Assembly: GCA_002269645.1 (NCBI GenBank)
Contig: NIVC01000307.1
Coordinates: forward strand, 124,001 to 188,000
Direction: 5' to 3'
DNA length: 64,000 nucleotides
Origin: Macrostomum lignano
Lineage: Eukaryota
This document shows, piece by piece, positions 1-64,000 of this stretch. Below the pieces are notes generated by a model that ran no database searches, had not been told where the DNA came from, and saw only the letters and a program-made list of their open reading frames with translations. A program made the position numbers and the translations under genes. Position 1 is the first letter of the stretch; the number at the start of each line of letters is the position of its first letter.

Positions 1-3392
<3,392 letters not shown>

Positions 3393-3514
3393 TACTAAGC
3401 TAACACCTTCAACTATGAACTGACCGTTAATAACGCGCACATACTGTTCATATATTGTTCAACAGGCCATTGCTAACCTTCGAGTCACAGAGAGGGTACA
3501 TGCCAAGGTTGTTG

Positions 3515-3553
3515 CAAGGACCACTGTAGTACACTGTACTACAGTAGTCCTTG
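3515..3553. mobile_element. 39-bp hairpin mini-element with CAAGGAC(T/C)AC termini
   Basis: caaggaccactgtagtaca-c-tgtactacagtagtccttg is a near-perfect inverted repeat. It is flanked by ggttgttg and ggttgtta (7/8 TSD). Confidence 0.6.
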
Positions 3554-4188
3554 GGTTGTTATACACCCTGCGTGAGCGTGCGTGTGCTCAGACTGAGTAG
3601 AGTCCATGCATGTTTGTTCGTTTTCTTCTCTCTCTCTTGAGCGTATTTTCTAGAACAGTTGCCTTTTTACCTATCTCCAGCGTACACTTTGGTTTCTTCT
3701 TTTTGTTTGTTGCTTATTTGAGAATATCGAAGACTTTACCAGCGTGTGAGAGCACAACTATTTTATTACCAAAATGGGAAAATAAAAAAGCGAGCAATTG
3801 GGGAACACGAGAATTTCCCGCAGGAAGTTTTACCGCCGAGGTTTGCCCGCAGGGTTTTTACAGTCTATAGACAATGCTTGACTAGATTAGAACTAGACTA
3901 AACTAGACTAGACTAGACATAAACTTGACTAGATTAGAACTAGACTAGATTTCAAATCCGATTGGATTTGACTTGAATTTCCGACAGGAGAAACCCTGAG
4001 GGAAAACCTCGGCGGGAAATTCTCATAGACCCGAGCAATTATTGTACTAATAATGCAACTAGTGACAGGTAGCTGCTGTCTGTCTCAGCCACATTCATTT
4101 ATGCTTTAGAGAGTGCACATGCCTGACGATTAGAAAGAATCAGGACCGTTGTACACCCTGTGTGAGCGTGTGTATGAGTGTGTGCCTT

Positions 4189-4620
4189 CCTGTTATACAA
4201 CGCCGAGACCTGGACGCTGACAGACTCGCTCGAGGCTCAAGTCGACGCGGCGCACGCTGGCCTGCTGCGCGCCGCCTTCAAGATCGGCAACGAGCGAGTC
4301 ACCAACACGGCGCTCTATCATCGCGCCGCCCTGGCCCGTCCTAGCGATCTGCTGCGCCGTCGGCGACTCCAGCTGGCAGGCCACGTCATCCGCGCCGAGG
4401 CCTACTGTCCGGAGCCGGTGCAGGAGGTGCTGCTACTTACGTTGCAGGCACCCTACCGGCGGGGACAGGCGAGGACTCGGCGCTACGTCGACTGTCTGCT
4501 GGCTGACGCCGGCGCCCCGGACTCTGCCGGCGGTGCAGCGTTTGTTCGCGCCCAAGCTTCGAAGCGCGCCATCTGACGCTGCTTTTGCGAACTGACAGCG
4601 TACTCTGTTGTTGTTGTTGT
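4189..4620 (+). mobile_element. 5'-truncated RTE-like LINE fragment (RT C-terminus, 3' UTR, (GTT)n tail)
   Basis: Translation LLYNAETWTLT...LRRRRLQLAGHVIR is typical of RTE-type RT C-termini. (GTT)n tail to 4620. TSD tgtgcctt at 4181-4188 and 4621-4628. Confidence 0.8.
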
Positions 4621-4757
4621 TGTGCCTTCGTACAGTATTGGAGCGCTTGTATGTCAGCTCAGGAGTCAGCGAAATGGACAATTATGCAACCATCCTGCAA
4701 AATGGTTATTATTAAATACCAGAATACCACACAGCTGCCTAACACCACAAATTTGGG

Positions 4758-4827
4758 CTAGGGTTAGGATTAGGGTTAGGGTTAGGGTTAGGTTAGGATT
4801 AGGGTTAGGGTTATGTCTAGGGTTAGG
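4758..4827 (+). repeat. Interstitial telomere-like (TTAGGG)n tract, degenerate
   Basis: About 11 perfect and imperfect TTAGGG units. Confidence 0.85.
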
Positions 4828-4853
4828 TTGGCAGTGAAATATGGTGTACTAGG

Positions 4854-5321
4854 CAAGGACTACTAAAGTAGATGTTAATGAGGCTGGTTTTCGCCGAAAA
4901 ATACACTACGGAGATAGGAAGTTTTCATTTTTTCAACACAAAAATTGCTATTGCTTTTGATAGGAGGCAAACATAGAATCTGAACGAAAAGATTCTACGT
5001 ATGTTCACCTTTGAATTACATGTTGCGCCTTTCTTATTGCTCTATTGATATTTATAAATCTTTTCGTTCAGAAAATTAGGATTCTATGTTTGCTTTTTAA
5101 CGATTTTAGGTAAATGAAATGTATGTTAGAATAAAAAATTGACATGGAGTTCTAATATTCTAAACGAAAAGATTATAAAAATCAATAGAGCTAAAAAATG
5201 CACAACATATCAAAAGATGAACACTGGGTCTCCCCTCTATCAAAAGCAATAACAATCTTTGTGTTGAAAAAATGAAAACTTGCTATCTCCGCAGTGTATT
5301 TTTTCTTTAGGTAGTCCTTTG
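4854..5321. mobile_element. Foldback MITE with long inverted repeats and CAAGGACTAC termini
   Basis: 4900-4965 is the reverse complement of ~5232-5300, with further internal inversion. Flanks are gtactagg and gtactaat. A partial related copy lies at ~10383-10520. Confidence 0.75.
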
Positions 5322-6039
5322 GTACTAATTAAGCTACACATTAGTAATAAACATCATAAAAATTCCCAAAAATACACTATAAGGTCAATATCTATGGCAC
5401 TTAAATGGCGACATTGCTCCGTCTCGTTTCTCGAAAACCATTTTAGTAAAATAAGAAAACACTATAACAATTAGCAATATCCGCCCACGCATAGATAGCT
5501 CTACCTGGGGGGGGGGGGTTGTCGCCTATACTCGAACTGCAGACGGTTCAAGTGAGAAAACAATCACTGGAGAGCAGCAACACAGCCAGTCTACAGACGG
5601 GGAAAAAGCAAATTTATGCAATTCTATTTCTGCTTGAATTAAAATGCAGAGCTTTTAGGATTTTTCCACAGCATTTATTTCCCAGTTTGATATATTAAGC
5701 TTTTTAATTTAATATTTAATCACTTCACTTTAAAGACAGCGCGCATCCATGCGAACAGAAGCCTCTATCCAGCCTTTCGTCTGACAAAAAATGCCTTCTA
5801 TTGCCATAATTGCCTTTGTCTTGGTGGGGAATTTTCCAGATTAACTGCTGATTTTGACACTTTTCCTGCATTCAGTGTAGAGAGCAGAGAGCTCTGTTTG
5901 AGCCGCTTGTCCATCTTCTATTCTAATCAGTATTGGGATCTACAGACTTAGTATAATAATCCATAACAATATATTAAATCTCTAATTATAATCTAAAGGC
6001 CTGATGGCCCATTTAAAATCGGTAGAATCATCAATAGTC

Positions 6040-6500
6040 CATAAGATCTATAGAATTGATAGTCCAAATGATTCTAAACTTAGTATAGTTCACAAGATCC
6101 ATAGGCCTGATAATCCATAAGATCTATAGACTTGCTGGTCCATAAGATCTATAGACGTAATATTTCATATAATCTATAGAATTGATTATCCAAATGATCT
6201 ATCGACTTGATGGTCCATATGATCTAAAGACTTGGTAGTCTATACGATCTATAGACTTGATAGTTCATAAGATAAGTATACCTGATAGTCCAGTTTATAT
6301 GATCTATAGACTTTGATAGTCCATACGATCTATAGACTTGGTAGTCTATACGATCTATAGACTTGATAGTTCATAAGATAAGTATACCTGATAGTCCAGT
6401 TTATATGATCTATAGACTTTGATAGTCCATACGATCTATAGACTTGGTAGTCTATGCGATCTATAGGCTTGATAGTTTATATGATCTATAGACCTGCTAT
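6040..6500 (+). repeat. Degenerate ~23-bp gatctatagacttgatagtccat tandem repeat with a higher-order duplication
   Basis: Recurrent gatctatagac(t/c)tg units; the segment starting near 6226 recurs near 6326. Confidence 0.75.
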
Positions 6501-7412
6501 TTCATTAGGTCTAGAATTGTAATATGGATAGTCCAAAAATCTATAGGCCTCTCCAATGGGGGTCTAGATCGCTAGTCCCAATTGCTCAATATCATATTGG
6601 AAAATGGAAAATCTATGAATAGCACAACCTTTCAGACACTAAACAAAAGAAAAATATATGCACGCAATAGATTTTTTATGCAGAGTTTTAATTTAGAACC
6701 AATATGGCATTGCCTTTGTTTTAGCGGATTGGCAAAATTAAACTAATTAAATTCCACTTCTACAGGCTATGCGTGCACCAATACACGCTCTTTTTCTCTA
6801 TTGCTTACGTCAAGGCAAAGACTAGGGCGCCCCTTAGTCTCTAAGTAGTCCCTGGTTGTGGCGCCCCTTACTACTGGCGCCCCCCGCATTGTTCATGTGT
6901 ACAATGACACTCTCCCCATTAGATGGCGCCACACGGTTTCGACCTCTAAATATGCTCCCAAATCGGAAATCCTGACAAGAATTGTAGCTTGTAGAAAAAA
7001 AATCATATATAAATTTTCTAATAAATAAATTTTAGTCAGAGATTTGGGGTGCTAGCATCTCTGACAGGTTTCCGTTGCTATGGTAACAAGCAAAGCAACG
7101 CAATCCGGAATTGTAATTAAATAAACTACAATAAAGTACTGTCTAAAATACCCGGAAAGCTATAACAATTATTAATTGATTTAATAAATTCAAACCTCAT
7201 TGACGAAATAAAAACCATTGAAGTTTTAAAAATAGAAATGGACAGACAAAAGTCAAAACTAATTGAGTTTCGGCAAAATCAAAGACTATGAATTTTCATG
7301 TCTCTGCACTTCAATGCATGCTTCAGAAAAACTCGAAACGCAAATTAATCTTCTTTTAAGTTCGCTCACATGTTAGTGATGTGGTTGACAGATGTGGTTG
7401 ATGCCAAGCATG

Positions 7413-7607
7413 AGACACCAAGAGACAGGGGGCGCCTACCAAGAGACAGGGGCGCCTACCAAGAGACAGGGGCGCCTACCAAGAGACAGGGGCGCCTACC
7501 AAGAGACAGGGGCGCCAACCAAGAGACAGGGGCGCCTACCAAGAGAGAGGGGCGCCTACCAAGAGACAGGGGCGCCTACCAAGAGACAGGGGCGCCAACC
7601 AAGAGAC
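7413..7607 (+). repeat. 20-bp minisatellite (ccaagagacaggggcgccta), ~9-10 copies
   Basis: Direct reading. Confidence 0.95.
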
Positions 7608-7842
7608 CAAATATTGGCATATCGGCATCCCTTAGGTTTGCGACCTCTACAGTTTAAATTCCTTCGATTCCTGCCCCTGTCTCTGTCTTAGTCTTTGTCC
7701 CTGTCCCTGTCTTTGTTCGCCCTGTCAGTCCAGCAGCCTGTCGCGTTGAATACATCCGGGACGCGAAACCCTAATTCGGCTGATATGTCTGCATGGGGAA
7801 ATTTCTCACACAGGTTTGTACTCAGACATGGGTGTACGGCAC

Positions 7843-8650
7843 ATCTATAGATCCTCAATAGGGATAGCAGTGCTTATCTATAGATCCTCAATAGGGATAG
7901 CGGTGCTTATCTATAGATCCTCAATAGGGATAGCGGTGCTTATCTATAGATCCTCAATAGGGATAGCGGTGCTTACATGTATCTATAGATCCTCAATAGG
8001 GATAGCGGTGCTTATCTATAGATCCTCTATAGGGATAGCAGTGCTTATCTATAGATCCTCAATAGGGATAGCAGTGCTTATCTATTGATCTTCAATAGGG
8101 ATAGCGGTGCTTATCTATAGGTCCTCAATAGGGATAGCAGTGCTTATCTATAGATCATCAATAGGGATAGCGGTGCTTATCTATAGATCCTCAATAGGGA
8201 TAGCAGTGCTTATCTATAGATCATCAATAGGGATAGCAGTGCTTATCTATAGATCCTCAATAGGGATAGCAGTGCTTATCTATAGATCATCAATAGGGAT
8301 AGCAGTGCTTATCTATAGATCCTCAATAGGGATAGCAGTGCTTATCTATAGATCCTCAATAGGGATAGCAGTGCTTATCTATAGATCATCAATAGGGATA
8401 GCAGTGCTTATCTATAGATCCTCAATAGGGATAGCAGTGCTTATCTATAGATCCTCAATAGGGATAGCAGTGCTTATCTATAGATCCTCAATAGGGATAG
8501 CAGTGCTTATCTATAGATCATCAATAGGGATAGCAGTGCTTATCTATAGATCCTCAATAGGGATAGCAGTGCTTATCTATAGATCCTCAATAGGGATAGC
8601 AGTGCTTATCTATAGATCATCAATAGGGATAGCAGTGCTTATCTATAGAT
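7843..8650 (+). repeat. 33-bp minisatellite (atctatagatcctcaatagggatagcagtgctt), ~24 copies
   Basis: Direct reading. Confidence 0.97.
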
Positions 8651-9326
8651 CCATTTATACAGGCATATAGACATATAGACATCTATAGACATTTCATTGC
8701 AAATGGTTTCTGTAGAAGACAGACACATTGCCTAAAAGCGGCATCCACGCAGACAAAGCGTCCTTTCTGTCAGTATGCTCTAGACAAAAAATGAATCAAC
8801 ATTCTATAAATAAAATTTTAATTTCAATAGACACTCTCGCATGACTTAATCATTATCGTCGGTGCATGAACAACTGGAATAAAAATACTCGGAATTACTG
8901 CATATTCATTGCTGCAGTGTGCTCTCGAAAAATCTAATTTTTTAACGTGGATTTTTTTTCACTCAGTTTGTCTGAGTTTCTCAGAATCCCACATAAATGC
9001 ACTGACGATACGGAAAATACGCGTTTATCAACGGCGTCCGGGTCATTTCTAAGAAAACTCGAGTTGTAGCGCAACCTTCTGCTTCAGTTGCATCATGCAT
9101 CATAAATGTAACATAGAAAATCTGTGCTTTCACTGCGCTTCTTCGATCCAATTTCTCTTAATTTTAAAAGATGAAAATCAATTTTGGAAACGAAAAATTC
9201 TAAATTAAGTCGCGATTAAATCCGTTAAAAACACTTGAAAATCACAAATATCTGAAAGCACTTTTTCAAAGCAAGTGGAGGTGAGTCTACATGCAAAATA
9301 AAAGAATAATCAAATTTATCGGAAAA

Positions 9327-9546
9327 ACGCCCACCTGCCGACCCACCAACGCGCTCTGGCGCTATTGGCTAAGCTTACTCGAATTGTCTATAAATACACA
9401 CTTTTAAAAGCTTGACAGTATTCGCTTACACAATATCCAAATAACCACCGCTTTTTGAAAAAAACCCAACCGGTAAGTTACGAACCGTTATTAGGAGCCG
9501 TATGGGTTTGCCGTGACATTTTACAGGTACGTTTCACCTGTTTCAG
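9327..9546 (+). promoter_or_regulatory. Promoter, non-coding first exon and 5'UTR intron of peptide gene copy 1
   Basis: Conserved block acgcccacctgcc..caccaacgcgctctggcgctattggctaagct. Inverted CCAAT (attgg) at 9364-9368, TATAAATA at 9389-9396, donor gtaagt at 9473, acceptor tttcag ending at 9546. The same order is seen in copies 2 and 3. Confidence 0.75.
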
Positions 9547-9558
9547 ACTCTGGTCACC

Positions 9559-9915
9559 ATGAGAGCAGCAGCTGGTCCCATTGTCCTGCTCGTTCTCCTG
9601 TCGGCCATCTGTTATCAAGCCGTGAACGCTCGGCCTTTCAAGTCGCCATCGAACCGACACATTTTCGAGACCGACGACCAAGCAGAGCTCGTTCAGCTGA
9701 TGCGTCGACTGCTCATCGAGGATAAGATGCTCCAGCGTGAGCAGCAGCAGCAGAGGCAGTTCGAGGAGCACTTCGATCCATCTAAAAATCGTCCCTGGAA
9801 CGCCGCCGAGAATCCAGCTGGCTTCCTGGTGGTGCCGACACCGCCAGGCCCGATTGTGGAGCGTCGCTTCAAGCCGAGCGTCACCCCGTGTCTGCTGAAG
9901 TTTTGCACCTGGTAA
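9559..9915 (+). CDS. Secreted prepropeptide copy 1 (118 aa); predicted mature peptide FKPSVTPCLLKFCTW, urotensin II/somatostatin-related-like
   Basis: Signal peptide MRAAAGPIVLLVLLSAICYQAVNA, acidic/Gln-rich propeptide, dibasic RR and a C-terminal C-X4-C ring. Kozak-like caccATG; aataaa near 10013. Confidence 0.85.
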   Translation: MRAAAGPIVLLVLLSAICYQAVNARPFKSPSNRHIFETDDQAELVQLMRRLLIEDKMLQREQQQQRQFEEHFDPSKNRPWNAAENPAGFLVVPTPPGPIVERRFKPSVTPCLLKFCTW

Positions 9916-12032
9916 ACTTGGATCGGCGGAGAGCTCACGTCGATATTTTCTCTTTGAATCAATCGATCCTAAAATTATGCGATTAGCTGAATTTCCCAAA
10001 CAAATGAGGGCAATAAATAAAAAATTCCGCCAGCTTTTGTTCGAAAATCCTATATTTTAACGTCTTTCGCGGCAACACTTCATCGGTTTTACGTTTGACG
10101 ATTTAAAATAATAAATTTAATACAGCTTGAGAGACTTTGAAGCTCATATGCATTTTCTCGCTGAATTCTAGAGACTGCATGCGAGATGCAAAAAGTTGTT
10201 TGATTTAAATTATTTTTTACTCAGTTCTTCACTGTACAAACTGCATGGTTCACTGCAAATAGCCCTGCATGTACAGCTAGCTGGCACATGTACCGAAGGC
10301 TACTCAAGTAGAAGGACGGAAACTATACGTTTCTTGGAAAATTTTAGGAGACAGAATTTAGGAGACATGTAAAAAACATTACAAAGATAGGAAGTTCTCA
10401 TTTTTCAGCACAAAAATTGTTATTGCTTTTAATAGAGGAGAGATCCAGTGTTCCTCTTTCGATATGTCCTGCCTATTCTTATTGCTCTATTGATATTCAG
10501 AAAGCTTTCTGTTTAGAAAATTACGAACCTCGAGTTACCGCCTAGACAAAGAGAGGCCTTTCTCGCTAATCGTTATTTCAAATAGTCTGATTTAAAAGCA
10601 TGTTGCTGAGCAAACAACCGGCAATCTAAAACTACAGACAAAACCAGACGCAATGAGTGCAATTTACGGAATGATCACCTTCAGCTTTACTTTAGCTTTG
10701 ATTTTAACCCCTAACAATGTCAGAAGTTAAGGTGTCAGTGCCACTCTAGTTTGCGGATGAGGCTTCATTAATTAAGGGAAGCATAACTTAATACTTGTTT
10801 TACTATCGGCCCAGTCATCGATCGCAGACTCGACTTCCCCAAGCGTCCAGGAAACGTCGCCTCCTACCGTCGCATGAGTTGCCGATGCCAATTCTTCTAG
10901 GACCTAGCCCTGCAGGGGTCCCCAACCTGAGGTCCACAGGCCATTTCTGTGTGGCCTGAAGCCCTCTTTCCAATTTTTTTCATTGCATGCAGCCCGCCGA
11001 GTCGCCTGTATTCTTTGTGATTGCAGATATATGGCATTTAAGCCTGCGAATGACTATCCGCTCGTCGGCCAATTGAAGGCGAACGTCCAGGCTAAAAATA
11101 GACGCGAAGCATGGTTTTCCTTGATAAGAAGCGCACCAGTCATCTCCCTAAATTTGCATCGACTTTGAGAAACAGACATTTTTAATTTTTATGTACTTTT
11201 TGTGGCCCGCGTATCGTATCCAATGTCTGCCACTGAGTCCTAGCCAATCGGTCATCAAGACTTTCGAGACAACCAGGAGGTGCTCAGAACAGTACAGAAT
11301 ACTGATGTCGGTTTTAGGGGTGCCACGTCGTGCTAAGCACCAAGCTCCAAATTGAGCAACAGTAAACTAGCCGGAATTGCCTCTTTGATGAGTCTCTGAA
11401 CTTCCCAGAAAGTATCCCTCCACAGCAAGTCAGTCCACAGCCAGGGACACCAACAAGACTGACTCTAAAACCACGCCTTGAAAAAGCGCCCGCCAACAGG
11501 ATGATCTACCGTTCAGCACATCGCTCATGATTGATCAAATAAATATTTTACCCACTCTGCAAATGCTGGCGGTGCGCGGTTTACATGCACAGATATAGAC
11601 GACACGTACCTGCAACCTAGAAAAACTGTCAAGAGACCACACATTGTGGACAAGGCGGCGCAGACGTACATTCGACCTCTCAATGGCCTCTGCTGAATGG
11701 CACGCAGATACTTAAATACAACAGTTGTCCTTCTTCGGGCCAGTGCGATTCAGATATATGGACCTACAGTAACTTCAGTGAGGCATCTGAAGCTCATATG
11801 AACCGGACTAGACAGACAGAAAAGCATCGAATTACTGCATCGTCGACTTATGTACTCGTAGTAACAACTACAACTGCGTCGATATCATGCTTTATCTTAA
11901 TTTTTCCATTTCCAAGCTAATAAAAATGTAGGCAATGAGAAAATCATGTCGCTAAAAATCCAATTAACAAGCACTTGAAAAACAATTAGCTACCAGTCGA
12001 CTAGATCTCAAACAAAGATAATTTTTCTGGAG

Positions 12033-12261
12033 AACGCCCACCTGCCCGTCCACCAACGCGCTCTGGCGCTATTGGCTAAGCTAATTGTCTATAAATACAA
12101 CTGTTTTATGAGCTTGCAAAGATGCTAACACAATTTCCAATTTCCAGAGCACCCTTCTTAAAAAAACCAATCGGTAAGTTACGAACAGTTACTGCTGCAA
12201 CTGCCAGTAGCCGTATGTGTTTCTCATGTCGTTTTAAATCGGTACGTTTCACCTGTTCCAG
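12033..12261 (+). promoter_or_regulatory. Promoter and 5'UTR intron of peptide gene copy 2
   Basis: Same conserved block; attgg at 12071-12075, TATAAATA at 12090-12097, donor at 12174, acceptor ending at 12261. Confidence 0.75.
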
Positions 12262-12273
12262 ACTCTGGTCACC

Positions 12274-12630
12274 ATGAGAGCAGCAGCTGGTCCCATTGTC
12301 CTGCTCGTTTTCCTGTCGGCCATCTGTTATCAAGCCGTGAACGCTCGGCCTTTCAAGTCGCCATCGAACCGACACATTTTCGAGACCGACGACCAAGCAG
12401 AGCTCGTTCAGCTGATGCTTCGACTGCTCATCGAGGAGAAGATGCTCCAGCGTGAGCAGCAGCAGCAGAGGCAGTTCGAGGAGCACTTCGATCCATCTAA
12501 AAATCGTCCCTGGAACGCCGCCGAGAATCCAGCTGGCTTCCTGGTGGTGCCGACACCGCCAGGCCCGATTGTGGAGCGTCGCTCCAAGCCGAGCGTCACC
12601 CCGTGTCTGCTGAAGTTTTGCACCTATTAA
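12274..12630 (+). CDS. Secreted prepropeptide copy 2 (118 aa); predicted mature peptide SKPSVTPCLLKFCTY
   Basis: Differs from copy 1 at 5 codons; same architecture. Confidence 0.85.
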   Translation: MRAAAGPIVLLVFLSAICYQAVNARPFKSPSNRHIFETDDQAELVQLMLRLLIEEKMLQREQQQQRQFEEHFDPSKNRPWNAAENPAGFLVVPTPPGPIVERRSKPSVTPCLLKFCTY

Positions 12631-14166
12631 GCTTGGAGCCTCCGAAAGCTCAGAAAGATCGGGCACTCGAAGTGAAGTCTAACAAACTTATCTTAGCTAG
12701 TGTTGAACCCACCTGTCTTTTAATTTTAACTAATCGATCCTAAAGTTATAGAGTCGAATGTCCCCGCTCAATAAAAAAATCGTGCAAATTTTCTTTCCAG
12801 AAATCCCCTATTTTGAACAAGCCTTTTGTGGCCAAGTTTTATCGATCTTATCGGTAATGGCTTCAAATAAATCCTTTATTACATCTTGGGACAGAAAAAC
12901 TCTTGGTAGCATATTGTCTCTCTTAATTCGCTCGTAGCGAGATCGCAAACAGTGGTTTGATATTTTTTCATTTTTTGACTTAATTCTCTATCGTATAGAC
13001 TAGATGTAGCTCAGAATTTTGCATTTCAATGCATTTAGACTGTACGTATCGAGCCATAGTAGATGTACATGTGCTGGCACCCTGAATATGCAGCGCTTTG
13101 CTGACAATCGATTAACTATAATTTTAACCACTCTGGTGATGATGCACATGTATGCATGAGTATGAGTAATTGCGGCCTTGAACCATCCAAAGACAAGAAA
13201 ACACAAATTCACCGGTGGGATGTTTCTGCTCTCAGGCGCGCCCCAGGGTCGCCGCTTTTTTCCAAGTCAGTAGTTATCACGGCGCTCAGCCTTTAAGTAT
13301 TCCATCGGTGACACCTGGCATGGATACTATTTAACAGTCCAACTTTAGCATTATATTTTTCTCTAATCGATCACAAACATAGATAGATAGATACCTACCT
13401 ACCGACAAACAATTTTTAGTATAGTGGATTATATGTTAGTCCCCATGAACATGTAAAAAGCCAAGTCTGGCTTCTGCGGAATAAAGGTGTTTAAAGCAGC
13501 AAGCATGTACTCCCATCCTGATATCAATCTTGATAGCTTATTAAATTTCCCTCGTGTGTCATGGCCGAGCCGAGAATTGAATTGCCTTCGTTCTAATCTA
13601 AAATTGGGCCTTCAAAACGTCCAGATTCCAGAGATTTACAAGGAATAATCCCATCGAGCGCGCTTGCGATTCTATCAAGACGGTGTGAATCCAGCGACAT
13701 ATTCCGTCACAGGATGCACTTGTGGAACCCGACGCAGGCAGTCGCTTAAATTGTGTACGACAGTATCTGATTGGCCCCTCTACGAGTAGTCGGTTGTCGT
13801 CTTGGTATGGACTTGAAAAACCACATAGAAGCGATAAAAATTGGTAACTAACTAATAATAATGACGATAATTCCATTGCGCATTATGTAATTGGAAAAAA
13901 AACATTTTATTTAAATTATTTTACTATATTGGTAAATTAAAAAATGACGACCATCAATTGACTTAATTGACTTACAAAGTTCAGAGCGACAGATGCGTCA
14001 ATTTGATGCTTTCTCTTAGTTTTTTTTCAAGCTGATAAAAAATTAAATAACGAAAAAATGAAATGGCTCGATAATCAGTGTAAAAGCTGTTGAAAATTTT
14101 CAATTATCTGTCCATCAGTTAATAAAAAAGTGGAAAGTCTGTGGCTAAAAAATAATTTATCAGGAC

Positions 14167-14396
14167 AACGCCTACTTGCCGCCGGCCCACCAACGCGCTC
14201 TGGCGCCATTGGCTAAGCTTATTGTCTATAAATACAGTTGTTTTAGGCGCTTAACAAATTCGCCTACACAATTTTCTGATTAACACGCACTTCTTAAAGA
14301 AACCCAATCGGTAAGTTACGAACCGTTATTACTGCAACTGCCAGTAGCCGTATGGGTTTGCCGTGACATTTTACAGGTACGTTTCACCTGTTTCAG
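14167..14396 (+). promoter_or_regulatory. Promoter and 5'UTR intron of peptide gene copy 3
   Basis: Conserved block; attgg at 14208-14212, TATAAATA at 14227-14234, donor at 14311, acceptor ending at 14396. Confidence 0.75.
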
Positions 14397-14408
14397 ACTC
14401 TGGTCACC

Positions 14409-14771
14409 ATGAGAGCAGCAGCTGGTCCCATTGTCCTGCTCGTTCTCCTGTCGGCCATCTGTTATCAAGCCGTGAACGCTCGGCCTTTCAAGTCGCCATC
14501 GAACCGACACATTTTCGAGACCGACGACCAAGCAGAGCTCGTTCAGCTGATGCGTCGACTGCTCATCGAGGAGAAGATGCTCCAGCGTGAGCAGCAGCAG
14601 CAGAGGCAGTTCGAGGAGCACTTCGATCCATCTAAAAATCGTCCCTGGAACGCCGCCGAGAATCCAGCTGGTTTTCCAATGGCACCAACACCGCCAGGTC
14701 CGATTGTGGAGCGTCGCTTCAAGCCGAGCGTCACCCCGTGTCTGAGTAAGTTCTGCACCTGGTCAACTTAA
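14409..14771 (+). CDS. Secreted prepropeptide copy 3 (120 aa); predicted mature peptide FKPSVTPCLSKFCTWST
   Basis: Nearly identical to copy 1 over the first two-thirds and diverged in the last third. Confidence 0.85.
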   Translation: MRAAAGPIVLLVLLSAICYQAVNARPFKSPSNRHIFETDDQAELVQLMRRLLIEEKMLQREQQQQRQFEEHFDPSKNRPWNAAENPAGFPMAPTPPGPIVERRFKPSVTPCLSKFCTWST

Positions 14772-15607
14772 AGCCGCGAATAGAGAGAGCGAGAGATCGA
14801 GGATAGCGACAGATTGGGCAATCGCAGTGAAATCTAACACACTTTAATAACTACAAGCAAGAAATTGCGTTTTGATTTAATGAAGTTTAACCTGTCTGTC
14901 TTTTGATTTTTTTGGACTGAACGAATCGATCCTGAAATCTCCGGTTAGCTGCATGTTCCACTGGACTGAGAGAACAATAAACTAAATCCAATAAATCAAG
15001 TTTTGGTTTGAAAGTTCTCTTTGTAATAGTTATGTCTTTGTCTTATTACGAGTGCTGCCCAAAATACGTCCAAACAGTGCATTTTGAAATCGTGTCTAGA
15101 ACTTATTTTTATTGCATCTAAGAATAGATCAAATTTTCTAATTTCTCGTGCTTTTAAAATTATGCCAATATATTTGATTCCTAAAAATTTATGGCTAAAT
15201 ATCAAAATGCGTTATTGGTAGAGTAACACAAATTCGAGCACAGCAAATTCGAAAATGCAGCATCCCTCGGGCTGAACAACTTCTTTCATCTTCTGAATGA
15301 CTCATGCACACGGCTCACATATAGAGTGTATACAGCGGCGCTTACTTTCGCAAAGTAGTCTGATATGTACACTTTCTGTGCCTTTGAGGGCTGGCCCTTG
15401 TGCAATTATGAACCTCAGGGAAGTCCCCGGGCCATGAGACAAAAATTACAAACCACAAGTGCGTGAAAGTCAAGACGTGTTCGTTGCTGAGCTGCTCCGC
15501 CCCAAATTGCCAATGTTATAGTGGGGTTTTGTCTGCCCCTCAGTCGTTGGCAAGAGAGAGGGCTCGAGACAGCTCTTCATCCCCGATAGGAACAAGCTCT
15601 ACAATTA

Positions 15608-16800
15608 CGAGGGGCATTTCAAAAGTTCGTAGAAAATGACAGAAAGCAAGCAGATATCAAAAAGCGGGTTGTGACACATTAATGAGCATCTCAATCTGAT
15701 CTCTCAACGTAATCGCCACCGATTTCTATGCACGTTCGCATGCGCTGCAGCCAGCTATCAAAGCAACCCCTAAAATCAGCTTTTTCAATGGAGTTGAGCT
15801 GCTCACTCACAGCAGAAATCAGCTCATCATGAGTCTCAAACAACTTTCCACGCAGCAGCTGCTTGATTTTCGGAAATTTGCCAGCCTGCGCTGCTGGCCA
15901 GATGCGATGGAATTGAACACAGCGGGCAAGCAGCTGCATGGTCACGTACCAATCAGAGGTTACAGTGCGGCCTTGCTCAACAGGCACTGAGCCCACGATG
16001 CCTCTGGGCGAGAAGAAAATTGCGAACATGATTTTCCCAGCTGACCTCACCCGCTTCGCCTTTTGCGTAGGTGGGGCTCCTTTCAGTGACCAAACCATCG
16101 ACTGTGATTTAGTTGGCGGGTCGTACTGATGGAACCAGGCTTCATCACCTGTGACTATGTTCTGAAAGTTCGCAGATGCTCCATCTTTGAACTGATCCAG
16201 GAAATTTCTGCAGAAATCAATTCTCTGCTGCTTCTGCTCAGGCAAGAGGATTCGTGGCACCCATTTGGCAGCTTTCTTGGTGACACCAAGATCTTCGTGC
16301 AAGATCCGGCTCCAAATCGATTTGGCATCAATGCCAAGACTCTCCTCCATCCTCTCAATCGTCAGTCTTGCATCCTCGTTCAAAGCTGACTGCACAGCAG
16401 CCACATTCAATGAGTCTGTTGATGTTCTTGGACAACCTTCTCTTGGCTGGCTCATCAGCCAGATTGAAATGGCCGGCTCTATAAAGCGACCAAACCACTT
16501 GTTCACAGTGCTGAGGGATGGAGCTTCATCTTGCAGTACAGTCTTCATCTCAGCAGCAGCTTCATTTGCGCTAGAGCCTCGACGAAACAGGAACAGCATT
16601 ATGGCTCTTGACTGCTCCTTGGAGAACGCAGGAAATGCAGTGGGGGTTCAGAGTTTGATCGCAGATTTCTGGTGGCCATTTCAATCAATTTTGCTGAAAA
16701 TTTAGCTGCAGGCTATAGATTTATGAAATAGTATTTGTAAAAAGTTTCAAGGCCATAGCTTTATGCAAAGACGGCTTTTCTACGAACTTTTGAAATACCT
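15608..16800 (-). mobile_element. Mariner-family transposon, defective
   Basis: TA then left TIR cgaggggcatttcaaaagttcgtagaaaa; right TIR at 16776-16800 with its tip lost. ORF 15691-16599 has HTH, WVPRIL and IVTGDEAWFHQYDP, but the HDNA and YSPDL catalytic segments are missing. Confidence 0.9.
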
Positions 16801-17577
16801 AAACACACTACTGCAAACAGTACGCTCGCGTAGCATGCATCACAATTATAGTTTGCTTCTTTACCCCCAGCTTTTGATATGAGGTTGCATCCAACGACGT
16901 ATCTGATCGCAAAGAAGTTGAAACATGGAAATTATATTTGGTCATTATATTGACGAAAGAAAAGAAGCTTCTTCATGACCGACGAGGATCAGGGCGGCCT
17001 TCAGCAGTGCCTTCCTGGAGGGATCCGCTGACTTTCTTGCGCCACCACCGCGGTTTCGAGGAACACAACCGCAGCCGGCCGCCCTACCGACAATACATCG
17101 GTTCCGATGATGTTGGGAAATAATTATAATACCACCCTTACACAAGTGCCGGCCCTATCAAAGAGAACGGTGAACGCACACTTCCCAACAAAGGGATTTT
17201 CGTTAATACATGCTCATGCAGATTCTTGCTAGGCACACGCGGGGCATTTACACTGTAGAATACAATTGCTTCCACATATACGCTGTACATTTACTTAAGT
17301 GTCATCCTCAGAACCGATAATTCAGAACTGATTAATTTTATGTGCCGGCAAAAAACTCTCTCCGAGATCAACTGCGATTCAGAAATCTTCAGTGTTCCAA
17401 TATTAGCTAGGATCGCTCTAGTCGCAGTTATAGCTATTTATCTCCCCTAGACCTGAGTAAAGCAGCAGAGAGAGTTTACTCAAATTAACACTACTTTTGT
17501 TATAATCAAACAGAGTTCTAAGAAAGTTGGCACAAGTTTAATCTTAGAAAATTCATCCGGCCGTTTTTTGACATTTT

Positions 17578-20500
17578 TTGACATTAAACTTTAAAAACAA
17601 AAAGGACAAAAGCAAAAATTTCACTGTTATCAACTCTTACATACCACCAACATCTTCAAAATACTATGAAGAAGAGTCTTGGGAACAGTTAGCACTAATA
17701 CTTGATGCACATCATTCTGAAGAAAACATAATCCTGGTGGGAGATTTTAATGCACATACTTACAATACTGATCATATAGATTTGCATAGAATAAGCACTT
17801 TAAAGGCAAAAAATATCTCACTCTATAGGCAAAGCCAAGACAAAAAAACCTGTAAAAGTGGTAGATTATTAAACCAAATCACAAACTCATATAACTTGCA
17901 TATAATCAATGGTAGATCCCTATCTGATGCAACTGGAACACTTACCTTTATCTCCAAAACTGGTTCATCTGTAATTGACCTCTGTTTTGTCTCTAGCAAC
18001 TTACTTGAGCACTTTGAAGACTTTAAAGTAAGAAACCATACTTACCTTAGTGACCACAATCAAATTATACTCTCATTATCATGTAAATTCACAGCAGAGA
18101 TTACAGAAACAAAACAAGCAACCAATAACCAAAGAACAAAATTCCGGATATTAAGAAAACTAGATAAACCCACCCCACAACAAGAAAAACATATCAATTG
18201 CTTCTCAGATGATCTAAAGGATCTGGAGAATAAAATCCCAAATCTCGACATGCAAAACCCAGCTTTCATCCATAATTTAAGCAAGAAAGTTCAGCAAATC
18301 CAAAGTAAAATCACAGTAGAAACAAAAAACCCTCTCTGTTCAGCATTGCCACAATTTCTTAAAGACCTGAGAAATGCCACCAGGCATGCCAGCAGAAGAT
18401 ATAAGATGTTCCCCACAAGTAGCAACCTCGCATCCAAAATACAGCTTAAAAAAACATATGAAAAAAGCTTGATTTCTTGGAAACATGAATCAATACTGTG
18501 TGCAGAAAACATGATCAACCAGGCTTATATTCAAAATGATACAAGACAGCTTTGGCAATTACTGAAACCACATAACCGCCCCAATAACAATGCAGCAATT
18601 GACGAAAAATTTGTCATACACTTTCAAAATCTTGTAACTGAACAAGACAGCAGCATTAGACTAGCATACAATCTTCACCTTGACAACCCTATTCTGACTA
18701 ATTTAGAGGATTTCAATGCCCCATTCACCAAAGAAGAAGTTATAAAACATATTAAAAAGCTCAAAACCGACAAAGCACCTGGGCATGATAAAGTATATGT
18801 AGAAACACTCAAATACCTTGAAAACGAACTTACTGACCTCCTATGCTCACTTTTCAACGAAGCACTCAAACAAGGAACCTTTCCAACTAGTTGGATTACA
18901 AATACTCTTCATCCGATTTATAAAAACAAAGGCAGCAGTGCCGACCCCAACAATTACAGAGGAATCTGCATTCAACCAATTTTTGGCAAGCTCTTTTGCC
19001 AAATTATTAAATCCAGACTTGAAAACCTAGCATACGCTAACAATCTTATATCAAAATACCAATACGGTTTCAAGCCCAATCACAGCACAATCGACCAATG
19101 TTTTAATCTTTACAACATTATAAACCAGTCCATCTACAACAAAAATGAACTCTTTATCGGTTTTGTTGACTATGAAAAAGCCTTCGATAGCTTAAATCAA
19201 CCGACCCTTTGGCACAAAACGGATAACCAAGGTATTAAAGGTCAAATGACAGAACTTATCAAGAACATGCATAAAAATGCCTGTTTCATTCTAAAGAAAG
19301 ATGATGATGATGATGAAACCCAGCCAATCCCAATATCTAAAGGTGTTCTTCAAGGTAACCCTCTCTCTACCATCCTTTTTGAACTATATATTGACGACAT
19401 TGTTGAATATCTTGAACTCTCTAGCGCTAGGCGCTCTCTTACGAGATCTGCTTTCCCACTCATCCTGCTCTTTGCGGACGATCAAGCCATTCTAGCTAAA
19501 AACAAAGATGAACTTCAAGACACATTTACAACTATGGAAAATTACTGCAAGCAAAACTACTTGAAAGTTAATGCAAGCAAAACAAAGTTTATGCAGGGCA
19601 GTACCAGACAAAAAAATGACACAGAAAGTTTTGCTACAAAAATAATCTACGACAACCAAGAAATAGAGGAAGTAAATGAATTTAAATACCTGGGAATTAT
19701 TTTTGAACCAAAAAACAGCTTTAAAAAATGTATTGAACATCAAACTAAGCAGGGTTATTCAGCTATGTTTTCCCTACTCCACAAGGTAAAAAATACGTCC
19801 CTGGACATCACACTCATTCGCAGACTATTCGACGCGCTTGTCACCCCCGTTATCACGTACGGCTGTGAGCTCTGGGGCCCTCTGGCTACCATTTCTGAAA
19901 CAAAAGCTATTGATAACATTCAGCTGAAATTCTACAAATATCTCCTCAATCTACCAAAATTTGCTAGCAACAGTGTGATATCATCAGAACTTGAGCTTAC
20001 TCCAATCTCCCAACGAATTGCTAAAACCTATCTTACCTACTGGCTGAAGATTAGACATCAAAAACTTTGCCAAACGACACTAGAAATTTTCTACTCAAAC
20101 ACCAGCCAAAAAAATCCATGGAAAACAAATATACTAAAGAAACTGGAAAGTATAGACTTAAAAGCACTAACTGAAGATAAACTTTCCCAAAGCTTTAATA
20201 ACGAGAAATACCTAGTGAAAAAGCACCTCAAGATACACAGAGAAAGAGAACTTAGCCAAAAGCTAGAGAATCAGCAACATATTAAACTCTATAAAAACGC
20301 CTATCTCTACAAAAAAATCTGCAGGCCTGACCTTTCAGATTACTTTCCATGCACTTTTAGAAACAAAAAATTCCTAACAACCCTCCTAAAACTGAAATGC
20401 GAAATTACACCCAACATTTTCTCTCATGAACCATGTAGACTGTGTGGAGCGAGAAATGGTTCCGATATCCTACACTACTTGACCGAATGTCCACAAACCG

Positions 20501-21070
20501 AAAAGTTCAGAAAAAAATACTTCTGTCAGTACCTCCTAAATGACAAGCAAGTACACAAGTTAGGATATGCTACAAATGAAAAAAGAGTCAGAAAAGAGCT
20601 CACTGGTGTAGCTAAAATATATGAAGTCATGAATAGCTAAAACAGTTATGCAAACTGAAACAGACATATCAGCAGTGAAATAAATCCGCCTTTCCCATTT
20701 TTAATTTCCTACTTAATTAGCACTTAATTAGTATTTAATTAGTTTCCTATCTAATACCTATTTAAATCGTCGTCATTCGCTTAACGTAAAGTCCCTTCGA
20801 AGTTCGTTTTTGTTCATTTTTCTTTCGTTTTTACTTTTATTAACTGCAATACTTTTTTTAACTCCTTGCTTTTTCTTTCGCTTCGTTAGTCGTCCAAGTA
20901 TCGTTAATAACTTTTCCGCGTTCTTTCAAATACCATTTTGCAAAACTCGTACTAATCATAATTAAATAACTAGTGCTAAAATATTGTCTCCTATTCCTGA
21001 AGCAATCTTAAATACATAGAAATATATTGGCCAAACAGGCTTCTTGCCTGAGCCAACTTACTACTACTAC
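17578..21070 (+). mobile_element. 5'-truncated AT-rich non-LTR retrotransposon (APE + RT + C-terminal Cys/His knuckle) with (TAC)4 tail
   Basis: Uninterrupted ORF 17578-20640 containing LVGDFNA, SVIDL, SDH, KAPGHD, QYGF, DYEKAFD, GVLQG, FADD, YLG, ITYGCELWG and CRLC..HYLTECP. It starts mid-endonuclease. Tail at 21059-21070. Clade not determined. Confidence 0.95.
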
Positions 21071-21854
21071 CGTTCCACGAATCCACATCCATCAACTCCG
21101 TCTGTCTGAGCCGTCAACAACTCCATCAAACTTGGTGCACTGCATGGTAACATAGCAGAGTCAGAGACACATGCAAAGCATATTTATTTCGCTAACCTAT
21201 ATATATACAGCACTGCTGGATCCCTAGCTGTTAGAAAATGGGTTCCAGTGCCGGAACTCTAGCCATTACCCAAAACTGCACACTATGCTAGCATTTCTAT
21301 TAGTATTGTACAAATGAGGCCAAGCTAGCATATTGCTGCATATGCCATATTGTTAGTCTATTCTGCATAAAACAATGTTAAGCAGAACTAATGCTAATGA
21401 ATAGGCCAAGGCCAATATAAACATGAAGAGCTTGCATGCATAGCAGCCATCCACCTAGTGTTCTAATTATATGCATGGCAGCCACATCTTATAATAGTAA
21501 GTCATAAAGGCCATATGTCCCCATACTGTTTAAATGAATAGGCCTATTCAAATTAAAAAATACCAATAAATTGAGATTGTATTTGCATACAAGGTATACG
21601 TGGGATAAAATGATATAGTAAAAATAATTTTTAATTAGGTTTAGTTAGTAGCAAAGCAAAGCAATGCGGGGCAGCATAGCGGGGATTTAAGGGAAAAGAT
21701 CAAATTCACTTGGCCTAGGCCTATACTGTGGCCAACTATTGGCTACTGTGCACGCAATTAAAACACTAAGTGGATGGCTACCATGCATGCAAGCTCTTCA
21801 ATATAAATAGGTGCTGACCAATTTTATTGATAATCAAATAGAAATAGACCTACT

Positions 21855-23231
21855 CAGTGGCGGCTAGTAGTGCAGCACTTTTAGTTAGGAGGGAGGGGGC
21901 AATGGTTGGGTGGTCATCCTCCTTGCCCTCCTACCCTTGGCATTTGGCAATAAGCATTCTTAGAACTAAATGATAGGCCCTTATCTCAGAAATTTTTTAT
22001 GGCCTTGCGCAGTGTTGGGCACTTCCGTTACCGAGTAACTTGCAAATGGTAGGCCTAATGCAAGTTACTTTTTCATAAAGCATTCCTTACGCAAGTTACT
22101 TTTTTATTTTAGTAACGGAGTAACGGTAAGTTACTTAAATTTCGGAAGTCTGTTACTGTTACTTTGCAACAATCGCAATATTTAAATTTAAAACTGAAAT
22201 GCTTAGCTAGTACGCCAGTTGTCACATGTTTTTGCATTTTTCATTCCTAAATTCAAAATTAAGTGAATAGTATCATATGGTATTGCGCTTAATTAATGAA
22301 GAAATACTTGAAACATGTTTTACTTTGTTAATATTGGTAAAATATTTTCGCCTTTCATTGAGGCTTTTCATATTACCAATTCCAGAATCAGAATCGGTTG
22401 GGATCTTCCAAGAAAAACAGCAGTATAACTATTTAATTCTGTTGAATGTTTGACTGCCTTAACAACCTCACTTAGCACAATTTTTCACTTTCTTCTTAGC
22501 GATTTTCATTCAATAATAAAAACTTTATAGCACGTATCTCCCTCTAGTTATGGAGACAAAAAGTTATACTTCACAAATTGGTTCTGGTTCTGGAACCAGA
22601 ACTAGCTACATGAAAAGGCCCATTTTCGTTACTAAAAATTTTCAAGTTTGATTCAAACAAACAACCAAAGAAAGAAATTCATCTGTAGCCTCCACAAGTC
22701 CCTCCACTGGCACTGCAGTACACTACACCATTTTATACAGTTCTATTTATTTTACTCTATTGAATTATTGATATTCGTATATTTTATCATTTATAATTTT
22801 AATTATTGATTGCCATTGCCCATTGGTCCTTCTACTTGCCTCACATCGTGTTGCCAATTCCTGTCTCTGTCTGTTAATCGGTTAATCCCAATCCCCAATG
22901 GCAAATTTCGGTAACAACAATGTGAAAAAATGTGCAATGTGAAAAAAGCAGTAAATTTTAATAACATGGCCGGTAACGGAAGTGAGCAATGGACAGTAAC
23001 TTAAAAGTTACCAGGTTTTTGTCTAAAGTTACTAGGCTAATGTAAGTTACTTTTTAAAAATTGGTAACTTAAGTTACAGTAACGCAAGTTACTTTTTTTG
23101 AGTAACTTGCCCAACACTGGCGTTGCGCATATTTTTAGAATTTTTTGCATAAAGGATAGTCATTCCCTGCGGGAAGTGACTAGTAGTCACCCAGGGGCTA
23201 TAGCCCCTTCATCCCTCCTGCGCCACCACTG
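21855..23231. mobile_element. Probable hAT-type MITE (CAGTGGCGG..CCACCACTG) hosting a nested MITE
   Basis: 9-bp TIR with 1 mismatch; flanks gacctact and gaaatact (6/8). Confidence 0.45.
22010..23119. mobile_element. hAT-type MITE with CAGTGTTGGGC termini
   Basis: TIR cagtgttgggc / gcccaacactg; gtaac/gttac-rich subterminal repeats; TSD gccttgcg / gcgttgcg (7/8). Confidence 0.75.
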
Positions 23232-23906
23232 GAAATACTTATAATTGTCAATTATTATATATTATATAATCATAGAAAACTTGTTGCCAAATTAGCTATA
23301 GCAAAATTTGTCTATATTGTTTCTATTGCAATTTTTGTCCTTAGATTTATCTTTTCTATTATATATCTAATATCCTTACATTATAGGCCTAATGCAAATA
23401 GACAAAATACATTTACAATACATTTACAAAATACATTTACATAGGTTTGTTATTATAGCTGTTATATATTACAAAGAGCTTGTATGCACAGCAGCTGTCT
23501 ATCCAATGTTTTAATTGCATGCTTAGTAGCCATATCTTTATATATAGTAAGTCAAATACTATTTAAATTAATATTTAAATTAATAAAAAATAGCAATGAA
23601 TTGAGATTAAATTAGGTATATATGGTATAAATAGGATAAAAAATTATAAAAGAAAATAAAAACAATAATTTTTAATTAGGTTTAGTAAATAAGGACCTAG
23701 CAATGTGCGGATTTGAGGGAAAGGGTCCAATTCACTAGGCCTATACTGTGGCCAACTACTAGCTACCGCGCATACAATTAAAATACGAGGGGTGTCTTAA
23801 CTTACTTAACTTAGCTGCAGGGCGGTCCGAAGACGCAGCGGGGAGGCGAGCGTCGCCCATTCCGCTAATCCCTGAAAGACCCGCATAGGCTAGGGCGCGG
23901 GGCCGG

Positions 23907-26900
23907 TCAGGGAGGTCTGCCGGTCCTGTCTGCAGCGTTGTCTTCGGTGGGGAAGACGGAGGCTCGCTTGGTGGCCCGGAGGAACCGGATGAGCCGTGGG
24001 ATGTTCTCGGGCCGGCAAACGTCGTCCAGGGACGGGTTGGGCCCGAGGTGGTTGAGCCGGTCTCGGTTGAAGGCCGGGCAGTAGCAGACGAAGTGCATGG
24101 CATCTTCATTCTCGAGGCTGCAGAAGGGGCAGAGTTCACTCCGGCGAACACATCGGAGGAAGCAGTGCCTGGCAAAGCAACCGTGACCTGTGAAGGTCAT
24201 AGTGAGAGCGCGGATATCTTTTCGATTTTGATTCAAAAGGATTCTCCGCAGCTTGAGGGACGGATTGGGCACTGCCGCACGAGATTGGCGGCAGTTGGAG
24301 ATACCATCCCATCTGCGCAAGTGCAGGATGTCCGCCCAGTCGTTAATCTGACGATTAATGACTGTGGCGGGGATGGGGGCCAGGGGCACGGGGCCAAGGG
24401 GCGAGCCGGAACAGCCCGCCTTAGCGAGGGAGTCGGCGAGCTCGTTACCTTTGAAGCCGGCGTGTCCTGGGATCCACGTGAGCCGGACGGTGTTCCTCCG
24501 AGCCAGCTTGTTGAGCTGCCCGATACAGTCGCGGACTGTTCGGGAGTTCGTAGTGGTGTGACACAGGGCCTGTAAAGCGGCCTGGCTGTCAGAGTGGAAG
24601 AAGATTCTTCTGTCCTTGAAGTCCTTGCGGTGGAGCTCAGCTGCACAGGAGCTGATGGCAAGGACTTCATTCTGGAAGACGCTGGAGAGTCTGCCAGTGT
24701 GTTGGGCGTGAGTAGCAATCACGCGGCCGTTGATAAGGATGCAGACTCCAAAGCCGGATAAACCGTCTTTGGAGGATCCGTCAGTGAAGCAGTGAACCTC
24801 CTGAGGGGCCCAGCTGTCGTTGGCGTTCTCCCTGGAGGGGATTGTGACCTTGAAGCGTTGGTAGAGGTTGAGGGAGCGCGGTTCAGCGTCCGAAAGGACA
24901 GCCGCACTCCCACTCTCCTCCAGAACTTTAAGGCACAGGTCAGAGTGCGGCAGGAGCTTGCGCTTCGCCATCGCTCTTTGTGGCTTGAAGCTAACACCAG
25001 CCTCGATGAGCCGGCGGGTGGTTTTAGCAGCCTCGCGACGGACAAAGATGTCCAGAGGCGGGAGGCAGAGAAAGGCGTTGAGGCCGTCAAAGGGAGCAGA
25101 GAGCGGGGCATTCAGGATCATGCGGCACGCACGTCCCTGCACCTTTTTGAGGGCTTCGTGGCAGGTTTTAATCTGCAAGGCGCTGGTCCAGACCAGGCCG
25201 GCGTATGTAACGGCCGGTCGGACCATTGCGGTATAGATCCACCAGAGACGCTTTGGGGTGAGGCCCCAGGTGGTGCCGACGGCTCTGCGCAGCTGCGCAA
25301 GAATCGCGAGGGCTTTTTTGGTTTTGGCCTGGACGTGGGTGGACCAGCTCAGCCGGTGGTCCAGCGTAACGCCGAGACACTTGGTTTGCTTGCAGGATGG
25401 AATTTCCACCCCGTAAAGCTTTAGTGGGCGAATACGCCAGTTTACCCTGCTGGTGAACATGATCGCGACAGTTTTGGTCTCGAGAGCCTGAGGCCGCACC
25501 TGTCCGCCCAACGTTCAGCAGAGCGAATGAAGTTTTGCAAAAGATCTCTAAGGGTTTCAGGTGACGGTCCGGATGCCACGGCTGTGACATCATCGGCGTA
25601 ACCGACCTTGAGGATGGGGTCAAGATGGCTGTCCTGGAGGAGCTCATCGATGACCATGTTCCAGAGAACTGGAGAGAGGACACCGCCCTGGGGGCTGCCT
25701 TTGCAGACGGTTACCGTCCGTTGGTGGCCCAACAGGTGTGCGGTGGCAGTACGGTGGCTGATCATATACATGATCCACCGGGTGAGGTGCGAGTGGGTTC
25801 CTCTAGCACGTAGAGCTCTGTCAAAGGCCTCAAAGAGGACATTATCGAAGGCTCCAACAATGTCGAGGAAGACAGCGAGAGCGTAGCCATTACCAAGAAC
25901 GGCTTTCTCCAGCATGTCAACCAGAACGTGAAGCGCGCTCTCCGTGGACCTGCCTGCCCGAAAGGCATGCTGGTTCTCACTGAGCGGCTTGTTCTTCAGT
26001 TCCACAGAGAGGAGGCGCCAGAGCACCAGTCTCTCTAACAGCTTCACCAATGAGGAGGTGAGGCTAATTGGTCTGAAGGATTTAATGGACCGGTAGTCCG
26101 GTCGGCCAGGCTTGGGGATAAAGACCACCTTGGCCTCGGTCCAGGATTTCGGAACAAAGCCGAGCACAATGCAGGCTTTCAGAAGCCGGCAAAGGTTCCG
26201 CAGGAAACCGGTGCATTTCACCGCCTCCCGCAGGAAGGCTGGCACAACGCCGTCCGGTCCTGGGGATTTGAAGGGTTTGAAGGAGGAGACAGCTTTAGTA
26301 ACGCGGTCCTCCGTGATGATTGAGTCAGCCAGTACGTGTCCGCCCACTGAGTGGTCAGGGGGCCGGGCCTAGCTGGCTCGTTCGGGAAAAACGCTGTTAG
26401 CATCGCTTCCAGTGTTTCTCCTGGGTTCTCAGTGAGCGAGCCGTCGGCTCTCTTGACTGAGGAGAGTTTGGACATTTTGTCCAGGGTGAGGGCTTTAACG
26501 ATTCTGGAGGTGGGGCGGGAGCCCTCAAGTTCCTCACAGTATTCGCGCCACTTGTTGGTTTTGGCGTTCCTAACCTGCCTCTTGAACTCGTGGATAGAGT
26601 TCAGGTAGGCGGTTTGGTCGGCCGGGTTTTTAGTTTTTTGGGCCCTGCGGTGAAGCCTTTTGGCTCTGCGACGGAGGTCGCCAAGCTGCGGGTTCCACCA
26701 TGGGGCCGACTGTTTGCCTTTATATGCCTTTAGTGGGCATGAGGCTTCGAAGGCAGCAGTGAGCGAGTCCGTAAGTGCGGCCGCAAATTCATCTGCTTCT
26801 TCGCAGGTGTTGATGGAGACTGGAGCGCTAGTGCAACGATAGGTCTCCTCCAGGGCAAGCCTGAAGGCGGTCCAGTCGGTATTCCTAGCATTCCGTTTCC

Positions 26901-27609
26901 AGTAAAGCTGGCCTGCGTTACGGGCGCTGGCCAGCGTGAAAGAGATGAACTTGTGATCGGAGAGGGACGCCTCAGGAAGCACCCGCCATTCCCTAGTGCT
27001 CAGGAAGAGCCTGGGCGTGGCGAGGGTGGCATCCAGCACCTCCGATCGGCGTCCGTTATTGAAGGTAGGGGTACTACCCGAGTTACAGAACTCAAGGGTT
27101 GTAGTAGCAATATAAGCCAGGAAGTCTTCACCTCTCTGGTTTATATCAGAACTGCCCCAGTGGGTGTGGTGGGCATTGATGTCACCTGCCACGAGCAGCT
27201 CATAGTTTCTGGTGGAGCAGAGCTCGACCAGTGTGACAAGCTCTACTGGGATCATCTCGCCGTCGCCCGGTAGGTAAACCGAGGCGATGAGGGTAGTCCT
27301 CCCAGGGAGTATGTCTTCAGACTGGATGACACAGATGTCCCTGGTGGACAGGTCTGATCTGAGCCATGCGTTAATAGAACTGGACACCATGATGCAGGAT
27401 CTTGGTGCCAGGTTTCCCTCCCGGGTACCAGCGGTTAAACACTGGTAGCCGGTGGGGACATGTTGGGGGCTGCCCCTAAGCGTCCAAGGTTCCTGGATAA
27501 GGATAATCCCTGGCACGTATTGGTCAGTGTGCTTCAAGAGGTTGACTGAAGCAGCAATGCTGTGCTGCAGGTTGACCTGCAAGCAGTGGATGCCCTGGGA
27601 GACAGTCAT
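23907..27609 (-). CDS. LINE ORF2 polyprotein, split into three frames by two apparent 1-nt deletions (~26360 and ~25481)
   Basis: APE (QVNLQH, IQEP, GDINAH, SDH), RT (KSPGPDG, QHAFR, FLDIVGAFD, GSPQG, GYADD), RNase H (FTDGS, SDSQAAL, WIPGHAGFKGNELAD) and CPFC..H..C. Confidence 0.9.
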
Positions 27610-27611
27610 GT

Positions 27612-29141
27612 CTACTGTCCAGGGGAGGAGAAAAGCAACTCATTCTCAGCCTCATCGGTGAGAGTTGAGTCGCCAATTTCCATTGGCTCAGGCTCAGCCG
27701 CCTCCCCAGCCGCCGCGGAGGCGGACACGGCGCCCACGGCAGGTGAGTCACCTAGCCGCGCTACACCGCCCTCCTCCCCAGCGACTGGGGTACGGCTGCT
27801 GCCTTCGCCTTGCGCCCCGCCGTCGGGAGTCTGAGCTCGGCCGGCAGCGTCCTCCTGGTGGTAATCCCACCAGTTGGAAGGCTGAGCCGTGCCGTCGTCC
27901 AGTTCCCTCGGCTGGCTTTCAGTGTTTTTTCGAGCGGCACGAGTCTGCTCGAGGTGAAGTCTCAGAGACTGAGCTTCGTCAAGTGCGCGCTGGATTAGAC
28001 CGGACCGCCGGCTACTGCGGGCGGGTCTACGTCCGCGCGAGGCGGACTCAGCAGCGCGAATAGCCTTGTTAGGCTCGGGATCGGGTTGCTGCTGCCGCTT
28101 GGCCGGCGGGGCATGAGCCCCAGCTCCGGGAGCGGCGCGCTTCCCGTCTTTCTTGGTCTCCACCTTGCCCTCCTCACAGCGGAGGATGGTCAGTTGATGG
28201 AGACCAAGGTGGAGGTTTGTGCCGTGCGGTAGCCGCTTGGCCCATCCCTCCGTCAGGCCGAGGATGACTGTGGCCCCGGTCGTGCCCTTGCGGACCGTGC
28301 TGTGGTACACAAGACCACTGGCGTCGAGATCCGGGTGCCGCTTGAGCAGGAGCTGCCGCAGCTGCTCCCCGGACTTGATTGCACTGTCGGCCGGGACCCA
28401 AATCCGATGGCGGATGGTCTTCGGCCGCTCGCTCTCCAAGGCGAAGGTCAGCTGGCCCAGGTCGCTGTGCCAGTCGAACTTGGGCAGCTGATCCCGCAGG
28501 AGCTGGGTGCTCTCCTCGGATTTGCACCACAGTAGGATGCACCCGTTCGCCTTGGTGGACTTGACGATGTCCACGAAGGCGCCCTCCAGGGTTAGATTGA
28601 GCAAGCCCTCGTCGATGGTACGCCACGCGACGTCGAGCTGCTCGGGCGTCAGGTCGAAATCCCCGCCGAGGATCATCACGGCGGGTTGCAGCGGCTGCTT
28701 GACCTTGGACGCGTAGGACTCGGAGGTCTTGAGCGGGGCCGCTTTGTCTTTGGAAGGCGGTAGGCCGGCAGGGTTGCCCCCCTGAGAGCCCGAGGACACG
28801 GCGGTTCCTGACGGCCCAGCCGCGCCACCGGACTCCCCAGAGGGCCTCCCCGCTGCGGTGGCTCCCGAAGGCCTCACCGCGGCTTGCGTGCCCTCCTCAG
28901 ACGCAGCAGCAGCCCGCTTCTCCTGCCGCTTACGGTTGCGGCGGATGTTCCGCTGTCGTCGAGACTCGGCCGTGCGCGGTCGGCTAGACTGGCGGCCAGG
29001 GTGATCGGCGGCAGCGTCAGCTGGCCCGGTTGGACCAGGTTGGGCGTTGGTGCTACCAGTGGTAGCTACCGGAGCGGCTGATCCCGGTGAGCCAGAGGCG
29101 ACCGGGTCAGTTTCTTTAGGGATGGTGGCGTTAGTGGCCAT
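27612..29141 (-). CDS. LINE ORF1 (gag-like nucleic-acid-binding protein), 509 aa
   Basis: Intact ORF directly upstream of ORF2, with basic/disordered ends and a central globular segment. No CCHC knuckle seen. Confidence 0.85.
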   Translation of the reverse strand: MATNATIPKETDPVASGSPGSAAPVATTGSTNAQPGPTGPADAAADHPGRQSSRPRTAESRRQRNIRRNRKRQEKRAAAASEEGTQAAVRPSGATAAGRPSGESGGAAGPSGTAVSSGSQGGNPAGLPPSKDKAAPLKTSESYASKVKQPLQPAVMILGGDFDLTPEQLDVAWRTIDEGLLNLTLEGAFVDIVKSTKANGCILLWCKSEESTQLLRDQLPKFDWHSDLGQLTFALESERPKTIRHRIWVPADSAIKSGEQLRQLLLKRHPDLDASGLVYHSTVRKGTTGATVILGLTEGWAKRLPHGTNLHLGLHQLTILRCEEGKVETKKDGKRAAPGAGAHAPPAKRQQQPDPEPNKAIRAAESASRGRRPARSSRRSGLIQRALDEAQSLRLHLEQTRAARKNTESQPRELDDGTAQPSNWWDYHQEDAAGRAQTPDGGAQGEGSSRTPVAGEEGGVARLGDSPAVGAVSASAAAGEAAEPEPMEIGDSTLTDEAENELLFSSPGQ

Positions 29142-31215
29142 AGCTGAAAAGCGGGGGAGGGCTACTCGTTATGCGAGTTGAGTACCCGACTGGCCGACAC
29201 CTCAAGCCAGCCGGTTTGAAAAAAGGACCGCTAGCTACCGGACTACTCCCCGGCCTTCCAGCCCATCGGCACGGTCAAACACCTTAGGCATTAGAGGGTA
29301 CGTTAAGCAGTACCACGGCCTGCAGGCTGGTGAGCCAGACCCGCATACCCAAATTCGGCCGAAGCCACTGGATAGGGTCGCCAGCGCCGGAGCCCAGTCT
29401 GTCCAGCAGCCCTAGGGTCTGCCTTGAACACACGCGGGGACGAGTACCCCTGGGTCGACTTGCGAGACAGCGTGAGGGAGTCTGCGGCTGCCAGAGGCAA
29501 ATAGAGGGTGCAGACCTCCCACCAGCCTTGACCTGCTGAAGATGGGGGCAGGCGTGAAGCATCGCAGACCTTAGCTCGTAGGCCTAGTCTGTCTCATACT
29601 TCACTGGCATGCTGAATACGCCTTCGCGTGCACGAGGGGTGTCCAAAAAGTAGTGATACTTTTGGCCGCAGCTCTTGTTCTATAGCTTCCTGTGATTTAA
29701 AATTTTATGAACTGATAGTGACAAATCTCTTCTACAGACTGCTTTTTGAATTTTTAAAATTGATACCAGAGAACAAAAGTTATACCCACAAAAGTAACAG
29801 TACCTGTACCATAGAGTTACACAAACTATATCAAAATTTATGATAGTCAACTCTGCACTTATTCATTAAGAAGGCATCGATAAATGTCTTGTTTAAGCAA
29901 TACCAAGGCCCAATTGCAAAATGATGCTCACTGTGACTGACTGAAATTTGTCTATGGACAGAATCATGCGCAGAAAAATAAAGCATTAAATTCATTACTT
30001 TACTTGCAAACAGAGGAGCTTGCATTTTGCAATTGATTTCATTGCCCATACTCGACAACACACATGGATGTGCACTCAGTTGTTGCTCAGCAAAGTACTA
30101 TCTTCACTCTTTGGGATGCTGGCCATAGTGCCTCAGAAATTCACGCAAAACTTTGCTCTGTGCATGGATCCTCTGTGGTCAGCAAAATGACAGTTTATCA
30201 ATGGATGGAGCAGTTCAGCGAGGGAAGGACTGACTTGGCAGATCAGCATCGGACAGGGCGGCCATACGTTCATTGACCTGATATACTGGCAGACTCCATT
30301 CTGAATCTTCTTGATGAGGACTCCCAAATGACCATTAGAGAGATCGCTGACAGGTTGGACAAGCGAAATCAACAATTCATCGAAGCTTACTTGGCATGGA
30401 TCTCGTGAAGCTCAGCCTATAATTTGTGTAACTCTATGGTACAGGTACTGTTACTTTCATGGGTATAACTTTTGTTCTCTGGTATCAATTTTAAAAATTA
30501 AAAAAACAGTCTGTAGAAGAGATTTGCTTCTATCAATTCATAAAATTTTAAATCACAGGAAGCTATAGAACAAGAGCTATGGTTAAAAGTATCACTATTT
30601 TTTGGACACCCTTCGTATTAGGTAGATAGCTGCCATGTATGCAATTAAAGCACTAGGTGGATAGCCACCATGTATGCAATTAAAATACTAGGTAGATAGT
30701 TGCCGCCAATTTTGCAGACGATGGGGTGTATGCTGGAAAATTCCGGCATACACTTGATTTCCGTGGCGTACACTAGCGTACATTTCTTGGCTATGTACAG
30801 TGTGGCGTACAGTGTGGTGTATGGCAACTGGCATAGAAATTAATATAAAGAATTTTGTGCTTTTTCTATGTTAAGTTATTTCAAAAACCTTTTTTTCTGC
30901 TAATATTTTCTCATTTACCAATCATTTTAATTATTGGAATTGTCACAACAATCGTCATGTCGTTATCAATTTTTTGTAGTTTAAATTTAAATTTAAATAT
31001 TCGTTGATTTTTTTACCATTTTTTAAGTTGGCGTACATTTAAAATCTGTTGGCGTACAATTGAAAATTCAATAAAAATGTGGCTGGTGTACACAGAAAAC
31101 CTTCCGCAATTTGGGTTGCTGCATATGCAAGCTCTAAAAATATTATTTACATTGAGTAGTTTCAGTCTAATTAGTCTATTTTTTATATTTTATAATTATG
31201 TCAAAGTATACTATG

Positions 31216-31716
31216 TAGTGGCATAGCCAGGGGGGCCTAGGAGGCTGCACCCCCCCTCAATCGCCTGGGGGATAGGGTTGGGCGCGGCGGGTACCAAAAA
31301 ACCATGAGGCAATTGAGTGCCTGTGGCACTAAAATGAGTGCCTGTGGCACTAAAATGAGTGCCTGTGGTGCTAAAATGAGTGCCTATGGCACTAAAATGA
31401 GTGCCTGTGGCGCTAAAATGAGTGCCTATGGCACTAAAATAAGTGCCTGTGGTGCCAAAATGAGGGCTTGCAACACTAAAATGAGTGTTAGTAGCACTAA
31501 AATGAGTGCTTGTGGTGCCAAAATGAGTGCCTGTGGCACCAAAATGACTGCTTGCAGCACTAAAAAGAGTGCCTGCGGCACCAAAAATGAGTGTCTGCAA
31601 TGCCAAAATGAGTGTCTGTGGTGCCAAAAATGGCAATAGCATAAGGTATGGCTAGCCAGGCCAACCCAACCTGGCCCTTCCCCCCCCCTCAATTGAAATT
31701 CCTGGCTATGCCACTG
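31216..31716. mobile_element. MITE with (T/C)AGTGGCATAGCCAGG termini carrying an internal 21-bp tandem array (~31305-31630, aaaatgagtgcctgtggcact)
   Basis: TIR tagtggcatagccagg / cctggctatgccactg. TSD poorly conserved. Confidence 0.7.
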
Positions 31717-32737
31717 GTACTGTATACTTTATATATTAAGTAAATATAACAAAAAATGATCAAGAAAAGTATATAGAATAGTAGATTTTTTGCCAGAAAA
31801 GTGTATATAGACCTATTGTTGAATTTAAATGTAAGTGTAGACCTATTAATATTAATGCCAATAATAATTTACTAAAGCTCTCTTAGGATCAAAATAATTA
31901 ATGAAGTTTTATATGCATATATACTTATTTTTGCATAGAGTATATTATTTGTTTTGGGATAAATTTCACCTTGGTAATTATGCATATAATATACAGGGCC
32001 TATCAACTTGAGCTAAAAAATTAGAGCCTAAGTAACCTATGTATACAAATGATATGTGATTCTGCTTATAATGATATCAAGAAGCTGGATTTGGCAAAAA
32101 AAGTTACAAATATTGGACCTAGGATAGGAGAGAACAAACATGGAGACAATTAAGAGACTATAAACCTAAGCTTATAATGTTGAATCCCTCACTGTCCCTT
32201 TGAGACTAATAATAAGATTTTGATATCTATTATCTATTTATATAATCAATTTAAAGTGTTCATTTGGTTTACTAAATACAATAAAATTATATATGTACCA
32301 ATGGCTAATTTTGCTATTTATCTAATAAAGTTGTTTATATTTTTTAAATTAATAGTTAGTATGATTGAAATTTTATACAAAACCTTTCAAAGACCATTTT
32401 CATTTTAACATTTATATACATATATAGCTTAGATTGGGCTATAAATATCTATGCCAATTTGGCTTCAGTTTTTTCATATCATTGAATGCTAGTTTATGGC
32501 ACTTTTCCTATGGTCAATTAAATATCCTAAATAATACTTAGTCTAAATAGCCTTAGACATTAGCAACCAAGGCAAAGCTAAAGGTCAATGGCCTTCATAG
32601 AAGCTGTTGTATATAAGAATTAAGAGTATGATACTAAGATTCCTTTCTAAGCTTGGTATAAGCTATGATAGCACCTATATCACCATGCATAAGCTGTTTA
32701 CAATAGAGCAGCAAGCTATTTATATGCACATGATCTA

Positions 32738-32931
32738 CAGGGGCATAGCCAGGAATTTCCTATGGGGGGATACACCAAGGTGAATTTTCTATGGGGGGAT
32801 ATACCAATGTAAAAGTGCTATGATAGAGTCACATAGTAGCATGTATAGCAACAAATGTCAACAAAAAAGTTTTGGTCAGGCTCTTTGGGGGGGGGGGTAC
32901 ATCCCCCCTATCCCCCCTCCCTATGCCCCTG
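32738..32931. mobile_element. Small hAT-type MITE
   Basis: TIR caggggcatag / ctatgcccctg; perfect 8-bp TSD atgatcta. Confidence 0.85.
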
Positions 32932-33801
32932 ATGATCTACTGACTATAGTGCTGATGTTTTAACCCAATGGCCTCAAAAGTTTGTCTGACATAGTAACAA
33001 GTGACAAATGCTAGATTTTCCTTTTTTCAATGAAGAATAAGCAGTCCAACATAGTCTAGTCTAGATAAGCCCAGGCCTAAAGTAATAAAGACTGGTTTCA
33101 GAAGTAGGAAAAGGTTGTTTCAAAATTTTCTTTAATTCCTTGGGTATTTTAGCAGTGGACATCCTTCTTATAGGTAGTTTTGTAATTGCCGTATTATACA
33201 GAAATGGTGCCATAAGAGAGACAATAGCAGGCAAGAACTCTCCATACTGCCAAGCTGCTACTGCACTATAACAATGCAGCATTGCACACTATTGCTGCGA
33301 TTCATGTATATTTAGAATAGTAAAAGGGTTCATCTATTATCTTATCTATCTTACTTGCCAGACCTTATACTCTGCAACTTTTAGCTATTCCTAAAGCTGA
33401 CATCAGCACTTTCTAGAAAGCCATTTTTGCATATTTAAGACCTGGCTTGAGTGGTCAAAGCAGCACTAGAAAGGGTACCTACATAGGAGTACTTAAGCTA
33501 CTTCTAGGAGTGGTAGATGCAGATTCAGCCATGCATAAATGCTAAGGGGATTGCTTTAAAAAGGAATATGACACTTTATTTATGCATTATTCATGAAAAT
33601 GGCTATTGTCATAAAGGTTATCTATGTGCTCATGTGGTTATTATATGATACACCTCAGGTGAATTAGTATCTTAGTAGGTTATAATATTTTCTTTACTCG
33701 CTACTTGTAAGTAGTTTTGCATGAAATATGCTTATTTTTCTATTCTAGAACTTTGTCTCTGCTATGGCCATTGAATAGCAGTTAGACATCCCCCATGGCT
33801 A

Positions 33802-33918
33802 AACCAATCAAAAGTCAAAGCCATTGTCTAAAAAATTATTTTAAAAAATCTGAACTCGCCTGTCCAATAGGGATTAACTTGCCGAGTGTAGATTTTCATC
33901 GCCGTTTTATGTATAAAA
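33802..33918 (+). promoter_or_regulatory. CCAAT/TATA promoter of the 34026 gene
   Basis: ccaat motifs near 33803 and 33863; TATAAAA at 33912-33918, about 110 nt upstream of the ATG. Confidence 0.5.
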
Positions 33919-34025
33919 ACTGAAATTTTCTCACGTCCTGCACCCAGTTCGTTTGATTTAGTTACGGCTCAAAATATACAGCTGATAAAATTATTTGTAA
34001 AAAAATTCGAAGCCCAAGTTCTATA

Positions 34026-34358
34026 ATGAAGTGTTTTACCTTCTATCTGTTGGTTGCTATTTCCCTGGCTGCTGCTGTTACTGCTCTGCCAGCTACCGCC
34101 GTTGTATCTGGCAGCAACGGTCATCGCAGCGGCGCCAGCAGCAGCGCTAGCGGCAGCTCCTCCGGACCCGTGATGAACGATGAGCAGTTTGAGACTATGT
34201 GGGAGCAGTTCATGGAGTCCATGCAGCGTCAGGAGCGAGAGCGGGAGCTGCGACAGCAGCAGGGTCGCCTTGGCTACCGCCCAGCCGGTCAGGCCATGGA
34301 TCGTCACCACGACATCAACAATCTTGACATCGGCTCGCTGCTGAAGGGATTGGACTAA
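34026..34358 (+). CDS. Secreted 110-aa protein, probable peptide precursor
   Basis: Strong signal peptide MKCFTFYLLVAISLAAAVTA, Ser/Gly linker, acidic/Gln helical segment and C-terminal HHDINNLDIGSLLKGLD after R. A GC-rich coding island in AT-rich flanks. Confidence 0.8.
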   Translation: MKCFTFYLLVAISLAAAVTALPATAVVSGSNGHRSGASSSASGSSSGPVMNDEQFETMWEQFMESMQRQERERELRQQQGRLGYRPAGQAMDRHHDINNLDIGSLLKGLD

Positions 34359-36308
34359 CAGCCTTGAGCTCTCCCACGTCGCATCAGTTGGAAAATTACT
34401 ATAGAAGATAAATGATTGGGGAGCAGAGTTTCTATTTAAAATATACAAAACAGACACTTTTGAAGTCCCGACTCTAACTTTGAATTTGAACAATCCAACG
34501 ACGCCTCTGTGCGGGTTTAACTTAGTTGGTTATTTTTCCTCTTTCCTCTCTATTGTCATTGACCCGTACAAAAACAACAAAATGAACTTTCGATCAATCT
34601 TTCCCCATAGTTTTGTTTTTATCCCGTATAAACCTTCTAGAAAGAAAGTTTGTTTCTGTGTGAAGCGAGGCGATCTGTAGGCGGATAATTAAATACACAA
34701 GTCTCTGTCAGTGGACAGCTTACAATCTCTTTGTGGCGTGTCGGGTTTTTTGGCTTAGTAATCGTTAAATTAGTAATTGCTTTATTTTTAGCTGTGTGAA
34801 AGTGAAAGGGAAAACCGGGCGTTGAGAACTTTGTGCAATTTTTTAAAACTCTGCATCAGTTGTTGTCTCATGACTGAACTGCAGAAAGCATACAAGCTAC
34901 ACGCGGGTAGGCAGAGGGTGAGCAGTCGTGCATAGCTATGTAGGCTACAGCAGGCGAATATTTTATCATGATATCGTGTGTTTTTCGACGAGAATTTGTT
35001 ACATAGCAACCTGCTCATACGCTCGTATGACTGAATTGTTATGCGATGCCACTCCTTAAACCTTGTCTTACCAGCAAATGTTTTTTTAAATATCTTTAGA
35101 ATTTAAAACTGCTTAGAGCTGCAGACACACGAAAGGGGCATAATCTCAATCTAGCGATTTATTAACTCAGACAATAATATCCTGATTATCCATCCCGTGC
35201 TGTCAATGACTTGCTAGATTATCAGCTTAGGATCACAGCGCATGTCATATTGAATCAACTAGGATTAGTTCTGGATTATTTACCTTGACAGTCTGGTTAT
35301 GCATTTAATAATCTATTTACACTCGTATATTCGCTTTCGCATGGCATATATTACTAGCTATCCCTGTGTGAATTGGGTGTTAACGTATTGGGTTCGGAGT
35401 GCAAATTAATCGTTCACACCTATAGGAAATCGCCTTTAATGGCTTGTAACGGTTCTCTATCGGACTAAGCTGTGTTTCATTAGTCGACAAGTTTTCCACT
35501 GTCTGTATTAACTGTCAAGGGTGAAATGAGAGAATGTCTGCAGTTAATGCATTTTTTAATTGGCATGTGTCTGAATTGCTCCAGGCATTCTGTTCGATAG
35601 TCAGTGCGAGGCGAGATTAGTGTCAGATAAGTTGCCACTTGTGTCTTTCCAGCGTTGGGCTCACTTGGGGCACTGATGCTCTGCTCAAGTCGATATGTTG
35701 CTAGTGGCTCCTATCAAATCAGCTATTGAAAGCAGCCACGAGCTAAAAATAGGAAAAATTAGTCCTGGGTAACTGTACTTTGGCGAGTATTTAAGTAGGT
35801 ACGGTGAATTGAAATTGCAATATGGCTACCTTTCAGCTTTTGTGGACTTTTTAGAGTATGTTTGATACAGGTTACATCGTAAAGTTGTAGGTTACACGCG
35901 TCTCTTTTCCAAGAATCGAATTTGCAAAATCGGAACAGGTGGTAATTCTTTATTTAAACTTCTTATAAAGTGACGACACAAAGTTGTTTATCAGAATAAT
36001 AGCTAGAATATCGTTAATTATTACAAATATATGAATATCCCAGCTTTCGATCAAAATTGATCACGAGATGAGGCTGCTCAGTAACGTGGCATTTGAAGTG
36101 GCCTGAGTATGAATATGTCATGCAATATATATATTATATGTATGAATATATCATGCAATAATTGTGCATGATATTATACTAATTAATTTAAAATACTAGA
36201 AAAACCGCGATAGTTAAAGTATTAAAAACTGCAGCCTGTAACAAAATTTCTATTTGTTTCATTTACTTGTCTTTTTTATGCCAGTGTAATTAAGTCACAG
36301 TCAAACAA

Positions 36309-36817
36309 ATGACTTACACAGCTTACAAAACGATTGCGAGTGCACTAATTCTGTCGATATTAGTATTCGGCCAGCAGACAGTTCATGCTGCCAGTCATTT
36401 AGTTTTATCGCTCAATCAAACCTCAGCCGAAATTGGTCGCAGCTTCACAATCTCTTGTCGTTTGCCAAAGCCTGTTGCTGTGGGCGATTGCGTCAGCAAG
36501 TTTAATAGTAGCTCGTTGGAATGGTACTCGCCTAATGGCACTATGATTACTGGCTTGTCTTTGAGAGGCCGGTTTCAATCAAACGATGGTAAATTAAACT
36601 GTTTAAAGGCTACGGAAGGTGACAGTGGTTACTATCAGTGCCGTTTGAATTCGTGTAACATGACCGCTTCGGTTAATGTTGTCATTTATAAAATGCCGTC
36701 TTATGCGTCAGTTTTAACGATTGTGTACTCTATTGATGGTGCTCTACGATTGTGACTGGCGTGTTATGCGTTATGTCTCTGTTGGGCTCTTTTAGACAAT
36801 CTAGTCGCGCAGTTTGA
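36309..36817 (+). pseudogene. Single-Ig type I membrane protein paralog A; apparent 1-nt deletion in the TM (pseudogene, secreted variant or assembly error)
   Basis: Signal peptide; Ig motifs ISC, EWYSPNG, DSGYYQC; YKMPSY..VYSIDG matches paralog B. The frame stops at 36753-36755. The shifted frame from 36746 continues TIVTGVLCVMSLLGSFRQSSRAV* to 36817. Confidence 0.7.
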
Positions 36818-37071
36818 TTGCAAGTTTTTTCTATTGGAATTTCTTTTGCTTTTTTTCTAGTGCAACCAATAGTTAATTTCTTACCATGATTCAGTTCTGC
36901 TGTTAAATAAAACTCTGTCTCTGGTTGGTTGGTTCAGCTTTCATTAGCTTTTTACTTGATTCTAATCCAATTTTTTTGCATAAAAATACGGGGTCGCTTC
37001 AATGTGCTGTTTTGGTCTAATTAAAGCTAGTGCTTTTCTGCGAGAGTTCGTGAATCTTGACGCGTTTTGAA

Positions 37072-37835
37072 AGCCATGATGACTCAAGGAACAGAACCAG
37101 TTTTGGAAGGCATGATGACTCAAAGAACAAAATCGGTTTGGAAGGCATGATGACTCAAAGAACAAAATCGGTTTGGAAGGCATGATGACTCAAGGAACAG
37201 AACCAGTTTTGGAAGCCATGACTCAAAGAACAGAACCAGTTTTGGAAGCCATGACCCAAAAAACAGAACCAGTTATGGAAGCCATGACTCAAAGAACAGA
37301 ACCAGTTTTGGAAGCCATGACCCAAAAAACAGAACCAGTTTTGGAAGCCATGACTCAAAGAACAGAACCAGTTTTGGAAGCCATGACCCAAGGAACAGAA
37401 CCAGTTTTGGAAGCCATGACCCAAGGAACAGAACCAGTTTTGGAAGCCATGACACAAAGAACAGAACCAGTTTTGGAAGCCATGACCCAAAAAACAGAAC
37501 CAGTTATGGAAGCCATGACTCTTAGAACAGAACCAGGTTTGGAAGCCATGACCCAAAAAACAGAACCAGTTTTGGAAGCCATGACCCAAAGAACAGAACC
37601 AGTTTTGGAAGCCATGACCCAAAGAACAGAACCAGTTTTGGAAGCCATGACCCAAGGAACAGAACCAGTTATGGAAGCCATGACTCAAAGAACAGAACCA
37701 GTTTTGGAAGCCATGACCCAAGGAACAGAACCAGTTATGGAAGCCATGACTCAAAGAACAGAACCAGTTTTGGAAGCCATGACCCAAGGAACAGAACCAG
37801 TTATGGAAGCCATGACTCAAAGAACAGAACCAGTT
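37072..37835 (+). repeat. 33-bp minisatellite (gaagccatgactcaaagaacagaaccagttttg), ~22 copies
   Basis: Direct reading. Confidence 0.96.
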
Positions 37836-39899
37836 CCTTGAGCCAGTTTAACTCGTAAGTTTTTAGGATCATAGATAGATTCTAGCATTGGTTTTGTTCA
37901 GTTCCTTGAGGTCACCGCTTTCAAACCACGTCTAAGTTCAGAATGCTCCTTTCATTTCTGGTCACGTGTTGGTGTAAAATTGGCTATCTTAATGTATTTT
38001 ATAAAAAATTTTGGTGCTGTACTTTCTTAGGTGAATTGTTGCGTATCAGCTTATTGCTCTGTGCCTTATTTAAGCGCTACTTCATTAATTATTTTGGTGA
38101 TGGACACACAAGTTTTAATTTTTATCGAATTTAGCCTACAAGTAGATAAAAAGTTCGATCTGAAATCCCATCCTGGACTATCGCTGTTTCATATGCGCAT
38201 ATAGGTTGAAAAAATTCAGTAATCGATCACCCAAAGTCAGTCAGTCAGTCTGGATCAGACCTATAAGAAAAAGTGACGTTTCGGAAGCGGGTAATCCGGT
38301 TTTATCTTCTTGCTACTGATATTTGCTGCCAGCCTTGAGTCAGCTGGGATTTGAGGAAAACTCAGACTGTTTTTCGCCCACGTCTCGTTTTCCCATATAT
38401 GCTGTTAACTATGATTCCATTTTCCGTTTTTCTTTAGTGATAGCCAGCGTTTTTTGCTGCTTTTGCAAACAATTTTTTCAGTTTTTTTCTAGGCCAGCTC
38501 GACGCGTTTGGTGTGTTATGTTTTTTTATTAACAAAGCATATTAAATGAGCATTATTTTGTGCTTGGCTGACTTCGGCAATGCCACGTTTGTCTACTTTT
38601 TTGCTTTCTTTCTCCAACTTGGTGACGCGTGACACAGGATAATAGGCATTAGGTACGCGATGATAGATGAAGGCCCAAGTTGAACGTGACGCTATCTATA
38701 TAGATATGTAATGTAGTTAGTCAGAAAAGAAAGAGAAAGATAATTCGAAAAAATAAGTTTCCTCATTTCAGTTCGTGGATATATTAGGCATGGCGGTGGG
38801 CTCTGCTGATTGATGGTTTGCCCTCTGCTCAGTTGGCTTCTGCAGCTGGGAATAAAAGAAGCAGATAGCTATGATAATGATGCTGCTGCTCAGCACATCC
38901 TGAGGAAGGGAGGGGCGGATTTTGTGTCGCCAGTCCGTCCCCCTGCACTGGCCCAGCCAAGCTAGCTCCTTGTCTTGTCGTTTCCTTCCTGCGCTGCGTT
39001 GCAAGGCCTGCGTTACCTGGGGGAGTCTCCCATTTCCTGATTACAGCTGCTACTGCAGGCGAGCTTTGAGATGCCTTTGCCTTATCTGTCCATGTCGCCC
39101 TAGCAAAAACAGCGCGTAGGCGTGGCTGGCAACTGAAATGCGGGTAGTTTGAAAAGAAATTATCGACTCGCCGCGCCTAGCAATTCAAGCCAGCCCTGGA
39201 ACGCCTCTTTCTTTTGTAGAAAAAAAATGAAAGGCGTGGGTATCTGGGAAATCCATTGACGTCTCTGTGTTCTAGTTCGAACTCGATCGTTGATTGTAGC
39301 TCGCGTCGCTTTCACGACATTTTTCGCTTTTGCTTTTGTCTTTGCCTTTCTTTCTATGACGCCTGTCCGGGTTTCTTGGAAATCTATTTTTGGACAACAC
39401 TGCTGCGCGCTAAAAGACGCCTGTTCAAATTTGGTTAGTTGTCTTCTCAAATGCAGTTTTGTGTAATCAACGCGGGTTGAAAGGAATTTGAAACCTTGGC
39501 ATCCAAAGCTCCGACAAGGTCTAGGAGAAAGCGAACGACAGCAGTCTTTAATCAAGCGTTTACTCTTTGTATTAGTCTGTAGGTACCTTTGAGGATGAAC
39601 TGCTGACTTCATTTCTTCTTCAATTTTATTGACAAATTACTAGAGATACTGGAGTAGTGGTCATGAGAGGGACTTTTTGGACAGGATTTTTCAACTGTCG
39701 CCATAATCCCAGTAAATCTATTAGTATCATTCCCAAAAAATAACAGAATAATCTTATCTTGCCTTTAAAACTTCCCATCACTATACTTTTATTCGCCACT
39801 TCGAAATCATTTTCAATACGTACTCCAGGTGGAACAAAAGTCTTGTCGTTAGTACCTCTAGGCAAGCAAACAGGTAAAAACGTGAAACATTTTAACTCT

Positions 39900-40740
39900 A
39901 ATCAGTAACGTAGTGTCCATTGACTGCAATCACGCGCTGGTAGTGGTCCAGGGGCAGATCCACCTGGTCTCGGAGGGCACTTTCAGAGGTGTTCCGCAAC
40001 ACCTGCAATGAGGCCTCTTCAACCTCTTGACAGTTGTTGAAGGTCATGCCGCGGAGTGCGTTCTTTAGCTAGAGGAACAGAAATCGGTCACACAGGTTCA
40101 GATCGGAACTGTAGGGCTCTTCCAAATCGCGGTGACAGAGCGCTCTTGCAGGGGAAATCCCTAAAGAGTCCTGCAACATGCGGTCGAGCATTGTCCGTTT
40201 TTGCGAGCTGATCTTGCTCAGAGTACGTTACAGGTTTCCGGTTCGCCAGAGGTCAACTAGATCACGAGACGAGAGGTGGGGATCCTCGCAGACCATCTCC
40301 TTCACCTTCATCGCCAGCTCATCTGTCCTTTAGCTCCTTGACCGGCCAGGTCGGTCACCATCGCCGAGCACTTCCCGCGTCCCGTCATTGACGTCTTTCA
40401 TCCAGCGCTGTATGGTTCTCAAGGATGGAACAGCATCGCCCCAAGCAGCTACCAGATCTTGGTGGACTTTGGTGGCTGAGTCACCGAGTTTTAGGCGAGT
40501 AGCCTTGTAAAATTGAGAATGCGTCTTGTCGGGCTTCATGCTTCGACTGCGCTTTTCCTAACTCCTCGCATGCCATATAGACACTAACGGATTTTGGGCA
40601 TGACTTACTTTGGAGTCTAAGTGAGTTTTTATCATACGACAATGAAAATTCTGTCCTGAAAGTGGTTCATTAATAGATTAATTAAGTAGCAAGTGAAAGT
40701 ATTATGTTTGAAGATTTTTCTAAATCGGCCCGTCTAATAC
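39900..40740 (-). mobile_element. Decayed, internally deleted mariner transposon
   Basis: N-terminal HTH ORF at 40539-40330. DNARPH near 40180-40197 and PYSSDLNLCDRFLF near 40075-40113 on the minus strand, with stops. Ends approximate. Confidence 0.75.
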
Positions 40741-41023
40741 TAATCTATTAGATAATAATTCTGTCCTAAAAGTGGTTCATTTTCTGAGATGAAAGCATCA
40801 TGTTTGAAGATATTCGAGCTAAGTGGACCCCAATTTAGCGATTTCTTTTTGGATAAAAAAGTAGAATTAATGCGATTACGAGCGTATAAAGGATGTGGAA
40901 ATTTTTGTCGTAAGAGCTCTCATGACGACAACTTACTTTACAGGCACTCACTTTATTTGCTTCATTTGCCACCCTAATAACTCTGATTAAAGCGTATCTC
41001 AGCTGGGCTTTCACACACCTATC

Positions 41024-42810
41024 TATCTCACCCTGATCTCTCCTCACCCTCATTGATCTCTCCTCACACTCCCTGATCTCTCCTCACACTCCCTGATCTC
41101 TCCTCACTCTCCCTGATCTCTCCTCACTCTCCCTGATCTCTCCTCATACTACCTGATCTCTCCTCATACTACCTGATCTCTCCCCACCCTCCCTAATCTC
41201 TCCCCACCCTCCCTGATCTCTCCTCAACCTCCCTGATCTCTCCTCACACTCCCTGATCTCTCCTCACACTCCTTGATCTCTCCTCACTCTCCCTGATCTC
41301 TCCTCACTCTCCCTGATCTCTCCCCACCCTCCCTGATCTCTCCTCATACTCTCTGATCTCTCCTCACTCTCCCTGATCTCTCCTCATACTCCCTGATCTC
41401 TTCTCACACTCCCTGATCTCTCCTCACACTCCCTGATCTCTCCTCACCCTCCCTGATCTCTCCTCACCCTCCCTGATCTCTCCCCACCCTCCCTGATCTC
41501 TCCCCACCCTCCCTGATCCCTCCCCACCCTCCCTGATCTCTCCCCACCCTCCCTGATCCCTCCTCACACTCCCCTGATCTCTCCCCACCCTCCCTGATCT
41601 CTCCCCACCCTCCCTGATCTCTCCCCACCCTCCCTGATCTCTCCCACCCTCCCTGATCCCTCCTCACACTCCCCTGATCTCTCCCCACCCTCCCTGATCT
41701 CTCCCCACCCTCCCTGATCTCTCCCCACCCTCCCTGATCCCTCCTCACACTCCCTGATCTCTCCCCACTCTCCCTGATCTCTCCTCACTCTCCCTGATCT
41801 CTCCTCATACTACCTGATCGCTCCCCACCCTCCCTAATCTCTCCCCACCCTCCCTGATCTCTCCCCACCCTCCCTGATCTCTCCTCAACCTCCCTGATCT
41901 CTCCTCACACTCCCTGATCTCTCCTCACACTCCTTGATCTCTCCTCACTCTCCCTGATCTCTCCTCACTCTCCCTGATCTCTCCCCACCCTCCCTGATCT
42001 CTCCTCATACTCCCTGATCTCTCCTCACTCTCCCTGATCTCTCCTCACTCTCCCTGATCTCTCCCCACCCTCCCTGATCTCTCCTCATACTCCCTGATCT
42101 CTTCTCACACTCCCTGATCTCTCCTCACACTCCCTGATCTCTCCTCACCCTCCCTGATCTCTCCCCACCCTCCCTGATCCCTCCCCACCCTCCCTGATCT
42201 CTCCCCACCCTCCCTGATCCCTCCTCACACTCCCCTGATCTCTCCCACCCTCCCTGATCTCTCCCCACCCTCCCTGATCTCTCCCCACCCTCCCTGATCC
42301 CTCCTCACACTCCCCTGATCTCTCCCCACCCTCCCTGATCTCTCCCACCCTCCCTGATCTCTCCTCATACTCCCTGATCTCTTCTCACACTCCCTGATCT
42401 CTCCTCACACTCCCTGATCTCTCCTCACCCTCCCTGATCTCTCCCCACCCTCCCTGATCTCTCCCCACCCTCCCTGATCCCTCCCCACCCTCCCTGATCT
42501 CTCCCCACCCTCCCTGATCCCTCCTCACACTCCCCTGATCTCTCCCCACCCTCCCTGATCTCTCCCCACCCTCCCTGATCTCTCCCCACCCTCCCTGATC
42601 CCTCCTCACACTCCCCTGATCTCTCCCCACCCTCCCTGATCTCTCCCCACCCTCCCTGATCCCTCCTCACACTCCCCTGATCTCTCCCCACCCTCCCTGA
42701 TCTCTCCCTACCCTCCCTGATCTCTCCCCACCCTCCCTGATCTCTCCCCACTCTCCCTGATCTCTCCTCACTCTCCCTGATCTCTCATCACACTCATCTG
42801 ATCTCTCCTC
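41024..42810 (+). repeat. 20-bp pyrimidine-rich minisatellite (ctccctgatctctcc(t/c)cac(a/c))
   Basis: About 85-90 copies, direct reading. Confidence 0.97.
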
Positions 42811-43556
42811 ACACCCACTAAGCTGGGACGACACTGATATTTTCTCTCCTGATCTCTCACAGGCCTTTATCTATCCTCACACTCTAATGACCTTTTCTCA
42901 CACTCTATAACCTCATGTCTTCAATATCTCCTCAAACCTCTTCAGTATACCCTTTCGTCTATGAAATCTAATAGCTAGCACAAAATTAATATTTTATATT
43001 TAATGATGACAGGCTTGTTGTTCAGCAGCCTACAGAAACTTCTCATCGTATAAAATTTCTGCGTGTCCCCAGGAATATAGTTTCATGTTTAAGTTTGTAC
43101 TTTGTAGATGTATTTATTTGAATAGGAAATTACCAACTATCCCCAGATATATTTTTGTGCAGCCTTCAATATCAAAGCGTTTAGACGAGAGAGAGAAAGT
43201 GAAAGGCAAGAAGGGTTCTACTCTGTAAAAAAATAAAAAGCGTTTAGATTGTTTCATTCATCTCCTCCAAAAAGGACTGTCTTTCAGTCGCATCTGTTCA
43301 GCTTAAAATTCCTATAATAGCCGAGGCAGGCGCTTATCATTAATTGAGGACACTCTCGCCAACCCTCGCTAAGCGTAAAATTGATAGATTAACAGAGCCT
43401 AGTTTTACTTAAATTCCTGTTCGAGTGGGTAAAAATGTAAGCATGCTAATATTATAATTGGGCCTAAAAGTAGGCAATTTAATCGTTAGTGGAAGAAAAA
43501 AAAAAGCTGAAGACTTGCTTTTAGTTTATGTTACTTGCTACTGTTTATGTCTGGCA

Positions 43557-44181
43557 CTGGTAGATTGTGTATCATGCTATTTGGTTTGCACAATGGTAGA
43601 TTGTGAATCATGCTATTGAATTTAGACAATGGTAGATTGTGTATCATGCTATTGGGTTTGCACAATGGTAGATTGTGTATCATGCTATTGGGTTTGCACA
43701 ATGGTAGATTGTGTATCATGCTATTGGGTTTGCACAATGGTAGATTGTGTATCATGCTATTTGGTTTGCACAATGGTAGATTGTGTATCATGCTATTGAA
43801 TTTAGACAATGGTAGATTGTGTATCATGCTATTGGTTTGCACAATGGTAGATTGTGTATCATGCTATTTGGTTTGCACAATGGTAGATTGTGTATCATGC
43901 TATTTGGTTTGCACAATGGTAGATTGTGTATCATGCTATTTGGTTTGCACAATGGTAGATTGTGTATCATGCTATTTGGTTTGCACAATGGTAGATTGTG
44001 TATCATGCTATTTGGTTTGCACAATGGTAGATTTTGTATCATGCTATTGGGTTTGCACAATGATAGATTGTGTATCATGCTATTTGGTTTGCACAATGAT
44101 AGATTGTGTATCGTGCTATTGGGTTTGCACAATGATAGATTGTGTATCATGCTATTAGATTTAGACAATGGTAGATTGTGT
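43557..44181 (+). repeat. 36-bp minisatellite (tggtagattgtgtatcatgctatttggtttgcacaa), ~17 copies
   Basis: Direct reading; ends about 40-70 nt before the Ig paralog B start. Confidence 0.96.
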
Positions 44182-44220
44182 CATTAGACATTTTGAAAGT
44201 ACCTTTAACTTTTTTCATTC

Positions 44221-44991
44221 ATGTCCACAACGATGCTCCAAAGCAATTCAGTGTTCCTGCTTTTCCTGTTGCTGCTATTTTCAACGCCTCAGCAGACAGT
44301 TGCCAGCGAGCCAGATGAAGAGACTCCGCCTCTGGCTGCCGAACCGTACCAGCAGTCCCTATTAGTGGGTAGCAACACCACAGTTAGCTGTCATCTGTCA
44401 CCGGAACTGGCCACTAATTACTCCGTTGCTGAGCTGGCCTGGTACTTTCCCAATGGCAGCCAGATTGATAATTGGGCCTGGTCCCATGCTAATATCAGTG
44501 CAGTGAATGGCACCATGTCGGCTATTCACCTGGCTGTTGAGGACTCAGGAGATTATGTCTGCTCAGTGCCTGATCGGCGGTACAACGCTAGCACTACTCT
44601 GCAGGTGTACAACATGCCGTCTTATCTGACACAGATTGCTGTAGTGTACGCCGTGGATGGTGTACTGTTGTTCATATTCCTGGCGCTGGGCTTGCATTCT
44701 CTGCTGCTGTCACGGCGTACCAGCATCAGCACTGCACCGGATGCTTCTGCTGGCAAGTTCTCTGCAGCAGCTGGCAGGCAACAGCAGCCCCACCAGCAGA
44801 TTCGGCACAGTCGCCAGCCAAGTCGGGCAGTCTCTGAGAGCGCCGGAGCTTCAACCGGCGCCGCCGCCACCGCCGGAGCAGCAGCCGACGATGTCGATGA
44901 CAATGAGGAAGCTTTATCGACATCTCTAAGCGGCCTGAAGTCGCATCGGCACCACAGCACCCTGCCGAAACCGTCAGCGGCGGATGACTGA
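44221..44991 (+). CDS. Single-Ig type I membrane glycoprotein paralog B (256 aa from the first ATG; the ATG at 44233 is also possible)
   Basis: Signal peptide; Ig motifs VSC, AWYFPNG, DSGDYVC; six N-x-S/T sequons; TM IAVVYAVDGVLLFIFLALGLHSLLL; low-complexity cytoplasmic tail. Intronless. Confidence 0.85.
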   Translation: MSTTMLQSNSVFLLFLLLLFSTPQQTVASEPDEETPPLAAEPYQQSLLVGSNTTVSCHLSPELATNYSVAELAWYFPNGSQIDNWAWSHANISAVNGTMSAIHLAVEDSGDYVCSVPDRRYNASTTLQVYNMPSYLTQIAVVYAVDGVLLFIFLALGLHSLLLSRRTSISTAPDASAGKFSAAAGRQQQPHQQIRHSRQPSRAVSESAGASTGAAATAGAAADDVDDNEEALSTSLSGLKSHRHHSTLPKPSAADD

Positions 44992-45167
44992 CGACCTGAC
45001 CTTGACCATCGCTCACGGATGTCTTGGCAATGAGAAACTAAACTCTCCATTCATTTGATTCTTCACAGTCGTTTTGCCATTCTGTAATATCAATAAAAAA
45101 CAAACTAATGTTTTCTATTACTGTTAATTATTTATCCTAAGATAGGGAAACTGGCGTTCTCCCCGAT

Positions 45168-46152
45168 CACTGGGCCAGCCTTCCAGACCCTCAGTTGCTT
45201 TGCCAGCCTCCCAGTCCCAGATCCTCAGTTGCTTTGCCAGCCTCCCAGTCCCAGATCCTCAGTTGCTGGACCAGCTTCCCAGACCCTCAGTTGCTGGGCC
45301 AGAGTCCCAGATCCTCAGTTGCTGGGCCAGCCTCCCAGATCCTCAGTTGCTTTTCCAGCTTCCCAGATCCTCAGTTGCTGGACCAGCTTCCCAGACCCTC
45401 AGTTGCTGGGCCAGAGTCCCAGATCCTCAGTTGCTGGGCCAGCCTCCCAGATCCTCAGTTGCTTTTCCAGCTTCCCAGATCCTCAGTTTCTGGACCAGCT
45501 TCCCAGATCCTCAGTTGCTGGGCCAGCCTCCCAGATCCTCAGTTGCTTTTCCAGCTTCCCAGATCCTCAGTTGCTGGACCAGCCTCCCAGATCCTCAGTT
45601 GCTTTTCCAGCTTCCCAGATCCTCAGTTGCTGGGCCAGCCTCCCAGATCCTCAGTTGCTTTTCCAGCTTCCCAGATCCTCAGTTGCTGGACCAGCCTCCC
45701 AGATCCTCAGTTGCTTTTCCAGCTTCCCAGATCCTCAGTTGCTGGACCAGCCTCCCAGATCCTCAGTTTCTGGGCCAGCCTCCCAGATCCTCAGTTTCTG
45801 GGCCAGCCTCCCAGATCCTCAGTTTCTGGGCCAGCCTCCCAGATCCTCAGTTGCTGGGCCAGCCTCCCAGATCCTCAGTTTCTGGGCCAGCCTCCCAGAT
45901 CCTCAGTTGCTATGCCAGCCTCCCAGATCCTCAGTTGCTATGCCAGCCTCCCAGATCCTCAGTTGCTATGCCAGCCTCCCAGATCCTCAGTTGCTGGGCC
46001 AGCCTCCCAGATCCTCAGTTTCTGGGCCAGCCTCCCAGATCCTCAGTTGCTATGCCAGCCTCCCAGATCCTCAGTTGCTATGCCAGCCTCCCAGATCCTC
46101 AGTTGCTATGCCAGCCTCCCAGATCCTCAGTTGCTATGCCAGCCTCCCAGAT
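45168..46152 (+). repeat. 28-bp minisatellite (ccagcctcccagatcctcagttgctggg)
   Basis: About 34 copies with variant 3' ends (ggg, gga, ttt, atg). Confidence 0.96.
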
Positions 46153-46605
46153 CCTCAGTTGCTATGCCAGCCAAACTTTCGTTGTCGTTGAATTTTTAAT
46201 TGTGCATGCTGATTTTATAGTTAGGTCACATCAATTGCCTATTTTTAGCTTGTAATTTGTTTCTTATGGCCGCTTGTTCAAAACTCAATTCAAATATTTA
46301 TAGTTACTTTTTTACCCTGATCAGTCAATTTAATTTTTCAATAGTCAGTGTATGCTACTTTCAGTGGTGAAAGTGAAGGAAATAAATAAAAAGTGAAAAA
46401 ATGTTTAAAAGAATATTTTTCAATTTAAACTGCAATATATTGATTGATGGTCAATAAAAAATTCATTCATGATTTGCTTATGTATTACTTTATTGTAACG
46501 TCTTTGTGGGTGCGGGATGTTAATTGCTTTGGTACTTTAAATTTAAAAAATGTCTCGTAATGTCGTCATTGCGCGCTTTTGAAGCTTTTGAATCGCTCTT
46601 TACCC

Positions 46606-46930
46606 CAATTAAAGAATCGCCTTTCACTCAAATTAAGAATCGCCCTTCACTCAATTAAAGAATCGCCCTTCACTCAATTAAAGAATCGCCCTTCACTCAA
46701 TTAAAGGATCGCCCTTCACTCAATTAAAGAATCGCCCTTCACTCAATTAAAGAATCGCCCTTCACTCAATTAAAGAATCACCCTTCACTCAATTAAAGGA
46801 TCGCCCTTCACTCAATTAAAGAATCGCCCTTCACTCAATTAAAGAATCGTCCTTCACTCCCATTAAAGAATCGCCCGTCACCCCATAATCGCTTGGGAAT
46901 TATATACCCGTCTGCCCCATTAAAGAATCA
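46606..46930 (+). repeat. 23-bp minisatellite (aattaaagaatcgcccttcactc), ~12 copies
   Basis: Direct reading. Confidence 0.93.
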
Positions 46931-47003
46931 GCCCTTATCTTGCAGATCGCATTGAAAAACAGCCGTTATCAATCACGAGTATTAATGGTATTGCCAACAT
47001 TGT

Positions 47004-50000
47004 TCAGTTGTCCAGTAACAGTTCGAAGCTGACGTCTGTGTCAGCAATTGCGTAGAGCAGTTCCACGGGTAATCCAGATTCAAGAGTCAATCTCAGAGCG
47101 ATGGTGCTGTTTGCTGACAATTTTATACGCTCAGAGTGAATCGGCAGAGTAACTTTGCTGCCTGGGTGAAGTTTATCGAACACTCTTTTCTCAATTCTGC
47201 TTCTATTGAGCCTCAAGTCCAGGGTGACTTGCTGACCTGTGTTGGCGCTTTCCAATGACACCTGTATAGTTCGTGGGGTGGCAATTAATGAGTTTAAATG
47301 AGGGTCGGAGGGTTACCATTCAAAAACTTCCTATCGTAATTTGCATGATTTTCGAGTGTAGACTAAGAATTAAGAATTCTACTTTGGTTGTCCATGGAGT
47401 CGTATATACAACAAGCGCTAGAACTTCTTTGTCGAAGCCCCTCTCATTTCTCGTACTCCCTTCGTTAAAGTCGTACTGCAGAGCTCAAAATGAGTAAGTA
47501 TGTGTCTCGAAGGGAGTAAATACAAGAAATGAGTTGTTTGTTAGCAATCCTGGCGCGCTATACTACTTACATGGAATAATTGGTCAGTTTATCACTGGTG
47601 AGTTGATAGACATCTTTCATTGATTGAGTCTAGTCTTGGCGGGTTTTCATCGGTAAATCAGTATTTTGTTTCTTTCTGCTTTCGGGTGTAATTGTTTTGC
47701 AGTGAGCACAGGTACTCGAATAACACAGGGTGTGTCACTTGCGATTTAAGTTGGAAGAAAGTTGAGCGTCTACTCTTTTTTCAGTAGTTAGTCTGCGCAG
47801 TGTCACTTAAATCTAAAATGGCAGTTAAAATTTATTTTCCTTCCTCGGGGTTTGCGGCCTCAGGGAGCATATGGGGTTAAAGATGGACCAACAAGAATTG
47901 AACTCGATGTACACAAGTGAACGTACGACAGACAGAACTCAGCCTAGGGGGGAGCAGGCCCAATCTACATGTAGCTCAACCAATAAGAGAGCAGTAAGGA
48001 GAGAGGGACAAAGTCAGACCGGACGAAACCCAGCATAGGGGGCAGGCCCAATCTAGCTCAGCCAATGAGAGAGTAGTAAGGAGAGAGAGCTAGGGTCAAA
48101 GTCAGACCAGACGAAACCCAGCCTAGGGGGCAGGCCCAATCTAGCTCAGCCAATGAGAGAGCAGTAAAGAGAGAGAGAGGGTCCAAAGTCAGACCGGACG
48201 AAACCCAGCCTAGGGGGCAGGCCCAATCTAGCTCAACCAATGAGAGAGCAGTAAGGAGAGTCGTCACAGTCAGACACAAGCGGGCAAGAGGAAAGCCAAA
48301 CTATTTATCGGCCTGGCTGGGGGCTGGGGGCACCACCCCTTTTCTCTCTTGCTCGCTATGCAGACGCAATGGTTTAGGCCGTTATCAAGTTTTCATGAAA
48401 TTTTCTACCTCAAATTTCTTATTGTTTTTTTGAAGCTTCAAAAACGTAAAATGTAAATTATTTTATTTCGCTTGCAGAAAGACAGAAATGCAACTTTAGC
48501 TACTAAAAAAGAGTTGATGAACGCATCTTTGCGAGTGACATCTGTAGCTAGCAGTGGCCTAATACAGGTTCTGTTTATTCTATAACGAATTTTCATTCAA
48601 AGGTTTATATTTATATTTGTTGGTTGTCATTTTTGGTTGTCATTTGGTTGTAATAATATGCTTGGAACATACTTAGGGGTACAGCGTCTCACCTGGGCAT
48701 TGATTTTGACTCTTCCTGGGCGTTTAAAAACAAACTCATTGCCGATTGTCTGCACTTGCTCGCATTGATGGTTTACTTTGCAAGTGAATGGTCCCAGGTT
48801 CTGTGCATCTGAAAGTACAATAACAGTTTGGTCTTGTTGATTGGTATGCTGAAACTCAAAACGGGGTCCAGAGTGAGGGTTGTAGCCTAGTAGTTAGAGC
48901 AAGACTTAAGACTCACTCGGAACAATTTTTCCCAATTGAGCAAGTTAAGCAAAAGACACTTCACTCTGCATTGCTTCAGTTCACCCAGCTGTAAAATGGG
49001 TGCCAGCATTAGCTGAGGTAATTGAGGGTGTGTGGCGACCCCCCAGTCCTTGGACTGAACAGCCGTACGCAGCCTTCAGATGCGCCGCGCAATAACTGCG
49101 GCTGAGCTGTCGGTTGCGCATCTACCCATTGGGGCAGGTGTAATAAAAATACTAAGGGTAATGCACTTTCGGTCGCTCTACGTTGTTCAAAAGTCCGCTA
49201 TAATTTATGTATTACTGCTAGAGAAAAATCGTTAAAAATCCCATGACTTTTCCACCAGCACATACCAAATACGAGCGTATGAAAATGGAGGATGTCGAAA
49301 AATCACATTTTTAAGCAAGTAAAATAAAGTACAAACTTTCAAAGCTAAAATAGTATTTATAACTACACTGTTTGAAAAATAACAAAAAACCCAAAATCTC
49401 TTTTTAAAAAACTGACTCAAGAAACGCTAAAAACCTTTGTTATATCACTTATATGCAAGCGATTAATTTATTGATATTTGTTATTTTTAATCATTTTCAA
49501 AGTGCGATTTTTTCGTTTCACGGGGATTTTTTTGGACTTTTCAGGAACGAAGATTAGTTATGGATAGTTAGAGTAGACCTTTGAGAAAAAGGGCGAAAAG
49601 GAGACAAAAAACCTATGCTACCAAGCTTGAGCCATACTCACAGAAACCATTACTCACGGCCATTGGCGCCCGGCAGTATAAAAGTTGGTCTTTTGCCATG
49701 CCTGCAGTTGGTTTCTTTATTGTCCGAGCAAACGACAATTCGTTTAGGATCAAGGACCATCGAGAAGTAGATTGTTGGCCGCTGAAATGCGCATTATACA
49801 CGCTTTTCTATTGTTATTGTTACTTAAAGTAGTTAAAAAGTATAACGAGTCTTACAGTTGTGCTACGAGTAGAGGAAATCTTCGATCCAGTCGCAGCTGT
49901 GGTGATGGCTGCTGCTGCTGGACTTCTTCGGCTCACGGCGCTGACAAAGTTTGGCGCAGGTGTTGTAGAAATCTTGTCGTCAGTTTCTTGACAGAGCTTG

Positions 50001-50272
50001 TAGAGGATGGCAGCTAAAAGCGCAATCCCAAGCAGTGCGCAAATCATATAGAAGATACTTTTACAGTTGCATTGTTGGCTTGTTGCCAGTTTAATGTTCT
50101 CTTGCTGCTCCTGATTCCGAGGCTTCCCGTTTAATGGAGCTTGTTCGCTTGGGTCTTCCTCAGTCTTCTCTGGAGTTTTAGGGACTGTTGAAAGCTCCTG
50201 CTGATTTGGCGAATCGTCTTCTACAGAGGACCTTTGGGATGAAATAGGATTAGACATTCCGCTAGTTGTCAT
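47004..50272 (-). CDS. Type II membrane protein with a divergent TNF/C1q-like C-terminal domain (TNF-like gene 2, ~304 aa)
   Basis: Exons 50272-49856, 49781-49658, 48808-48693 and 47261-47004 with canonical GT..AG and phases 0,1,0. TM IFYMICALLGIALLAAILY. Shares FSMVLD..IVVC, LGP..C and G..KINAQ|VSL with TNF-like gene 1. Start codon uncertain. Confidence 0.75.
47935..48260 (+). repeat. ~80-90-bp tandem repeat, ~4 copies, in intron 3 of TNF-like gene 2
   Basis: Recurrent gtcagaccggacgaaacccagcctagggggcaggcccaatctagctcagccaatgagaga. Confidence 0.85.
48876..49150 (+). mobile_element. Probable tRNA-derived SINE
   Basis: Head gggttgtagcctagtagttagagc resembles a tRNA A-box region. Central cttcagttcacccagctgtaaaatgggtgcc resembles conserved central domains of metazoan SINE superfamilies. 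A-rich end. No clear B-box or TSD. Confidence 0.45.
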
Positions 50273-50872
50273 GCAACTGCTCAAGTAAGACTCGTTTCTT
50301 AGTTTACTTTTTAAAAAACTATAGCTGCTCTTTAAGCGTTTGCGTTGGTTCCATATTATAGTCTGCTTTTCTGTGCTTTTAACTTTTATTTCAACTGCTT
50401 TAGTGGCATGCTCAACGCCCACTCATTTTCTTACCTTCTCGCCTCAACCCCAACCCTCTATCCAGCGGAAAGTACGCACCTTTAACCTGTGCTTATTATT
50501 TAGAACCTTGTTCCCTGCGCACACAGCCAAAGTTCCCCTTTTCTATCAAATTTCGCTGATTGGACAGTGTTACGAGAATTTCATTAGCTTTGTCTGCGAC
50601 TTGCCAGATTGTAGCGAGTGCATTGACATGAGCTCAGTCATATGCCGGTATACAGAGAGAGCTGATCGCCTGTGGTTTTACTCTTTTAATGCATTCTGTA
50701 ATGCTGTAATTTCAATGAAAACTGTAGCGCCATAACTGACAACACATACTGACATGGTGCCAATGTCGGAGCTAAGATGGCACCATTTAGTTGCGACTCT
50801 CAATGGCGCCGGAACTGACGCTTCATGCTGCGCCAAAATTGACAGTTCCTCTAGCAGCGTTAAAATTTTTAC

Positions 50873-51715
50873 ACTCCCGTACAGTAGCGCTGAAACTGAC
50901 ACTCCAATGACGCAAAATTCACACTCCCAGTGGCGCCAAAACTGACACTCCAATGACGCAAAATTCACACTCCCAGTGGCGCCAAAACTGACACTCCAAT
51001 GACGCAAAATTCACACTTCCAGTGGCGCCAAAACTGACACTCCAATGACGCAAAATTCACACTCCCAGTGGCGCCAAAACTGACACTCCAATGACGCAAA
51101 ATTCACACTCCCAGTGGCGCCAAAACTGACACTCCAATGACGCAAAATTCACACTCCCAGTGGCGCCAAAACTGACACTCCAATGACGCAAAATTCACAC
51201 TCCCAGTGGCGCCAAAACTGACACTCCAATGACGCAAAATTCACACTCCCAGTGGCGCCAAAACTGACACTCCAATGACGCAAAATTCACACTCCCAGTG
51301 GCTCCAAAACTGACACTCCAATGACGCAAAATTCACACTCCCAGTGGCGCCAAAACTGACACTCTAATGACGCAAAATTCACACTCCCAGTGGCGCCAAA
51401 ACTGACACTCCCATATACAGTGGTCCTAAAACTGACACTCCCATATACAGTGGCGCCAAAACTGACACTTCCATATACAGTGGCGCCAAAACTGACACTT
51501 CCATATACAGTGGCGCCAAAACTGACACTTCCATATACAGTGGCGCCAAAACTGACACTTCCATATACAGTGGCGCCAAAACTGACACTTCCATATACAG
51601 TGGCGCCAAAACTGACACTACAGTGGCGCCAAAACTGACACTTCCATATACAGTGGCGCCAAAACTGACACTGCTATATGCAGTGGCGCCAAAACTGACA
51701 CTGCTATATACAGTG
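50873..51715 (+). repeat. Compound array: 46-bp unit (~50873-51385) grading into a 30-bp unit (~51386-51715), both built on cagtggcgccaaaactgacac
   Basis: Direct reading. Confidence 0.95.
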
Positions 51716-51904
51716 GGATTAAAATTGGCACTTATCAGCAAAGCTTTTGTCTCGAAATGATTTTGGCAACACTAAATTGGCCAAAACTTTGTACGTCTGT
51801 TATAGCTACTTAAAGTAGTCTGCAGTATGACTGCTTAGTAGGATAATTCGAGTAAATCTTTGTTGGAAACTTTAACTTTAGTGTTACAAGACTTTAAAGC
51901 TACA

Positions 51905-52590
51905 GATTTTAGCGCCCCAACTAAGATTTTAGCGCCACAAGCAAGATTTTAGCGTCACAAGCAAGATTTTAGCGCCACAAGCAAGATTTTAGCGCTACAA
52001 GCAAGATTTTAGCGCAAAAAGCAAGATTTTAGCGCCACAGACATTATTTTAGCGCCACAATCAAGATTTTAGCGCCGCAACTGAGATTTTAGCGCCACAA
52101 TCAAGATTTTAGCGCCACTAGCAAGACTTAGCGCCACAAGCCAGATTCTAGCGCCACAACTAAGATTTTAGCGCTACAAGCAAGATTTTAGCGCAAAAAG
52201 CAAGATTTTAGCGCCACAGACATTATTTTAGCGCCACAATCAAGATTTTAGCGCCGCAACTGAGATTTTAGCGCCACAATCAAGATTTTAGCGCCACTAG
52301 CAAGACTTAGCGCCACAAGCCAGATTCTAGCGCCACAACTAAGATTTTAGCGCCGCAACCAAGATTTTAGCGCCGCAGACATTATTTTAGCGCCACAATC
52401 AATATTTTAGCGCCGCAACTGAGATTTTAGCGCCACAGACAAGATTTCAGCGCCACAATCAAGATTTGAGCGCCACAATCAAGATTTTAGCGCCAGTAGC
52501 AAGACTTAGCGCCACAAGCCAGATTTTAGCGCCACAAACAAGATTTTAGCGCCACAAATAAGATTTTAGCGCCACAAGCAAGATTTTTAC
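51905..52590 (+). repeat. 20-bp minisatellite (gattttagcgccacaagcaa)
   Basis: About 34 copies with higher-order structure. Confidence 0.95.
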
Positions 52591-53989
52591 CCTCAAAACT
52601 GAAATTTTTATAAAAATCAGCTAAGCTCAGACAGGACATTTTTTGAGTTGTTTCTATAGCTGCAATCTCACTGTCACATGTAAAAATTCTACTTCTTTGA
52701 CTTCAAGCTTTTCGAATTGCCCACTCAAAATACATGTACGTGTAACTCACTCTGTACAGTGCTGCGCACACTGCACTGAGCTTGAGATTAAATTTCTAAG
52801 TTGACCTCTATAAGCATGAGTCAGTGTTTATTCATAAGAAACTCTGTCTAAATAGTTTGTTTAGACAAATAAAAGGGAAGTTCTACTTTTCTGCCTATAT
52901 TTATTCTGTGCTCAAGACTCGGCCAGACACTTCTGAATACTTCATTGTTCCACTCAAGCCTGCTGTATTAAAATGGTCTTGATTATTGTCTGTTTTTCTC
53001 TTCTGTCTGAGTTAGATAATTGGTTCATTTAAAAAAATAACACTAGCGTTTATCTCCTCTCTCCTAATACTAAAACCGACGCGATGTTTGCCTGTCTGTC
53101 TGTCTGTATGTTGCAAGTGAACTCCTACAATCCTGGCAAGTCAGCGTCAAAACTTATATGGGAAAACTGCAAATTTTCCGGATCAGGCTTTAGGCCATTT
53201 TAATCTCTACTCTACATACGCTCGTAGAAAAATCACAACTGTCTGTGTTCTGTCTGTCTGTGGACAATTTTGATCGCTATGGACTCCCAAACCACTCAAC
53301 CAAATGACACCAAATTTTGCACCCACCCTAAACTCACTACGGAGAATGTCTTAGGCTACTTTTACATTTCTTAAATTTGAGTCTTCCTACCTAAAAGTGC
53401 AAAAAACTGCTCAAAATGCGCGTTTTTTTACTTAATCCTTCGTAGCGCCGCTCCACTTCTACCGATTCTCTTCAAATTTGACACAGACAATCTTCAACTA
53501 TTTTGGCACAATCGTGTACTATTTCGAGTCTCAAACTCAATTTTGAACGGCGCTGTGCACTTTTAAAGTTAGGCTGTTTTTTCAGCGAGACAGCCACCCA
53601 ACCTCCGTCCGCCTGCCTCTCTTTCCCGATCTGGGCCCAGATGTGTAAAAGGGGTTTAAAAATTGACTAACTTTCGGCTGCCATAAGTTTGCTCCACGTG
53701 AAGCGATTGACTTTGATCTTGACAAAATTCTTCATTGACTCATTCTCTATCTAAATGTAAAGTTTCAACTCTGTAACTCATTCAGAGCAGAAACTGTAAG
53801 CATGTGAAGTTTGTCTGCTTTTTCTGTTGTTTGTGCCACTCACTCACTCACTCATTCCCCCAGAGCCAGACCAAGGGTCAGGCGATAGGACTGAATGTAC
53901 ATAACAAATGTACAGTGTTTTGGAATAGCTTTCTTTATATCCTTCTTTGCACCTCCGTGGAGGCTACGTTTAGCCACAACAGTTTAGTG

Positions 53990-55626
53990 CAGTGCTGGGC
54001 GTTAACTAGTTAATTGTTTAACTAGTTAATTAACTAGTTAAATTTTTTTAAAAAATCGTTAAATTTTCGTTAAATTTTTTATGTATTAACTAGTTAACAA
54101 AAATCGTTAATTTTTTCCTGTAAGTTAAAGTTAAATGACAAAAGTTAATAATTCCGGGAAATGGAGTTCCCCGGGTTCAAAATCCGCGGGTTTCAACAGC
54201 TTGTATGCCATTAAAAAGTAAAATTAATACATACATAAAATAACTTCGCCTTTCTAAGCATTATTTAATGCGTCACAAACTATTACATGTATATATTTCA
54301 GTTACAAGTTATAATGTATAGAATATTCCGGAAGATTCTGGAATCTTCAACTATTATCTATTGATATTCTACCCAAGGACTACTAGAAGTTATCGTTGTA
54401 CATAGGGATGTCGATTCCCCAGGGAATTTTCTTATTGGGGACCTGGGGAATTTACTGTCATTCCACGGGGATCCCGGGAAAAAATAAGTAAAAAACGGCG
54501 GATAACTTAGATCTTTATAAGTCACTAAGTGGCATTTTTTAAACTTTGATTAAAGCTTTGGATGGACTACATATTCAAGGCGCAAGGGTAAAAACTTTAA
54601 GCAATGTTTGTTTAAAACTGTATTTGACAACATGGCATCACCAAATCGTGTGCACACCTTTATCAGAAAGGGTCCAGACTCCGGAGGCGGAAAATGCATG
54701 CTCAGCAGCTGCACTCGTGGGAGGATAATTAATGAATGAGACTGTTTTTGTAATCGGAATTTTAATTTCTTGCAGATACATGTAAATCACCATTTTGTCC
54801 TGTCTAATACGGAGTATTTTGTTATTGTATGACACCCCCCTATGCGTCAGTGACTGACACAGGATATGGCGCTGTGCCTGTGTCAAATCTGTCAAGCCGT
54901 CAACGTAGACCAACACAATAGTCAGTAAGGCTTCTTTTTCCTGACAGGTTTCTACGCTCGTACATTCAATTTGCTTGATTGAAAGACTCATAGTGAAAAA
55001 AAAACATTCAAACGGGTTGCTAATTTCATAAGACCGAAATTTCACAACGCCGAAAATTCTACATGCAATACAATCCTTATTGTAAAGTTTTCTACAATGT
55101 GAAATTTTGGTCTTATGAAGTTTCGGTCTTGTGAAGTATGGTGTTTCGGCGTTGTGAAATTTCAGTCTTATGAACCCCCCCCCATTCAAACGTGTGTTGT
55201 GTTTGAAATAATACATTGAAATAAGCAGTTTTGCGGTAAAAAAGCATAGACAGAGTTTCAATCAGCTTTCTGTGAATGATTTTCTTATTTAAATGGCAAA
55301 AATTTAGTTAAAAATGCTTTTTTTCTCCCCAGGGTCCCCGGTCTAATTCCCAGGGGAGTATTCCCTGACAAGCTCCCCAGGGCGCCGCGACCTGGCCACA
55401 GCCGCGCCGCGCCGACCTGAAATTTAAAAAACACGCCGAACACATGTCCAGGAAAATGTCACTTTTTCTGTTAGGGAATTATTAACTTTAACTTTTAACT
55501 TTTCAGAAGTTAAATTTTGGGCAAAAGTTAAATAATTAACTAGTTACAGTTAATTTTTTTGGAGCAATTAAATTAACTTTTTAACTTTTAACAAGTTAAA
55601 AAAATTGATTAACTTGCCCAGCACTG
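53990..55626. mobile_element. hAT-type non-autonomous element with probable nested insertions
   Basis: TIR cagtgctgggc / gcccagcactg; perfect 8-bp TSD gtttagtg; ttaac/gttaa subterminal repeats. The internal segment ~54152-54205 recurs at ~57880-57932. Confidence 0.85.
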
Positions 55627-56059
55627 GTTTAGTGAGAAATTCTAACCACTGCCCTCACCTCTGTATTGGCAAACTCTGCAGCAGTTTAACAGTGGATGGC
55701 AATTGGCAAATCAAGGCAATCTGGCATGGTTTGTGAAAGCGAAAGATTTATGAAAAGGTGATGCAATGCAATACAACCCTACTAAATTAGGCACACCATG
55801 GAAATTTTAAGTTTCTCTTAAAAGTACCTTAAATTTTAAATGTCCTCCTAAGAAATGCGTATTTCCTTGGTTGTTAGACTGATGCAGACTGCAGTGGAGC
55901 TGAAAATACACAAATTCCTTTCAGGACTGCAAATTGGCAAGAAAGATGACATGATCAAAGCATGAGAACAGAAATGAGAGTACTACTACGTCCCACAAAC
56001 TGGCTTTCCAAGCAGGAATGGGTAGATTTTTACTTCAGAAGCCGTATAAAGAATCCAGC

Positions 56060-56902
56060 TTATGTTCAGGCCAGATGAGAGTGGAAAGGAGAAGGAATAG
56101 ACTATTAGAAGAGAGGAGAGGCGAGAGGGGGATATGAGAAAACATGGAATATAAGAGGAGAGACAAGTGGTGAGGAGAGAGCAGAGAAGAAGGGAGGAAG
56201 AAGCGAGAAGAGGGGAGAAAGGAGGGAGAGGAAAGAGTAAGGTTAGAAGAGGGGAGAGATGAGACAGAGGATCGATGAGAGGAGAGTAGAGAAGAGTGAA
56301 AAGAGAGTAGAGATGAGAGAGCAGAAAGAAGATGACAGAGGGTCAAGAGGAGTGGAGAGATTAGAAAGGAGAGAGTAGAAAGGATAGAGAAGAGAGGAGA
56401 TAAGATGGGGGGAGAGGAGTGAGAAGAGAAGAGATAGTGATAAGAGAGGGGTGTAAGAAGAGGGGAGAAAGGAGAGATGAGAGAGTAAAGGGAAGAGGAG
56501 GAGAGAGGAAAGAGATGAGACAGATGAAAGGAGAGATGAGAGAGTAAAGATGAGAGATGAAAAAGGTGAGAGGAGAGTGCAGAGAGACGAGAGAAGATAA
56601 TAGAGGAGAGAGAGTATAGAAGAGGGAAGAGAAAAGAAGAGAGGAGTAAAGAAAAAAGGAGTCAGAAGAGGTGAAAGGGACGAGTACAGAGGAGATAAGT
56701 GAGAGAACGTATAAGAGAGTAAAGATGACAGATGAGAGAGCAAATGAACAGACGAGAGATGGGAGTAGAGAGAACAGAGGAAAGATAAGAGAGAAGAGAT
56801 TACAGAGACTAGAGGAGAGAGGAGAGACAGGGAGAGAGAAGAGGAAATAGGAGAATGAAGAGGGGAGAGAGTAGAGAGGAGAAAAGAGATGGGAGAGAAG
56901 AG

Positions 56903-56973
<71 letters not shown>

Positions 56974-57620
56974 GAGCAGAGAGAAACGAGAAGAGATAAG
57001 AGAGAAAAGATAAAGGAAGAGAAAGGAGAAATGAAAGAGCAGACGAGAGAGAAGAGAGGTGAGGAAAGAGACGAGAGAAAAGGGGAGAGAGGAGAGAGAA
57101 AGGAAAGAGTAGAGAGGAGAGATGAGAGAGTAGAGGAGAGAGTTAAGAGATAAGAGAAAAGAATAGAGAGGAGAAGGAAGAGACGAGAGAAGAGGGGGAG
57201 AGAGGAGAGGAGAGAGAAAACGAAAAAGTAGAGAGGAGAGAGGAGAGCAGAGAGAAACGAGAAGAGATAAGAGAGAAAAGATAAAGGAAGAGAAAGGAGA
57301 AATGAAAGAGCAGACGAGAGAGAAGAGAGGTGAGGAAAGAGACGAGAGAAAAGGGGAGAGAGGAGAGAGAAAGGAAAGAGTAGAGAGGAGAGATGAGAGA
57401 GTAGAGGAGAGAGTTAAGAGATAAGAGAAAAGAATAGAGAGGAGAAGGAAGAGACGAGAGAAGAGGGGGAGAGAGGAGTGGAGAGAGAAAAGAATAGGGA
57501 AGAGATGAAATAAGAGAGATGAAAGAGAAGAGAGATGAAGGAAAATACGAGAGAAGAGAGGAGAGAAGAGAGAGGAGAGAGGAGAGACGAGGGACGAGAG
57601 AGAAGAAAGGAAACAGAAGA
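56060..57620 (+). repeat. Purine-rich low-complexity tract with (GA)n at ~56905-56969 and an internal direct duplication of a few hundred bp
   Basis: Direct reading. Confidence 0.92.
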
Positions 57621-58368
57621 GACGATAGAAATTTTAAAGGATCCAAGGGACATAGGGAGAGTCAGGGAGAGGCCAGAGTTTGCCAACACATGTTTTAGAG
57701 TCAGACAGACATTTCCTGGCATTCTGCGGAGTACCCCAGCCAACAATATCAACGTTTGCCTCAAACCCTAATTTTACACGAATGTGCTCCATTTTATGTC
57801 TACCTCTATCCTACTAACTATTAACAAGTTTTTGTTTGTGTATGTATGGCCTTAGATTTCAGAATACATGCAAAAGTAGTTCCGGGGATTGGAATTCCCC
57901 GGGTTCAAAATCCGCGGGTTTCAACAGCTTGTGTACGAGCTATACTATATAATATAATGTCGATATATCCAGATAGACAAAGTGTAGCAGTTCGATGGCA
58001 TGTGGCGTTTCATGAAGAATGGTGACGTCCAATCTTGTACACCCTGTATGAGCGTGTGTGAGTGTGTGCCTGCATACAGACAGTATTGGCATATTGACGT
58101 TTTCTGTTTTCATATCATATCCTCTTTTACACAGGTGAATTCGAGGTCATTTCTTGCAGTTTCTGCATCAGCTAAAAACTTAATACTTATCAGTTATGTA
58201 CAAGTTTCTTTGGTTAACCTTATTCTTTATAAACATGGCAATCCTATATGAGAAAAATACATTAAATGACAAACTAAAAAACTATGATTTACATGTCCGT
58301 TAAAAGTTCATGTTCGAGCGACAAGCTAGCTAGGCTATCAAAAATAATTTGTACGCTTGTTAAGGATG

Positions 58369-60583
58369 TCAGTCAGACAGGCGCACCAGTCCCCAGAACG
58401 TGACTGCGCTATCTGCGTTGACAACTCTGAAGGCCTCAGGTGAGTGCACGGCCACTCGATCGCCTACTTTGAATCGTCTTTGACTATTGATGACGCAGTA
58501 TGAGCCGTTGGACATCGAGTTCGCCTGATGACACTGGGCCGAAGTGTGCTTGCCGTTCACCTGCAGCGACACGGCAACTGGGCTGGACTCGGAATCTCGA
58601 AAGCTGACCTGGTTTGGGGATAAATCATTTGCCAAGTTCAACGTTCAACATTAACGTTCCACTGACTGGAATGCTCTTGACTGGGATTCTCCTGACTGGA
58701 ATTCCCCGGAGTGGGATTCCCCCGACTGAGATTCCCCTGCCTGGGATTTCCCTGACTGGGGTTCCTCTGGGGTCAGGATTCCACTGACTGAGAAATCGAT
58801 AACTCACTTACCTGGGCATAAATCAGATAAACACCTCCCATATTTAATCCGACGCTGCCCGAATTTCCGGTCAAGTTGAAACCTCCGGCATTGTCATGGC
58901 AACGGCAGCCGACTGTGCGCGATGAGTCCGACTGGCACTCGTCTCGGCAGACTACGGGTCCGAGGCATCCGTCTGTTTGGCGTTTAATGATGTCGTGTTT
59001 TATGGTGAGTCCCCCTAAGAAAGTCCCCCCCCTAAAACACCACCCCCTAAACACCACCCTAAAGCAACCCCTCTAAGACAGCCTCCTAGAATAGCCCCCC
59101 CTTTACAGCACCCCCCTTAAACACAGTCCCACTAAAACAGCCGCCCTTTAAAACAGCCCCCTTAAAACATCCCCTTAAAACAGCCCCATTAAAACAGCCC
59201 CCTTTAAAACAGCCCCATTAAAACACCCCCTTAAAACAGCCCCATTAAAACAGCCCCCCTTTAAAACAGCCCCATTAAAACAGCCCCATTAAAACAGCCC
59301 CATTAAAACAGCCCCATTAAAACAGCCCCCCATTAAAACAGCCCCATTAAAACAGCCCCATTAAAACAGCCCCATTAAAACAGCCCCATTAAAACAGCCC
59401 CCATTAAAACAGCCCCATTAAAACAGCACCCCATTAAAACAGCCCCATTAAAACAGCCCCATTAAAACAGCCCTATTAAAACAGCCCCATTAAAACAGCC
59501 CCATTAAAACAGCCCCATTAAAACAGCCCCCCATTAAAACAGCCCCATTAAAACAGCACCCCATTAAAACAGCCCCATTAAAACAGCCCCATTAAAACAG
59601 CCCTATTAAAACAGCCCCATTAAAACAGCCCCATTAAAACAGCCCCATTAAAACAGCCCCCCATTAAAACAGCCCCATTAAAACAGCCCCATTAAAACAG
59701 CCCCCCATTAAAAAAGCCCCATTAAAACAGCCCCCCTTTAAAACAGCCCCATTAAAACAGCCCCCCATTAAAACAGCCCCATTAAAACAGCCCCATTAAA
59801 ACAGCCCCATTAAAACAGCCCCCCATTAAAACAGCCCCATTAAAACAGCCCCCCATTAAAACAGCCCCATTAAAACAGCCCCCCATTAAAACAGCCCCAT
59901 TAAAACAGCCCCATTAAAACAGCCCCATTAAAACAGCCCCCCTTTAAAACAGCCCCATTAAAACAGCCCCCCTTTAAAACAGCCCCATTAAAATAGCCCC
60001 ATTAAAACAGCCCCATTAAAACAGCCCCATTAAAACAGCCCCATTAAAACAGCCCCCTTAAAACAGCCCCCCTTTACAGCACCCCCCTTAAACACAGTCC
60101 CACAGCCCGCTTAAAACAGCCCCTCTAAGACAGCCACCATATCCACACCAGACAAAAGTGGGGCAGCCAGTCCCATCCCCTCACCAATAGTGTAATACTC
60201 AGTGTCCGATCTCATGCACGGCAAGTCGGTATACTTCACACGAAGTCCCGAACGCGCACAAGTCTTCAATTTTTGCTTATCCAAAACAAAGTGCATGCTG
60301 ACCTATCGAAAGTATGATGGTTTAGAATGAATTGTTTTCACTGTGATGAAAATTTTCACTTATAGAAATCTGATTTATTACCCAGGTAAGTGACAGATCT
60401 TACCGGTTCGTCTGGTGATCTACCGAAAATCGGATTGTTAATGTAAACGGACACCGAGTAGGAGGCCACTGCGGTTGAGCAAATGAAAGCAACGCATGCC
60501 AGAACAAGTGCCGGCTGCCAGCAAGCAAAATTTGCTTCAATATTCACCAGTTTATCAGCAGTTTCTTTGCTGTTATTCGGCAT
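58369..60583 (-). CDS. Type II membrane TNF-superfamily ligand (TNF-like gene 1, ~232 aa)
   Basis: Exons 60583-60404, 60302-60185, 58972-58812 and 58608-58369 with canonical GT..AG and phases 0,1,0. TM ALVLACVAFICSTAVASYSVSVYI. Splicing rebuilds the TNF hallmark GVYLIYAQ|VSF. The C-terminus has GDRVAV and TFWGLVRL. Confidence 0.88.
59030..60130 (+). repeat. 14-bp minisatellite (aaaacagccccatt) filling intron 2 of TNF-like gene 1
   Basis: Direct reading; about 70 copies. Confidence 0.97.
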
Positions 60584-61092
60584 TGTCTGTCTAGTAAATA
60601 TGGCGATAGAACGAATTAATTTTGTTTCTAAATTTACCTGAGCAACTGCGAGAGGGTTCTGCTGTTTAAATAGACCGAGTCTCAAATAATGATGTGCATT
60701 CTGATTTGAATTGAGTACCAAGTGTTGTGTCTAAAAATAGAATATTTAATATTGGCCGCTTCGAGCTTGTGTGCACAGGCCAGTTCACTGACTCAAGGAA
60801 GGACTACAGTTGATAAAATAAAAAAGTTTTATATGCTTTTTTTAATCTAAGATAGCATCATTGGTGCAAACTGCTGTGCTCATGCCTCCGAGTAGTTCGA
60901 ATTCTATATTTAGTCATTTTTCCACCCTTTACTAGTTGGCTGGCTGAGAAACCTTTCAGACTCGTCAGAATTAATCATTGCTAAACTGATCCGGGAGGTT
61001 GCCTTCCGGGTGGTTTAAAAGGCTAATGTACATGTAGCAGCTTTGTCATTTTATACTGATCCAATTCTTGATTTTTCTGTGCTGTACACAGA

Positions 61093-61600
61093 AGATTCTT
61101 GTACAGGTAGCTGGAAGCTATACAGATTCTTGTACAGCTAGCTGGAAGCTATACAGATTCTTGTACAGCTAGCTGGAAGCTATACGGATTCTTGTACAGG
61201 TAGCTGGAAGCTATACAGATTCTTGTACAGCTAGCTGGAAGCTATACAGATTCTTGTACATGTAGCTGGAAGCTATACAGATTCTTGTACAGGTAGCTGG
61301 AAGCTATACAGATTCTTGTACATGTAGCTGGAAGCTATACAGATTCTTGTACATGTAGCTGGAAGCTATACAGATTCTTGTACAGGTAGCTGGAAGCTAT
61401 ACAGATTCTTGTACAGGTAGCTGGAAGCTATACAGATTCTTGTACAAGTAGCTGGAAGCTATACCGATTCTTGTACAGGTAGCTAGAAACTGTACAGATT
61501 CTTGTACAGGTAGCTGGAAGCTATACAGATTCTTGTACAGGCAGCTGGAAACTATACAGATTCTTGTACAGGCAGCTGTAAGCGATACAGATTTTTGTAC
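61093..61600 (+). repeat. 31-bp minisatellite (gattcttgtacaggtagctggaagctataca), ~16 copies
   Basis: Direct reading. Confidence 0.96.
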
Positions 61601-62118
61601 ATGGAATTTTTTAGCCATGGATTGTAGTTTTTGATAAAAATGTGGATAGATTTTACTCAGCTGTTTCTTTACTTTCTACTGCAGTCCAGCCATTTATCAA
61701 GTAGTATTTATTGAAAAATGATTAAAAAAGTTTTTTACACAGATAAAACCAAAAGTACAGCCCGCAATGCAAAATTCGCAGAGCGGAGTGAGAGAATTAC
61801 AACGCTGCCTTTGACTCGCTTTCGAGCTGCACCCAGACAGGCGGAGCGCTTATGCTAAATAGTAGACTCTCTACAAGTTCCAGTTTACTTAAAGAGTTCT
61901 TGCAATCGCTAATTGCTTAGAATTGCTGCTTTTTGTGGCGGAGTTTTTTGTCAGGTTCTGTTGGAAAATGCTGCGTCATTTTACATGCATGCATGACCTA
62001 AAGTTCTTACTGCCTATTCTACATGTACCTTCCACGAGTTGCAATTGCAAAAGTGTGTGAATACCGCCTGCTTTGGTTGTCTACTAATCTACTATTTTAC
62101 CAAACCATTGTTTAGACT

Positions 62119-63663
62119 TCTCTGTAGCTGGCGCCCCTCTGTAGTTGGCGCCCCTCTGTAGCTGGCGCCCCTCTGTAGCTGGCGCCCCTCTGTAGCTGGC
62201 GCCCCTCTGTAGCTGGCGCCCCTCTGTAGCTGGCGCCTATCTGTAGATGGCGCCCCTCTGTAGCTGGCGCCCCTCTGTAGCTGGCGCCTATCTGTAGATG
62301 GCGCCCCTCTGTAGCTGGCGCCCCTCTGTAGATGGCGCCCCCTCTGTAGCTGGCGCCCCCTCTGTAGCTGGCGCCCCTCTGTAGATGGCGCCCCCTCTGT
62401 AGCTGGCGCCCCTCTGTAGCTGGCGCCCCTCTGTAGCTGGCGCCCCCTCTGTAGCTGGCGCCTATCTGTAGATGGCGCCCCTCTGTAGCTGGCGCCCCTC
62501 TGTAGCTGGCGCCCCTCTGTAGCTGGCGCCCCTCTGTAGCTGGCGCCCCTCTGTAGCTGGCGCCCCTCTGTAGATGGCGCCCCCTCTGTAGCTGGCACCC
62601 CTCTGTAGATGGCGCCCCCTCTGTAGCTGGCGCCCCTCTGTAGATGGCGCCCCCTCTGTAGCTGGCGCCCCTCTGTAGCTGGCGCCCCCTCTGTAGCTGG
62701 CGCCCCTCTGTAGATGGCGCCCCCTCTGTAGCTGGCGCCCCTCTGTAGCTGGCGCCCCTCTGTAGCTGGCGCCCCTCTGTAGCTGGCGCCCCCTCTGTAG
62801 CTGGCGCCCCTCTGTAGCTGGCGCCCCTCTGTAGATGGCGCCCCCTCTGTAGCTGGCGCCCCTCTGTAGCTGGCGCCCCTCTGTAGATGGCGCCCCCTCT
62901 GTAGCTGGCGCCCCTCTGTAGCTGGCGCCCCTCTGTAGCTGGCGCCCCTCTGTAGCTGGCGCCCCTCTGTAGCTGGCGCCCCTCTGTAGCTGGCGCCCCT
63001 CTGTAGCTGGCGCCCCTCTGTAGATGGCGCCCCCTCTGTAGCTGGCGCCCCTCTGTAGCTGGCGCCCCTCTGTAGCTGGCGCCCCTCTGTAGCTGGCGCC
63101 CCCTCTGTAGCTGGCGCCCCTCTGTAGCTGGCGCCCCTCTGTAGATGGCGCCCCCTCTGTAGCTGGCACCCCTCTGTAGATGGCGCCCCCTCTGTAGCTG
63201 GCGCCCCCTCTGTAGCTGGCGCCCCTCTGTAGCTGGCGCCCCTCTGTAGCTGGCGCCCCTCTGTAGCTGGCGCCCCTCTGTAGCTGGCGCCCCTCTGTAG
63301 CTGGCGCCTATCTGTAGATGGCGCCCCTCTGTAGCTGGCGCCCCTCTGTAGCTGGCGCCTATCTGTAGATGGCGCCCCTCTGTAGCTGGCGCCCCTCTGT
63401 AGATGGCGCCCCCTCTGTAGCTGGCGCCCCTCTGTAGCTGGCGCCCCTCTGTAGCTGGCGCCCCTCTGTAGCTGGCGCCCCTCTGTAGCTGGCGCCCCTC
63501 TGTAGCTGGCGCCCCCTCTGTAGATGGCGCCCCCTCTGTAGCTGGCGCCCCTCTGTAGCTGGCGCCCCTCTGTAGCTGGCGCCCCTCTGTAGCTGGCGCC
63601 CCCTCTGTAGCTGGCGCCCCTCTGTAGCTGGCGCCCCTCTGTAGATGGCGCCCCCTCTGTAGT
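62119..63663 (+). repeat. 17/18-bp minisatellite (ggcgcccctctgtag(c/a)t), ~90 copies
   Basis: Direct reading. Confidence 0.97.
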
Positions 63664-64000
63664 CCTAAAAAGACTGAATCCTTTCCCAGCGGCCATCTCG
63701 CCATTGCATCTCTGCTTTCAGTTTTGTCCAATGGTTCACACCGACACAATGCAACATAGTAATCATGGATTAGTTAGACGTACGTACGTCTGTCAGGGTT
63801 CGTGGGTTGGTTCGTTCCCTTACTGTTTACCAAAATAGCCTTTCTCCAGCCAATGAGAACTATCGAGGTGCTTATTGGACAAAAAACTGAGCCCCAGCTC
63901 TCTCTTCCACCCCCTTTCCTCCTGTTTTCCCAGCAGAACGGTTTAATAGGAGGGGCTCCCAGCCACCCCCCTTCGAGCCTCTATAACAGACAGACAGACA

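Follow-up and report, generated by a model that had tools for sequence, protein, structure and literature searches.

Three genes arranged in tandem on the + strand of the window (the whole 64-kb stretch of DNA analyzed) each carry an intact ORF for a secreted prepropeptide that ends in RR and a C-terminal cyclic peptide, exactly as a sequence-only reading had described them. We see roughly an even chance that they are functional tandem duplicates of an invertebrate animal, encoding divergent, non-amidated ligands of the Lys-centred hexapeptide-ring class, slightly nearer to CNMamide and NLP-56. This class of peptides that end short precursors, to which the predicted product belongs structurally, includes chordate UII/URP, spiralian SSRP-like peptides ('apUII'), arthropod CNMamide, and nematode NLP-56; the member sequences compared were taken from publications. 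The products are not canonical members of the UII/URP, SSRP-like, CNMamide, or NLP-56 families, because the Trp or Phe before Lys is Leu or Ser, an amidation signal is absent, and the CDS is intronless. The features of copies A, B, and C are as follows.

9337-9396, + strand: copy A core promoter, with conserved block CCACCAACGCGCTCTGGCGCTATTGGCTAAGC, inverted CCAAT at 9364, and TATAAATA at 9389-9396
9473-9546, + strand: copy A probable 5'UTR intron (74 nt), G/GTAAGTTACGAAC ... CCTGTTTCAG/ACTCTGGTCACCATG (slashes, splice sites)
9559-9915, + strand: copy A CDS, 118 aa; signal peptide 1-24, propeptide 25-101, RR 102-103, mature C-terminal peptide FKPSVTPCLLKFCTW (window 9868-9912)
10012-10017, + strand: copy A AATAAA polyadenylation signal, stop + 97 nt
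12044-12097, + strand: copy B core promoter, inverted CCAAT at 12071, TATAAATA at 12090
12174-12261, + strand: copy B probable 5'UTR intron (88 nt)
12274-12630, + strand: copy B CDS, 118 aa; mature peptide SKPSVTPCLLKFCTY
12770-12775, + strand: copy B AATAAA, stop + 140 nt
14181-14234, + strand: copy C core promoter, inverted CCAAT at 14208, TATAAATA at 14227
14311-14396, + strand: copy C probable 5'UTR intron (86 nt)
14409-14771, + strand: copy C CDS, 120 aa; mature peptide FKPSVTPCLSKFCTWST
14976-14995, + strand: copy C AATAAA signals, stop + 205 and + 219 nt

The window is rich in repeats and transposons. The core promoter block was 90-95% identical among copies, compared with 55-67% in the adjoining 5'UTR, and the donor and acceptor of the predicted 5'UTR intron were kept in 3/3 copies. 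The CDSs contain no introns and their proteins are 96% identical. In copy C, a TCA has replaced the ancestral TAA stop and lengthens the peptide by Ser-Thr, and Leu113Ser results from three base changes (CTG to AGT). The interval first proposed for the family, 9327-14771, does run from the copy A promoter to the copy C stop but is short at its 3' end, where the copy C 3'UTR and polyadenylation signal reach ~14990.

The precursor N-terminus, MRAAAGPIVLLVLLSAICYQAVNA/RP (slash, predicted signal cleavage site), has a hydrophobic core (Kyte-Doolittle ~3.0 around residues 8-17) and small residues at -3 and -1. The C-termini read ...IVERR followed by FKPSVTPCLLKFCTW, SKPSVTPCLLKFCTY, or FKPSVTPCLSKFCTWST, with one plausible dibasic site (ERR) per precursor, immediately before the Cys-x4-Cys peptide. 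An AlphaFold model contained a signal helix (6-24) and a propeptide helix (33-71, pLDDT 75-83) and no others; residues 72-118 were disordered and a globular fold was absent. The predicted mature peptides have 15-17 residues and no amidation signal, their C-terminus being the end of the ORF, and the calculated [M+H]+ values of the three with a disulfide are 1767.90, 1684.84, and 1929.92. The ring is C-L-[L/S]-K-F-C, with Lys at ring position 3. A C-x-hydrophobic-K-hydrophobic-C motif is expected by chance ~0.46 times per window in six frames. Its placement downstream of RR, at the very end of paralogous signal-peptide ORFs, thus points to more than chance, and the ORFs that bear it also have promoter, splice sites, and polyadenylation signal in common.

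Transcription from the TATA/CCAAT promoter would yield a transcript consisting of a short non-coding exon 1, a 5'UTR intron that probably measures 74-88 nt in each copy, and an exon 2 that probably holds the entire CDS. Translation would give a precursor of ~118 aa, from which the signal peptide would be cut off after Ala24. A disulfide would join Cys111 and Cys116, and proprotein convertase cleavage after Arg102-Arg103 would release the non-amidated peptide of 15-17 residues with its six-residue ring. This peptide is most likely a secreted ligand of a peptide GPCR.

CNMamide peptides (GSYMSLCHFKICNM-NH2 and VMCHFKICNMamide) are nearly invariant in arthropods, from decapods to insects (C[HY]FKICNMamide). 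Like the tandem-gene peptides, they form a C-x4-C ring in which hydrophobic residues flank Lys at ring position 3, and they close a short precursor, preceded by a dibasic site; their ring, C[HY]FKIC, fits the common ring formula as well as that of UII does. Their propeptide, in which a helix gives way to a QQQQ run and an acidic stretch, can be aligned with that of the tandem genes, and a cockroach isoform has a Pro/Ser-rich stretch upstream of the ring (GSYQPSLC...). CNMa is amidated (Gly and RKR after Met), whereas the tandem-gene peptides end with the ORF. CNMa has Phe at ring position 2, where the tandem-gene peptides have Leu or Ser; its tail is Asn-Met rather than Thr-Trp or Thr-Tyr, its cleavage site KR rather than RR, and its precursors 127-193 aa long instead of 118-120 aa. 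In the termite, CNMa is encoded by a gene of five coding exons whose last exon is alternative, compared with one coding exon in each tandem gene.

Comparison of the tandem-gene ring with CNMamide by hhalign gave P=0.0038, a level comparable to that of CNMamide against NLP-56 (P=0.003). An HMM of the CNMamide propeptide scored 13.1 bits on the tandem-gene propeptide (empirical p ~0.001), a score matched by 2/5000 shuffles and by 5/5000 shuffles preserving blocks such as QQQQ. The tandem-gene precursors scored 11.5-12.1 with this HMM, versus -2.1 to +1.6 for 12 control precursors; human SST and UTS2 precursors served as negative controls for this HMM and for that of NLP-56. In a phmmer search among 27 sequences the best 7 matches were all CNMamide, and the string EQQQQR occurred only in the CNMamide file of the Polyneoptera paper (24 supplementary files, 21 family FASTA). 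The propeptide score depended on polyQ, dropping from 13.1 to 4.9 bits when QQQQ was masked, and the full-length CNMamide HMM gave only 4.6 bits, a value reached by 118/3000 signal-preserving shuffles. Because this weak CNMamide propeptide similarity is the sole one beyond the ring, in comparisons that covered CNMamide and NLP-56 profiles, a divergent CNMamide/NLP-56-type origin appears slightly favoured over a UII/SSRP-like one. A CNMamide paralogue that kept its propeptide with a peptide so changed would be unusual.

NLP-56 (Y[AT]CRFKFCRI[FY]D) is likewise a non-amidated peptide at the extreme C-terminus of its precursor, after a dibasic site, and C. elegans nlp-56 occurs in isoforms (a, b, c) with alternative C-termini. 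Its C-x4-C ring, CRFKFC, has the identical K-F-C ending and fits the common ring formula equally well, and the proregion of its precursors (~100-120 aa) contains an A-[AE]-L-I helix. NLP-56 has Arg-Phe at ring positions 1-2, versus Leu-Leu or Leu-Ser in the tandem-gene peptides, and the tail is RIFD versus TW. The ring comparison by hhalign reached only P=0.022, and the NLP-56 HMM gave no score on the tandem-gene precursors.

The sequence-only reading had placed the peptides with UII and SST. The ring size, the Lys at ring position 3, the aromatic residue after it, and the position of the peptide at the precursor C-terminus, on which it drew, all match vertebrate UII/URP (UII core CFWKYC); the free-acid C-terminal layout matches too, and the pharmacophore Trp is indeed replaced, giving Leu-Lys or Ser-Lys. 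Thr-Pro is present upstream of the ring but abuts Cys here, whereas Asp intervenes in human UII. The assignment itself fared less well: the Trp-Lys motif, the phase-0 proregion intron, and a Pfam match are all missing, and the ring formula fits CNMamide and NLP-56 equally well. Vertebrate UII/URP has Phe-Trp in place of Leu-Leu or Leu-Ser, and the CpG o/e of the genome sequence (0.67-1.0) is not vertebrate-like. SSRP-like genes are reported absent in ecdysozoans. The C-x-W-K-x-C formula that the reading gave for mollusc SSRP-like peptides and consomatins was correct (Koch 2022; Romanova 2012), and the WK motif is common to all SSRP-like peptides, being kept even in the hyperdiverse consomatins (Koch 2022).

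True UII/SSRP-like membership, as lineage-specific paralogues of the spiralian 'apUII'-type gene that exchanged the Trp for Leu or Ser, is in our judgment rather improbable; such genes might have arisen as intronless (retro)copies, and their receptor might be of the SSTL/UT type, duplicated or shifted. The spiralian peptides (apUII, Conus and Capitella SSRPL1, consomatins) resemble ours in the four-residue loop, aliphatic position 1, Lys at position 3, free-acid C-terminus, Trp after the ring, and Pro-rich flanks. The ring here reads C-L-L-K, and that of apUII (FKSPMQSRSGGMSLCLWKVCPAAPWLIS; Romanova 2012) and Cr-SSRPL1 (SGGMSLCLWKVCPAAPWLVS) is CLWKVC; Ct-SSRPL1 (pQASSGAQICIWKVCPPTPW-OH) ends in a free-acid Trp, as does copy A (...CTW). 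apUII starts with FKSP after KR, the mature tandem-gene peptides start with FKPS after RR, and their propeptide begins RPFKSPS. Both precursors (~112 aa in apUII, 118-120 aa here) carry the peptide at the extreme C-terminus. However, the Trp before Lys, invariant in the spiralian peptides, is missing in 3/3 copies, and the post-ring tail is shorter than theirs (PAAPWLIS). apUII precursors release extra peptides at two further, internal KR sites, of which the tandem-gene precursors have none. SSRP-like genes consist of three exons separated by phase 0 and phase 1 introns, the phase-0 proregion intron being found in all SSRP/ASTC genes; the tandem genes have no CDS intron, although intron loss is known in some annelid SSRP-like genes. 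The precursors had no match in Pfam, including the Urotensin_II and Somatostatin models even at E<=10.

That the ORFs are non-functional (chance, pseudogenes, or cargo of a repeated element) is very unlikely, even given the repeat- and transposon-dense surroundings, the long antisense ORFs over the loci, and the failure to find homologues in any collection searched, these being collections that lack this genome and its relatives. The flanks are 35-55% diverged, yet 3/3 ORFs are intact with every difference in frame, and the promoter, splice, and polyadenylation motifs are conserved. Terminal repeats and transposon ORFs are absent from the unit, only ~620 nt around each gene can be aligned, and the unequal antisense ORFs (173, 186, and 101 aa) arise incidentally from GC-rich codon usage (GC3 0.63-0.68). 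Because the UTRs have diverged (46-67% identity) while codons 1-87 are 98.9-99.6% identical (pS 0-0.017), the three genes are best read as old duplicates and real genes, held intact by gene conversion or by selection or constraint.

The products could instead be exported effectors (gland antimicrobial, toxin, pheromone, or seminal) whose Lys-ring is convergent with, or mimics, neuropeptides, which we regard as doubtful. The tandem multi-copy layout with strong TATA-box promoters, the mildly cationic and hydrophobic character of the predicted peptides (pI ~8.9, GRAVY 0.1-0.55), and the absence of homologues from very large protein collections, as fits a young lineage-restricted family, agree with such a role. 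A precedent exists in consomatin toxins, recruited SSRP-like genes in which the signal and pro regions are conserved and the mature region varies (Koch 2022). Differences among copies are also denser in the mature peptide (4/16 positions versus 6/103 elsewhere; Fisher p=0.03 with the copy C extension, 0.09 without it), a concentration that is atypical of conserved neuropeptides and suits exported effectors better. Copies A and B differ at six nucleotides, all of them nonsynonymous changes (6 versus 0), but this excess, like the selection tests overall, is not significant, and in the unconverted part of copy C (codons 89-118) pN is 0.07-0.09 versus pS 0.18-0.39, which indicates purifying selection; the earlier description of the family as diversifying was not supported. 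A membrane-active antimicrobial peptide would be expected to be longer and more strongly charged than this one, with its 15 residues and net charge of +2. The family comprises just three copies, all of which share the ring Cys, Lys, and Phe and the KPSVTP stretch without change.

The three tandem genes (copies A, B, and C) each encode a precursor in one uninterrupted ORF running from ATG to stop. The ORF list and protein alignment placed the coding sequences as follows.

9559-9915, plus strand: copy A, ORF of 118 aa
12274-12630, plus strand: copy B, ORF of 118 aa
14409-14771, plus strand: copy C, ORF of 120 aa

The proteins are 96% identical by protein alignment. All three begin with MRAAAGPIVLLV[L/F]LSAICYQAVNA/RP, a hydrophobic signal sequence (hydropathy of ~3 across residues 8-17) whose -3 and -1 residues are Val and Ala, and continue with a propeptide of ~77 residues followed by IVE-RR. 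The ORFs of copies A, B, and C end in FKPSVTPCLLKFCTW, SKPSVTPCLLKFCTY, and FKPSVTPCLSKFCTWST, respectively, with the ring CLLKFC in copies A and B and CLSKFC in copy C. ERR is followed by a peptide of 15-17 aa and then by the stop codon, an extreme C-terminal, non-amidated layout, and in disulfide-bonded form the peptides are predicted to have [M+H]+ values of 1767.90 for A, 1684.84 for B, and 1929.92 for C. A second dibasic pair, LM-RR-LL, is found in copies A and C (LR in copy B), inside a predicted helix and with Leu next to it. Dibasic sites within a helix and followed by Leu are poorly cleaved in prohormone processing. AlphaFold, run on the three-sequence alignment, predicted two helices, at residues 6-24 (the signal) and 33-71 (pLDDT 75-83), with residues 72-118 disordered; as modeled, the precursor layout is prohormone-like with no folded domain. 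In copy A, the start of the propeptide, RPFKSPS (residues 25-31, 9631-9651), resembles RRFKPSV (residues 102-108, 9862-9882), which comprises the cleavage site and the first residues of the mature peptide; this resemblance could be the relic of an internal repeat, or a coincidence.

The best-supported account of these genes is that they encode secreted prohormones. The signal peptide would be cleaved first, a Cys111-Cys116 disulfide would form, and a convertase would cut after Arg-Arg, freeing a cyclic free-acid peptide of 15-17 residues. Like all known members of this ring class, it would be expected to act on a peptide GPCR.

Gene features of the copies were compared by DNA alignment, a repeat finder, and a motif scan. 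Each copy has a conserved promoter block, CCACCAACGCGCTCTGGCG-C[T/C]-ATTGGCTAAGC, with an inverted CCAAT box, and after it TATAAATA (at 9389, 12090, and 14227). The perfectly conserved sequence G/GTAAGTTACGAAC lies ~75-80 nt downstream of TATAAATA, and CCTGTT[T/C]CAG/ACTCTGGTCACCATG is found 74-88 nt further on in each copy. These motifs suggest a first exon without coding sequence, a short intron within the 5'UTR, which is the sole candidate intron, and a single coding exon. AATAAA occurs 97-205 nt past the stop in the three copies. The stretch alignable by BLASTN around each gene is only ~620 nt, and the copies are spaced 2715 and 2135 nt from start to start. No fourth family copy and no other ORF with the ring motif were found within the 64-kb window. 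ORFs also lie antisense to the three genes:

9478-9999, minus strand: ORF over copy A, 173 aa
12106-12666, minus strand: ORF over copy B, 186 aa
14316-14621, minus strand: ORF over copy C, 101 aa

These ORFs were rejected as the real genes because they vary in length and carry no signal peptide; GC3-rich codon usage on the sense strand appears to have given rise to them.

Divergence among the copies differed sharply by region.

Nucleotide identity among copies A, B, and C by region
5'UTR exon: 55-67%
3'UTR: 46-62%
Promoter core: 90-95%
Intron: 85-99%
CDS codons 1-87: 98.9-99.6%
CDS codons 88-118: 96.8% (A-B), 86% (A-C), 83% (B-C)

The UTRs have diverged almost to saturation, yet synonymous divergence over codons 1-87 is only 0-0.017. 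This indicates that the copies are old duplicates whose coding region is being homogenized by gene conversion, preserved by constraint, or both. The part of copy C that was not converted has a pN of 0.07-0.09 and a pS of 0.18-0.39, pointing to purifying selection there, and the three copies are clearly maintained as genes. The mature peptide is somewhat enriched in variable amino-acid positions (3 of 15 residues compared with 6 of 103 elsewhere, p=0.09; 4 of 16, p=0.03, when the Ser-Thr extension of copy C is counted). That extension results from a TAA to TCA change, and Leu113Ser in copy C requires three base changes. All six nucleotide changes between copies A and B are nonsynonymous, an outcome with a neutral chance of ~0.2 that is not significant, and tests on the three copies gave no significant signal of positive selection. 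The description of the family as "diversifying" in the sequence-only reading is therefore not established, given the non-significant tests and pN below pS in the unconverted part of copy C.

That reading had placed the peptides in a urotensin II/somatostatin-related family, citing the vertebrate urotensin II core and a C-x-W-K-x-C ring in mollusc peptides and consomatins, and the literature confirms both. The urotensin II core is CFWKYC (Romanova 2012), and the protostome somatostatin-related (SSRP-like) peptides and consomatins share a Cys loop of four residues that holds Trp-Lys, the Trp being preceded by I/V/L (Koch 2022). Against the chordate urotensin II family (UII/URP), in which the cyclic hexapeptide is invariant, the rings of the window peptides are identical only at Cys, Lys, and Cys, although both have an aromatic residue after Lys (Tyr in UII/URP, Phe here) and both are extreme C-terminal, non-amidated peptides that follow a basic site. 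More is shared with SSRP-like peptides: loop size, Leu at ring position 1, Lys, a free-acid C-terminus, a Trp after the ring (T-W in A and C, T-Y in B), and Pro-rich flanks (KPSVTP before the ring in the window peptides). The published comparators are FKSPMQSRSGGMSLCLWKVCPAAPWLIS for Aplysia apUII (Romanova 2012) and SGGMSLCLWKVCPAAPWLVS for Conus and pQASSGAQICIWKVCPPTPW-OH for Capitella (Koch 2022), so that CLWKVC...PW and CIWKVCPPTPW stand against C-L-x-K-F-C here, and apUII starts with FKSP where the window peptides have FKPS. However, Trp-Lys, which every SSRP-like peptide is stated to have and which persists even in the hyperdiverse consomatins of venom (Koch 2022), is replaced by Leu-Lys (A, B) or Ser-Lys (C). 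The window genes also lack the phase-0 proregion intron that is common to all SSRP and ASTC (allatostatin-C) genes (Koch 2022). Neither the full precursors nor their C-terminal 26-28 residues matched Pfam Urotensin_II or Somatostatin at E<=10, short vertebrate-based models of low power. Ring size, Lys, the aromatic residue after Lys, and the C-terminal layout thus speak for the earlier assignment, and Trp, the intron, and the Pfam searches speak against it. Loop size excluded membership in two further groups: somatostatin/cortistatin (10-15 residues with FWKT, compared with four without FWKT here) and allatostatin-C (six residues with Asn or FxP, compared with four without either); the AST-CCC HMM scores were 1.4-3.8 bits.

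Two peptide types of Ecdysozoa, CNMamide of arthropods and NLP-56 of nematodes, also fit the formula C-x-hydrophobic-K-hydrophobic-C. CNMamide (ancestral GSYMSLCHFKICNM-NH2, cockroach GSYQPSLCYFKICNM-NH2, crab VMCHFKICNMamide) is amidated and nearly invariant across arthropods, and its gene in termites has five coding exons with alternative last coding exons. NLP-56, Y[AT]CRFKFCRI[FY]D, is non-amidated and located at the extreme C-terminus; it has been called SSRP-like, but with FK in place of WK (Koch et al.). Relative to the CNMamide pattern C-x-F-K-[IL]-C-N-[MIL], the window peptides keep ring size and Lys, with Phe changed to Leu or Ser and Asn-Met to Thr-Trp or Thr-Tyr. CNMamide precursors continue with Gly, as the amidation signal, and basic residues, and their gene has several exons; the window peptides, by contrast, lack the Gly, their ORFs end at the peptide or two residues past it, and they come from a single coding exon. 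With NLP-56, they share C-x4-C, K-F-C, the free C-terminus, and the position in the precursor, but not the Arg-Phe or the RIFD tail. In profile-profile comparisons, the ring alone aligned in each case.

Profile-profile comparison of the peptide families
Window peptides and CNMamide: P=0.0038
Window peptides and NLP-56 (hhalign): P=0.022, probability 2%
CNMamide and NLP-56: P=0.003

By these P values, the window peptides are about as near to CNMamide and NLP-56 as those two are to each other.

Beyond the ring, the window propeptide (DDQAELVQLMRRLLIEDKMLQREQQQQRQFEEHFDP) can be aligned with CNMamide proregions such as REEMAALVELIQQYQKEWQQQQGVEEDP and DEVASLLYQMMQHAARQQSQEQQQQRQQ. Against an HMM built from 14 polyneopteran CNMamide proregions, the window propeptide scored 13.1 bits, a value reached by 2 of 5000 shuffles, or by 5 of 5000 when QQQQ and other doublets were kept; the reversed sequence scored 1.5 bits. 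Twelve control precursors (six of AST-CCC, four of NLP-56, and those of human SST and UTS2, which served only as negative controls) scored -2.1 to +1.6 bits with this HMM, compared with 11.5-12.1 for the window precursors. CNMamide sequences took the first seven places when 27 sequences were ranked with phmmer. Masking QQQQ lowered the propeptide HMM score to 4.9 bits, and a full-length CNMamide HMM gave only 4.6 bits, equalled by 118 of 3000 signal-preserving shuffles. Because of the dependence on QQQQ, the low full-length score, the invariance and amidation of CNMamide, and its five coding exons, we regard this sequence similarity as a lead rather than as family membership.

On balance, a divergent CNMamide/NLP-56-type origin is slightly favored over an SSRP-like/UII origin, and an independent origin of the peptides is possible. 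A serious rival to the prohormone account is that the peptides are exported effectors (toxin, antimicrobial, or pheromone), a role suggested by the tandem arrangement, the TATA-box promoters, and the variability of the mature peptide; if they are gland effectors, they would be a further case of hormone-like peptides recruited for export. Two observations bear on whether the candidate families are one. The pattern MSLC-x-[FW]-K-[IV]-C is common to the published sequences of insect CNMamide (GSYMSLCHFKICNMa) and mollusc SSRP-like/apUII (SGGMSLCLWKVC...). The reported distributions are complementary, in that Ecdysozoa have CNMamide and NLP-56 but reportedly no SSRP-like genes. In the searched literature, "CNMa" and "urotensin" appeared together in one paper, in abbreviation lists only, and the families were not linked there. 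The shared motif, together with the reported absence of SSRP-like genes exactly where CNMamide and NLP-56 occur, makes a one-family reading worth stating: UII/URP, SSRP-like peptides, CNMamide, and NLP-56 would form one ancient Lys-centered hexapeptide-ring family, with the trio as an undescribed branch that lost the pharmacophore aromatic. We consider this unlikely as it stands.

Were the trio such a branch, this would imply that the ligand was neofunctionalized and has a receptor of its own or one that has been retuned. Were the families one, the question of whether the peptides are UII-like or CNMa-like would largely dissolve, and they would be an aromatic-less variant of that single family. 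Since they lie, by sequence, between SSRP-like peptides and CNMamide/NLP-56, now treated as separate families, placing them could help to test a common origin. Provided that they are expressed and have biological activity, the peptides would represent natural analogues of the UII/SSRP-like/CNMamide ring with Leu or Ser for the aromatic residue treated as the pharmacophore, and a ready-made probe of what receptor recognition requires of the Lys-centered hexapeptide ring. The genes are real and well formed and the peptides are unusual at the pharmacophore position.

Precursor homologues were found neither in a word-indexed search of 5.8 billion proteins nor in a full HMMER scan of 1.84 billion representatives. 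Exact-protein look-ups with two of the peptide precursors and two neighboring ORFs, metagenome scans by protein and by a degenerate DNA pattern for K-P-x-x-T-P-C-x-x-K-F-C-T, precursor searches of PDB sequences, Pfam, and NCBIfam, and full-text literature searches with peptide substrings and ring variants likewise returned no match. An intact LINE ORF2 in the window had nothing above 33% identity among the 5.8 billion proteins, indicating that the collections searched include neither this genome nor relatives of it; the lack of homologues is thus weak evidence and hardly bears on how narrowly the family is distributed. The genes may already be annotated in their own species.

The window is eukaryotic and gene-poor, with a CpG o/e of 0.67 overall and ~1.0 in the peptide genes, values that exclude a vertebrate origin. 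Searches of it for Rfam families and tRNAs gave no hit, and when every other ORF of >=62 aa was run against Pfam, the only domains returned were Ig and mariner HTH. The other features are as follows.

15691-16599, minus strand: Mos1/mariner-type transposase remnant, ORF of 302 aa, with HTH_48 and a partial DDE domain
17578-20640, plus strand: intact LINE ORF2, 1020 aa, AT-rich (36% GC), with endonuclease, reverse transcriptase (RT), and C-terminal CxxC...H...C
23907-29141, minus strand: GC-rich LINE (58-59% GC in surroundings of 36-44% GC), with ORF1 (509 aa) at 27612-29141 and ORF2 in three overlapping frames (endonuclease, 26218-27609; RT, 25442-26347; RT C-terminus and RNase H, 23907-25511)
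30037-30273, plus strand: mariner-type fragment with a Pfam HTH_48 match
34026-34358, plus strand: small secreted-protein gene, ORF of 110 aa (MKCFTFYLLVAISLAAAVTA...), with signal peptide, Ser/Gly-rich stretch, and Q/E/R-rich helix; promoter at ~33900-34000
36309-36755 and 44221-44991, plus strand: paralogous pair of single-exon Ig membrane-protein ORFs, each with signal peptide, one Ig domain, and transmembrane helix
40333-40557, minus strand: mariner-type fragment, HTH-like by eye and without a Pfam match

The LINE at 17578-20640 may be a recently active element, and the split ORF2 of the GC-rich LINE implies frameshifts near 26218-26347 and 25442-25511. Tandem repeats gave 31 TRF rows, some for the same array, with units of 4-52 nt (and some longer-period rows) in up to 118 copies. 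Micro- and minisatellites are very dense (e.g., 574-1046, 7843-8652, 41031-42812, 45170-46172, 59027-60101, and 62120-63662), and they generate many long spurious ORFs on both strands. At 56277-57622 there is a purine-rich, (GAGAGGA)n-like tract with a GC skew of +0.7. The ORF at 34026-34358 had no Pfam or NCBIfam match and has no dibasic site; its GC3 of 0.67 is like that of the peptide genes, and two CCAAT boxes and TGTATAAAAA lie upstream. The Ig ORFs, of which the one at 36309-36755 may continue by splicing, share the juxtamembrane motif V-[IY]-[KN]-MPSY; their Pfam Ig matches are weak, and the nearest PDB entries are LRRC4/NGL-type Ig domains (E=2e-4).

What the first reader, a model, noticed from the sequence alone, without database searches (positions are those of the whole stretch)
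47004..60583. Two tandem TNF-superfamily-like ligand genes hidden by splicing, with identical intron phases
Seen: neither gene is evident from the ORF track, but both assemble into four exons with phases 0,1,0 at equivalent positions. The layout is TM/stalk | first strand (VSMHFVLDKQKLKTC vs TIYFSMVLDPKRIVVC) | LGPxxC...IxAQ | VSx...end. Known: TNF ligands are type II membrane proteins with a G.Y.IY.QV.F strand and a terminal T.FG motif, and gene 1 has both. Inference: an old, lineage-specific tandem expansion of TNF-like cytokines, a family that is sparsely characterised in spiralian invertebrates.
Basis: partly seen in the sequence, partly recalled or inferred. Interest (0 to 1): 0.72.

Follow-up and report, generated by a model that had tools for sequence, protein, structure and literature searches.

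The report
Flatworm TNF gene plus divergent neighbour
This stretch of the flatworm Macrostomum lignano genome carries one already published TNF-family cytokine gene and, 8 kb downstream, a very divergent relative that databases list only as a hypothetical protein; this is a modest addition to a known gene family.

Summary
The window is Macrostomum lignano DNA. On the minus strand two four-exon genes assemble with canonical GT..AG introns and phases 0,1,0. Gene 1 spans 60583-58369 (232 aa) and gene 2 spans 50272-47004 (304 aa).

Gene 1 is a true TNF-superfamily ligand and is already known. It is identical to UniProt A0A1I8HE44/A0A1I8JJI7 ("TNF_2 domain-containing protein") and to three sequences in Bertevello et al. 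2020. It passes Pfam TNF by a narrow margin, and its best solved relatives are Eiger, APRIL/BAFF and EDA.

Gene 2 matches transcript-derived GenBank models (BOX15_Mlig030652g1, Mlig010472g1) that are annotated "hypothetical". It has no Pfam hit, no PDB sequence hit and no relative among 1.84 billion representative proteins. It is still probably a divergent member of the Macrostomum TNF family, for these reasons:
- A family profile built without genes 1 and 2 scores it 18 bits (E about 1e-7 for the single comparison; best of 2000 shuffles against a near-identical profile was 8.5 bits).
- It keeps the family's four N-terminal cysteines and the LGPxxC motif.
- It has type II topology and the family-wide exon layout.
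- A partial AlphaFold model finds TNF/C1q folds first, though weakly.

Gene 2 has lost the strand-C tyrosines, the E-F cysteine pair, RRxxxGD and TFWG. Its function is unknown. Interest is modest.

The parts
60404..60583 (-). Gene 1 exon 1: ATG at 60583, short cytoplasmic tail, single transmembrane segment (about aa 22-48), short stalk. Donor CCG|gtaaga, phase 0.
   Evidence: Identical to the N-terminus of UniProt A0A1I8JJI7 and M_lignano_0048272.
60185..60302 (-). Gene 1 exon 2: first strand VSMHFVLDKQKLKTC...PC...YYTI. Donor G|gtgagg, phase 1.
   Evidence: This exon fragment alone scores 17.0 bits against a family profile built without gene 1.
59027..60101 (-). A 14-bp minisatellite (about 74 copies) that fills most of gene 1's intron 2.
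58812..58972 (-). Gene 1 exon 3: (D)GCLGPVVC...GGVYLIYAQ. Acceptor aaacag|AC, as used in the published and UniProt models of gene 1; an unused in-frame alternative acceptor lies at 59014. Donor CAG|gtaagt, phase 0.
   Evidence: The fragment scores 30.6 bits against the family profile.
58369..58608 (-). Gene 1 exon 4: VSFRDSE...QC...YC...RRFKVGDRVAV...TFWGLVRLSD plus the stop codon.
   Evidence: The fragment scores 66.6 bits against the family profile. Pfam TNF covers aa 141-229 of the protein.
50273..58368 (.). The 8.1-kb spacer between the two genes. It is mostly minisatellites (50882-51716, 51904-52587, GA-rich 56277-57622) and contains no further TNF-like ORF.
49856..50272 (-). Gene 2 exon 1: ATG at 50272, a 70-aa hydrophilic cytoplasmic tail, a transmembrane segment (about aa 72-93) and a Ser/Thr/Ala-rich stalk. 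Donor ACT|gtaaga, phase 0.
   Evidence: The AlphaFold transmembrane helix has pLDDT above 90.
49658..49781 (-). Gene 2 exon 2: RPTIYFSMVLDPKRIVVC...NC...PGANG. Donor C|gtgagt, phase 1.
   Evidence: Aligned to the family's first strand by HMM and by hhalign.
48693..48808 (-). Gene 2 exon 3: (H)AQNLGPFTC..HQC..GNEFVFKRPGRVKINAQ. Donor CAG|gtgaga, phase 0.
47004..47261 (-). Gene 2 exon 4: VSLESANTGQQVTLDLRLN...ERIKLSANSTIALRL...TDVSFELLLDN plus the stop codon. No significant sequence similarity after LRLN. In the AlphaFold model this part is all beta-strand at pLDDT 54-77.

Best explanation
The interval holds two neighbouring, same-strand genes of the Macrostomum-specific branch of the TNF ligand superfamily.

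Gene 1 is a canonical type II membrane TNF ligand. It has a short cytoplasmic tail, one transmembrane helix and a C-terminal TNF homology domain. By analogy with solved relatives (Eiger, EDA, APRIL/BAFF), it is expected to trimerise into a jelly-roll bell and to engage a cysteine-rich TNF receptor. M. lignano has such a receptor with a death domain (Bertevello et al. 2020). Gene 1 has no furin site, so it would act membrane-bound or after metalloprotease shedding.

Gene 2 is a transcribed, intact, highly divergent paralogue. It keeps the family's architecture: type II topology, a four-cysteine N-terminal module with LGPxxC, the G-x-x-x-I-x-AQVS strand C, and exon phases 0,1,0. It has replaced most core and trimer-contact residues.

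Shown here: the gene models, the transcript support, gene 1's homology to TNF ligands, and gene 2's statistical similarity to the Macrostomum family.

Inferred: trimerisation, receptor binding, any signalling role, and origin of the pair by local duplication.
For: Species and models.

Gene 1:
- Pfam PF00229 scores 23.6 bits against a cutoff of 23, E 5e-5.
- PDB sequence hits are Spodoptera Eiger 6i50 at E 1.6e-4, then APRIL/BAFF and EDA.
- It is identical to published M. lignano TNF ligands.
- The family profile without gene 2 hits APRIL/BAFF at 5.5e-24, EDA at 2.7e-8 and Eiger at 5.8e-7.

Gene 2:
- A family HMM built without genes 1 and 2 scores 16.9-18.1 bits, E(Z=1) 2e-7 to 9e-8. The best of 2000 shuffles scored 8.5 bits.
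- hhalign gives probability 75%, E 2.6e-5 over 89 columns.
- In a six-frame scan of 3643 fragments, gene 2's exons 2 and 3 rank among the top background fragments. They are adjacent, in order and on the same strand.
- The family cysteines and LGPxxC are retained.
- There is a single transmembrane segment and no signal peptide.
- In the AlphaFold model, residues 243-325 are all beta-strand at pLDDT 54-77.
- Foldseek's best matches are 4-1BBL, Cbln1/C1QL, EDA and TWEAK, with target-normalised TM-score 0.41-0.49.

Gene structure: the same 0,1,0 layout is found in another M. lignano TNF gene on contig NIVC01000083.1. Introns 1 and 3 are at the same positions in its neighbour, BOX15_Mlig012060g1.

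Constraint: among four gene-2 copies, 2 of 166 ectodomain positions vary against 10 of 138 N-terminal positions, Fisher p = 0.014.

The tandem pair is preserved on a second contig.
Against: - Gene 2 has no Pfam TNF or C1q hit at E up to 10.
- It has no PDB sequence hit.
- It has no relative outside M. lignano among 1.84 billion representatives.
- BLASTP of gene 1 against gene 2 gives E 0.088.
- Of the 13 residues invariant in the family, gene 2 keeps 6. It lacks both strand-C tyrosines, the E-F cysteine pair, RRxxxGDxV and TFWG.
- The AlphaFold model has low overall confidence (mean pLDDT 48). It was built with three TNF paralogues in a four-row alignment, which leans it towards that fold.
- No Foldseek match reaches E 1e-3, and PDE6D and CBM6 sandwiches appear among the hits.
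- The two alleles of gene 2 differ by 5 nonsynonymous and 2 synonymous changes. These are too few to test, but they are compatible with relaxed constraint.
- The single-sequence AlphaFold model of gene 1 failed, with pLDDT 38.
Confidence: 0.72

Rival explanations
1. Gene 2 is a TNF-derived duplicate that has lost ligand function. It would be a transcribed relic drifting towards pseudogene status, not a working cytokine.
For: Most family-invariant residues are lost, including trimer-core aromatics and the E-F disulfide. Exon 4 has no detectable sequence similarity to the family. The two alleles differ by 5 nonsynonymous and 2 synonymous changes. No orthologue was found elsewhere.
Against: The ORF is intact and all splice sites are canonical in every copy seen: three GenBank models, two UniProt entries and this window. 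The ectodomain varies less among copies than the N-terminal part does (2 of 166 against 10 of 138 positions, p = 0.014). Two N-glycosylation sequons and the four N-terminal cysteines are retained.
Confidence: 0.15
2. Gene 2 is an unrelated type II membrane protein with some beta-sandwich ectodomain. Its resemblance to the TNF family and its position next to gene 1 would be coincidental.
For: No Pfam or PDB sequence hit. Pairwise BLASTP is not significant. The Foldseek list also contains non-TNF sandwiches.
Against: The profile score is far above 2000 shuffles and above every other fragment of 109 kb translated in six frames. The similarity falls on family-specific features: the first-strand xxVLDxxxxxxC motif, the second cysteine, LGPxxC and AQVS. 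The exon boundaries and phases match those of at least two other family members.
Confidence: 0.08
3. Gene 2 is a C1q-domain protein, not a TNF ligand. The two folds are sisters, and Cbln/C1QL structures rank high in the fold search.
For: Foldseek ranks 2-6 are Cbln1 C1q domains, with E values close to that of 4-1BBL.
Against: There is no Pfam C1q hit. There is no signal peptide and no collagen-like stalk; instead there is a type II transmembrane anchor. The significant sequence similarity is to the Macrostomum TNF family, and that family's profile hits only TNF ligands in the PDB.
Confidence: 0.03

Closest known systems
Macrostomum TNF ligand homologues of Bertevello et al. 2020 (Parasit Vectors 13:491; UniProt 'TNF_2 domain-containing protein' A0A1I8HE44 and A0A1I8JJI7)
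   Same: Gene 1 is one of these sequences (100% identical). Gene 2 shares their family-specific first strand, the four-cysteine/LGPxxC module, the AQVS strand, type II topology and the exon-phase layout.
   Different: Gene 2 is not in that set and is annotated only as hypothetical. It has lost the tyrosines of G-x-Y-x-I-Y, the QC...TC cysteine pair, RRxxxGDxV and TFWG. It is the longest branch in a neighbour-joining tree of the family.
Eiger / EDA / APRIL-BAFF group of TNF ligands (PDB 6i50, 6zt0, 1rj7/1rj8, 1xu1, 1kxg)
   Same: These are the best solved-structure relatives of gene 1 and of the family profile. The alignment covers strands C to H, including GVYLIYxQV and the C-terminal xTFxGxxxL. 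They are also type II membrane proteins.
   Different: The Macrostomum proteins carry an extra cysteine-rich segment (C...PC...LGPxxC...C) between the first strand and strand B'/C. There is no furin site in either stalk and no collagen repeat as in EDA. Identity is only about 20-30%.
Clustered vertebrate TNF genes (LTA-TNF-LTB; TNFSF12-TNFSF13), named from general knowledge
   Same: Paralogous ligand genes lie side by side. In the LTA/LTB case the neighbouring products form heterotrimers.
   Different: No heteromer evidence exists here. The vertebrate neighbours all still pass TNF domain models, whereas gene 2 does not.

Membership tests
TNF ligand superfamily (TNFSF) | Type II membrane topology: N-terminus inside the cell, a single transmembrane segment, no signal peptide. 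| tested here: met
   One hydrophobic segment in each protein (gene 1 about aa 22-48, gene 2 about aa 72-93) and hydrophilic N-termini. The AlphaFold helix for gene 2 has pLDDT above 90.
TNF ligand superfamily (TNFSF) | C-terminal TNF homology domain recognised by the curated model Pfam PF00229: gene 1. | tested here: met
   23.6 bits against a cutoff of 23, E 5e-5, covering profile positions 24-126 of 127. UniProt names it a TNF_2 domain protein. PDB hits are Eiger, APRIL/BAFF and EDA.
TNF ligand superfamily (TNFSF) | C-terminal TNF homology domain recognised by the curated model Pfam PF00229: gene 2. | tested here: not met
   No TNF hit at E up to 10. One further member of the 9-sequence family alignment also fails at E up to 1.
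TNF ligand superfamily (TNFSF) | Signature residues: strand C G-x-Y-x-I-Y-x-Q-V-x-F and strand H T-x-F-G. | tested here: inconclusive
   Gene 1 has both (GVYLIYAQVSF, TFWG). Gene 2 has GRVKINAQVSL, which keeps G, I and AQVS but has lost both tyrosines. At the strand H position it has TDVSF, where only the T is kept.
TNF ligand superfamily (TNFSF) | Ten-strand jelly-roll fold. | tested here: inconclusive
   The single-sequence model of gene 1 failed (pLDDT 38). The gene 2 model is only partial: pLDDT 54-77 over about 85 residues, with eight or nine strands. Its best Foldseek matches are TNF/C1q folds, but E is 1.4e-3 or weaker and the input alignment contained TNF paralogues.
TNF ligand superfamily (TNFSF) | Homotrimer formation and binding to a cysteine-rich-domain TNF receptor. 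| not testable with these tools
   No multimer prediction or binding assay was available. A TNFR with a death domain exists in M. lignano according to PMC7519573.
Macrostomum/rhabditophoran TNF ligand family (Bertevello et al. 2020 set) | Significant match to a profile of the family's ectodomains. | tested here: met
   Gene 1's exons score 66.6, 30.6 and 17.0 bits against a profile built without gene 1. Gene 2 scores 16.9-18.1 bits, E(Z=1) about 1e-7, with the best shuffle at 8.5 bits; hhalign gives E 2.6e-5. For gene 2 the match covers only the N-terminal 100 residues of the ectodomain. If corrected for a whole proteome it would be about E 0.01.
Macrostomum/rhabditophoran TNF ligand family (Bertevello et al. 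2020 set) | N-terminal cysteine module: first-strand C, (P)C, LGPxxC and a fourth C. | tested here: met
   Both genes have all four. P and C of LGPxxC are invariant across the 9 aligned sequences.
Macrostomum/rhabditophoran TNF ligand family (Bertevello et al. 2020 set) | Exon layout TM/stalk | first strand | LGPxxC..strand C | rest, with intron phases 0,1,0. | tested here: met
   Genes 1 and 2. The second TNF gene on NIVC01000083.1 has the same layout. BOX15_Mlig012060g1 has introns 1 and 3 at the same places, both phase 0, but lacks intron 2.
C1q domain family | Signal peptide, usually a collagen-like stalk, and a gC1q domain (Pfam PF00386). | tested here: not met
   No C1q hit at E up to 10 for either gene. 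Both have a type II anchor in place of a signal peptide, and no Gly-X-Y repeats.

The most novel reading that the evidence does not exclude
Gene 2 could be a functional 'degenerate-THD' protein. It would be a TNF-fold type II membrane protein that has given up the canonical homotrimer core. It might work as a heteromeric partner or modulator of the neighbouring canonical ligand, as LT-beta does with LT-alpha, or it might signal through a non-TNFR partner. That would be a lineage-restricted innovation in a regenerating flatworm.
Probability: 0.15. Interest if true: 0.55.

Novelty: new member of a known kind. Interest (0 to 1): 0.3.

Why it matters
TNF ligands were long thought to be absent from flatworms. 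They are now known only from a few free-living species, and parasitic flatworms keep the receptor but lack a ligand (PMC7519573). M. lignano is a transgenic regeneration model, so its TNF genes can be tested by experiment.

This analysis adds three things:
- A full, transcript-supported gene model for one published ligand.
- The observation that M. lignano TNF genes sit in neighbouring pairs at two or more loci and share a 0,1,0 exon layout.
- One extra, very divergent family member that domain models miss.

The third point suggests that published paralogue counts for this family, which rest on Pfam or BLAST, are underestimates. None of this changes the general picture of TNF evolution.

Tried and rejected
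- **Handing in the spliced proteins directly.** I used the database twins P0001 and P0002 instead.
- **Single-sequence AlphaFold of gene 1's THD.** It gave an unusable model (pLDDT 38), so I ran no fold search on it.
- **Exhaustive phmmer of gene 2** against 1.84 billion representatives. It found only gene 2 itself and a mis-modelled twin.
- **Word-indexed search with the 9-sequence family alignment.** It returned only four M. lignano/M. tuba-type proteins, and no intermediates.
- **PDB sequence search with gene 2.** Only chance-level hits.
- **Search for a third TNF-like gene in the window.** None found.
- **Expression data.** I looked for Mlig010472, Mlig009154 and Mlig012060 in the supplements of two M. 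lignano expression papers and in the full-text library. Nothing was found.
- **Rfam scan of the window.** No matches.
- **The alternative acceptor at 59014 for gene 1.** It is in frame and canonical, but no retrieved database or published model of gene 1 uses it, so I set it aside.
- **dN/dS between alleles.** Too few differences to be informative: 1 in gene 1 and 7 in gene 2.
- **Neighbour-joining tree.** It cannot place gene 2 because of its long branch and low support. I make no claim about which paralogue gene 2 came from.

Full report
**What is there**

The window is eukaryotic and repeat-rich. Protein searches identify it as Macrostomum lignano, a free-living flatworm. I read the minus strand between 60800 and 46900 in three frames and checked the DNA at each boundary. 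This gave two four-exon coding models.

- Gene 1: exons 60583-60404, 60302-60185, 58972-58812, 58608-58369; 232 aa.
- Gene 2: exons 50272-49856, 49781-49658, 48808-48693, 47261-47004; 304 aa.

All six introns begin with GT[AG]AG and end with a pyrimidine-rich tract plus AG. Phases are 0,1,0 in both genes.

**Are the junctions real?**

From MHFVLDK onward, gene 1 is 100% identical to UniProt A0A1I8HE44. Over its full length, including the transmembrane exon, it matches A0A1I8JJI7 and the published model M_lignano_0048272, which come from a dataset its authors describe as manually corrected, partly with RNA-seq reads. These models use the acceptor at 58972, not the in-frame alternative at 59014.

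Gene 2 is identical to GenBank BOX15_Mlig030652g1 and 98% identical to BOX15_Mlig010472g1, with the same three junctions. The GenBank annotation of this genome was made only from RNA-seq-based transcript assemblies plus TransDecoder (PMC5730564). The junctions therefore have transcript support. A third UniProt model, A0A1I8HD46, skips exon 3 and is a mis-prediction.

A second contig, NIVC01000840.1 (locus L001), carries the same pair in the same order and orientation with identical splice sites. Gene 1 differs there by one synonymous base. Gene 2 differs by two synonymous and five nonsynonymous bases.

**Gene 1 is a TNF ligand and is already known**

- Pfam TNF (PF00229) scores 23.6 bits against a gathering cutoff of 23.
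- The best solved relatives by sequence are Spodoptera Eiger (6i50, E 1.6e-4), an APRIL/BAFF construct and EDA. The alignments run from GVYLIYAQV to the C-terminal TFWGLVRL.
- Bertevello et al. 2020 (PMC7519573) searched flatworm genomes with the same Pfam model and reported TNF ligands in M. lignano and three other free-living species. Three of their sequences are gene 1.
- A 2026 preprint also places the M. lignano TNFSF proteins as a clade among invertebrate Eiger homologues.

**Gene 2 by standard tests**

- It has no Pfam hit at E up to 10.
- It has no meaningful PDB sequence hit.
- BLASTP against gene 1 finds only the LGPxxC patch, at E 0.088.
- An exhaustive HMMER scan of 1.84 billion representative proteins finds only gene 2 itself.
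- All database copies are called hypothetical or uncharacterised.

**Gene 2 against the family**

The published flatworm TNF set shows family-specific features that general TNF models do not encode. These are a first strand of the form xxHLVIDxxxxxxC, a second cysteine (usually PC), an invariant LGPxxC and a fourth cysteine, all upstream of strand C. Gene 2 has every one of them.

- A profile HMM of seven family ectodomains, built without genes 1 and 2, scores the spliced gene 2 ectodomain at 16.9 bits, E 2e-7 for that single comparison. The best of 2000 shuffles scored 8.5 bits.
- Adding an eighth member recovered from L002 raises this to 18.1 bits, E 9e-8.
- hhalign gives 75% probability and E 2.6e-5 over 89 columns.
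- In a six-frame scan of the window and L001 (3643 fragments), nothing outside gene 1 exceeds 6.5 bits. Gene 2's exons 2 and 3 are individually among the top few background fragments.
- The same family profile without gene 2 hits only TNF ligands in the PDB: APRIL/BAFF 5.5e-24, EDA 2.7e-8, Eiger 5.8e-7. The link from gene 2 to TNFSF is therefore transitive.
- The similarity stops after LRLN. Exon 4 beyond that point has no detectable sequence match.

**Gene structure as independent evidence**

On contig NIVC01000083.1 (L002), BOX15_Mlig012060g1 is the published '6798' TNF-like type. It has phase-0 introns at RRDL|KTLPLYINLA and VHST|ISF, the positions of introns 1 and 3 here, and no intron before LGP.

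Its immediate neighbour on the opposite strand is a further TNF gene, with a weak Pfam TNF hit. That gene has exactly the layout TM | PCVSLSINRSAIQHC... | (E)RSLGPLVC...IHST | VTF..., with phases 0,1,0.

M. lignano TNF genes also occur as neighbouring pairs at two or more loci.

**Topology and structure**

Each protein has one strongly hydrophobic segment, no N-terminal signal peptide, N-glycosylation sequons only on the C-terminal side (apart from one at residue 3 of gene 1), and no furin-type site.

AlphaFold2 on gene 1's THD alone failed, with pLDDT 38.

For gene 2 I used P0002 with a four-row alignment (A2). The transmembrane helix is confident. Residues 243-325 (gene 2 numbering 204-286) form eight or nine beta-strands at pLDDT 54-77, in the order expected for strands B' to H. 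The first 60 residues of the ectodomain are not modelled.

Foldseek against the PDB ranks 4-1BBL first (E 1.4e-3), followed by Cbln1/C1QL C1q domains, EDA and TWEAK. Target-normalised TM-scores are 0.41-0.49 over 75-90 columns. No hit reaches 1e-3, and PDE6D and CBM6 sandwiches also appear. The alignment contained TNF paralogues, so this result is supportive but partly circular.

**What gene 2 has lost, and whether it is constrained**

Of the 13 columns invariant in the eight-member family alignment, gene 2 keeps six. Missing are:
- both tyrosines of strand C
- the two cysteines of the E-F region
- the second arginine, G, D and V of RRxxxGDxV
- the FWG of TFWG

That could mean new function or decay. 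Against decay, every copy seen has an intact frame and intact splice sites. Among four copies, only 2 of 166 ectodomain positions vary, against 10 of 138 in the tail and stalk (Fisher p = 0.014). The allele comparison is too small for dN/dS.

**Age and origin**

In a neighbour-joining tree, gene 1 joins the '2434'/M. tuba clade (72% bootstrap) and the L002 neighbour joins the '6798'/M. tuba clade (84%). Gene 2 is the longest branch and has no affinity to gene 1.

The other clades already contain M. tuba counterparts. The split between genes 1 and 2 is therefore probably older than the divergence of those species, or gene 2 has evolved very fast. Local duplication is the natural reading of two such pairs, but it is an inference.

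**Comparison with known systems and verdict**

Gene 1 is a known member of the TNF ligand superfamily, closest to the Eiger/EDA/APRIL-BAFF group. It carries a Macrostomum-specific cysteine-rich insert.

Gene 2 is best described as a new, highly divergent member of the Macrostomum TNF family. It meets the family-specific tests (profile, cysteine module, exon layout, topology). It fails the general Pfam test. The fold test is inconclusive, and trimerisation and receptor binding could not be tested.

The finding is real and correctly interpreted in outline, but its main component is already published. The new element is modest.

**Other content of the window**

- Two non-LTR retrotransposons and a mariner remnant.
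- Many minisatellite arrays, one of which fills gene 1's intron 2.
- No Rfam family match.

Noticed in passing
L002 (NIVC01000083.1) 10001-11554 (+) and 13416-15823 (-): This is a second pair of neighbouring TNF-family genes in M. lignano, in convergent orientation. One is BOX15_Mlig012060g1, the published '6798' type, which has no precomputed Pfam hit. The other is a paralogue that matches none of the sequences in Bertevello's Data S3, and it has the same four-exon 0,1,0 layout.
   Followed up: partly
window 59027-60101: Intron 2 of gene 1 is almost entirely a 14-bp minisatellite (about 74 copies; 28/44-bp higher-order units). In L001 the span between the exon 2 and exon 3 matches is about 190 bp shorter. 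The GenBank annotation pipeline dropped transcripts that overlap repeats. That may be why no gene is called at gene 1's position on L001.
   Followed up: partly
window 17578-20640 (+) and 23907-29141 (-): Two non-LTR (LINE-type) retrotransposons. The first is a 1020-aa ORF with an AP-endonuclease and a reverse transcriptase domain. The second is GC-rich (58%) and split over several ORFs carrying endonuclease, RT and RNase H domains.
   Followed up: partly
window 15691-16599 (-): A mariner/Mos1-type transposase remnant, with an HTH_48 domain and a partial DDE domain.
   Followed up: no
window 45170-46172, 50882-51716, 51904-52587, 56277-57622, 61093-61601, 62120-63662: Dense minisatellite arrays with units of 17-46 bp, plus a GA-rich tract with strong purine skew. 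They flank both genes and generate long spurious ORFs in all frames.
   Followed up: no
window 44221-44991 (+): A 256-aa ORF with sub-threshold immunoglobulin-domain matches (Ig_3, E 0.0017, 19 bits against a cutoff of 30). It may be an exon of an Ig-domain gene just downstream of gene 2.
   Followed up: no
database entries for gene 2 (P0003, P0006): UniProt A0A1I8HD46 is a mis-model that skips exon 3 and part of exon 4. GenBank copy BOX15_Mlig030652g2 reads the 5' leader in another frame, so its first ATG is lost. In that copy translation would have to start at the second Met (MSNPISS).
   Followed up: partly
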